NCBI GenBank assembly: GCA_963718585.1
Contig: OY970357.1
Coordinates: 210,001-242,000, forward strand
Source of the DNA: Candidatus Saccharimonadota bacterium
Lineage (GTDB): Bacteria; Patescibacteriota; Patescibacteriia; 2-12-FULL-60-25
DNA: 32,000 bases
Direction: 5' to 3'
The notes under the pieces were generated by a model. That model was not told the DNA's origin and did not search any database. It saw only the letters and a list, made by a program, of their open reading frames with translations. The translations under genes and the position numbers were made by a program. Positions 1-32,000 of the stretch are shown one piece after another; positions within the stretch are counted from its first letter, which is position 1; each line of letters begins with the position of its first letter.

Positions 1-49
1 GCAACAAGCCTGCGCAAACGTACCAGCTTGCAGGTCCTTTTTCAAGGAT

Positions 50-77
50 ACGCGTGGCCTATCACGCGTGGTATACT
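50..77 (+). promoter_or_regulatory. Extended -10 promoter (TGgTATACT) preceded by an ACGCGTGG direct repeat
   Basis: TG at 69-70 and TATACT at 72-77. The ATG at 86 is only 8 nt downstream. ACGCGTGG occurs at 50-57 and 64-71. The 12-mer gcgtggtatact (66-77) recurs at 31723-31734 in front of another ATG. Confidence 0.4.
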
Positions 78-85
78 CTTTTTAT

Positions 86-589
86 ATGCCTTCCACCGAG
101 TTTTTGGATCAGATGGCCAAAGCGCAAGACATCTTCGTCTGGGAAGCGCCTGCATGGGAAAAAGCTGATCGTCATCCACGCTGGTATCTGATCATGGGCG
201 GGATCGCCTTTCTTTTTGCTGCTTATGCGGTCTTCACGTCGAATTATCTTTTTGCCTTTATCATCTTCTTGACCGCGATCATCTTGGTCTTGGCGGGAAA
301 TGAGAATCCCAAAGCGGTCCTCATCCAGATCGGTGACAATGGGATCGTCGTGAACGGAAAACTCTATCAGTTCGACAAGTTACATAATTTTGCGATCATC
401 TACCACCCACCCCACACCAAGGTCCTATACGTTGAACCGAATAACGCCGTTCTTCCCCGGCTCCGCATCGATCTTGAGGACCAGGACCCCGTGGCGATCA
501 GGGCGCATTTGCTCCAATATCTGGACGAGGATACGGACTTGCGAGGAGAGCATTATTCTGATATATTCGGCCGGCTCTTAGGGATCTAA
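86..589 (+). CDS. Hypothetical membrane protein: two adjacent TM helices followed by a small soluble domain
   Basis: ORF 68-589; ATG 86 is preferred over GTG 68 because GTG 68 lies upstream of the TATACT box. Hydrophobic stretches WYLIMGGIAFLFAAYAVF and LFAFIIFLTAIILVLAG. Balanced amino-acid composition. No family recognised. Confidence 0.6.
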   Translation: MPSTEFLDQMAKAQDIFVWEAPAWEKADRHPRWYLIMGGIAFLFAAYAVFTSNYLFAFIIFLTAIILVLAGNENPKAVLIQIGDNGIVVNGKLYQFDKLHNFAIIYHPPHTKVLYVEPNNAVLPRLRIDLEDQDPVAIRAHLLQYLDEDTDLRGEHYSDIFGRLLGI

Positions 590-693
590 GATGTACCCCT
601 TGTCCGCCCCTGGCGGACAAAACGCAGGCGGTCGCCGGGGCACAAGCAAACGCTGGAGGCGGATGCGCAGTGCAAGACGACAACGCCGAGTAT

Positions 694-770
694 GCGGCCG
701 TAGCTCAGCTGGATAGAGCGCCTCCCTGCGAAGGAGGAGGTCAGACGTTCGAATCGTCTCGGTCGCACCA
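694..770 (+). tRNA. tRNA-Arg, anticodon GCG, with encoded CCA
   Basis: Hand-folded 77-nt cloverleaf. Acceptor gcggccg/cggtcgc (one G-U pair), D arm gctc-agctggata-gagc, anticodon arm cctcc-ctGCGaa-ggagg, variable loop aggtc, T arm agacg-ttcgaat-cgtct, then A-CCA. The D arm closely resembles that of E. coli tRNA-Arg. Confidence 0.9.
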
Positions 771-778
771 GAGGGAAG

Positions 779-802
779 GCCCGCCAAATGGCGGGTCTTT
801 TC
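779..802 (+). terminator. Rho-independent terminator after the tRNA
   Basis: Stem cccgcc (780-785) pairs with ggcggg (790-795), loop aaat, followed by tcttttc. Confidence 0.6.
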
Positions 803-820
803 GTATCGAACTCGTCACGG

Positions 821-849
821 TTTACGGATGAGGCACAGCGCGTTAGGTT
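821..849 (+). promoter_or_regulatory. Sigma70-like promoter: TTTACG, 17-nt spacer, TAGGTT
   Basis: -35 at 821-826 and -10 (TAnnnT) at 844-849. ATG 858 lies 8 nt downstream. The alternative ATG 828 sits inside this promoter. Confidence 0.35.
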
Positions 850-857
850 ACAGGCGT

Positions 858-1715
858 ATGAATCTTGATCCGATCTCTGCGGCCATGCCGTGGTTCACCA
901 TCTGGTGGGTACGCATCCTCCTCATCCTCGCCGGGGCGTACGTCGCCAAACGCATCGTGCATGCATCCCTCGCACGCGTCATCCGTAAGTTGGTCCGTCC
1001 GGACGCGTATGCGTCGAAAGAGGCGGAGGTCAAGCGCGAGGATACGCTCATCAAGGTCTTCTCCACGACCTTCAACGTCGTCTTCTGGCTCATCGTCCTC
1101 ATGCTCGTGCTTTCCGAGCTCGGGTTGGACATCGCGCCGCTCATCGCCGGTGCGGGCATCGTCGGGATCGCCGTGGGATTCGGCGGACAGTATCTGATCC
1201 GTGACATCCTGAGCGGACTCTTCATCATCATCGAGAATCAATACCGCGTGGGAGATGTCGTGAAGATCGACGAGGTGAGTGGCGTGGTGGAAGACATCAA
1301 TCTCCGCGTGACGATCCTGCGCGACCTCGACGGGACCGTGCACACGATCCCGAATGGGGAAGTATCGATCTCGTCGAACATGTCCCGCGACTTCGCCCGT
1401 GTGAATCTGGTGATCGGTGTCGGATATGACGCGGAGCTTTCAAAGGTCTCCGAGATCATGAATGCGGTCGGGAAAGAACTTGCAGAGGACCCGGTATACA
1501 AGGATGCGATCCGGAGCGCGCCGATGTTCGTCCGCGTAGAGGAATTCGCGGATTCCGCGGTCATGATCCGCGTCCTCGGCGATGTCGCTCCGCTCAAGCA
1601 ATGGGACGTGGCCGGGGAATACCGCCGTCGGCTTAAGACTGCCTTTGATCAGGAGGGGATCGAGATCCCATTTCCCCAACGCGTGGTCCATCTCCGGAAC
1701 GCGCCAAGCGCCTGA
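858..1715 (+). CDS. mscS: Small-conductance mechanosensitive channel, MscS family
   Basis: ORF 828-1715. Motif block GAGIVGIAVGFGGQYLIRDILSGLFIIIENQYRVGDVVKI...G.VEDINLR.T.LRDLDGTVHTIPNG is the classic MscS pore helix plus beta domain. The start could be 828 or 858. Confidence 0.9.
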   Translation: MNLDPISAAMPWFTIWWVRILLILAGAYVAKRIVHASLARVIRKLVRPDAYASKEAEVKREDTLIKVFSTTFNVVFWLIVLMLVLSELGLDIAPLIAGAGIVGIAVGFGGQYLIRDILSGLFIIIENQYRVGDVVKIDEVSGVVEDINLRVTILRDLDGTVHTIPNGEVSISSNMSRDFARVNLVIGVGYDAELSKVSEIMNAVGKELAEDPVYKDAIRSAPMFVRVEEFADSAVMIRVLGDVAPLKQWDVAGEYRRRLKTAFDQEGIEIPFPQRVVHLRNAPSA

Positions 1716-1719
1716 CGGT

Positions 1720-1748
1720 TTGGCCAAATCCGTGCGGTTCGGTACTGT
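1720..1748 (+). promoter_or_regulatory. Sigma70-like promoter: TTGGCC, 17-nt spacer, TACTGT
   Basis: -35 at 1720-1725 and -10 at 1743-1748. The recG ATG at 1755 is 6 nt downstream. Confidence 0.35.
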
Positions 1749-1754
1749 CTTGGC

Positions 1755-3833
1755 ATGCTGAATTGGTCGGACCCCGTCTCCTTCATCCACGGGCTCTCGC
1801 CGCAGGCGCGCAAGGCCCTGAAGACGCTCGAGCTTGAGACCGTAGGGGCGCTTTTGGATACCTTTCCGCGCCGATACGACGACTACTCCCATGTGACACC
1901 GATCGCGCAGGCGCCGACCGGCGAACCGGTGACCGTGCGCGCGACCGTGCAGGAACTCAAGGCGGCGCCGACATTCCGTCGTCGCATCGCCATCATCAAA
2001 GGGATCTTGAATGATGCGAGCGGGTCCATCGGCGTGACCTGGTTCAACCAGCCATGGCTCCTCAAGCAACTCAAATCCGGAGATGAGATCTTCGTGTCCG
2101 GGACCGTCACCCAGCGTCCGCGCTTTGGGCGAGGATTCACGTCTCCTTTATGGGAGCCGGCGACGGAAGCAACGCTTGCGGCCGGCAACATCGCTCCGGT
2201 CTATCCGTTGAAAGGGGCGATCGCACAAAAGACCCTGCGGAAGATCACGAAACTCGTGATCGAAGAGGTCGCATTTCCAGAAGAGTGGATCCCGGAGGCG
2301 TTGCGTGTGCGCGCCGATCTTTCGGAGATCGGGTGGGCGTATCGCATGATCCATTGGCCGGAGTCCATGACGGATGCGGAACGTGCGCGTCGGCGATTCG
2401 CCTTCGGCGAATTGTTGGCGTATCAATTGGCCATGCGCGCGGCGCGACAGGAGGCCGATGTCCATGGTGCGCCCGTGGTGAAATTCGATGAGCCGTTCGC
2501 CAAAGCCTTTGCTGCATCGTTGCCGTTCGAGATGACCGCGGATCAGAAGCGGGCTGTCTGGGCGGCGGTCAAAGATATGGAGACGGGGCGGCCGATGCGC
2601 CGTCTCCTTCAGGGGGATGTCGGGAGCGGGAAGACCGCCGTCGCGGCCATGCTTGCGGCGCTCGTCGCGCGGAGCGGCGCGTCCGCAGCGTTCATGGCAC
2701 CGACCGAGATCCTCGCGCATCAACACGCACAGACGTTCCATCGATCGCTGACGCCGCATCAGATCCCGGTCCTGCTCCTAACGTCATCTGCGCGGATCCT
2801 GTGGGAGGGCGGGGAAGAGGCGAAGCTTACGACCGCGGAAGCACGTGAACGTTTGGCGCGCGGACGGATCGTCGCCGTGGGCACGCATGCATTATTGGAG
2901 CGCGGCCAGGCGCCGCCGGATATCGCCCTTGCGATCGTGGACGAACAGCATCGGTTCGGGGTGGCGCAACGGGAGGCGTTGTCCGTCGATGCGCGGAGTG
3001 ACCAGTTGGTCCCGCATCTGCTCTCGATGAGCGCGACGCCGATTCCGCGGTCGCTTGCGTTGACCCTCCATGGGGATCTTGATGTTTCCATCATTCGGAC
3101 AAAGCCCGCGGGCCGGCAACCCGTGGCGACCAAGGTCCTGGTCGGTGAAGCCGGGCGTGAGCAGGCATACGATCTCATTCGTCGGGAGGTCGCTGATGGG
3201 CGCCAAGCATTCATCGTGTGTCCGCTCATCGATCCGTCGGATGCGCTCGGCGCGCGAAGTGTCGAGTCAGAGACGCGTCGGTTGCAGGGCGGTCCCTTGC
3301 GCGGCCTGCGCGTCGGGATGTTGCATGGAAAGATGTCGTCCGCGGAAAAAGAACAACGGATGCAGGATGTCGTCCGTGGAGCGATCGATGTGCTCGTCGC
3401 GACCACGGTGGTCGAGGTCGGTGTGGACGTGCCGAATGCGACGGTCATGCTCATCGAGGGCGCGGAACGGTTCGGTCTCGCACAACTGCATCAGCTCCGC
3501 GGACGTGTCGGCCGTTCATCACATCCGTCCCACTGTCTCCTCGTGGCTTCGGATGGCGTGGATGCGACGCGGCGATTGCGCGTGCTTGAACGGACGAATG
3601 ATGGATTCGAGATCGCTGAAGAGGATCTCAAGATCCGGGGAGAGGGGAATCTGCTGGGGGTCCAGCAAAGCGGACAGGCGGTCTTCAAGACCGCGCGGCC
3701 CGACGATCTTGAGCTTATGGCGTTGTCGCGCGAGGCTGCGGCGCAGATCATCGACATGGATCCAGGATTGAAACAGCACCCGAAACTCGCCGCGGTCGTG
3801 GATGCGCTTCGGGCAGAGAGCCATCAGGAGTGA
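1755..3833 (+). CDS. recG: ATP-dependent DNA helicase RecG
   Basis: 692 aa. N-terminal wedge/OB region, Walker A GDVGSGKT, DEQHRFG box and QLHQLRGRVGRS motif VI. Length and domain order are typical of RecG. Confidence 0.95.
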   Translation: MLNWSDPVSFIHGLSPQARKALKTLELETVGALLDTFPRRYDDYSHVTPIAQAPTGEPVTVRATVQELKAAPTFRRRIAIIKGILNDASGSIGVTWFNQPWLLKQLKSGDEIFVSGTVTQRPRFGRGFTSPLWEPATEATLAAGNIAPVYPLKGAIAQKTLRKITKLVIEEVAFPEEWIPEALRVRADLSEIGWAYRMIHWPESMTDAERARRRFAFGELLAYQLAMRAARQEADVHGAPVVKFDEPFAKAFAASLPFEMTADQKRAVWAAVKDMETGRPMRRLLQGDVGSGKTAVAAMLAALVARSGASAAFMAPTEILAHQHAQTFHRSLTPHQIPVLLLTSSARILWEGGEEAKLTTAEARERLARGRIVAVGTHALLERGQAPPDIALAIVDEQHRFGVAQREALSVDARSDQLVPHLLSMSATPIPRSLALTLHGDLDVSIIRTKPAGRQPVATKVLVGEAGREQAYDLIRREVADGRQAFIVCPLIDPSDALGARSVESETRRLQGGPLRGLRVGMLHGKMSSAEKEQRMQDVVRGAIDVLVATTVVEVGVDVPNATVMLIEGAERFGLAQLHQLRGRVGRSSHPSHCLLVASDGVDATRRLRVLERTNDGFEIAEEDLKIRGEGNLLGVQQSGQAVFKTARPDDLELMALSREAAAQIIDMDPGLKQHPKLAAVVDALRAESHQE

Positions 3834-3910
3834 GGGTCGGGTATCGAGAATTCGATATCGGTTGCCACTGCTGGGGAAAGGTTCCTAGGGAAGGGATCGT
3901 TTTGATGTGG

Positions 3911-3931
3911 ATCCTGAAACGAGTTCAGGAT
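3911..3931. other. Perfect 8-bp hairpin in the recG/radA convergent spacer
   Basis: atcctgaa (3911-3918) pairs with ttcaggat (3924-3931), loop acgag. No T-run on either side. Confidence 0.4.
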
Positions 3932-3961
3932 GACAGGATCAAAGGGCGAAGGAAGTGGAAG

Positions 3962-3993
3962 ATCCTCCGGTCAAGCCGGAGGATGACATTTTT
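3962..3993 (+). terminator. Rho-independent terminator for recG (hairpin shared with the radA 3' end)
   Basis: atcctccgg (3962-3970) pairs with ccggaggat (3976-3984), loop tcaag, then gaca and a T5 run at 3989-3993. The T-run overlaps the radA stop codon. Confidence 0.55.
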
Positions 3994-5356
3994 ATGCCTT
4001 CAACGCCGTTGCAAGCGCTTCGCGGAGGCTTGCGGCTTCGATGACCGCGAGTCCGGTCGGAGCGCGTTTTCCCTGACCCTTCGGCACGATGACGCGTGCG
4101 AATCCCATGCGCGCGAATTCTTTCAGGCGCATCTCCGGGAGCGGGACAGGTCGCAGTTCACCGGCAAGACCGATCTCGCCCATGACGCCGAGCCGTGGAT
4201 CCAGTGTTATATCTTTGACCGCACTCGCGATCGCGACCGCGAGGGCGAGGTCCACGCTCGGATCCCGCGCATCGATCCCTCCCGCCGCGTTCGCGTAGAC
4301 ATCTTTGTCCAATGCCTGGATGCCGGCGCGGCGTGCCAGGACGGCGAGCAGCATCCCAAGGCGTGCGGTGTCGACGCCGGTCGCGCGACGGACCGGTGTC
4401 CCGTAGCCGGCTGGGGAGACGAGCGCTTGGATCTCGATCAACATGGGCCGGTGCCCTTTCAACAGGCAAGCGACCGCGGAACCGGGCGCTTCGCGTGGTC
4501 GGTCGCGCAAGAGTTCTTCTGATGCATCAAGGACCGGTTCAAGACCGCGTTCGTTCATGCGCAGGAGGGCGACCTCGTCCGTCGGTCCGAAACGGTGTTT
4601 GAGCGCTCGCAACAGACGCGCCCGATGCTGTCCGTCGCCTTCGAGGAAGAGGACGGTGTCGACGAGATGCTCCAACACGCGCGGGCCGGCGACGTCGCCG
4701 TCTTTCGTGACCTGGCCGACGAGGATGATCGGGATGTTGCTGTGTTTTGCGGTCTCGGCCAGGGTCGCGGCGCACGCTTTGACCTGTGCGACGCTTCCCG
4801 GTTCCCCGTTCATGTCCGTGAGACGTAACGACTGGATCGAGTCCACGATCACGAGTGATGGACGTTCGGCGTCCAACGTCGCCGCGATCGCGGCCGCATC
4901 CGTATCGTCGAGGAAGTGCAGGGTGTCGGGGATCTGCGCGGAGAGGCGGAGGAGGCGTCGGCGGATCTGCGCCGGTGATTCCTCGCCTGTCACGTAGACG
5001 ACCTTGCGTCCCGCTTTGGCTGCAGCGATCGCGCACTGCGCGAGGATCGTGGATTTGCCGATCCCAGGTTCGCCCGCGAGGAGCGTCACGGATCCGTCGA
5101 CCAGACCGCCGCTCAAGACCGCGTCCAGCGCATCCATTCCGGTCTTGCGCGCATCTGCGGTGACGGAGGGCTCGGTCTTGGCGCTGACGAGCGGAACAGC
5201 CTTCCCTGACCGACGTGCGGCGGGTTGATCCGTCGCCGTCATTTCTGCCTCTTCGGTCAGCGTGCCCCACGTGCCGCATTCAAGACAGCGCCCGGACCAT
5301 TTACTGGTCTGGGCGCCGCACTTCGTACATGCGTAGAGGGTCGAGGTCTTGGCCAT
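3992..5356 (-). CDS. radA: DNA repair protein RadA/Sms
   Basis: Zinc finger CTKCGAQTSKWSGRCLECGTWGT, Walker A GEPGIGKST, KHRFG motif and a Lon-like C-terminal domain. Start set at ATG 5356, which has a GAGGA SD (5364-5368) 7 nt upstream. The 42-codon extension to 5482 overlaps the upstream gene. Confidence 0.95.
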   Translation of the reverse strand: MAKTSTLYACTKCGAQTSKWSGRCLECGTWGTLTEEAEMTATDQPAARRSGKAVPLVSAKTEPSVTADARKTGMDALDAVLSGGLVDGSVTLLAGEPGIGKSTILAQCAIAAAKAGRKVVYVTGEESPAQIRRRLLRLSAQIPDTLHFLDDTDAAAIAATLDAERPSLVIVDSIQSLRLTDMNGEPGSVAQVKACAATLAETAKHSNIPIILVGQVTKDGDVAGPRVLEHLVDTVLFLEGDGQHRARLLRALKHRFGPTDEVALLRMNERGLEPVLDASEELLRDRPREAPGSAVACLLKGHRPMLIEIQALVSPAGYGTPVRRATGVDTARLGMLLAVLARRAGIQALDKDVYANAAGGIDARDPSVDLALAVAIASAVKDITLDPRLGVMGEIGLAGELRPVPLPEMRLKEFARMGFARVIVPKGQGKRAPTGLAVIEAASLREALATALKA

Positions 5357-5376
5357 GCGTCCATCCTCGCTGTTCG

Positions 5377-7404
5377 TCACTTTTTTTGCAACGGGGGACA
5401 GTCTTTTAGGGTGGGGTTGCAGGCGGCCCCGCGGATACCAGACGAGCGATATAGCCCCCATGAAGTGCAGGCCGAAGTACAATCGATCGATGGGAGTTTC
5501 TTGTTCGGATCGGTCGTGGCCGCGTTCACTTCTGCACGTCTTTGATTCTCCGTTTCACATGTTGCGCGATCCAATCCCCAGTCGCCTCGACAGATACTCA
5601 GCGCTTGCTTCTTGATCGTTATTATCGGATTTTCTGGATTGTCTTTGATGCATTTGAGGGTCATCGCCGCCCGTTGCGCCGATTGCCCGCTCGCTTGGCC
5701 CGCAAAATGGGCCCATACACGGCTGATCGTGCTGGGAAGTGAAGGATTCGCATTCCCGACGTTCGCTTTGACGATCATCATCGTACTCCAGATGCTTCCG
5801 TAGACGCTCAATAACTGTGGTGCGTTAAAACAGATCCCTGCGATCTTTACGGACGGAATACCACCTTCGCACCAGGTACCTGGCTGGAAGACGGTCGTTT
5901 GGCCACCGCCGATTCCGTGGCTGAATCGCCAGTCAAGACCCAATTGCGGTTGGGATGCGTCGAAATGATCATCGTTTCTCGGTGCGGCCTTCGAGCAATT
6001 GTCGTAGTTTTTTACACTCGCTTGAAGATCCGCTCCCGTCGCGCATTTGGGGTATCCGCGTCCTCCGCATGATTTCGTACAGGCAGGGAATGACTTACCG
6101 CTATAGGTTTTTCCAGACTCTAGATATCTCTTTCCAGACCCGCTCCAGAATGCGAGATATTTTCGATCCGTATCCGGGTCTTTCGATGCCAGGAATTTTG
6201 CCGCGTTCCACCCGGAGACCCATATGCCATAGGCAAATTCGTCATGTCCGATGACCATAGGCAGTGCTGAGCCCCCGGTTTCATAATTGAACGCGGTCAC
6301 CGCGTAGCAGGAAGGGATCCCAAACCGTTTGCCGATCGTCGTGGCGCAGTCGATCTCGGATTGCAATGTTGGAAGGCCACCGACACCATAGACGATGTTG
6401 CATTCAGATGGATTGTATCCATTCGCGATCGCGCTTTGTGGGACGGGTGCGGATGGCGACGAAGGGGAAGGGGAAGGGGAAGGGGAAGTGGGTACAGGCG
6501 TTTGTACGGGGGGTTGGCTACCGAGTTCTTGATTCTGTTCTTGGAACTGAGTCGTGTCTCCCGGGTTTGTGACGCTTCCACTCGGCGTCCCCGCATTCTT
6601 GATGATCTGCTTCCAGTCGTCCACGGGTATGTATTCCAGATTTTCCGGGGTGACGACCTGGACATCGAGAGATTTGAGAGATGTATCCAGATTTGGGATG
6701 ACGGTCCGGAGGATCGTATATGTTCCGAGGACGAGGACGAGGCCCCAGAGGGCATCTCGTACGGCGCGTTTGCCGGCCTCGGTATCATCTATGGTCACGC
6801 CCATGAGATACCGTGATCCGCCCCAGATGAGTCGGATCGCTGCGGCGATCAGCGTGACGCCGAGAACGAAGTTGAAGAAGCCTCCGATGTATTGGGCGAG
6901 AAAGGGAAGTGATGCGATCCCACTGCTAAACGGAACGTCCGCCGTGAAGTTGACGCCTGGGATCGGGATCCCGAGCGTCGGAACGATGGCTTGGAACGTA
7001 TTATCTCCTTGGGTGATCTTCACCTGGGCCCCGGGCTCGACATACACCGCCGCATTCACGGGTCCGATCGTGCACTTTCCTCCGTTCGATATGAGTGTGC
7101 AGTCCTTGGTCGATAGTGGAGAGCCTTCGCAGGTGTAAGTCTTTAGCGCAGGGTTATCGACTTTGGAGACGAGTTCATCGCATGTGACCGTTGAACTGGA
7201 GAGGCAGACATTCGCCTTCTGATCCGCCGCAGGATGGCATAGGCAGCATGAGGCGGCAGAGACGGCCGAGGGAAAGATGAGCACACAGAGAGCTAGGATC
7301 CCGACGCGGTGCAGGAACCATTTCGTCGGACCGGAAAGACCGCCGGTGGGGATTCGACGTCGTTCAGGGATCTTCCAAGATATCCTCGGTGACAGAAGGC
7401 CCAT
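5377..7404 (-). CDS. P1: secreted 8-Cys module, pilin-type two-helix anchor, SP-rich linker and a 350-aa Cys-rich C-terminal domain of unknown family
   Basis: 675 aa. Signal-like h-region VGILALCVLIFPSAVSA. CCLC-containing 8-Cys module (about 7072-7251). LGIPIPGV motif. Anchor LPFLAQYIGGFFNFVLGVTLIAAAIRLIWGGSRYLMG...GKRAVRDALWGLVLVLGTYTIL (about 6700-6912). Linker PVPTSPSPSPSPSSPSAP. The C-terminal domain has many Cys residues. Paralogous to P2 and P3. Confidence 0.8.
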   Translation of the reverse strand: MGLLSPRISWKIPERRRIPTGGLSGPTKWFLHRVGILALCVLIFPSAVSAASCCLCHPAADQKANVCLSSSTVTCDELVSKVDNPALKTYTCEGSPLSTKDCTLISNGGKCTIGPVNAAVYVEPGAQVKITQGDNTFQAIVPTLGIPIPGVNFTADVPFSSGIASLPFLAQYIGGFFNFVLGVTLIAAAIRLIWGGSRYLMGVTIDDTEAGKRAVRDALWGLVLVLGTYTILRTVIPNLDTSLKSLDVQVVTPENLEYIPVDDWKQIIKNAGTPSGSVTNPGDTTQFQEQNQELGSQPPVQTPVPTSPSPSPSPSSPSAPVPQSAIANGYNPSECNIVYGVGGLPTLQSEIDCATTIGKRFGIPSCYAVTAFNYETGGSALPMVIGHDEFAYGIWVSGWNAAKFLASKDPDTDRKYLAFWSGSGKRYLESGKTYSGKSFPACTKSCGGRGYPKCATGADLQASVKNYDNCSKAAPRNDDHFDASQPQLGLDWRFSHGIGGGQTTVFQPGTWCEGGIPSVKIAGICFNAPQLLSVYGSIWSTMMIVKANVGNANPSLPSTISRVWAHFAGQASGQSAQRAAMTLKCIKDNPENPIITIKKQALSICRGDWGLDRATCETENQRRAEVNAATTDPNKKLPSIDCTSACTSWGLYRSSGIRGAACNPTLKDCPPLQKK
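6461..6490 (-). repeat. Hexanucleotide tandem repeat (GAAGGG x4 plus one imperfect unit) encoding the (SP)n linker
   Basis: The + strand reads gaaggg gaaggg gaaggg gaaggg gaagtg. The minus-strand translation is PTSPSPSPSPS. Confidence 0.9.
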
Positions 7405-7442
7405 TTATCGCGTATAATATCGTATATCCGCAGGAATGGACA
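7389..7442. promoter_or_regulatory. Overlapping divergent promoters for P1 and P2 sharing one AT-rich -10 core
   Basis: Plus strand: GTGACA (7389-7394), 18-nt spacer, TATAAT (7413-7418). Minus strand: TGTCCA (7442-7437), 17-nt spacer, TATTAT (7419-7414), then 9 nt to the P1 ATG at 7404. Confidence 0.45.
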
Positions 7443-8885
7443 CATGAGTATCGTTCGTCTCATTCGAAGGCTTCAGAACGCCGTGCCTCGCACAGCTGTC
7501 TTTTTTGTTTTGCGATCATCGCGTCGTTTACGTTCGCGCTCCCTGTCTTCGCGCAACAGGACGCGACGTATCAAGTTCCGAACCTCGGCGTTCCGATCCC
7601 GGGGGTGGATCTCGCGTCGAATCCGTTGGTCTACCGAGATGGGACGATCTCAGTCCCGTACCTCGCGACGTATATCGGCGGCGCCTATAACTATCTTATC
7701 GGCGTTTCCATCATCGCGGCGGCGATCATGATCATCTGGGGTGGTTTTCGCTACCTGCTCGGTTCAACGCTCGGAGATGCACAGGCGGGGAAGGAGAAGA
7801 TCAAAGACGCCATCATCGGGCTCTTTTTGATCCTCGGAAGCTACACGCTGCTTACGACACTCGGAGGTCCGTCGCTGACGACGTTTCAGCCGTTGAATCT
7901 CGATATCGTGAGTCAGGAACAGTATGAGGCGCAGATCGATAGCGGTGGCGTGCCGATCGAATATCAGACCGGTCAGGTCGTGAGTGGACATCCGGATGCG
8001 TCTATTCCGACGCCGAGTACTGCCGTGACGGCGACCAGTCAGATCCCGCCAAGTCCAGGTGGTGGCGCAGCTCCGGCCTTTTCCGGAAAAGATGTCTCCG
8101 GCTTGGGCAAGGGGTGTACGGTCGATTCCAAGTACCACCTCCCAGGCCCCGGCTGTTCTGGGGCGGCGTGTCAGACAAGGTTTTGCGTCAATAAGGATTA
8201 CAACATTCCTGGCATTCCATCGATCACGAATATGGTCGGGTTCCAGGGGATCTTTCCGAACACATTCGGCGAGCAGATCACGGAGAAGGGTTTGACGTTC
8301 GTCGTTCCCACGAATCCGCAGTGTTATAGCAAAGCGGGGTGCGATGCATCGAAGTACATGGATATCGACATCTTGGGGCCGCGTGCGAAGGCGACGTTGA
8401 AATGGCGGATGGACGGGACGATGGTCTTCCAGCCAGAGGCGCGTGATGCATTGATCCGCGCAGGAGCAGAGGCGAAGAAGGAGGGGTATTTTCTCGTGAT
8501 CGGGTCAGGGACACGATCCGTCAAACAACAGGCGGAGGCATACTGTTCGCGTATAAAGACCAAAGGTAGTGCGCTTGGTCTCGCCTTGCCGGGATATTCG
8601 AATCATCAATTGGGCATTGCAGTCGATATCGGCCTCTTTAAGTTGGAGAACGGCCGCATCCATCTTTTGACGTTGACGGGCGGGATCTGCGGACAGGTTT
8701 CGAACCAGAAATATCTTGGTGCAGACAAGCTATCAGCCTTAGAGCAGATCATGGCTTCTGCGGGATTCAAACATATGTGTCAGGAGGTGTGGCATTTCGA
8801 CTACCAAGGCGTTTACGCTGTTGACTGCAACTCCTGCGTCTTCCCTGGATCGATGGCGACCCGAGAGGCGAAGGAATGCAAGTAA
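7389..8885 (+). CDS. P2: pilin-type two-helix anchor fused to a VanY/peptidase M15 zinc D-Ala-D-Ala carboxypeptidase domain. Start uncertain, possible frameshift.
   Basis: 498-aa ORF. Signal peptide ...CFAIIASFTFALPVFA/QQ. LGVPIPGV motif. Anchor VPYLATYIGGAYNYLIGVSIIAAAIMIIWGGFRYLLG...GKEKIKDAIIGLFLILGSYTLL (about 7650-7868). C-terminal M15 motifs GSGTRS..QQ (8505-8530), SNHQLGIAVD (8598-8627) and EVWHFDY (8787-8805). The only in-frame start is GTG 7389. ATG 7444 has an SD but is in another frame (see findings). Confidence 0.85.
   Translation: MTEGPFIAYNIVYPQEWTHEYRSSHSKASERRASHSCLFCFAIIASFTFALPVFAQQDATYQVPNLGVPIPGVDLASNPLVYRDGTISVPYLATYIGGAYNYLIGVSIIAAAIMIIWGGFRYLLGSTLGDAQAGKEKIKDAIIGLFLILGSYTLLTTLGGPSLTTFQPLNLDIVSQEQYEAQIDSGGVPIEYQTGQVVSGHPDASIPTPSTAVTATSQIPPSPGGGAAPAFSGKDVSGLGKGCTVDSKYHLPGPGCSGAACQTRFCVNKDYNIPGIPSITNMVGFQGIFPNTFGEQITEKGLTFVVPTNPQCYSKAGCDASKYMDIDILGPRAKATLKWRMDGTMVFQPEARDALIRAGAEAKKEGYFLVIGSGTRSVKQQAEAYCSRIKTKGSALGLALPGYSNHQLGIAVDIGLFKLENGRIHLLTLTGGICGQVSNQKYLGADKLSALEQIMASAGFKHMCQEVWHFDYQGVYAVDCNSCVFPGSMATREAKECK
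7683..7737 (+). repeat. Left arm of a 55-bp inverted repeat (53/55 identical) inside the P2 anchor coding region
   Basis: gcctataactatcttatcggcgtttccatcatcgcggcggcgatcatgatcatct equals the reverse complement of 10283-10337 apart from 2 mismatches. The flanking sequence is only roughly two-thirds identical. Confidence 0.9.
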
Positions 8886-8915
8886 TGAAGAGGCGGTCGT
8901 TGTGCTACCTCTGTG

Positions 8916-10763
8916 TTATGGCGACGCGGAACCCGTGTCCGCGGGTTGGAGATCCATGCAACACCGGAAGCCGATCTCATAGCTTCGGAATCCGATCGGG
9001 GCATGCGGTCCGCCGCTTGAGGCGTAGCAGGTAGGCTGGGTCCCCGGATCGCCGAGGTGAAAGAGGGGATTGAAGTAATACCCGCGCCAGGACCAGTCTT
9101 TACCGCAGACCCATCTGTTGTTCTGGATACAACTCGAGCTCTTGAGACTCGAGAGCGTTTCGTTGATCCGCTGTTGGGAGGTCTTTTTCGCGTCCGCGTC
9201 TTTGACCGTGATCTCGGTCACGTTCCCGTTCAGGTCATAGACACCTTCCGGCGTGACGCATGTGGGTCGAGAGCCGCTCGGGATGACATATTGGGACCAC
9301 TTGTCACCCGCCTCCTTTCGCATGGTGTCGTACTCACTCTTTATGTGGCTGAGCTTGGTCCCGAGGGACGCGTTCCCGCCCCCATTTGCCGCATCGATCT
9401 TTTGCTGGATGTACGCATCGAAATCCGGATGCGCAAGGATGCTCTCCAGCGGGTTGTATTCTTCCAGCGCATAGAAATCGAGCATGGAGTGGAGTTTGCT
9501 CCAGGTAACAAGAGAACGGACGTATTGATCGTAGTTACATGGCGCAGGCTGCCGACTCATATCCTTGGAGATGGTCTTGATATATCCGCCGGGACCGCCT
9601 TTCTTCACGTTCGACACCCAGGCTTGACCCTTCACATAATCCGGCCCGTACCCGTAGGTATTCGTCCCTTCCGGACCGAGGCAAGCGCGCGTCCACTCGT
9701 TCGACGTGCAGAGACGCTTCCCTTGAGAGGAGCAGTACCACTCGGCTTCGATCTCGGTCACGCCGTTGAATGGTTTTACGCCGGCCTGATTCGGAGCCTC
9801 GAACTTGTCCATGCAGAAGGAATTCACATGCGCCGAGGTCGCGTGTGCCTTCGCTTCATGCGTCTCGTATGCGGAGCTATATGGAACGGGGACCATATCG
9901 CTCGGACAGGTCTGGGCGATGAGGTTGCCGTTTTGATCCTTGACGACAGTGCCGGGAGAGGGTGGGGTCGGGGTCGACGAGGGTTGCGGTGAGGGCGGAG
10001 TCTCGCCCGGCACGACGACCTGAGCGGGTTTACCGGTCGTCGGTGCCGGAACGGTTGACGCCGCAGTGACGCGGTTGACCTCGGCAGATGGACTGCTGAA
10101 GGCTTGGAGGGACGTGAGGTCCACGTTGAGGATGGAGGGGTTTGCAATGGTCGGATTGACCACGGAGACGATGGTGTAGGTTCCCAGGATGAGGATCAGG
10201 CCGATGAGCGCGTCCCAGATGATCTCTTTCCCGCGAGACACGCTCCCGGCGGTCGAACCGAGGATATAGCGGAACCCGCCGTAGATGATCATGATCGCGG
10301 CCGCGATGATGGAAACGCCGATGAGATAGTTATAGGCCGCCTGGATGTACAGCGCGAGATATGGCGTCTGGGCCACGCCTCCTCCAGCAGGGACCTCGGT
10401 CGGAAAGGTGAGTCCCGGGATGGGGACATTCGGTTCGATGGGGATGTGCGTGGTGGGTTCTTTGGTGCCGACCGTTGACCCATAGGTCTCGGCGTTCGCG
10501 ACCTCTGTACAGGCACCTCCGTTATCCTTTGGCTGGCACGCCTGGTCGTCCAGCTGGGCTGAGCACTTCACGTTCGCGAGGTTCGGATTCAGGACGGCCG
10601 TTTTGATCGTGTCGCAGGTCGCGGTCGTTTGAAGGCAGAGATATCCTTGGACGGATACGGTCTCACACCGGCAACACGTCGCGAGTGCGACGTTCGGTGC
10701 CAAGAAAAGTGAGATCAGGGAAAACGGGAGGAGGGCGAATGCCTGACGGAACGAGCGTCGCAT
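8916..10763 (-). CDS. P3: secreted 8-Cys module, pilin-type two-helix anchor and a formylglycine-generating-enzyme/SUMF1-like (FGE-sulfatase) domain
   Basis: ORF 8916-10796 starts at a GTG. ATG 10763 is preferred: it follows the dsbA-like stop as TGAtATG and gives the signal peptide MRRSFRQAFALLPFSLISLFLAPNVALA. CCRC 8-Cys module (about 10509-10679). VPIPGL motif. Anchor TPYLALYIQAAYNYLIGVSIIAAAIMIIYGGFRYILG...GKEIIWDALIGLILILGTYTIV. C-terminal domain (about 8958-9911) shows MVPVP, FCMDKFEAPN, EAEWYCSSQGKRLCTSNEWTRAC, GVYDLNGNVTE and IGFRCC. Confidence 0.85.
   Translation of the reverse strand: MRRSFRQAFALLPFSLISLFLAPNVALATCCRCETVSVQGYLCLQTTATCDTIKTAVLNPNLANVKCSAQLDDQACQPKDNGGACTEVANAETYGSTVGTKEPTTHIPIEPNVPIPGLTFPTEVPAGGGVAQTPYLALYIQAAYNYLIGVSIIAAAIMIIYGGFRYILGSTAGSVSRGKEIIWDALIGLILILGTYTIVSVVNPTIANPSILNVDLTSLQAFSSPSAEVNRVTAASTVPAPTTGKPAQVVVPGETPPSPQPSSTPTPPSPGTVVKDQNGNLIAQTCPSDMVPVPYSSAYETHEAKAHATSAHVNSFCMDKFEAPNQAGVKPFNGVTEIEAEWYCSSQGKRLCTSNEWTRACLGPEGTNTYGYGPDYVKGQAWVSNVKKGGPGGYIKTISKDMSRQPAPCNYDQYVRSLVTWSKLHSMLDFYALEEYNPLESILAHPDFDAYIQQKIDAANGGGNASLGTKLSHIKSEYDTMRKEAGDKWSQYVIPSGSRPTCVTPEGVYDLNGNVTEITVKDADAKKTSQQRINETLSSLKSSSCIQNNRWVCGKDWSWRGYYFNPLFHLGDPGTQPTCYASSGGPHAPIGFRSYEIGFRCCMDLQPADTGSASP
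10283..10337 (-). repeat. Right arm of the 55-bp inverted repeat, inside the P3 anchor coding region
   Basis: The + strand agatgatcatgatcgcggccgcgatgatggaaacgccgatgagatagttataggc is the reverse complement of 7683-7737 with 2 mismatches. Confidence 0.9.
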
Positions 10764-10764
10764 A

Positions 10765-11457
10765 TCAGGACTTGATGAACGCATCGAGCGCGGCACGGAC
10801 TTCCTCTTCGGTCACGGCTCCGACGAATGCCTTCGTGCCGACGAAGATCGTCGGTGCGGTGTCGAGGCCGTCGCTGCGCGCCTGATCCGTCTCTGAGATG
10901 AGAAAATCTCGTAATTTGGGGTCATTCTTACAGGTGCTTATCTGGTCCGTATTGAGATGAAGCGCGTTCGAGATGGTTTGATAGACTCCGCTATTCAGGC
11001 CGTTCGCTGACAGAAGCGCATTGTGCGCGTTCCAGAACTGCCCCTGTTCTCCTGCGCAGATCGCAAAGGCCGCAGCTTCAAGGGCATTCTGATGAACGCT
11101 ATAGACGGGAAAATCCTTCCAGACATAGCGGACTTGGCCGCCGTATGAGGCAACGACCTTTCGGAGGAGCGTGTCCGTCGTTTTGCATGTGTCGCACTCA
11201 TAGTCACCGAATTCGATGACCGAGGCGACAGAGGTCGGGCTTCCATAGAGGATCTGATCCGTGCTGGAAAGTGCCGGGGGATGGAGCTGTGACGCATCGA
11301 CCTGCTTCGGCAACAAGATGGAGCGAACATCTTGGGGCGGGAGACCACCCAAGAACGTGTTCTGCGAGGTCAGGACCGCGCGCGTGATCAGCCAGCCGCT
11401 GACCCCGAGGGAGAGGACCACGAAGACGGCGAGAATGATGAAGCGCTGGCGGTTCAT
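10765..11457 (-). CDS. Membrane-anchored DsbA-family thiol:disulfide oxidoreductase
   Basis: 230 aa. N-terminal TM FIILAVFVVLSLGVSGWLI. Thioredoxin-fold motif IEFGDYECDTCK (CxxC) and a later cis-Pro-type region TAPTIFVG. The stop is 1 nt from the P3 ATG, and the start is 3 nt after the upstream stop. Confidence 0.8.
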   Translation of the reverse strand: MNRQRFIILAVFVVLSLGVSGWLITRAVLTSQNTFLGGLPPQDVRSILLPKQVDASQLHPPALSSTDQILYGSPTSVASVIEFGDYECDTCKTTDTLLRKVVASYGGQVRYVWKDFPVYSVHQNALEAAAFAICAGEQGQFWNAHNALLSANGLNSGVYQTISNALHLNTDQISTCKNDPKLRDFLISETDQARSDGLDTAPTIFVGTKAFVGAVTEEEVRAALDAFIKS

Positions 11458-11460
11458 ACG

Positions 11461-12699
11461 TTACTGGAGTTTGTAGCTATACAATTGTCCGGTCACGGCA
11501 TCCGTAAAGATGAGTTTGCTTTGGTCTGCGGAGACGACGGGCGCTGAGATGGGGATGTTCTGATCCGGGATCGGGACCTTTTGTGAGACCCCCGTGTTCA
11601 GGTCGATCTTGTAGACGTCATCTGGGTAATCCACGAAGTCCGAGCGTTGGATGCCCGCGTTTGCCGGCAGGTTGCGCGGCACACCGCAGTAGATGACCGA
11701 GTCAGACGCCCAAGCGCACTTATCTGCCCATGTTTCGATATGCAGGTTCGTCCGGTCGGCACCGATGGACGCGGGGTTGGACGAGGCGATCCACAGGTCT
11801 GGTTTTGCATTTGATTCAGGGCTCCAGACGCTGAACAGGAGGTGATTGCCGGATGGCGACCAACTTGGGAGAAAGTCTGCCCCGGGAGCGGTCAGGAACG
11901 GGAACTTCTCTTTGTTCTGTCCGATGAACAGGATGTCTTGCTGGAGAGAACCGCCAGGGAGGGTGTTGCTGTCCGGTACATATCCGATGATCTGTCCAGA
12001 CGGAGACCAAGAGACCTGAGCGCTGTTCACGTTGTCACCCAACTCCTGAACGGCCTTTGCCTCGGTCCCGTCCGGATTCGAAACGATCAGGAAGCGGTTA
12101 CTGGGATCGACGCCGACGCTTTTGGCGGCGACCTTTGTATCGTTCGGTGAGAAGTTGAAGTCATTCCAGTGCGCGGGGAGATTGACCTGTTGATCCGTAT
12201 TGAAGTCGTAATAGAGTTTGGATCCATCTGGGAAGTTGACGATGGCCTTGTCGGTCACGTTCCCCCAGTTCACGTTCGAGACGTTATAGAATTGTTTATT
12301 GCTCAGAGCGGTGACCGTTCCATCATCGGCGATCCGGTAGAAGCGGCCGTCACCCGGGTTATAGAACCGGGTTCCGTTCTTGTCCGGAGATGGGGAGATG
12401 TCCATGGTCTGGCTGTCGAGGAGGAGTTGAACTGGGGATGAAGCCTGTGCCGTGGTCGGTTGGACATTGACGGTCGGAACACCGGCTTGCGGGAGTCCGC
12501 CACCCGTCGTCGACGTCGTACTGATCGGCACTCCCGTCCCAGCCTGTGGAAGATTTCCTGTTGGCGTTGAGGTCGCGGTCTGCGTCGGGGCCGTCGGTAC
12601 TTGAGCCCGGAAAAAGAGCCAGTAGAGGAGGTATCCCATCGCGACCGAAAAGGTCACAAAAAAGACGGCGAAGAGGATCTTTTTCATCCGTTCAGACAT
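11461..12699 (-). CDS. Membrane-anchored PD40/TolB-like beta-propeller repeat protein
   Basis: 412 aa. N-terminal TM ILFAVFFVTFSVAMGYLLYWLFF. Thr/Pro-rich linker. Repeated SP(D/S)G-type blades (SPSPDKNGTRFY, FSPNDTKVA, WSPSGQIIGY, WSPSGNHLLF). A TATACT box and GAGG lie just upstream of the ATG. Confidence 0.6.
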   Translation of the reverse strand: MSERMKKILFAVFFVTFSVAMGYLLYWLFFRAQVPTAPTQTATSTPTGNLPQAGTGVPISTTSTTGGGLPQAGVPTVNVQPTTAQASSPVQLLLDSQTMDISPSPDKNGTRFYNPGDGRFYRIADDGTVTALSNKQFYNVSNVNWGNVTDKAIVNFPDGSKLYYDFNTDQQVNLPAHWNDFNFSPNDTKVAAKSVGVDPSNRFLIVSNPDGTEAKAVQELGDNVNSAQVSWSPSGQIIGYVPDSNTLPGGSLQQDILFIGQNKEKFPFLTAPGADFLPSWSPSGNHLLFSVWSPESNAKPDLWIASSNPASIGADRTNLHIETWADKCAWASDSVIYCGVPRNLPANAGIQRSDFVDYPDDVYKIDLNTGVSQKVPIPDQNIPISAPVVSADQSKLIFTDAVTGQLYSYKLQ

Positions 12700-12755
12700 A
12701 TGGCCTCAGTATAGCGGTTTTTACGGGCAAACGGTAGCGACTTTGCGTGGTCGCA

Positions 12756-15700
12756 TCAGAACAACTTGGTGATATGGAAAAGGAGCGAGCCGGCGTACCC
12801 GAGGATCGCGACGACAATGATGACGACGAATGTGCAGCAGCATTGGGGAGGCATGAACAGCGAGTTCGCGCAGATCCCCATATCGACACAAACGGTCAGC
12901 ATGTCTTCTGGACACGATTGCTCGAACATTTCGGCGAGGGCCATTCCTTTTTGGACCCCTGATGCAATAAGCGGATCCTCGATGTTCGATTGTTTGGCGG
13001 CGAATCCGATGCCTTTGACGAAGTATTTATAGACGAACTGCAGATTCAACTGAAGGATAAGGACGAGGAGTGAGATCCCCACATCTTCCGGCGCCGTTCC
13101 GAGCTCTGTCATTTCCAGAGCACCGCGGGCGCCAGCTTGGGTCGCTTTCGCTCCCGTCTTTGCCGCCTGTTGAGTGAGTTTGAGAACGCGTTTTTTCAGC
13201 TCTTGTTGGACGCGTTCGCGCGCTTTCTTTTGGAAATCTCGTTGACGCTGCGATTCGTATCGTCGCGCCTGTGCACTCTCGTCCGGTCCTTCCATCTCTT
13301 CCTCCTCTTCGATCTCTTCGATATACGGAACTTCGGCTTGTGTGACCTCAAATGGAGGGAGCGCTTCCGCCGTTGGAGCTCCTTCTGCCTGACCGAGGAA
13401 CTGACGTTGCGTCCGCATCTGTTGGACACGAAGCGCACGGGCGCGTTCTGTCTCTTCTTCCGGGGTGAGGGTCTCTCCGACCCCTGCTCCGGCGATCGGA
13501 GGGGGGATCGCTGCTCCGCCGGCCGCATAACTCTGAAACGGTTCTTCCATGGATGTGGAACCGAGAAGCGGCTGTTCGACGGCGCCACCTCCACCACCAG
13601 CGCCAAAGGAGATGCTGTTGTCTGAAAGGGGAGTATCTCTGGAGAGTGTCGGGATCTCTGTATTCCCTCCGCGTTCGCGCGCAACCGTGGAGCGCCGTTG
13701 CAGGGCGAGGAGCCCCATTGCCGCACCGAGCGGTGCGCCTTCTGGGCCGATCCCGCGGATCTGTTGAGGGCCCATGCGCCCGAGTTCGGGTGGGGGAGGG
13801 GCTTGCGGCCCGGGACGCTGCTGGGCGTGCGTCATGCGCGCGCGTGTCTGATCCAGGACGGAGGCGAATTCCTGCTCCTGTTCACCGCGGGTTACGGCGG
13901 TCGGCGGAGCGGGTGCGTTCGTTTCCAGTTCCGTACCGATCGGGGCTGACGGAGCAACGACTGGGAGGGATTGGTCCTGTTCCCAGGTCTCGATCCGTTG
14001 AAGCGAAGCCGCGTCTTCCGGAAGCTGGCCGTTAAAATGGACCACGCCGTCTTGATAGGTCTGGAGATAGGTATCCAGATCCTGGAAGCGCTGGTCCACC
14101 GGTCCGGACGCCGCGGCGTCGCGGATATGCGAACGGACATTCCGGATCTGGTCGCGGATCGCGGAGCGGCGTGCTTCCGGCACGACGAGATGACCGCCTG
14201 CGCCGGTCGTCGCATTCGCGCGGACCTGGGCAAGGACCGTGTTCGCTTGTTGGGCAAGTCCGTTCAACGTGGCGGTCGCTGTCCGTTGTTGTTGTGCCGT
14301 CAGCGCAGACGCAGCGGCAAGCGCCGAGCCTGCGACCGCAGCGAGCGGGGCGAGGGCCGTGCCGACCGAAGGGGTGGTGATCGTCGCGGCTGCCTGAAGC
14401 ACGGAGGCGGATCGAGCGATCGGCGCCTGGATGTGTGCGATGACCTCCGTGTCCGCGGCGATCGCGGCCGGGATGTTCGGTACCTCTGGCGGAGGGATGC
14501 GGAGTTCGGGAAGCCGCGTCAACGCGCGTTGAATGTTCGCTTGGAGATCGTTCAGCCGACCGAGGGCTGCCGCCGCAGCCGGAGATCCCGAGACGATCCC
14601 GGATGGAAAGGAGGTCTGTTTGATCCGACGCTGGAGGTCCATGATCCGTTGATCGACGTCCGAGAGCGCGGCGATCTTCGTGTCCACGTCTTTTTGGAAG
14701 GTCGGTAATCGATCCGAATAACGCAATGTCGCGTCAAGCGGTTTTTGGATCTGTTCTTCCGCGACGCGCGCGACCTCGGCAGATTCCTGTTGGATCTGGC
14801 TCAGCGTCACGGCCTCCGGTGCCTGCGGCGCCACCTTCGTCTGCGGCGCCGCGCGTTCGACTGCTTGTCGGAGACCATCCTCCGCCTCGGCGTTCGCATC
14901 AGATGACAGAACGCGTTCGACGGCCTTGGTGCCGTCTGGCGCCGTCACGACGCGCGTCGAGGATCGATCGACCTTGGTCGCGTAGTCATCGATACCTTTC
15001 CGGAGGGTCGCGATCTTTTCGAGCTTCTCATCGATCGCTGTATTCGTGGGACTTTGTGCGCGTTGCGGTGTCTTTTTCGTCGCGGTCTCGTCGGAAAGGG
15101 TCTGAAGGTTCGTGGACACGCGCCGCATGGTCGCGAGGGTGTTCTCGATCCGTTGCGTGTTCTCCCGGTCGAGATCCGGTCCTTTGAGGACGGCCTCGTT
15201 CGCTTCGGTCGCGAGTTCCTCGATGCGTTCGTCCGTTTCGTCTTTGGGCGCAACGGAAACGGCGGCAGGTGCCGGTGCACCGGCGGCAGTCTCTTCGGTG
15301 ATCCGGGTCCATTCACGGTCGATCGCTTCAAGGGAGCGGTCCTGTTCGGTCTTTGGTCGTGTGGCGGGCGTTTCGCCCCGCACCGTTCGGTCCGTGGCCT
15401 CGCCCCGCGCGGCCGCTTCCGTCGGAGCGGCAGACGCTTCCGCCGGACGCGTCGCGGTCGGAGGTGTTTTGGTCGCGGCCTCTGACGATTCCTTCTGCGC
15501 CTCCTTCTTCAGCTCACCCTGCTTGTGTTCCACGGCACCTCGCCAGGAACGGACATAGTCTTTAAAGGTCTGTTTGTCGGGGTCGAATTTTCCTCCGCCT
15601 GGTAATTCGATCTCGGTCAGATCTCCGCGGAGGAGGGCTTTCTTCACGTTCGTGAGTGAACCGACGAGACCTTTGAGGTCCGCGTCATCCGGATGATCGT

Positions 15701-16247
15701 TGACCATCTTCCGCAAACTCTCGCGGACGCTGTTGAGGCCGTTGACGGCCGTCCGTCGTCCCGCGGCAAGTTTTTTTCGATCTTCGTCCCAGTTCTGATA
15801 TTGCGATGACTTCCAATCCTGATATCGCGTTTTGAAGTCAGAGAACCGTTCCGAGAATCGGTCTGCGGCGCGTTTGCGTTCCGCGCGGCCCGCTTTGCCT
15901 TTGAGCTTCTGTGTGTCTTCCAGGGCTTTGCGCGCGTGTTGGAGATCGAAGAAGGAACCGGCGAGGGAGCTGTTCAGGGAGCCGAGTTCCGGATTCCATT
16001 TACTCTGGACGTCATTGGAGAGATTTCGGACCACGGATCCGAATTGGGTGAAGCCGGCGCTCGTGCGCGATGCGAGATTATCCGCATTCGTCGTGCCGGA
16101 TCTGGAGACATCATCAAACTTCCCCACGATGCCATCGAGGGGCGTTGCGTATTTGTCGAGGCCGAGATTCGCCCGAGCACCGAGCGAGGAGATCTGATCG
16201 ACGCTATCTCCGAGCGACTCCAGCGGCTGAAATGCGGCATTGTCCAT
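12756..16247 (-). CDS. Giant (1163-aa) Ala/Gln/Glu/Arg/Thr-rich, probably coiled-coil protein with a C-terminal Cys-rich two-helix membrane tail; no family recognised
   Basis: ORF 12756-16298. The TTG 16298 start lies inside the clpC terminator, so ATG 16247 is preferred. There is no N-terminal signal peptide. The C-terminus reads VGISLLVLILQLNLQFVYKYFV...SCPEDMLTVCVDMGICANSLFMPPQCCCTFVVIIVVAILGYAGSLLF. Confidence 0.75.
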   Translation of the reverse strand: MDNAAFQPLESLGDSVDQISSLGARANLGLDKYATPLDGIVGKFDDVSRSGTTNADNLASRTSAGFTQFGSVVRNLSNDVQSKWNPELGSLNSSLAGSFFDLQHARKALEDTQKLKGKAGRAERKRAADRFSERFSDFKTRYQDWKSSQYQNWDEDRKKLAAGRRTAVNGLNSVRESLRKMVNDHPDDADLKGLVGSLTNVKKALLRGDLTEIELPGGGKFDPDKQTFKDYVRSWRGAVEHKQGELKKEAQKESSEAATKTPPTATRPAEASAAPTEAAARGEATDRTVRGETPATRPKTEQDRSLEAIDREWTRITEETAAGAPAPAAVSVAPKDETDERIEELATEANEAVLKGPDLDRENTQRIENTLATMRRVSTNLQTLSDETATKKTPQRAQSPTNTAIDEKLEKIATLRKGIDDYATKVDRSSTRVVTAPDGTKAVERVLSSDANAEAEDGLRQAVERAAPQTKVAPQAPEAVTLSQIQQESAEVARVAEEQIQKPLDATLRYSDRLPTFQKDVDTKIAALSDVDQRIMDLQRRIKQTSFPSGIVSGSPAAAAALGRLNDLQANIQRALTRLPELRIPPPEVPNIPAAIAADTEVIAHIQAPIARSASVLQAAATITTPSVGTALAPLAAVAGSALAAASALTAQQQRTATATLNGLAQQANTVLAQVRANATTGAGGHLVVPEARRSAIRDQIRNVRSHIRDAAASGPVDQRFQDLDTYLQTYQDGVVHFNGQLPEDAASLQRIETWEQDQSLPVVAPSAPIGTELETNAPAPPTAVTRGEQEQEFASVLDQTRARMTHAQQRPGPQAPPPPELGRMGPQQIRGIGPEGAPLGAAMGLLALQRRSTVARERGGNTEIPTLSRDTPLSDNSISFGAGGGGGAVEQPLLGSTSMEEPFQSYAAGGAAIPPPIAGAGVGETLTPEEETERARALRVQQMRTQRQFLGQAEGAPTAEALPPFEVTQAEVPYIEEIEEEEEMEGPDESAQARRYESQRQRDFQKKARERVQQELKKRVLKLTQQAAKTGAKATQAGARGALEMTELGTAPEDVGISLLVLILQLNLQFVYKYFVKGIGFAAKQSNIEDPLIASGVQKGMALAEMFEQSCPEDMLTVCVDMGICANSLFMPPQCCCTFVVIIVVAILGYAGSLLFHITKLF

Positions 16248-16262
16248 GCCGTGATCATTATA
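16248..16262 (-). promoter_or_regulatory. Consensus -10 box TATAAT, 9 nt upstream of ATG 16247
   Basis: The minus strand reads gggTATAATgatcacggcATG (box at 16262-16257). No good -35 element. It follows the clpC terminator. Confidence 0.35.
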
Positions 16263-16296
16263 CCCGCTGCGCGCGATGTGGGGAGGAGGGGAGACC

Positions 16297-16324
16297 AAAA
16301 ACGGAAGCGAGGTTCGCTTCCGTT
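16297..16324 (-). terminator. Rho-independent terminator of clpC
   Basis: Perfect 11-bp stem (16300-16310 pairs with 16314-16324) with a 3-nt loop. On the minus strand it is followed by a T-run (tcgcttccgtttttgg). It lies 16 nt after the clpC stop codon. Confidence 0.75.
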
Positions 16325-16340
16325 CGGGATCAGCCGTCTT

Positions 16341-18809
16341 TTACCGCGCTTTGAGTCCGGTGGCGGTCGCGGTCAGGGCGAGTTTCCGTTTGCGAGGTTT
16401 TTCAGCGAGGAGTTTGGAGATGAGTGCCGTGACCTCGCGTTCAACGATCCGTCGGATGGCCCGCGCGCCTTCCTCCGGCGGCATGGGCTGTTGGAGAAGC
16501 CACTCCAAGACGTCGTCCCCTGCGGAGCAGGCGACGCGCTGAGCTTTTTCGACGCGCACGAGGATCTCATCCAGTTCCCGTTTGAGGATGGCGCGCATCA
16601 CTTCTTTCTTCAGCGGTTTGAAGACGACGACGCGGTCGAGGCGGTTCAGGAGCTCCGGTCGGAGTCGCTGGGCCAGTTCGTCTTTGACCACGGACTCGAA
16701 TTCATCATTCGCATCGCCGAAGCCGAGTGCTTTTTTGCCCAGCCGATCGCTGCCGATATTCGAGGTCAGGATGACGTAGGTATGGCGGAAGCTGACCGGC
16801 CGGCCGGTGCTGTCCGTGATCTTTCCGTCTTCCAGGATCTGGAGCAGGACGTTCTGCACATCGCCGTGTGCCTTCTCGAATTCGTCGAAGAGCACCACGC
16901 TGTGCGGACGTTTGCGTACCGTGTCCGAAAGTTTATTCGCGTCACGGTAGCCGACATACCCCGCGGGCGCGCCAATGAGTTTTGAGACCGTGTGTCCTTC
17001 GGAGAATTCGGTCATGTCGATCTTGATGAGCGCGCCTTCGCGACCGAAGATCTCTTTCGCGAGCAGGCGGGCGGTCTCGGTCTTCCCTGTGCCGGACGGA
17101 CCGACAAGGAGGATCGCGGCCTTCGGCCGGTTCGGGTCACCGAGACCGAGGCGCGAACGCGTGACCACGTCCGCGATGGCCGCAAGTCCTTCGTCTTGGC
17201 CGACGATCGTCTGTTGGAGGTTTGCTTGGAGCGCACGAAGCCGCTGACGTTCGGTCGCGAGGACGGTCTCAAGATCGATCCCGGTCGCGCGCGCGACCAC
17301 GCGGGCCACGTCTTCTGCGGTCACGTTCGGACGGTCCTTGCTGCGCGCTTCCTCCGCGGCCTTGGCCAGTGCGGCGTGTTCCTTGGCGTACCGCTCTGCT
17401 TCTTCCGCATACCGTTCAGCTTCCTGCAATTCGCCATTGTTCACCGCTTCTGCCTTGGCTTCTTCCGCGGCGCGCAAAGCGATCTCCAGCGAGGTCAGTC
17501 GTTCCATCCGTTCACTCGATTTTCGGCGCGCGTTGACGTGCGCGGCCGCCTCATCGATGAGGTCGATCGCCTTGTCCGGGAAATGTCGGTCCGTGAGATA
17601 TCGTTCGGCCAACAGGACCGCAGCCGGTAGGACCTCGGGCTCGTATGTCACTTTGTGATATTCGGCATAGAACTCCACGACCCCCTTGAGGATCCCGAGG
17701 GTGGCTTCCGTGGATGGCTCCTCGACCGTGACGGCTTGGAAACGGCGCTCCAGCGCGGCGTCCGGTTCGATGAACTTCTTATATTCGGCCCAGGTCGTCG
17801 CGCCGACGCAGCGGATCTCGCCACGAGCGAGTGCGGGTTTGAGGATGTTGGCCGCATCGAGCGAACCGGTGGTGGAGCCGGCACCTACGATGTTGTGGAC
17901 CTCGTCGATGAAGAGGATGACGTTCGGATCGTTCCGCGCTTCATCCATGATCTGCTTCAAGCGCGCTTCGAATTCACCGCGGTACATGGTGCCGGCGACG
18001 GTGAGTGCGAGGTCGAGGGAGAGGAGGCGCTTCCCGCGCAGGATGTCCGGCACATCGCCACTGGCGAGCCGCTTGGCCAGTCCTTCGACGATCGCGGTCT
18101 TCCCGACACCTGGTTCGCCGAGGAGGACGGGATTGTTCTTGGTGCGACGGCAGAGGATCTCGACCATGCGTTCCAACTCGGTCTCGCGTCCGATCACCGG
18201 ATCAAGCGAGTCTGCGATCTCCTGTTTGGTGAGTTCACGCGTGAACGATTCGAGTGCGGAGACGCGCGGGGCGCGCTGCGACTGTGCCGGACGAGGGAGG
18301 TCGCCGATGCGCGCGTCCGGTTCTTCCGGCATCTCGTTCACGCCGCCGAGTTCCGGGAAGCGCGACGTCGACTTGAGGACCTGGATCAATTGCTCGCGCA
18401 ACGCGCCGAGATTGACGCCCTGCGCCTCAAGGAAGACGTTCAGCTCCGTGAATCCGCCTTCGAGGACCGCGGCGAGCAGATGTTCCGTCCCGACGTATTT
18501 ATGTTCGTACAGATGTGCGGTCAGGACGCACTTTTCGATCACGCGTTTGACGGCCGGGGAGAGATCCGGGGTCGCGACCGCGTCACTTTGGGACGGCGTT
18601 CCACGGAAGGCGTCTTCCGCCTTTGCGAGCGCCACACCCTGCTTCAACAGGATCTCCGCGCCGATCGAGCCTTTTTCATGTAAAAGGCCGACGATGAGAT
18701 CGCCAGGCTCGACAAGCTCGCGGCCATTCAGGATCGCAAAGCTCAGCGCTTTTTGGAGCGCTTCTTTCAGGTGGGTGGTGAATCGGTCGAGGAGGTCAGG
18801 AGTCAGCAT
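16341..18809 (-). CDS. clpC: ATP-dependent Clp protease ATP-binding subunit, ClpC-like class I AAA+
   Basis: 822 aa. Clp_N repeats at the N-terminus, Walker A GEPGVGKT in D1, a short coiled-coil M domain, GPSGTGKT in D2 and an ALGFG candidate ClpP-docking loop. Confidence 0.9.
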   Translation of the reverse strand: MLTPDLLDRFTTHLKEALQKALSFAILNGRELVEPGDLIVGLLHEKGSIGAEILLKQGVALAKAEDAFRGTPSQSDAVATPDLSPAVKRVIEKCVLTAHLYEHKYVGTEHLLAAVLEGGFTELNVFLEAQGVNLGALREQLIQVLKSTSRFPELGGVNEMPEEPDARIGDLPRPAQSQRAPRVSALESFTRELTKQEIADSLDPVIGRETELERMVEILCRRTKNNPVLLGEPGVGKTAIVEGLAKRLASGDVPDILRGKRLLSLDLALTVAGTMYRGEFEARLKQIMDEARNDPNVILFIDEVHNIVGAGSTTGSLDAANILKPALARGEIRCVGATTWAEYKKFIEPDAALERRFQAVTVEEPSTEATLGILKGVVEFYAEYHKVTYEPEVLPAAVLLAERYLTDRHFPDKAIDLIDEAAAHVNARRKSSERMERLTSLEIALRAAEEAKAEAVNNGELQEAERYAEEAERYAKEHAALAKAAEEARSKDRPNVTAEDVARVVARATGIDLETVLATERQRLRALQANLQQTIVGQDEGLAAIADVVTRSRLGLGDPNRPKAAILLVGPSGTGKTETARLLAKEIFGREGALIKIDMTEFSEGHTVSKLIGAPAGYVGYRDANKLSDTVRKRPHSVVLFDEFEKAHGDVQNVLLQILEDGKITDSTGRPVSFRHTYVILTSNIGSDRLGKKALGFGDANDEFESVVKDELAQRLRPELLNRLDRVVVFKPLKKEVMRAILKRELDEILVRVEKAQRVACSAGDDVLEWLLQQPMPPEEGARAIRRIVEREVTALISKLLAEKPRKRKLALTATATGLKAR

Positions 18810-18973
18810 AGGTTGCGGACGCGCGCGTTCGGCGCATAACAGTGTCGCTCGCTGCGGTTCGTGCTCATCGTACGTTTCAGTACGCTTCGCATGATCCTCG
18901 CTCGCTTCGCGTTCTGCATCCGAACGCCCACGTCCGATGATTGAAGACTAGCGTGATATGAAGGGTTTGACTA
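18810..18973 (-). promoter_or_regulatory. clpC promoter and long structured 5' leader
   Basis: Minus strand: TAGTCA (18973-18968), 17-nt spacer, TAGTCT (18950-18945), each inside a CGCTAGTC direct repeat. A 16-nt inverted repeat (14/16 matching) pairs 18920-18935 with 18817-18832. Its 3' arm ends 7 nt before the ATG. Confidence 0.35.
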
Positions 18974-19870
18974 GCGATTATCCGCCATCCCGCGGAGCTT
19001 GGCGATACGTTCGTTGATCGGTGGATGGGTGGAGAAAAGTCCGGAGAGACGTTGGGAGACCGAAGGTGACGAGGGTTCCGAGATCCAGAGGTGATTCGTT
19101 GCGGGCGAGGTCTTGTGCATGGGGATCGCCGCATCGCGGATCTTCTCAAGCGCGCGGGCCAGACCTTCGGGATAGCGGGTGAGGAGTGCGCCCGAGGCGT
19201 CTGCGAGATATTCGCGTCGCCGGGAGATCGCAAGTTTGATGAGTTGGCCGATGAGCGGGGAGAGGACGAGGAAGAGGATCCCGATGATCGCGAGGACCCC
19301 GCCGGAGCTGTCGCGTCCGCGGCGACGGCCGAAGCCGAAGCGGAGGAATTGATGCCCGATGAGCGTGAGCGCGCCGACGAGCACGACGACGAGCATCATG
19401 AATCGCGTATCAAAGTTCTTCACGTGCGACATCTCATGTGCGAGCACGCCTTCGAGCTCGGTCCGGTCCATTAGGAGGAGGAGGCCGGTCGTGACCGCGA
19501 CGCTCGCGTGCTGGGGATCGCGTCCGGTCGCGAACGCATTCGGGGATTGGTCTTCAATGATGTAGACGCGCGGCATGGGAAGACCGTCCGTGATGCAGAG
19601 GTTCTCGACCGCGTTCCAGAGCGTCGGGAACTGGGTGCGATCCGTGAGCTCGACCGCGCCGTTCGTCGACAGGGCGATCTTGTCGCCGGCGAACCAGCTG
19701 ACGAGGGTCATACCGATAGAGATCACGAGTGCGATGATGAGCGGCGCGGTCCCGGTATCTGTCACGACATATCCGTAGACCCAGCCCGCGAACGCCAAAA
19801 ATCCTGTAAAGAGGGCGATCAGGATCCACGAACGTCGTTTGTTAGCATCGATCTGGGCGTACATATACAA
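18971..19870 (-). CDS. htpX: Zinc metalloprotease HtpX (peptidase M48)
   Basis: 299 aa. TM helices and HEMSHV (HExxH). Typical HtpX N-terminus with KRRSWILIALF. The ORF starts at TTG 19870; an in-frame ATG at 19864 is an alternative. Confidence 0.9.
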   Translation of the reverse strand: MYMYAQIDANKRRSWILIALFTGFLAFAGWVYGYVVTDTGTAPLIIALVISIGMTLVSWFAGDKIALSTNGAVELTDRTQFPTLWNAVENLCITDGLPMPRVYIIEDQSPNAFATGRDPQHASVAVTTGLLLLMDRTELEGVLAHEMSHVKNFDTRFMMLVVVLVGALTLIGHQFLRFGFGRRRGRDSSGGVLAIIGILFLVLSPLIGQLIKLAISRRREYLADASGALLTRYPEGLARALEKIRDAAIPMHKTSPATNHLWISEPSSPSVSQRLSGLFSTHPPINERIAKLRGMADNR

Positions 19871-19931
19871 AGACGGCAGCCGCGTGACGGAGACGGACAG
19901 GCCGTCTGGAACCGTCTACGGTCTGCCGTCT
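19871..19931 (-). other. Nested GC-rich hairpin built from AGACGG/CCGTCT units between lemA and htpX
   Basis: Outer stem agacggcag (19871-19879) pairs with ctgccgtct (19923-19931). Inner stems are gacgg (19886-19890) with ccgtc (19912-19916), and agacgg (19891-19896) with ccgtct (19902-19907). Confidence 0.5.
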
Positions 19932-19940
19932 CCAATGGGT

Positions 19941-20534
19941 TCAGAATTTCACCTGCGGGTTGGCTTTTTCTGCTTCTGCAGCTTCGAAGAACTCGCGGGA
20001 TTTGAAGCCAAGCATGTTGCCCATCATATTGGTGGGGAACACCTGTAACTTCGTGTTGAAGTCGCGCACATTGCCGTTGTAGAAGCGGCGTGCAGCCTGG
20101 ATCTTGTCTTCCGTGTCCGTCAGCTTCTGCTGGAGATCGAGGAAGTTCTGGTTGGCCTTCAACTCCGGATAGGCTTCGGAGAGCGCGAAGATGCTCTTCA
20201 GCGTTTGGCTGAGCATGTTCTCGGCCTGGGCCTTGTCTGCCATGCCAGACGCGTTCATGGCCGCAGACCGGGCCTGCGTCACTTTTTCGAACGTGCCGGC
20301 CTCGTGAGCGGCATACCCTTTGACCGTCTCCACCAGGTTGGGGATGAGGTCGTACCGGCGCTTGAGTTGGACATCGATGTCCGACCAAGCTTCGTCGGTC
20401 CGGTTCTTAAGCGTGATCAGGCCGTTATAGGTCATGATGACCCAGAACGCGATCACGGCGAGGATGATAATGATCCACACCGTCAGGCTCATATAGTTGG
20501 AAAATGGTTTAGCGGATGTTACGCTCATCACCAT
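19941..20534 (-). CDS. lemA: LemA family protein
   Basis: 197 aa. N-terminal TM, then YNGLITLKNRTDEAWSDIDVQLKRRYDLIPNLVETVKGYAAHE, the typical LemA signature. The start may be ATG 20528 (TAAGCT box at 20540-20535). Confidence 0.9.
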   Translation of the reverse strand: MVMSVTSAKPFSNYMSLTVWIIIILAVIAFWVIMTYNGLITLKNRTDEAWSDIDVQLKRRYDLIPNLVETVKGYAAHEAGTFEKVTQARSAAMNASGMADKAQAENMLSQTLKSIFALSEAYPELKANQNFLDLQQKLTDTEDKIQAARRFYNGNVRDFNTKLQVFPTNMMGNMLGFKSREFFEAAEAEKANPQVKF

Positions 20535-20583
20535 AGCTTAACCGTCCACTTTTGTCGACGGTCCAACCCCCATCTTCTCCTCT

Positions 20584-21975
20584 ATGGATCGCACCCTCGC
20601 CTCCGCGTTCAAAGCCTACGATATCCGGGGCCTTTCTCCCGAAACCATTGATTCTGCCTTTGCGAGGCGGCTTGGGAAGGCCATCGCCTATCGCTATCAG
20701 CCGAAAAAGGTGCTTGTGGGCCGGGATATGCGGACGACCTCGTTCCCGCTTGAGGCCGCACTCATCGAGTCCCTGACCGCCTCCGGTGTGGATGTGGTCC
20801 GGATCGGTCTTTGTTCAACTCCGATGTTCAATATCCTCCTGGGACTGGCCAACCATGAGTACGATCTGGGGGTAATGGTCACGGCGTCGCATAATCCCGG
20901 CAAGTACAATGGGTTCAAACTGACGCTCGGAGATTGTTTGCCGGTCGGGGAAGGGAATGGCATGGAGGAGCTCCGGGACGCTTTTCTGGAAGAGAAGGAA
21001 TCCCCTTCGTCTCGGAGCGGCACCGCAGTCGATGACCCGGGGGCGATGGAGCGATACATCGAACACATCCTGTCGGTCGCGCGTTTACCCGCGAGCATGC
21101 CGAAGATCAAGGTCGCGATCGATGCAGGGAACGGCATGGCTGGAGCGATCCTGCCGCGTCTGTTGTCCAAGTGTCCGTGGATCGACGCGCTCCCGTTGTT
21201 CTTCGAACTGGATGGGACGTTCCCGAATCATGAAGCGAATCCCTTGAAGGCGGAGACACTGACCGATCTCAAAAAGACGGTGACGACCGAGCATTGTGCA
21301 CTGGGTGTGGCATTCGATGGTGATGCGGATCGCGTCGGTTTTGTGGACGAGACGGGGATGCAGATCCCCGGGGATCTCCTCACTGCTTTCTTTGCGCAGG
21401 AGATGCTCTCGGTGCATCCGGGCGGGTTGGTGCACTACGACGTTCGTTCATCATGGACCGTTCCCGAGGTCGTGGCCGAAGCGGGCGGGACGTCCGAGCC
21501 CTGCAAAGTCGGCCATGCGAACATCAAAAAGCTCATGCGGCAGGACGGGGCGATCTTCGCGGGCGAAGTGAGCATGCACTTCTATTTCAAGGAATTGTGG
21601 AACTGCGAATCCGGGGATCTTGCCATGCTCCTCATGCTCCGGCGACTCGCGCGGACGGGAAAGAACCTCTCCGAACTCTGGGCACCATTACGTCGTTATG
21701 CGCACTCGGATGAGATCAACTTCGAGGTCAGTGATAAGAAAGCGGTGATCGCGTTGCTCAAGGAGGTGTATGGATCCAAAGCGTCGTCCGTGAGTACGCT
21801 CGACGGGATCCGTCTCGAATTCCGCGACCCAAAGGACCCGGCCGGGGATTGGTGGTTCAATGTGCGTGCATCGAACACTGAACCGTTGTTGCGCTTGAAC
21901 GTCGAAGCGCGCACCGAGGACGTGATGCGTGCGCGCCTTAGCGAGTTGGAGGGGAAGATCCACCAAGCTGCGTGA
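20584..21975 (+). CDS. Phosphomannomutase/phosphoglucomutase family (alpha-D-phosphohexomutase)
   Basis: 463 aa. FKAYDIRG at the N-terminus, active-site loop TASHNPGKYNGFK and Mg site FDGDADR. Substrate specificity cannot be told from sequence alone. Confidence 0.9.
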   Translation: MDRTLASAFKAYDIRGLSPETIDSAFARRLGKAIAYRYQPKKVLVGRDMRTTSFPLEAALIESLTASGVDVVRIGLCSTPMFNILLGLANHEYDLGVMVTASHNPGKYNGFKLTLGDCLPVGEGNGMEELRDAFLEEKESPSSRSGTAVDDPGAMERYIEHILSVARLPASMPKIKVAIDAGNGMAGAILPRLLSKCPWIDALPLFFELDGTFPNHEANPLKAETLTDLKKTVTTEHCALGVAFDGDADRVGFVDETGMQIPGDLLTAFFAQEMLSVHPGGLVHYDVRSSWTVPEVVAEAGGTSEPCKVGHANIKKLMRQDGAIFAGEVSMHFYFKELWNCESGDLAMLLMLRRLARTGKNLSELWAPLRRYAHSDEINFEVSDKKAVIALLKEVYGSKASSVSTLDGIRLEFRDPKDPAGDWWFNVRASNTEPLLRLNVEARTEDVMRARLSELEGKIHQAA

Positions 21976-23185
21976 CCCAGGCGGTAAAATCATCGCCCTT
22001 GGCCTCGAAATTCTTCCAGAGCGAATAGCTGGGAGATGCGGTCGAGAGAAGACAGGCCTTCCCCGGGTCTGTTCTTTCAAACGCAAAGCGGACAGCTTCT
22101 TCCATGGATGAGGTCTTCAGGATGTTCAGGTCCGTGCACCCGGCGACGTCGAGCGCAGAGGCGATCCGCTCACCGCTCGGGGGGAAGAGAACAATATTTG
22201 TGATCTTTGCCTGCTTCACGGCTTGTGCGAGGAGCGAAAAATCGACACCGCGATCTTCGCCGCCGAGGAAGATCGTCCCTACGTTCCCGACGGTCTCGAT
22301 GGCGAACGCCGTGGATTCGGGCGCGGTCGAGATCGCATCATCCACGAAGCGGATACCGTGAAAGGTCCCGATGTCCGTGAGGCGATGGGGGAGCGGTTCA
22401 AAGTCTCTCACCGCTGCGGCCGCCGTGTCCGCGTCTACGCCAAGGGTCTGAACGACTGTATACGCCGCGCGGATGTTCAGGAGATTGTGCACGCCTTTGA
22501 GCTTGGCGTCTGCAGCGCTGAACGGAAGGTCGGAGACGAACGGAATGGTCTTCGAAGGACAAGATCCGGCCAGCGCCGCGATGCGCGCGTCATTCGGATT
22601 GTAGATGAAGAGATCGTCCGGCTTCGCGAACTGAATGATGTTCGCCTTGGCCGCGAAGTACGCGTCAAGGTCTCCGTGATAGGTCAGGTGTTCGGGGAAG
22701 AAGGTCGTGAACACCGCGATATGCGGACTGTACTCGATGTCTTCCAATTGATAACTCGAAAGTTCAAACACGAAGATCTCGTCCGGGGTCGGTGGGTCGA
22801 GGAAGCTATCGAGCGCGGCGTGACCGATGTTGCCGACGAGCCGCACCTTCTTCCCGGCGCGCGTGAGCATGGCGGCGATGAGCGCGGCGGTCGTGCTTTT
22901 GCCCTTGGACCCGGTCACACCGATGACGGGATCGGTCACGGTCTCAAAAAAGAGATTCGTGCCGGTCGTACAGGGTTTGGTCACAAGACGCCGCGGAATG
23001 CCGGGAGACCGGATGACCACGTCGGCATTTTCCTGTTTCGTGAGGTAATCCGGACCGTCTTTTTGGTCCGCGATCATGATCTGCGGATCCTTCAGCCGCG
23101 CACGCAAAAAGCGCTCGGTTGCGCGCCCTTCCATGCCATACCCGAGCAAGAGGATCCGTTTTCCTTCAAGGTCAGCGAGCTTCAT
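21938..23185 (-). CDS. murD: UDP-N-acetylmuramoyl-L-alanine--glutamate ligase (MurD-type Mur ligase)
   Basis: Start set at ATG 23185 (MKLADLEGKRILLLGYGMEGRA). P-loop GVTGSKGKSTT, and Mur ligase middle and C-terminal domains (HRLT...FVDDAISTAPEST). It overlaps the upstream gene's stop by 14 nt and the convergent mutase gene by 38 nt. Confidence 0.85.
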   Translation of the reverse strand: MKLADLEGKRILLLGYGMEGRATERFLRARLKDPQIMIADQKDGPDYLTKQENADVVIRSPGIPRRLVTKPCTTGTNLFFETVTDPVIGVTGSKGKSTTAALIAAMLTRAGKKVRLVGNIGHAALDSFLDPPTPDEIFVFELSSYQLEDIEYSPHIAVFTTFFPEHLTYHGDLDAYFAAKANIIQFAKPDDLFIYNPNDARIAALAGSCPSKTIPFVSDLPFSAADAKLKGVHNLLNIRAAYTVVQTLGVDADTAAAAVRDFEPLPHRLTDIGTFHGIRFVDDAISTAPESTAFAIETVGNVGTIFLGGEDRGVDFSLLAQAVKQAKITNIVLFPPSGERIASALDVAGCTDLNILKTSSMEEAVRFAFERTDPGKACLLSTASPSYSLWKNFEAKGDDFTAWVTQLGGSSPPTR

Positions 23186-24596
23186 AGAGTGGACGGAAGG
23201 GTTCAGGGAGAAGAGAAGTATCACCAAGCCGGAATGCTTCGGTGTCGAGGGCGTTCAACGCATTCTCATCCGGACGGGCTTCGTCGAGATACATCCGCAT
23301 GGACGCATCTTCCTCATAGGCGCCGTTGGCATGCGCACGTTCGAATGCGACGATCGTTTCTTCCGGTGCGCCGACGCATTCGAAGGGTTTGAAGTCTTTG
23401 ATGCCGAGGAGTTCGCGATACAACGGAAGGAGATCCGGATCCGCGAAGAGATCCTTGCCGAAGATGTCGACGACGGTCGCTTTCGGAAGGAAGGCGGCGA
23501 GCCCGGCGAATACGAATGCGCACTTGGGACAGGATCCGCACCAATACGCATGACCCTCACGTTGCGGAAGCGGTTTTTCGATCGCAAAGTTCCGGTTGCA
23601 GCTGGAGAACGCGTGGAAGTATGCAGGATGTTCTGCAAACCGACGCAGGACCTCCAGTTCGCTCATCGGGCGCAGGAGGGAGAAGGGGACGACATCCGGG
23701 GTGATGAATGTCCGCACGTGATCCTGGATCATCTTTTCTGCTTCCTCGGACTTGCTCCATTGATGGTTGATCTGTGCACCGAGATATTCGACGTTTCCGA
23801 CGTTCGCGCTTCGTTCATTCGCGAGCACGACATATTTGGACCGCGTCAGGATCGCGACGAGCGTCGCGGTCAGGGTATAGAGGAGGGTGATCGGGACGTG
23901 CCCATTCAAGACTTCGCCGGCTTTGGACCGTCGGACCATCTCTGGATCAAGAGTCCGTGTGATCCGGCGGACAGGCCAGCCGATGATCTGCTCGACCCGC
24001 TCTTGAACATCCGATGTATTCAACGTGAACGCATCTCCATCCATTGATGAACCCTTCAAGAGTTCAATGGCCACGATCGAGTCCTTCCCGCCACCGACGT
24101 TGGCGATCACCCGATCCGTGGTCGGGACCGTGCCCGGCGTCGGAGCAGGGGCTTCTGGATCCGTCGAAAGATCGACGAGACCCCGGAAATCGATCTGGTT
24201 CTGATAAAAGAATTCCCCCAGACCTTTGGTGTAGATGTCGTTCCAGAACGCGGCTTCATCGGCGGTCATTCCGTCTGCGATGATGGAGGGTGCACAGTGC
24301 ATCTTCCAATAGCTCATGCCGGCCGCAATATGGATCGCGCGTAAGCATGCGTCGCCCGCCGGACCTGCATCGGGCAGCGCCGTACGGAGTCCGTCATCCA
24401 AGGTCATCCGTTCTGTGAATGTTTCGGAAGCTCCGTCTTCGAATTCGACCATATACACGAACGACACCGTGCCGGTCGCCTGGTCCATGGATCGTTCGCC
24501 GACGCGAAATCGGGTCGCTTTCATCAGCCGCATCGTAGAGGAGAACGGCGGCCGTGGCAACCGTGATGGATTGACGGAGCGGGCGATTTCTGCCAT
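23172..24596 (-). CDS. PP-loop (N-type ATP pyrophosphatase-like) domain protein, translationally coupled to murD; candidate MurL-like enzyme (hypothesis)
   Basis: ORF 23172-24605 (TTG start); ATG 24596 is taken as the start but is uncertain. PP-loop-like NVGGGKDS. C-terminal WCGSCPKCAFVF Cys cluster. Its stop lies inside the murD 5' end. Confidence 0.7.
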   Translation of the reverse strand: MAEIARSVNPSRLPRPPFSSTMRLMKATRFRVGERSMDQATGTVSFVYMVEFEDGASETFTERMTLDDGLRTALPDAGPAGDACLRAIHIAAGMSYWKMHCAPSIIADGMTADEAAFWNDIYTKGLGEFFYQNQIDFRGLVDLSTDPEAPAPTPGTVPTTDRVIANVGGGKDSIVAIELLKGSSMDGDAFTLNTSDVQERVEQIIGWPVRRITRTLDPEMVRRSKAGEVLNGHVPITLLYTLTATLVAILTRSKYVVLANERSANVGNVEYLGAQINHQWSKSEEAEKMIQDHVRTFITPDVVPFSLLRPMSELEVLRRFAEHPAYFHAFSSCNRNFAIEKPLPQREGHAYWCGSCPKCAFVFAGLAAFLPKATVVDIFGKDLFADPDLLPLYRELLGIKDFKPFECVGAPEETIVAFERAHANGAYEEDASMRMYLDEARPDENALNALDTEAFRLGDTSLLPEPFRPLYEAR

Positions 24597-24630
24597 GTTG
24601 GACAAGGTCCTTTTCGCAAAGGAGGTGGAT

Positions 24631-25005
24631 ATGAAAGGGCATTGGCGTTTCCGCGCACCGTCGGCTGTCCGCGCCGCGTTGCGTGCCCATTCCCAGCAGG
24701 AAGGTCATGACCTGCCCGGTCTGTACATCTGTTTCTGGGATGCGTTGCCATCGGCGGACCGATACGTGGTCGCCTATCGAAAGATCGAGAAGAAACGACC
24801 CATCTCGGCGACGGCGGTCGTCAAGATCATGGACTTCAAGCGCTCGTCCTTCGAAACGGTCCTCGTCCGGACCTACCCGGCCCGTGCCGGAAAACATTTT
24901 GAATGGCGGGAGTACATCGAGGACCGTCGGGACGAGATCGCACTGTCCCTCGGGTTCATCGCCGAACGCGCACGACGCGACTCCGAAACTCCGGCCCCCG
25001 CATGA
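24631..25005 (+). CDS. Hypothetical protein (124 aa)
   Basis: ATG 24631 is preceded by a strong SD AAGGAGGTG (24619-24627). The gene ends inside a strong terminator. The longer ORF from 24316 is antisense to the PP-loop gene and is rejected. Confidence 0.6.
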   Translation: MKGHWRFRAPSAVRAALRAHSQQEGHDLPGLYICFWDALPSADRYVVAYRKIEKKRPISATAVVKIMDFKRSSFETVLVRTYPARAGKHFEWREYIEDRRDEIALSLGFIAERARRDSETPAPA

Positions 25006-25022
25006 CGGGGGCTTTTCTTTTT
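24994..25022 (+). terminator. Rho-independent terminator
   Basis: gcccccg (24994-25000) pairs with cgggggc (25006-25012), loop catga, followed by ttttcttttt. Confidence 0.8.
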
Positions 25023-25061
25023 CGCTTGTTGCCGTGCGGGGAATCAGATAGCCTATGTGCC

Positions 25062-26216
25062 ATGACCATCCTCTTGTTCCTCCTCGTCCTTTCGGTCCTC
25101 GTCTTGATCCACGAGCTCGGCCATTACCTCGCGGCACGCGCGTTCGGCGTCAAAGCCGAGGAATTCGGTTTCGGATTCCCGCCGCGCGCGATCGGGTGGG
25201 TGCGCGAACGCGGGAAGTGGAAACGCGTTTCGACGAGCGATCGGAAAAGCTACACCCACACGATCTGGTCCCTCAATTGGCTGCCATTCGGCGGCTTTGT
25301 GCGTTTGAAAGGTGAACAGCCGGACGGGCTCGAGGATGCGGATGCGATCCATGCCAAACCCGTGTGGCAGCGTGCGATCATCATCGTCGCGGGCGTCCTG
25401 ATGAATTGGGCGCTTGCGATCGTGCTTTTCACCATCATCTTCTCATCCGGGACCACGGCGATCCTCGAGGATCTGCCGCAGGGCGCACACGTATCGGATC
25501 AGCACATCCTCGTGACCCAGGTGTTGGACCATTCACCCGCGGCTCAGGCCGGCATCATGTCAGGTGATGTGATCACGCGCCTCGACGGTTCGGCGATCGC
25601 AGACGCGTCGTCGGCACGCGCCGGTATCCAGGCGCACGGGGAGACGCCGGTCACGCTTCTGGTCCGGCATGATGGGACGGAAACGCAGATGACCGTAACG
25701 CCGACGTTCATTCAGGAGATCGGCCGACCGGCGGTCGGCGTCGGGCTCGCGGATGCCGGGACCGTCTCCTTCCCGCTCACCGAAGCATTCGTTCAGGCCG
25801 TGCGCGTGACCGCATCGCTGACGGTCTCGATCGTGTATGCGCTGGGCGATATCGTGCGGCAACTCGCGACCGCGCATCAAGTCCCGCAGGACGTGTCCGG
25901 TCCGGTGGGGATCGCGGTCATGACCGGTCAGGTCGCGCGCGAGGGTTGGGCCGCCTTGCTCTCATTCGCGGCCATGCTCTCCGTGAATCTCGCGGTCATC
26001 AACTTCCTTCCCATTCCGGCGCTCGACGGCGGTCGCATCCTCTTTTTGATCATCGAAAAGATCCGCCGCCGTCCGGTGAGCCGTACGTTGGAGATCGGGA
26101 TCCACAATATCGCCTTCCTCCTCCTCATCATCCTGATCCTGCTCGTCACCGCACACGATCTGTCGCGCTACAGCGATGCGATCGTTGGCGGGATCAGAGG
26201 GGTGACCGGCCTCTAG
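25062..26216 (+). CDS. rseP: RIP metalloprotease RseP (site-2 protease, peptidase M50) with a PDZ domain
   Basis: Start at ATG 25062 (MTILLFLLVLSVLVLIHELGHYL). HELGH motif, PDZ-like VLDHSPAAQAGIMSGDVITRLDG and C-terminal LPIPALDGG motif. The promoter-like TTGTTG, 17-nt spacer, TAGCCT ends 7 nt before the ATG. Confidence 0.9.
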   Translation: MTILLFLLVLSVLVLIHELGHYLAARAFGVKAEEFGFGFPPRAIGWVRERGKWKRVSTSDRKSYTHTIWSLNWLPFGGFVRLKGEQPDGLEDADAIHAKPVWQRAIIIVAGVLMNWALAIVLFTIIFSSGTTAILEDLPQGAHVSDQHILVTQVLDHSPAAQAGIMSGDVITRLDGSAIADASSARAGIQAHGETPVTLLVRHDGTETQMTVTPTFIQEIGRPAVGVGLADAGTVSFPLTEAFVQAVRVTASLTVSIVYALGDIVRQLATAHQVPQDVSGPVGIAVMTGQVAREGWAALLSFAAMLSVNLAVINFLPIPALDGGRILFLIIEKIRRRPVSRTLEIGIHNIAFLLLIILILLVTAHDLSRYSDAIVGGIRGVTGL

Positions 26217-27067
26217 CCGACGATCGTGACGTTTTCACCTCGCTCGTAGCGTGCGCGTTCGTCCGGCCGAGCGTATTCCCACGCCTTTTCGTCTTTCATG
26301 AGATCTTGCAGTTTGCCGATCCGTCCTTGGGCCGTGTCGATGATATATGGCACGCCTTTGGACGTCGTATACCGCACCCAGGCATGTGCCTTCGACGAGT
26401 TCGCGTTCTTCATGGCCATCGCATTCCGTTCGACGGAGATCTGCCCATTCAGCTTGAGATGCGGGTCGGTCTCTTCCGAAAGTTTTTCCAAAAGATAGGC
26501 GGCGAGGAGTGCTTGATGTCGGCAGACGCCGGCGTGACTCTTCGCAAAGACCGCGAGATGGATCTTCGTGTCCGGGGCGCCCTTTGAAAGCCGCGCGACC
26601 AGTTCATCAACCCTTTTTTTGTCATAGGGCATCTCGGAGCGGACCGTGTCGAAAACGAGGTGGAGTGCATGTGTTTTCGGAGACCGTTGTGATGCCTCGC
26701 TCGCCTGTTTGAGACGGGGGAGGAGGCCTTCATCATAGACCTCGCGTAAAAAGACATCCCCGGAATTGTCTGAACGCCGATCATCCACGACGACCGCTTC
26801 GCGCGCACCGCCGCCGAGATAGACGCCGCCGATGATGCGCGGCATGTGGCTCCCAATGATGGGACGCCCGCTGAACCGACCGTACGGCGCTTCGGAGCGA
26901 CGCGAAGGCGGCGTGCGTTCGTCCGGTGGTTCATATGACGGGTTCGCGCGCATGCGCTGACTCGCCTCAACGGTTCGTTGCCAATGAGCTCCATCGCCGA
27001 CGGGCGTTTCCACGCGGCGTCGAGGCGGCGTCTGCGGGGCGAAAGGGATCGGGTATTCTCGTGCCAT
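26213..27067 (-). CDS. Transglutaminase-like / EDR1-type papain-fold (Cys-His-Asp) domain protein with a disordered Pro/Arg-rich N-terminus
   Basis: Only the C-terminal 284 codons of ORF 26213-27718 are kept. Motifs HAGVCRHQALLAAYLLEKL, AHAWVRY and YIIDTAQG sit in Cys...His...Asp order. Minus-strand promoter: TTGCCC (27102-27097), 17-nt spacer, TATCCT (27079-27074), then 6 nt to ATG 27067. Confidence 0.55.
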   Translation of the reverse strand: MAREYPIPFAPQTPPRRRVETPVGDGAHWQRTVEASQRMRANPSYEPPDERTPPSRRSEAPYGRFSGRPIIGSHMPRIIGGVYLGGGAREAVVVDDRRSDNSGDVFLREVYDEGLLPRLKQASEASQRSPKTHALHLVFDTVRSEMPYDKKRVDELVARLSKGAPDTKIHLAVFAKSHAGVCRHQALLAAYLLEKLSEETDPHLKLNGQISVERNAMAMKNANSSKAHAWVRYTTSKGVPYIIDTAQGRIGKLQDLMKDEKAWEYARPDERARYERGENVTIVG

Positions 27068-27122
27068 GCGTACAGGATAAGCTCTGTCCATCTTTCGGGC
27101 AATCTGGTACATTCCGACGCAT
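27068..27122. promoter_or_regulatory. Overlapping divergent promoters for pheS and the transglutaminase-like gene
   Basis: Plus strand: TGTCCA (27085-27090), 17-nt spacer, TACATT (27108-27113), then 9 nt to the pheS ATG at 27123. The minus-strand promoter is described under the previous feature. Confidence 0.4.
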
Positions 27123-28181
27123 ATGGAAGATGCATTGCAGGCGTTGAAACTCGCGGTCACATCCGCGCTCGCAAAGGTCGCGGATGAGCAGGCGGTGACG
27201 GATCTGGAGATCAAATATCTCGGACGGAAAGGAGAACTCACATCCATCTTGAAAGGGTTGTCGAGCGTTCCGGCGGAAGACCGTCCCCTCATCGGGTCAT
27301 TGGCCAATGAGATCAAGGGAGAGATCGAACACGCGATCGACATGAAGCGACGCGAACTCGAAGGAGCAAAGCTCGCGAACCTCGCGGAAACGGAGCGCGT
27401 CGACGTGACCGAGCCGGGGACGCGTCCGCCCGAAGGGCATCTGCACGTGACAACGCAGGCGATCGACGAGATGACGTCCATCTTCGAGAAGATCGGATTC
27501 ACGCGCACGCGGTATCCGGAAGTGGATTGGGACTGGTATGCCTTCGAAGCATTGAACATGCCCAAGGACCATCCGGCGCGTGATGAATGGGAGACGTTCT
27601 TCATGGATGCGCCGGAATCCAAAAAGGGGAAGATGGTCCTTACCCCGCATACCTCGAACGGGCAGATCCACGAGCTGGAAAAGGGGAACCTGCCGATCCG
27701 GATGATCAACATCGCCAAGTGCTATCGCCGTCAGATCGATGCGACGCATCTCCCGATGTTCCACCAGATCGAAGGGTTGTATGTGGACCGCGACGTCTCG
27801 ATCACGCATTTGCGTGGCGTCCTCGACTATTTCGCGAAGGAATTTTTCGGACCTGACCGCGTGACGCGCCTCCGTCCGTTCCATTTCCGCTTTACCGAGC
27901 CGTCTTTCGAGATCGACGTGTCCTGCGGCGTGTGCGGCGGTACGGGTGTGAATGCGGAGCGGCAAAAGTGTCGCGTGTGCAAGCGTGGATGGGTGGAGAT
28001 CGGCGGCGCCGGCATGGTGCATCCGAATGTGCTCAAGGCGTGCAAGGTGGATCCGAAGAAGTGGTCTGGCTTCGCCTTCGGCTGGGGCGTCGAGCGGACA
28101 TCCATGATGAAGTCCGGCCTCCAACTCGACGACATCCGCACGCTCTACAAGGACGACCTGCGGTTCTTGGAACAGTTCTAG
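27123..28181 (+). CDS. pheS: Phenylalanine--tRNA ligase alpha subunit
   Basis: 352 aa. N-terminal coiled coil and class II core motifs (HPARDEWETFF, FRFTEPSFEIDV, GAGMVHPNVL). Zinc-ribbon-like CGVCGG...CRVCK insertion. Confidence 0.95.
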   Translation: MEDALQALKLAVTSALAKVADEQAVTDLEIKYLGRKGELTSILKGLSSVPAEDRPLIGSLANEIKGEIEHAIDMKRRELEGAKLANLAETERVDVTEPGTRPPEGHLHVTTQAIDEMTSIFEKIGFTRTRYPEVDWDWYAFEALNMPKDHPARDEWETFFMDAPESKKGKMVLTPHTSNGQIHELEKGNLPIRMINIAKCYRRQIDATHLPMFHQIEGLYVDRDVSITHLRGVLDYFAKEFFGPDRVTRLRPFHFRFTEPSFEIDVSCGVCGGTGVNAERQKCRVCKRGWVEIGGAGMVHPNVLKACKVDPKKWSGFAFGWGVERTSMMKSGLQLDDIRTLYKDDLRFLEQF

Positions 28182-28183
28182 CT

Positions 28184-28759
28184 ATGGTCATGGAGAACCC
28201 GTTTACGGGTTCCGTTTCGGAACAGCGCGAACGACCGAAGGCGTTGTATCACGCGTCGCCGGTCGCGGACCTTGAGCAGATCGAACCGCGGAACAAGACC
28301 ATCCGCGATCCGGCTGAAGGGTCGGCGATCTTCGCGACGCCGGACCGCGCGCTCGCGACCGTCTTCCTCGCTTCGAGTACCGATCGTTGGTCTTCGAGCG
28401 GGAAGATCAATGACATCCCGTATTTCCTTGTCGCGCAGGACCGCAACGCCTTCATGCATGCTGACAAGGGCGGGACGATCTACGAACTTCCGGCCGATGC
28501 ATTTTCCTGCGATCCAGAAAAAGGATTGGGGAAGGATGAGTGGGTATGCGATCGCACGGTCCGTCCGAAGACGAAAGAGGTCTATCCTTCCGCGCTCGAT
28601 GCGATGATCGAGAACGGGGTGCAGGTCTATTTTGTTGATGAAGCGACACTGAAGCGGTTTCAGTCCGGCGAATATGAGAAGGCGCTGATAGGTATCGCGT
28701 CCGAGAACCAGCGCCGCGGCATCAACGTCCGGTCGTTCGAGGAGAACGGTAAGGCCTGA
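28184..28759 (+). CDS. Hypothetical protein (191 aa) inserted between pheS and pheT
   Basis: The ATG is 2 nt after the pheS stop. Balanced composition, unlike the Arg-rich antisense ORF 28178-28762. Motifs LYHASP, GSAIFATPDRA and GTIYELP. No confident family. Confidence 0.6.
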   Translation: MVMENPFTGSVSEQRERPKALYHASPVADLEQIEPRNKTIRDPAEGSAIFATPDRALATVFLASSTDRWSSSGKINDIPYFLVAQDRNAFMHADKGGTIYELPADAFSCDPEKGLGKDEWVCDRTVRPKTKEVYPSALDAMIENGVQVYFVDEATLKRFQSGEYEKALIGIASENQRRGINVRSFEENGKA

Positions 28760-28794
28760 CAACTCCGCGCTGATTCTGTACGCTTGGACCTGAT

Positions 28795-31209
28795 ATGAAC
28801 ACCCTCGTTTCCTACGATTGGCTCAAAGAATACGTCGACCTGAAAGGCGTGACGCCCGAGGCGTTCGCGTCGCGCGTCTCGCTCTCCGGTCCGGGCGTGG
28901 AAAAGATCCTTCCGGCGGCCGAAGGCCTCGATAAGATCGTGGTCGGACACGTTCTCGAAGTGAAGGCGCATCCGAACGCAGATAAGCTCCGACTCGCGAC
29001 CGTGGACATCGGATCCAAAAAGGTCTCGATCGTTTGTGGCGGGTCGAATCTCAAGGATGGACAATGGGTCGTGGTCGCGCTCGTCGGTGCGCATGTGAAG
29101 TGGCATGGCGAAGGTGATCCGATCGCGCTCGAACCGGCAGAGATCCGCGGCGTGAAGTCCGAGGGCATGATCTGCGCGGCGAACGAGGTCGGACTGGAAT
29201 CGGCGTTCGCGCACGGCGAACGCGAGATCCTCGATCTCGGCAATGAGATCCCGGACATGAAGCTCAAGGCGGGTACACCGCTTGCGGATGCGCTGGGATT
29301 CTCCGACGACGTGATCATGGACATCGAGGTCACGTCCAACCGCGTGGACGCCATGGGCATGGTCGGGATGGCGCGCGAAGCGTCCGCGATCTTGGACAAG
29401 AAGTTCCTTTGGGAAGAGATCAAGCTGCCGAAAGGCACGGGCGTGAACAAAAAGGATGCGCCAAGCGTGAAGATCTCCGCGAAAAAGCAGTGCCCGCGGT
29501 ACATGGCCGTCCGGATCGAAGGCGTACAGGTCGGTCCGTCGCCGTGGTGGCTCAAACGCCGGCTCCTTTCCGCCGGACTCCGTCCCATCAACAACATCGT
29601 GGATATCTCGAACTTCGTCTTGCTCGAACTCGCACAGCCGATCCACATGTTCGACGCCGCGACGCTCGACGGCGGGATCGATGTGCGGCTCGCGCGGATG
29701 GGAGAGACGATCCAGGCGCTCGATGAACGGGAATACAAATTGGATGATTCGATCCTCGTGATCGCGGATGCGAAAAAGCCCATCGCCATAGCCGGCGTCA
29801 TGGGTGGGGAACAGACCGGCGTGACGGATGAGACCGCGGACATCGTGATCGAGGTCGCGAATTTCGACCCGGTCACCATTCGTCGCGGCGCGCGCAAAAT
29901 GAACATTCAGACCGATGCGCATCAGCGGTATGAAAAAGGGCTTTCCACGGCCGCATTGCCGGGTGCCATGGCACGCGCGATCGAGATGGTGTTGGAGATC
30001 GCGGGAGGGAAGGTCGCCGGGTCCATCGCTGACGTCGGTGCAACCGCCTACAAGCCATTGAAATTTTCCACGACCGCGGATGAGGTGAATGCGCTCATCG
30101 GCGTGCCGCGTCCGCAAAAAGAAATGGTGGACGTCCTGCGCCGTCTCGGATTTCACGTCGCGACGGCAGGAAAGACCATCACTGCGACCGTGCCGTGGTG
30201 GCGCGATCATGACATCGAGGATGGTCGTGACCTGGTCGAAGAGATCGCGCGCGTCGACGGATACGCGAACATCCCGGCGGTCGTGCCGGTCGGTCTCGCC
30301 ACGCGGTCCATGGATCCGGAGCTTGTCTGGGAACGGCACGTGCGTGCAGCCGCCAAAGGCGCAGGTATGACCGAGACGTACACGTATTCCTTCGTGTCCG
30401 TGGATCTGCTCGGCAAAGCGGAATACGACGCAAAACCATTGCTCCACGTGCAGAATCCGCTGTCCGCAGAGTTCGCGGTCATGCGCACGACGCTCCTCCC
30501 TTCGCTCCTGCAGGTCGCTACCGAAAATCGGGAGCGTGCGGAGGTTCAGCGTCTCTTTGAGATCGCGAAGGTGTACTACCCGAAGGGAGAGGGGTGGAAG
30601 GAGCTACCCGAAGAACAGCTCGAACTCGGCGCACTGTTCTTTGGCGTCGAGGAACCGTGGCGTCAGGCCAAGGGATTTGTCGAGCACGTGCTCCACGCCA
30701 TGGGCATGGATGAGATCTCATGGAAACGACTGGACAACGATTCGTTCTGGCATCCCGGACGCACGGTGCAGGCGTTCTATAAAGGTGACCTCGCGGCCAC
30801 GGTCGGCGAGGTCTCGCCGAAGATCGCGGCGAATTTCAAACTGGACGGCCCAGTCGGACTCGTGGACATGCCGCTCGGTATGCTCGTCCGACACGCGACG
30901 ACCGCGCACACCTACGTCCCGGTGTCCGTGTTCCCGGAGGCGAAGCGCGATCTCGCGGTCGTGGTGGACCACCGCGTGGAATACGACGATATCGCGCGCG
31001 AGATCCAGCGGACCAGTGCGCTTATCACGGATGTCACCTGGTTCGACACCTATCAGGGCAAGAATCTGCCGGACGGCAAGAAGTCCGTGGCCATGCATCT
31101 CACCATGAGCGCACCGGATCGCACGCTTGAGAGCGGGGACGTGGACGGGTTGCTCGAGCAGGCGATCCTCGGATTGAAAGAGAAGTTCAAAGCCACGCTC
31201 CGCGCGTAG
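28795..31209 (+). CDS. pheT: Phenylalanine--tRNA ligase beta subunit
   Basis: 804 aa. N-terminal tRNA-binding OB domain (VVGHVLEVKAHPNADKLRLATVDIG), then B3/4, B5 and the C-terminal FDX-ACB region in the canonical order. Confidence 0.95.
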   Translation: MNTLVSYDWLKEYVDLKGVTPEAFASRVSLSGPGVEKILPAAEGLDKIVVGHVLEVKAHPNADKLRLATVDIGSKKVSIVCGGSNLKDGQWVVVALVGAHVKWHGEGDPIALEPAEIRGVKSEGMICAANEVGLESAFAHGEREILDLGNEIPDMKLKAGTPLADALGFSDDVIMDIEVTSNRVDAMGMVGMAREASAILDKKFLWEEIKLPKGTGVNKKDAPSVKISAKKQCPRYMAVRIEGVQVGPSPWWLKRRLLSAGLRPINNIVDISNFVLLELAQPIHMFDAATLDGGIDVRLARMGETIQALDEREYKLDDSILVIADAKKPIAIAGVMGGEQTGVTDETADIVIEVANFDPVTIRRGARKMNIQTDAHQRYEKGLSTAALPGAMARAIEMVLEIAGGKVAGSIADVGATAYKPLKFSTTADEVNALIGVPRPQKEMVDVLRRLGFHVATAGKTITATVPWWRDHDIEDGRDLVEEIARVDGYANIPAVVPVGLATRSMDPELVWERHVRAAAKGAGMTETYTYSFVSVDLLGKAEYDAKPLLHVQNPLSAEFAVMRTTLLPSLLQVATENRERAEVQRLFEIAKVYYPKGEGWKELPEEQLELGALFFGVEEPWRQAKGFVEHVLHAMGMDEISWKRLDNDSFWHPGRTVQAFYKGDLAATVGEVSPKIAANFKLDGPVGLVDMPLGMLVRHATTAHTYVPVSVFPEAKRDLAVVVDHRVEYDDIAREIQRTSALITDVTWFDTYQGKNLPDGKKSVAMHLTMSAPDRTLESGDVDGLLEQAILGLKEKFKATLRA

Positions 31210-31229
31210 TATCCAAGGTAAATAAATAT

Positions 31230-31252
31230 GCCCCCGGTGAAGAGCCGGGGGC
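31230..31252. terminator. Bidirectional terminator hairpin between pheT and the convergent gene
   Basis: gcccccgg (31230-31237) pairs with ccgggggc (31245-31252), loop tgaagag. On the + strand it is followed by gttgtgtt; on the minus strand by atatttattta. Confidence 0.7.
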
Positions 31253-31259
31253 GTTGTGT

Positions 31260-31652
31260 TCATGGGAGGGAGGGTCTTTCGGTGTTCGCCATCTCGGTCT
31301 GATAGCGGATCGACGCGTCGAGCGTCTGCTGCTGGCGCTCGACCCGATTCTTGATCCGAATCTCGTAGGCGATCGCTGCGCGGATCTCGGATTTCAACGG
31401 TTCGAGGAGGACGCGTTCGATCGTCACGACGTAGAACCGTCCGAGCCTTCGCTTGAGCTGGACCGATGGCGCCGTGGATTCAGTCCCGACGTTCGGACGC
31501 AGGATCGCGCGAAGGAGTCCGCGGAGCATCGCTTTGAGCTCGTCTTTGCGCCGCGTGGCACGCGCCAACTCTCCCTTGAGGAGATCGAGCTCTTCGCTGA
31601 GCCCGGCGATGTAGGGGTCGTCTGGGAGTTCCAGATCCGTCTCTTTTCCCAT
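31260..31652 (-). CDS. Hypothetical protein (130 aa), probably coiled-coil
   Basis: Perfect SD AGGAGG 5 nt before ATG 31652. The fully overlapping + strand ORF 31254-31667 has no SD and is rejected. Confidence 0.65.
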   Translation of the reverse strand: MGKETDLELPDDPYIAGLSEELDLLKGELARATRRKDELKAMLRGLLRAILRPNVGTESTAPSVQLKRRLGRFYVVTIERVLLEPLKSEIRAAIAYEIRIKNRVERQQQTLDASIRYQTEMANTERPSLP

Positions 31653-31722
31653 GGGAACCTCCTTTGAGGGAAAGACCTGTTCGCTGGTTACTCCTTGGCG
31701 GGATTTCGGTCAAGATTCCAGG

Positions 31723-31734
31723 GCGTGGTATACT
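31723..31734 (+). promoter_or_regulatory. Extended -10 promoter TGgTATACT
   Basis: gcgtggtatact is identical to 66-77. ATG 31741 lies 6 nt downstream. Confidence 0.4.
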
Positions 31735-31740
31735 GTTTCC

Positions 31741-32000
31741 ATGACGCTTAACTCCACGCTCGACGTGCTGTACCTCGTCCTGGCGATCTCCGCCGGATGG
31801 ATCGCGATCTTCATCTGCTGGATGTTGTATGAGATCGCGAAATTATTGCATCAGGCCAATGCGCTCGTGACTGACACGCGCGAGAAGATCTCGCGGTTGG
31901 AACACGCCGTGATGGCTGTCAAAGAGAAATTGGAATCCTCTGCGACATATCTCGGGGCCATCGCCGAAGGGGGGAAATCGCTCTTGTCCTTCCTGCACAC
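31741..32000 (+). CDS. Hypothetical membrane protein, 5' partial (runs off the window)
   Basis: My own translation is MTLNSTLDVLYLVLAISAGWIAIFICWMLYEIAKLLHQANALVTDTREKISRLEHAVMAVKEKLESSATYLGAIAEGGKSLLSFLH, open to the window edge. One TM helix followed by a helical region. Confidence 0.5.
   Translation, partial: MTLNSTLDVLYLVLAISAGWIAIFICWMLYEIAKLLHQANALVTDTREKISRLEHAVMAVKEKLESSATYLGAIAEGGKSLLSFLH

Follow-up and report, generated by a model that had tools for sequence, protein, structure and literature searches.

Wall hydrolases are controlled by complexes such as FtsEX with CwlO, RipC or EnvC, and Tol-Pal with TolB, a PD40 propeller. Modular type IV pilins, such as PilB and PilC of Streptococcus sanguinis, combine a pilin module with a grafted functional one. 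Type IV pili are built from an unrelated pilin class with a class III signal peptide and a prepilin peptidase, and their grafted modules are adhesins. VirB2-like T4SS pilins form arrays in Southlakia epibionticum and TM7x, where arrays of 2-11 pilin genes are reported; the published census counted matches to PF18895 and left extra domains unexamined (PMC10633639, PMC12102498). PrgK of pCF10, TraG of pIP501 and CwlT of ICEBs1, VirB1-type wall hydrolases of Gram-positive T4SSs that PMC12102498 cites, consist of an N-terminal membrane anchor, a plain single TM, followed by usually two peptidoglycan hydrolase domains of SLT, NlpC/P60 or CHAP type, which work on the outer side of the membrane; their genes lie inside T4SS operons.

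The locus described here occupies part of the window, the whole stretch of 32,000 nucleotides that was analysed, and contains three fusion genes, P1, P2 and P3. In each product the signal peptide is followed by a hairpin of 100 aa, and a Pro/Ser/Thr linker then joins the hairpin to a predicted external domain of 300-350 aa that differs among the three. P1 and P3 also share an 8-Cys module (CCxC...), which lies between signal peptide and hairpin. This architecture very probably represents a conserved battery of membrane-tethered wall-cutting enzymes. The components and the boundaries of the locus are as follows.

3992-5356, minus strand: radA, probable start M43; a conserved locus boundary
5377-7404, minus strand: P1, 675-aa maximal ORF; signal peptide, 8-Cys module, pilin-like hairpin, linker and possibly lysozyme-like C-terminal domain
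5380-6432, minus strand: P1 C-terminal domain, 351 aa, without Pfam match, confident AF2 model
6685-6996, minus strand: P1 anchor; PIPG motif, two-helix hairpin and NP motif
6997-7245, minus strand: P1 N-terminal Cys-rich module, CCxC..., 8 conserved Cys
7389-8885, plus strand: P2, 498 aa (P0001); signal peptide, pilin-like hairpin, linker and M15 peptidase; GTG start uncertain
7563-7877, plus strand: P2 anchor; PF18895 at 35.4 bits, PF04956 at E = 0.0018
8430-8810, plus strand: P2 M15 (VanY/LdcB-like) peptidase domain; zinc/catalytic motifs SNHQLGIAVD and EVWH
8916-10763, minus strand: P3, 615 aa (P0008); signal peptide, 8-Cys module, hairpin, linker and FGE-sulfatase-fold domain
8919-9950, minus strand: P3 C-terminal FGE-sulfatase-fold domain
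10143-10448, minus strand: P3 anchor; model helices 107-140 and 144-174, paired strands at the flanks
10449-10679, minus strand: P3 N-terminal Cys-rich beta module; small beta-rich domain in the model
10765-11457, minus strand: membrane-anchored DsbA-like thioredoxin; CDTC active site, Pfam Thioredoxin_4/DSBA E = 2.8e-19
11461-12699, minus strand: membrane-anchored PD40/TolB-like beta-propeller, Pfam PD40
12756-16247, minus strand: giant X, 1163 aa from M18; long low-complexity/coiled region, C-terminal two-TM hairpin and Cys-rich loop
12789-13673, minus strand: conserved X module, aa 876-1170 of the 1180-aa ORF
16341-18809, minus strand: clpC, the other conserved locus boundary, outside the system

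A sequence-only reading of the window had listed the reading frames of the fusions, the DsbA-like protein, the propeller and the giant; all are present at these positions, and the three two-helix segments that it quoted match the translations exactly. Where P1 and P2 start is uncertain, because their maximal ORFs are divergent and overlap by 16 nt. The public gene call for P1 begins at the GTG at 7284 (635 aa, P0017), by which the signal peptide is truncated. An alternative GTG start of P3 at 10796 gives an ORF of 626 aa (8916-10796, minus strand). The maximal ORF of the giant (12756-16298, minus strand) comprises 1180 aa from a TTG; the start at M18 (16247) agrees with the start of the homologue in locus L002.

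The anchors of P1, P2 and P3 are 48-56% identical over 105 aa, with 37 invariant columns that include the PIPG motif. P3 finds P2 with E = 1.4e-24 in a 5.8-billion-protein database, and the similarity is therefore far beyond chance; judging from these alignments, the three proteins are paralogues. Whatever the payload, the anchor is conserved (45-53% identity, mean column identity 56%). P2 exceeds the curated threshold of the T4SS_pilin family PF18895 (26.6 bits), both as the whole protein (31.1 bits) and as the anchor alone (35.4 bits), and 33 of the 34 family anchors match the same model. The TrbC/VirB2 model PF04956 is matched by 5/34 (best E = 4.6e-5). P3 (19 bits) and P1 (no match) are individually under the PF18895 cut-off, and both are clear paralogues of P2. 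The hairpin is assigned by these profile matches to T4SS_pilin, as had been suspected from its appearance.

The hairpin might still work as a T4SS pilin module, in either of two ways: as a VirB1 equivalent, it would dock the enzymes at the T4SS assembly site for the opening of a local hole, as VirB1, PrgK and CwlT do; as a pilin, it would be pulled out of the membrane and incorporated, at low frequency, in an enzyme-displaying VirB2-type pilus. Both termini of the pilin face outward in solved F-type pili, and therefore enzyme display on a pilus is geometrically conceivable at low occupancy; a bulky domain at both termini of every subunit, however, is incompatible with a homopolymeric pilus. 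The membership in PF18895 and, weakly, in PF04956, and the very high conservation of the hairpin favor such a role, as do payloads of SLT, NlpC/P60 and CHAP-like type elsewhere in the family, which correspond exactly to the repertoire of VirB1 and PrgK. A recognisable VirB1 is also missing from most Patescibacteria genomes that have VirB2 homologues (PMC12102498). Against it, Foldseek with the anchor returned generic helical hairpins only and no pilin, a result that decides VirB2 likeness in neither direction. Moreover, neither the window nor about 10 kb around some 20 related loci contains VirB4, VirD4, VirB6 or a short pilin gene; for the window, the absence of the first three had already been noted in the sequence-only reading. 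Taken together, a T4SS role of either kind appears improbable.

Hydropathy reveals an N-terminal hydrophobic segment and two TM-grade helices in each of P1, P2 and P3, and in the P3 model the strands that flank the hairpin are paired on one side. The C-terminal domains would lie outside the cell, because a signal peptide is followed by two TM helices. This placement, which had been predicted before, agrees with the Cys content (3.2% in the fusion family, almost none within the hairpin), with the adjoining DsbA gene and with the wall-hydrolase payloads. The hairpin loop has about 2.4 Lys and Arg, plus one conserved Arg just beyond the counted loop, the flanks having 1.0-1.4 per 20 residues; acidic residues are also found in the loop, so that the positive-inside rule lends only mild support. 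The hairpin is more conserved than a passive anchor would be, and it would thus dock the enzymes to a constant membrane partner, which may position or gate them. The hairpin of X and the propeller are candidate docking partners.

The genes of P3, DsbA and the propeller had been called translationally coupled, and their junctions are indeed tight: the PD40 stop lies 3 nt ahead of the DsbA ATG (TAA-cgt-ATG) and the DsbA stop 1 nt ahead of the P3 ATG (TGA-t-ATG), and relatives have 4-nt overlaps at the corresponding junctions. The PD40 protein matches the TolB model with E = 7.4e-8, far below that model's cut-off. Giant X has no signal peptide, and it gave neither a Pfam match nor a detectable homologue of known function. 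Its conserved module is homologous to 277-309-aa X proteins in three relatives (L001, L003 and L005), and a 258-aa gene occupies the X position in L009. The roles of X and of the propeller are guesses from synteny alone.

Each anchor is followed by a different domain, Pfam VanY in P2 (E = 9.8e-10), FGE-sulfatase in P3 (E = 1.3e-8) and none in P1. The idea that all three payloads are wall-active held firmly for P2, gained suggestive evidence for P1 and found no support for P3. By its motifs, P2 carries an intact M15 (LdcB/VanY-like) peptidase with the catalytic residues kept; it matches the solved LdcB-like YodJ, VanXY and Ply500, and members of this class have SxHxxGxAxD in 14 of 20 cases and ExWH in 19 of 20. 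The C-terminal domain of P1 (pLDDT 86.8) gave weak Foldseek matches enriched for GEWL, SLT, GH19 and endolysin folds (best E = 0.24), and hhalign ties it to the SLT and glucosaminidase classes across the catalytic-Glu helix, with a best probability to a known hydrolase class of 31%. Its Glu51 is nearly invariant. It is probably a very divergent lysozyme-like glycosidase, the matches being individually non-significant. P3, by its Pfam match, carries a divergent FGE-sulfatase fold; we know of no lytic activity of the FGE fold, which is the commonest payload of the family.

The best 150 of 14,254 matches, among 1.84 billion proteins searched, are nearly all 350-930 aa long. The fusion of a pilin hairpin to an exo-domain is thus the norm of a large subfamily and not an oddity of one genome. 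The payloads fall into at least 14 classes, among them NlpC/P60-like, C39-like (C39_2), SLT, glucosaminidase, amidase (Amidase_2) and M15. Of the exo-enzymes of the three genes, most are predicted cell-wall cutters. None of the grounds for refutation named in the sequence-only reading, on pilin profiles, topology, synteny and earlier description, has so far spoken against it. A literature search gave no published description of such fusions, and this conserved locus of ultrasmall Patescibacteria was found described nowhere.

All of the roughly 20 related loci whose length permits a judgement have the order clpC, X, PD40 propeller, DsbA, one to four fusions, radA, X being there a homologue of the conserved C-terminal module of the giant; the proposed co-occurrence of these genes thus extends beyond the window. 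The remainder of the window is housekeeping (MscS, RecG, RadA, ClpC, HtpX, LemA, PGM, Mur ligase, M50 protease, PheS/T). The type and number of payloads vary between orthologous loci with identical flanks (at least 8 classes, 1-4 copies). Arsenals directed at a host or a competitor typically show such variation more than housekeeping autolysins do, and the long tethers (about 60-90 aa, Pro/Ser/Thr) could take the enzymes past the producer's own wall; both observations speak against an own-wall target.

A constant anchor with unrelated C-terminal classes, swapped at orthologous positions, resembles a polymorphic toxin-like competition system, in which a constant N-terminal module delivers exchangeable toxins. 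No small immunity-like genes are found downstream of the payload genes, however; the locus is part of the syntenic core and neither mobile nor variable in position; neither recombination cassettes nor orphan toxin modules turned up at the loci; and a two-TM hairpin keeps a protein in the membrane instead of letting it go. A toxin system is extremely unlikely. The same variation and tether length would also suit a host-directed arsenal, whose enzymes reach through the thin wall of the epibiont and cut host peptidoglycan at the contact zone, giving access for feeding or for other machines, with cassettes that vary with host wall chemistry. The N-terminal Cys-rich module could be an adhesin, and the pilin family is linked in Patescibacteria to a T4SS that epibiotic growth requires (PMC10633639, PMC12102498). 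The membrane anchor, however, puts the enzymes under the producer's own wall, the locus shows no gene for immunity or for an inhibitor, and the fixed core-genome position and constant partners suit a housekeeping role equally well. Attack on the host wall is a possibility that we consider rather unlikely.

We propose that the region is an envelope locus which a clade of Patescibacteria has inherited vertically, with its insertion site between clpC and radA, and that it acts on the producer's own wall; the chances for and against this proposal are about equally divided. It would have four constant parts: X, with a cytoplasmic region and a C-terminal two-TM hairpin, the membrane-anchored propeller, the membrane-anchored DsbA and one to four pilin-anchored exo-proteins. 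Each exo-protein would be exported by Sec, lose its signal peptide and stay in the cytoplasmic membrane as a VirB2/T4SS_pilin-family helical hairpin with its short basic turn in the cytoplasm. The N-terminal 8-Cys beta module and the tethered C-terminal enzyme would both be outside, and the many disulfides would be made by the co-translated DsbA. The payloads would then cut peptidoglycan, P2 in the stem peptides and P1, by its conserved Glu, in the glycan strands; for P3, with its FGE / C-type-lectin-like fold, binding or modifying is likelier than cutting. The outcome would be controlled opening and remodelling of the producer's own wall. This target is preferred because a membrane-tethered enzyme has no nearer substrate and because immunity genes are absent, as are defence-system matches; cis action on it, general or local, may as readily prove right as wrong.

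Like the VirB2-like pilins of Patescibacteria, the proteins have a signal peptide, two hydrophobic helices, a short basic turn and HMM membership, and several divergent paralogues lie side by side. Unlike those pilins, the hairpin has extra conserved PIPG and NP flanks and is part of larger proteins of 440-930 aa, in which an N-terminal 8-Cys module precedes it and a C-terminal enzyme follows; the genes share the interval from clpC to radA with DsbA, PD40 and X and do not have virB4 as a neighbour. The LdcB, VanY and VanXY peptidases (PDB 4ox3, 4mph, 4f78), to which the P2 domain aligns at E = 3.5e-6 to 6e-5, share its zinc/catalytic motifs SxHxxGxAxD and ExxH; the known members are soluble, lipoproteins or single-TM anchored, none being fused to a pilin-like hairpin, and P2 has extra Cys-rich insertions (14 Cys). 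Unlike PrgK, TraG and CwlT, the proteins have one payload each and a pilin-family hairpin as anchor, with no T4SS genes nearby. With modular type IV pilins they share the concept of a function carried by, or beside, a filament subunit, but in those pilins adhesins are grafted rather than wall hydrolases, and the fusion proteins have no G|FTLxE-type prepilin motif. The likeness to FtsEX and Tol-Pal is one of analogy only: X has no detectable homologue of known function and no homologues of FtsE/FtsX, TolQ/R/A or Pal are present, yet in both cases a membrane component with a cytoplasmic part and a periplasmic scaffold would position or activate hydrolases.

The three paralogous proteins P1, P2 and P3 share a signal peptide, a pilin-like helical hairpin (the anchor) and a linker, and each ends in a different C-terminal domain (the payload). 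Their genes are found next to those of a giant tail-anchored protein (X), a PD40 propeller protein and a DsbA-like protein, in the following order.

18971-19870, minus strand, HtpX
16341-18809, minus strand, ClpC
12756-16298, minus strand, giant X
11461-12699, minus strand, PD40 protein
10765-11457, minus strand, DsbA-like protein
8916-10763 (or 10796), minus strand, P3, 615 aa
7389-8885, plus strand, P2, 498 aa, convergent with P3
5377-7404, minus strand, P1, 675 aa
3992-5482, minus strand, RadA
beyond RadA, plus strand, RecG and MscS

The coordinates and peptides quoted in the sequence-only reading were all correct. The window, which has a G+C content of about 60%, is part of a 1,084,458-bp public contig, and close relatives of its proteins are annotated 'hypothetical protein [Patescibacteria group bacterium]'. 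The remaining genes are housekeeping genes (LemA, phosphoglucomutase, Mur ligase, M50 protease, PheS/T). Two minus-strand ORFs of 477 and 501 aa (23172-24605 and 26213-27718), located between the Mur ligase, M50 protease and PheS genes, have no Pfam match, and neither do the opposite-strand ORFs that overlap them. The sole tRNA of the window, a tRNA-Arg with a GCG anticodon (694-770), precedes the MscS gene and lies apart from the locus, which therefore shows no sign of being an integrated element. The PheS encoded on a 5376-bp metagenome contig (L012, Logan ERR11571143) is identical to that of the window, and the same or a nearly identical organism was thus present in that sample.

The genes form a tight operon. 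The TAA stop codon of the PD40 gene is separated from the ATG of the DsbA gene by 3 nt, and the TGA of the latter from the ATG of P3 by 1 nt; relatives show a 4-nt overlap between the DsbA gene and the fusion gene. The 3' ends of the convergent P2 and P3 genes are 30 nt apart, and the 3' end of P1 runs into radA. The radA ORF has 42 codons upstream of its probable start (MAKTS...), which overlap P1 at 5377-5482 (site 5357-5482). If the inner radA start is used, a gap of about 20 nt is left between these same-strand genes, which may be co-transcribed. Taken at their maximal length, the P1 ORF (ATG 7404, minus strand) and the P2 ORF (GTG 7389, plus strand) are divergent and share 16 nt (region 7284-7418). 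A near-consensus sigma-70-like site (GTGACA-18-TATAAT, 11 of 12 matches) is located at 7389-7418, within both ORFs, and P2 has no in-frame ATG, GTG or TTG downstream of it. In the public annotation P1 begins at GTG 7284, which truncates the signal peptide. For all these reasons the start codons of P1 and P2 are uncertain. The site was not relied on as the P2 promoter, as it would leave P2 without a downstream in-frame start; a scan for promoters and terminators gave no more sites than shuffled sequence.

According to hydropathy, each of the three proteins has an N-terminal hydrophobic signal-like segment and two helices of transmembrane grade. The anchors are 48-56% identical over 105 aa, with 37 invariant positions, and a P3 query retrieves P2 from 5.8 billion proteins at E = 1.4e-24. 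Their layout is constant: xLxVPIPGL, about 15 residues, PFLAQYI, helix 1, GGFRY, a short K/R turn, helix 2 and NP. The hairpin loop is enriched in lysine and arginine. The linker downstream of helix 2 is rich in Pro, Ser, Thr, Gly and Ala. In an AF2 model of the N-terminal half of P3 (pLDDT 90.4), a small beta-rich Cys module is followed by a long helical hairpin (helices 107-140 and 144-174, joined by a three-residue turn). The short strands flanking the hairpin pair with each other in this model, which would place both of its ends on one side.

The Cys module, or N-module, is located between the signal peptide and the hairpin and contains eight cysteines in about 70-80 aa (CCxC...C...C...N...C...C...GGxC; 6997-7245 in P1 and 10449-10679 in P3). 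It is absent from P2 and its orthologues, is modelled as a small beta-rich domain with pLDDT above 90, and has no Pfam match. Among 157 family proteins it is present in 81-99, the CCxC motif being found in 81, and the number of its cysteines is even in 130. Family-wide, cysteine makes up 3.2% of residues, with virtually none in the hairpin. This pattern fits extracytoplasmic, disulfide-bonded domains served by a dedicated DsbA.

Only P2 passes the gathering threshold of the T4SS_pilin family PF18895 (26.6 bits) individually: the full-length protein reaches 31.1 bits and its isolated anchor 35.4 bits, against 19.0 bits for P3 and no match for P1. In the family as a whole, 33 of 34 anchors and 21 of 22 P1-class proteins match PF18895 (E <= 0.01-0.05), and the signal peptide and the two hydrophobic helices with a short basic turn, which are traits of that family, are present. 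TrbC/VirB2 (PF04956) is matched by 5 of the 34 anchors, with a best E-value of 4.6e-5, all below the cut-off of that family. The anchor profile retrieved no pilin from the PDB sequences. Similarly, a Foldseek search of the PDB with the P3 anchor and N-module model found generic helical hairpins only (E > 0.4: designed binders, ATP synthase c, NuoK) and no solved pilin, the fold being too simple to be informative. At the level of the Pfam family, and as judged from sequence, the anchor is a pilin. P1 and P3 are tied to P2 by their 48-56% anchor identity.

The small size of stand-alone pilins was not seen in P1, P2 and P3 or in their 150 best relatives. When the three anchors served as query for HMMER, an exhaustive search through 1.84 billion cluster representatives yielded 14,254 proteins at E <= 1e-3, of which 1,570 reach E <= 1e-10. 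The lengths are known for the best 150 of these matches, nearly all of which have 350-930 aa (median 522). Fusions are visible in at least 150 clusters (at 50% identity) and are the norm in a large subfamily of the anchor. The parts that follow the anchor fall into at least 14 unrelated payload classes, among them the following.

Payload classes of the anchor family
NlpC/P60-like, 32 members
P1-like, 23 members
class 3, 21 members
M15/VanY, 20 members, with a related class 8
FGE-fold, 14 members
Peptidase_C39_2, 11 members
class 7, related to P1
glucosaminidase (+SLT_2)
SLT, two classes
Amidase_2

One type of anchor thus carries essentially the whole peptidoglycan-hydrolase toolbox, and this is the strongest support for the suggestion that the fusions are wall-active. 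The anchors are about equally alike regardless of payload: anchors of one genome that carry different payloads are 52.6% identical, anchors of different genomes that share a payload 48.5%, and the remaining pairs 45.4%. The difference between the first two values is small, and gene conversion or homogenisation of anchors within a genome is not claimed. Mean column identity among 34 anchors (clusters below 50% identity) is 56%, which is unusually high for a membrane anchor. A further arrangement was seen on a metagenome contig (L011:2-4495, Logan SRR22387764), where the gene after a fusion of pilin and NlpC/P60 encodes P0020, a protein of 618 aa that combines 3-4 tandem pilin hairpins with an SLT domain; a beta-propeller gene comes next. 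These genes adjoin yidC, rnpA and dnaA, that is, the replication origin; T4SS genes of Patescibacteria are often located near the origin according to the literature.

The payload of P2 is an M15 peptidase, as had been recognised from the sequence. It scores 38.8 bits on the Pfam family VanY (cut-off 25, E = 9.8e-10), matches the LdcB-like YodJ (4ox3, E = 3.5e-6) as well as VanXY and the phage L-Ala-D-Glu peptidase Ply500 in the PDB, and has retained the zinc ligands and the catalytic Glu in the motifs SNHQLGIAVD and EVWH (H-x6-D, E-x-x-H). The FGE-sulfatase-like domain proposed for P3 was confirmed at the level of the fold: residues 333-395 only match PF03781 with 35.3 bits (cut-off 23.3, E = 1.3e-8), and the P3-class profile finds pFGE (1y4j, E = 1.1e-4) and FGEs (about 6e-3) in alignments that span the central core only. 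The C-terminal segment of P3 (...GFRCCMD) is outside this core and could not be aligned to the FGE active site, the C-terminal segment in which true FGEs have their catalytic Cys pair.

The 351-aa C-terminal domain of P1 has no match in Pfam, NCBIfam, PHROG or the PDB sequences, and the P1-class profile found nothing in the PDB either. Its AF2 model is confident (pLDDT 86.8, pTM 0.85). None of the Foldseek hits are significant (best E = 1.3 in the PDB and 0.24 in BFVD); the top PDB structures are SltB3, the endolysin Pae87, a phage lytic transglycosylase and lysozyme, and about half of the top 50 BFVD viral models are GEWL, SLT, GH19 or endolysin proteins. In hhalign comparisons within the anchor family, the stretch of the P1 class that surrounds a nearly invariant Glu aligns with the SLT class (31%) and with the glucosaminidase class (27%); this Glu follows a helix in the context GIPxC...E(T/S)G. 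One of the 22 P1-class members has a weak SLT hit. This hit, the enrichment of such structures and the alignment at the Glu suggest that the domain is probably a very divergent lysozyme-like glycosidase. A defence system or a prophage lysin was rejected as an explanation, as neither PADLOC nor PHROGs matched P1, P3, the giant or the PD40 protein.

The locus was compared among contigs encoding relatives, two GTDB genomes and 17 metagenome loci, which were found with a 9-sequence anchor alignment. As the sequence-only reading would have it, fusion, DsbA, propeller and giant genes travel together: in every locus long enough to judge the order is [PGM-LemA-HtpX]-ClpC-X-PD40-DsbA-(1-4 anchor fusions)-RadA-[RecG]. 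Between the relatives and the window, housekeeping proteins share about 52-70% identity, and conservation of the order over this divergence indicates that the locus is old and vertically inherited. Two GTDB genome records (L007, CAZPAP010000013.1, and L008, CAZLVV010000002.1), both under the title 'uncultured Gammaproteobacteria bacterium', have the full clpC-X-PD40-DsbA-fusion-radA locus. With a ClpC that shares 56-58% identity with the one in the window, they are almost certainly mislabelled Patescibacteria MAGs.

Three other genomes encode X proteins of 277-309 aa, which are homologues of a conserved C-terminal module of the giant (residues 876-1170, about 300 aa). In this module an acidic stretch and a basic helix accompany two transmembrane helices and a loop that contains Cys. 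Over its whole length the giant is homologous to the 1020-aa X of another locus (L002). By this homology the giant is a long version of X. In one locus (L009) a 258-aa gene without a Pfam hit occupies the X position. X has no signal peptide, and no relative of known function was found for it in Pfam and the PDB. The only PDB matches of the PD40 protein are designed propellers. The third constant protein is DsbA-like, as first supposed: it scores above the cut-off, with 70.4 bits on Thioredoxin_4 and 37.2 bits on DSBA, has a CDTC motif, and is predicted to be extracytoplasmic behind a single N-terminal transmembrane segment.

The payloads behind this constant set vary from locus to locus.

Payloads of individual loci (L numbers, loci from other genomes or metagenomes)
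Window and L001: FGE, M15 and P1-like
L008: class 7, FGE and M15
L016: P1-like and two NlpC/P60-like
L009: a single C39_2
L005: four fusions

In the majority of the complete loci a peptide-cutting payload is paired with one of glycan type, often alongside an FGE-fold protein. A 628-aa protein at the P1 position beside radA in another locus (L003:533-2419) was rejected as a P1 orthologue, as its payload is glucosaminidase-like and has no similarity to the P1 C-terminal domain. Comparison of this locus with the window indicates that payloads are swapped behind a constant anchor at orthologous positions. Variable C-terminal domains would also be expected of a polymorphic toxin system. This explanation is unlikely, however, because no small immunity-like gene follows P1, P2 or P3, or the fusions of relatives.

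VirB4, VirD4 and VirB6-like genes are absent from the 32-kb window, in agreement with the initial observation, and neither interposed genes nor flanking T4SS genes were found in the approximately 20 related loci. A VirB1-like or pilus-display role linked to a T4SS, which the family membership of the anchor would suggest, is one of the less likely possibilities.

In VirB2-type propilins the hairpin spans the membrane with its basic turn inside. By analogy, the fusions would be exported by Sec and their signal peptide cleaved, after which the hairpin would cross the membrane with the basic turn inside, leaving the N-module and the tethered enzyme outside the cell. DsbA would then oxidise both. 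The conservation of the hairpin is far above the needs of mere anchoring, from which we infer that it docks to a constant partner: the hairpin of X, the propeller or a T4SS encoded elsewhere. P2 would cut stem peptides and P1 glycan strands, and P3 probably binds or modifies its substrate. The most likely target, in which we place about even confidence, is the producer's own wall, acted on in cis, as it is the nearest substrate for a membrane-tethered enzyme, immunity genes are missing and the locus is a core one. An attack of the tethered enzymes on the wall of a host, to which the variable payloads and the tethers of about 60-90 aa would be suited, is less likely but a serious second possibility.

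Patescibacteria comprise a large share of bacterial diversity and apparently live attached to other cells. To our knowledge, there is almost no information on envelope remodelling in these bacteria or on the way in which they breach a host envelope. The large unannotated branch of PF18895 described here, whose members NCBI lists as 'hypothetical protein', is not a set of free pilins. It serves as a conserved vehicle for 14 or more types of predicted extracellular domain, mostly peptidoglycan hydrolases, and is tied to a dedicated DsbA, a TolB-like propeller and the tail-anchored X. It provides a testable candidate for the 'missing VirB1' of Patescibacteria and, in the P1 class and classes 3 and 7, a possible source of new wall-lytic folds. 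Students of Patescibacteria and T4SS may be surprised that a major 'pilin' branch carries wall hydrolases, and the question of what these pilins are for can be turned into concrete experiments. Caution is needed in censuses that score every PF18895 match as a pilin; a 2025 census scored any match with more than 50% profile coverage as VirB2. The fusions had been put forward as undescribed, and no published description of pilin-hydrolase fusions, the 8-Cys module or the X-PD40-DsbA-fusion locus was found in literature of incomplete coverage, which is absence of evidence only. The single domains are all of known kinds; the combination and the conserved locus are new.

Arrays of VirB2-like pilins are known in Patescibacteria and are essential in Southlakia epibionticum (PMC10633639, PMC12102498, PMC12857230); the function of these pilins and of the T4SS, essential in the one species tested, is unexplained (PMC10633639, PMC11665869). 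It is conceivable, though we regard it as a long shot, that the fusions are 'armed' VirB2-type pilins, whose hairpin would be extracted from the membrane by a T4SS-like machine encoded elsewhere and incorporated into a conjugative-type pilus, either sparsely or at its tip or base, bringing hydrolases and a lectin-like FGE-fold module to the wall of the host and breaching it. If so, the essential T4SS and pilin arrays of Patescibacteria would have a concrete job, and the fusions would be the first instance of enzymes attached to pilins of the VirB2 class.

Follow-up and report, generated by a model that had tools for sequence, protein, structure and literature searches.

Peptidoglycan stem D-glutamate is supplied canonically by the glutamate racemase MurI together with the D-Glu ligase MurD, and an alternative route through the L-Glu ligase MurD2 and the epimerase MurL has been known from Xanthomonas since 2017 (reviewed in PMC8788868; PMC5808125). 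In these two reviews the alternative pathway is presented as restricted to relatively few genera and as a target for narrow-spectrum antibiotics, and MurL is described as a protein without known domains. The X. oryzae MurD2 carries E, R, P and F at four positions defined by mutagenesis; its double mutant E197D/R358K reverts to a D-Glu ligase, mutation of P433 and F435 leaves the stereospecificity unchanged, and the E. coli MurD variant K319T accepts L-Glu (PMC8788868). No structure of MurD2 or MurL was found in the PDB, and in the literature search no publication came up that connects MurL or glutamate racemase with Patescibacteria. Most other literature matches to "MurL" proved to be misspellings of MurI.

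The locus described here lies in the very small, closed genome of a bacterium of the Patescibacteria, or candidate phyla radiation (single contig, 1.08 Mb, 100% complete), within a window of 32,000 nucleotides, which is the whole stretch of DNA that was analyzed. It is very probably a two-gene murL-murD2 operon supplying the D-Glu of the peptidoglycan stem without free D-glutamate. Two ORFs are read on the minus strand, the murL-type gene upstream of the murD2-type gene (Table 1), and the 14-nt overlap given in the earlier note follows directly from their coordinates. No Shine-Dalgarno sequence is visible on inspection upstream of the murD2 ATG, and the overlap is likely to mediate translational coupling. 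The upstream gene had been described as encoding 470 aa; the gene stands, while its product is more likely of about 450 aa, since homologues begin near ATG 24533 or 24524 (453 or 450 aa). On one side the pair is bordered by a PGM/PMM-family gene whose product scores below all NCBIfam equivalog cut-offs, and on the other by the gene of an RseP-type protease, the true start of which is probably downstream of 24903. A divergent 124-aa ORF was considered as a third component of the cassette and rejected, as it has no Pfam or NCBIfam match and no homologue in any locus compared.

Table 1. Features of the murL-murD2 locus and its flanks (positions in the window).
Feature	Position	Strand	Remarks
PGM/PMM-family phosphohexomutase (GlmM-like), flank	20584-21975	+	Pfam PGM_PMM I-IV; convergent with murD2
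murD2-type Mur ligase, ORF	21938-23227	-	429 aa counting from TTG
murD2-type Mur ligase, likely start ATG 23185	21938-23185	-	415 aa; stop codon within range
MurD2 Pro385-Ser-Tyr387	22025-22033	-	E. coli Ala414/Leu416, X. oryzae MurD2 Pro433/Phe435 positions
MurD2 Arg312 (in GGEDRG)	22250-22252	-	E. coli Lys348, X. oryzae MurD2 Arg358 position
MurD2 VDDAISTAPES segment	22313-22345	-	Aligned to E. coli INDSKATNVGS; Ile at K319 position
MurD2 Glu165 (in FFPEHL)	22691-22693	-	E. coli Asp182, X. oryzae MurD2 Glu197 position
murL/murD2 overlap	23172-23185	-	Exactly 14 nt; murL TGA 23174-23172, murD2 ATG 23185-23183
murL homologue, ORF	23172-24605	-	477 aa counting from TTG
murL homologue, public record start ATG 24596	23172-24596	-	474 aa
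murL homologue, homologue-based start ATG 24533	23172-24533	-	453 aa; stop codon within range
MurL WCGSCPKC cysteine cluster	23520-23543	-	Read from the sequence
MurL SSCNRN segment	23589-23606	-	Holds C312; read from the sequence
MurL GGGKDS PP-loop-type motif	24078-24095	-	Residues 147-152 counted from M25
Orphan 124-aa ORF	24631-25005	+	AGGAGG ribosome-binding site; divergent from murL
RseP-type M50 site-2 protease with PDZ domain, flank	24903-26216	+	Pfam Peptidase_M50 and PDZ

Homology of the upstream PP-loop protein to MurL, about which the earlier note had been uncertain, is settled by its match to the MurL profile NF041275 (E 7.7e-99, 331 bits, model positions 7-418 of 447). This model was trained on Xanthomonadales only and has an equivalog cut-off of 700 bits, so that the score establishes homology and stops short of equivalog status under NCBI's rule. 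The competing assignment, a tRNA-modifying or other family, found no backing: neither a tRNA-modifying family nor a QueC-family (PF06508-type) match was obtained in Pfam or NCBIfam, and the protein had no match in the local Pfam copy and no sequence-level match in the PDB. PF26298 and PF26299 are the precomputed families listed for all MurL homologues, which number more than 7,900 and include two that JGI names as this epimerase. Both motifs quoted for the protein earlier, GGGKDS and WCGSCPKC, are indeed present; GGGKDS is invariant among 60 aligned homologues, as are W331, C332, C335, K337, C338 and C312, and by analogy WCGSCPKC together with C312 would probably form a QueC-like metal site. 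The AlphaFold2 model (pLDDT 96.5) has a QueC/QatC-like PP-loop fold, and the domain holding GGGKDS can be superposed on QueC and further PP-loop ATPases. Among solved structures QatC comes closest in fold (9Y01; Z 19.5 over 328 residues), followed in the central PP-loop domain by QueC (3BL5, 2PG3) and Cap9 (9NTO), with Z 13-14. The modeled fold agrees with the formation of AMP reported for MurL, for which it would provide a structural basis. QatC is an enzyme of another function, and this resemblance can also be read as favoring an improbable alternative, namely that the MurL homologue performs some other QueC-like carboxylate-adenylating reaction and the neighboring ligase is an ordinary D-Glu-specific MurD fed by D-glutamate from a host or the environment; a full-length match to MurL at E ~1e-99 argues against it, and further evidence on both sides is given below.

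The downstream protein is clearly MurD-like, as had been noted, since it passes the MurD equivalog model TIGR01087 with 262 bits (cut-off 212), and its gene is the sole MurD above this cut-off in the genome. This model cannot tell MurD2 and MurD apart; murI-bearing relatives of the same family score 326-368 bits. In the phmmer alignment the query ligase has E, R, P and Y at E. coli MurD positions D182, K348, A414 and L416, the X. oryzae MurD2 numbering having been taken via PMC8788868 and the E. coli MurD alignment; Pro is thus kept at P433 and Tyr is found in place of Phe435. The same alignment confirms that VDDAISTAPES replaces the NDSKATN segment, which in canonical MurD lies around D-Glu together with Asp182 and Lys348. 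These residues were surveyed in 135 Patescibacteria MurDs, 93 linked to MurL and 42 from genomes bearing murI or neither type. At the K348 position R occurs in 88/93 of the MurL-linked proteins and in 0/42 of the others, all 42 of which have K; P at the A414 position occurs in 70/93 against 0/42, and Y at the L416 position in 66/93 against 1/42. E-R-P-Y is the commonest signature among the MurL-linked MurDs (51/93), and the DDAIS form is typical of them, with I at the K319 position in 68/93, whereas the segment starts with ND in all 42 canonical proteins; the canonical MurDs of the query's own family carry D, K and an ND segment. No single residue is diagnostic, because Arg at the K348 position is also found in true streptococcal D-Glu ligases (3lk7) and Glu at the D182 position in 13/42 canonical Patescibacteria MurDs. 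For the latter reason Glu at D182 alone was rejected as a discriminator, and so was K319, which is already T, A or F in canonical Patescibacteria MurDs.

Phylogeny and gene linkage point in the same direction. The placement of the ligase, which the earlier note had left to be checked, is within a clade of 37 MurDs (99% SH-aLRT), all MurL-linked, and separate from every MurD that comes from a murI-bearing genome; MurL linkage serves here as the proxy for MurD2, the assayed Xanthomonas, Micromonospora and Salinispora MurD2 not being among the rows of the tree. With the same-genus species' canonical MurD it shares only 27% identity. Among the best 80 MurL loci, which belong to Patescibacteria or loosely labeled MAGs, MurD lies immediately downstream of MurL or is fused to it in 74. 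The streptococcal Arg shows that this residue is compatible with D-Glu ligation, as a D-Glu-specific ligase living on imported substrate would require, but the near-universal linkage or fusion and the agreement of the signature with the mutagenesis-defined MurD2 pattern (PMC8788868) weigh against that reading. The signature and the phylogenetic position suggest that the query MurD is specific for L-Glu.

Sources of D-Glu were searched in the complete genome, and neither of the two that had been singled out for checking, murI and a D-amino-acid transaminase, is encoded: there is no murI (TIGR00067), no member of the Asp_Glu_race family at E<=1 and no class IV aminotransferase (Aminotran_4, the family of D-amino-acid aminotransferase), and tblastn with the same-genus MurI gave nothing better than E 1.5. 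MurC, MurE, a MurF-like ligase, Alr and MraY-type transferases are encoded, and judged from its gene content murL-murD2 is the only D-Glu route visible in this closed genome. It is most improbable that the single Ala_racemase_N protein (C1:349902-350582) is a broad-spectrum alanine racemase which also makes D-Glu and renders the pair redundant: such an enzyme is needed for D-Ala anyway and shows no sign of broad specificity, and its activity on glutamate would leave unexplained why canonical murD and murI were lost and the pair was gained.

Comparison with relatives shows where this loss and gain took place. In a same-genus species (G301), whose flanking genes are syntenic with the window, the order is clpB-htpX-lemA-PGM-murI-rseP-pheS, murI directly following the PGM/PMM gene as in other relatives and the RseP-type protease gene forming the other border of the slot in this and two further genera (G307, G321). 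In the genome studied here murD2/murL occupy this murI slot. The canonical murD of the same-genus species lies elsewhere, with a GT2 gene on one side and an abrB-like gene on the other, and has been cleanly deleted in this genome; remnants of murD at the ancestral locus and of murI genome-wide were searched for and none was found. Measured against the same-genus species, the whole pathway has been exchanged at the racemase locus. The case is a clear natural instance of non-orthologous pathway displacement, and on comparative grounds it argues strongly that the pair is the functional equivalent of murI plus murD. That murI was replaced exactly there and canonical murD lost at the same time makes little sense unless their function is taken over by the pair, and this speaks against the hypothesis of imported D-Glu.

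In another genus (G321) the cassette is found in the PGM/PMM-rseP slot in the opposite orientation, and a third genus of the same family (G307) has murI in the slot and a fused murL-murD2 elsewhere, so that one route does not strictly exclude the other. The chances are about even that in this Patescibacteria family the slot is a site of recurrent exchange between murI and a mobile murL-murD2 cassette, followed by deletion of the then useless canonical murD; if so, these genomes would capture a non-orthologous pathway displacement in nature before, during and after the event, and the L-Glu route would move between ultra-small bacteria by lateral spread of the whole unit. The retention of murI beside a fused murL-murD2 would also suit a ligase that takes both L- and D-Glu, with MurL acting mainly as a corrector of products with mis-incorporated L-Glu and not as the sole route; small changes can shift or broaden MurD chirality, and S. 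mutans MurD slightly accepts L-Glu (PMC8788868). This is unlikely, slightly more so than the use of imported D-Glu: with no detectable free D-Glu source in the genome the D-Glu branch would lack a substrate, and very little activity with D-Glu is seen for X. oryzae MurD2.

In a sample of 301 Patescibacteria genomes, 41 (about one in seven) are MurL-positive. A strong MurI match occurs in none of these 41, and 95 of the MurL-negative genomes score above the MurI cut-off. This contradicts the view of a pathway limited to few genera. Neither route is found in about one third of the sampled MurD-bearing genomes, which implies that some Patescibacteria obtain D-Glu in an unaccounted way; these many genomes, together with the episymbiotic life of Patescibacteria, are what the imported D-Glu alternative can draw upon. 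For genomes with a MurL-MurD2 pair, the label "D-glutamate ligase" that automatic annotation gives the MurL-linked ligases is probably wrong, and metabolic reconstructions which score these genomes as devoid of D-Glu synthesis are incomplete.

The favored reading, the pair of an L-Glu ligase and an epimerase advanced in the earlier note, is thus supported by MurL homology, the absence of murI and the MurL-linked MurD clade, and a pathway can be proposed from these sequences. UDP-MurNAc-L-Ala would be made by MurC, and L-Glu would be added by the 415-aa MurD2-type ligase with ATP by way of an acyl-phosphate intermediate, the chemistry common to all Mur ligases. The QueC-like PP-loop domain of MurL (~450 aa), through GGGKDS, would then turn ATP into AMP; the alpha-carboxylate of the terminal L-Glu is the most likely site of adenylation, which would make the C-alpha proton acidic and allow the residue to be flipped to D-Glu, after which MurE would continue the stem peptide. 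The 14-nt overlap would couple the translation of the two enzymes, which are fused into one protein in related bacteria. Epimerase activity of this MurL is predicted from its homology; the invariant GGGKDS and the modeled PP-loop ATP-pyrophosphatase fold lend indirect support to an ATP/Mg2+-dependent, AMP-forming, unidirectional L-to-D epimerization here, and we infer the adenylate mechanism, which is only proposed even for the Xanthomonas enzyme.

Compared with known systems, the locus most resembles the X. oryzae pair MurL (XOO_1319) and MurD2 (XOO_1320). Both have adjacent genes for a MurD-like ligase and a protein of ~450 aa, the query MurL shows full-length homology to the Xanthomonadales model, both genomes lack glutamate racemase and D-amino-acid aminotransferase, and E, R and P are shared at the mutagenesis positions, with an aromatic residue (Y, not F) at the fourth. 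It differs in its host phylum (Patescibacteria, Uhrbacteria-like), in a MurL score below the equivalog cut-off (331 against 700 bits) and in genes that overlap by 14 nt in the order murL then murD2. With the canonical route of MurI and E. coli MurD (1UAG/2JFF) it shares the Mur ligase fold, the ATP-binding P-loop (GSKGKST in the query) and a location where relatives carry murI, whereas it has no murI, and its ligase is distant from the same-genus canonical MurD, differs from the canonical enzyme at D182, K348, A414 and L416 and has DDAISTA instead of NDSKATN. As in QueC, QatC and Cap9, the query MurL combines an SGGxDS-type loop and a C-terminal Cys cluster with a predicted PP-loop fold, although an identity of only 10-16% indicates fold resemblance and not family membership. 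QueC chemistry starts with ATP activation of a carboxylate, and the substrate and outcome of MurL set it apart from QueC, as its reaction ends in the epimerization of a nucleotide-linked dipeptide.

Two long ORFs fill positions 21938-24605 of the minus strand and encode the pair proposed in the earlier note, a probable MurD2-type L-Glu ligase together with a probable MurL epimerase in place of glutamate racemase, a proposal judged here to be real and correctly interpreted. The upstream product matches nearly the whole of NF041275, the NCBIfam MurL model built on Xanthomonadales (E 7.7e-99, 331 bits, model positions 7-418 of 447), and had no match in the Pfam copy searched. The downstream product is a Mur ligase with 262 bits against the MurD equivalog TIGR01087 (cut-off 212) and scores far under the cut-offs of the MurC, MurE and MurF models. 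The 14-nt overlap claimed for the two genes was confirmed, as the murL stop sits within the murD2 start region (ATG 23185-23183), and the motifs quoted with that claim are all found in the sequence. Since murL homologues start near ATG 24533 or 24524 in alignments and a divergent ORF preceded by AGGAGG begins at 24631, a length of about 450 aa, shorter than the public gene call, is taken as the real one for murL.

Coordinates of the murL-murD2 pair and of associated features
Feature	Position	Strand	Length	Remarks
PGM/PMM gene	20584-21975	+		3' end overlaps that of murD2 by 38 nt (21938-21975)
murD2-type ligase, downstream ORF	21938-23185	-	415 aa	likely start ATG 23185; begins MKLADLEGKRILLLGYG
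murL, upstream ORF, public gene call	ATG 24596 to TGA 23174-23172	-	474 aa	
Divergent ORF	24631-25005	+	124 aa	perfect AGGAGG site
AbrB/SpoVT-like ORF	G000:C1:475990-476224	-	85 aa	outside the window, in the same genome (G000); sole ORF left between GT2 and hlyD/macB-type genes

The MurD2 of Xanthomonas oryzae is an L-Glu ligase that differs from Escherichia coli MurD at four positions (E197/D182, R358/K348, P433/A414 and F435/L416), and its E197D/R358K double mutant becomes a D-Glu ligase (PMC8788868). In a phmmer alignment with E. coli MurD structures, where the chain numbering of the structures is +1, the window's ligase has E165 and R312 at the first two of these positions, then Pro and Tyr; the first three are common to both enzymes, whereas X. 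oryzae MurD2 has Phe in place of the Tyr. A census of 135 Patescibacteria MurDs included 93 from genomes or loci bearing MurL (MurL-linked), 26 accompanied by MurI and 16 by neither. Arg occupies the K348 position in 88 of the 93 MurL-linked enzymes, against Lys in all 42 others; Pro at the A414 position was counted in 70 of 93 versus 0 of 42, Tyr at the L416 position in 66 versus 1, and Glu at the D182 position in 71 versus 13, the commonest MurL-linked signature being E-R-P-Y (51/93). The segment VDDAISTAPES, which had been singled out as standing in place of NDSKATN, does align with INDSKATNVGS of E. coli; MurL-linked enzymes typically show the DDAIS form, in which Ile occupies the K319 position, and the segment opens with ND in every one of the 42 non-MurL-linked MurDs. 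Because Arg at the K348 position also occurs in streptococcal D-Glu ligases, no one residue is diagnostic of the ligase type.

In a maximum likelihood tree of 87 rows (IQ-TREE, LG+G4, SH-aLRT) the window's ligase belongs to a 37-row clade, supported at 99%, whose members are all MurL-linked; as linkage to MurL stands in here for assayed MurD2 sequences, the term 'MurD2 clade' is to be read as 'MurL-linked clade'. Closest to the ligase in the tree (60% identity) stand the rows of an Uhrbacteria MAG and of a relative. The MurDs of murI-bearing genomes are all located on the other side of the tree; those from the query's family, with the signature D-K-A/S-F, are no exception. A second, smaller MurL-linked clade occurs on the canonical side (loci L087-L089, L092, L094, L095 and L097, from genomes G010, G233, G063, G218, G087, G178 and G291). 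In six of its seven rows murD precedes murL, with murL first in G178, and the signatures are mixed (D-K-A-F, D-R-A-F, D-R-P-F or E-R-P-F); MurD may have been recruited to MurL here independently or in a transitional form.

The genome, a single contig of 1,084,458 bp rated 100% complete, holds one MurD and one MurL. A check of the whole genome for murI and D-amino-acid transaminase detected neither a glutamate racemase (TIGR00067) nor a class IV aminotransferase, and Asp_Glu_race members were absent even at E<=1. MurC (395 bits), MurE (305 bits), a MurF-like ligase, one alanine racemase and MraY-type transferases are also encoded, and thus the stem peptide is made.

In the family to which this genome belongs, 24 other members were compared: MurI is present in 20 and MurL in only two. 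G301, the sole other species of the genus, has MurI, lacks MurL and encodes a canonical MurD (362 bits) to which the window's ligase is 27% identical. The two genomes share the order clpB-type ATPase, htpX, lemA, PGM/PMM mutase, rseP and pheS (62-90% protein identity), and the mutase-rseP slot is occupied by murI in G301; in the window it contains murD2 and murL, encoded on the opposite strand, and the orphan divergent ORF. This ORF matched nothing in Pfam or NCBIfam and is without homologues among about 150 fetched loci, syntenic regions of relatives included, and appears to have come with the murL-murD2 cassette or later. The mutase, labelled 'GlmM-like', is under all NCBIfam equivalog cut-offs, its best matches being phosphomannomutase/phosphoglucomutase (426 bits, cut-off 618) and then archaeal-type GlmM (346 bits, cut-off 439).

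In G301 the canonical murD is flanked by a GT2 glycosyltransferase gene on one side and, on the other, by a small abrB-like gene that precedes hlyD/macB-type genes. In the window's genome the two flanking genes stand side by side; the abrB-like gene has been retained and no murD remnant was found at the equivalent locus, the deletion being clean. Because, relative to G301, murI and murD were lost and murL-murD2 was gained at the murI locus, the pair likely substitutes for both genes, and this locus swap is regarded as the strongest comparative evidence for such a role. G307, a member of the same family, has murI in the mutase-rseP slot and a fused 815-aa murL-murD2 elsewhere (loci L148 and L150), with no separate canonical murD detected, and may represent an intermediate stage of the swap. 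In G321, also of this family, murL-murD2 occupies the same slot in forward orientation (MurL 45% and MurD2 59% identical to those of the window); invasion of the slot may have been a single event followed by an inversion, or may have recurred independently.

In a sample of 301 genomes evenly drawn from the phylum, MurL was found in 41 (about 14%) and the MurI cut-off was passed by 95 (32%; these MurI tallies, and no others, include the unpublished MurI-positive genome G154). A strong MurI match is absent from all 41 MurL-positive genomes, five of which show partial matches only (29-47 bits). Given these proportions, the L-Glu route is common in Patescibacteria and not the norm across the phylum. 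Roughly one third of the sampled Patescibacteria have a high-scoring MurD without MurI or MurL, as in family f18 (MurDs of about 420 bits), and such genomes probably obtain D-Glu in some other way.

MurL requires ATP and Mg2+, releases AMP and acts in the L to D direction only; reviews describe it as having no known conserved domains and propose adenylation of the alpha-carboxylate (PMC8788868, PMC5808125). An AlphaFold2 model of the window's MurL (23175-24533, minus strand; 60 homologues) was of very high confidence (pLDDT 96.5, pTM 0.95). Its top Foldseek matches are all PP-loop ATP pyrophosphatases, the best in the PDB being QueC, QatC and Cap9, followed by TtuA, LarE, NcsA and ThiI. All 60 homologues conserve the GGGKDS loop, the W-C-x2-C-x-K-C cluster, C312 and C386, the last of which, in FECVG, is a candidate for proton transfer. 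The model supports an ATP-to-AMP activation of the carboxylate in a putative QueC-like active site, for which we infer a metal site, with the four-Cys cluster as its candidate ligand, and a catalytic base. With VIA-align, Z was 13-14 for QueC and 13.5 for Cap9, and QatC (9Y01_B), from the QatABCD anti-phage system, gave the best superposition of the entire model, N-terminal domain as well as PP-loop core (Z 19.5, 10% identity; 328 residues superposed, spanning 5-418 of the model). This hints at a full-length architecture common to MurL and QueC-like defence enzymes.

The MurL family is very large, with over 7,900 matching clusters (90% identity, E<=1e-5), the best matches being in Uhrbacteria, Minisyncoccia, Roizmanbacteria, Saccharimonadia and others. 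Among the best 80 loci, many from MAGs titled 'uncultured Gammaproteobacteria bacterium' (TPA; including L008-L010, L013 and L015) carry a Patescibacteria-like murL-murD2, 40-46% identical to the query, and the label of these MAGs looks unreliable. A search of the available literature library found no paper tying MurL or glutamate racemase to Patescibacteria. The pathway was described in X. oryzae in 2017 and assayed in two actinomycetes, and reviews name just a few proteobacterial and actinobacterial genera that possess it (PMC8788868, PMC5808125). The pair reported here is a further case of this known kind of pathway; what sets this genome apart is that murI was replaced in situ and the canonical murD deleted.
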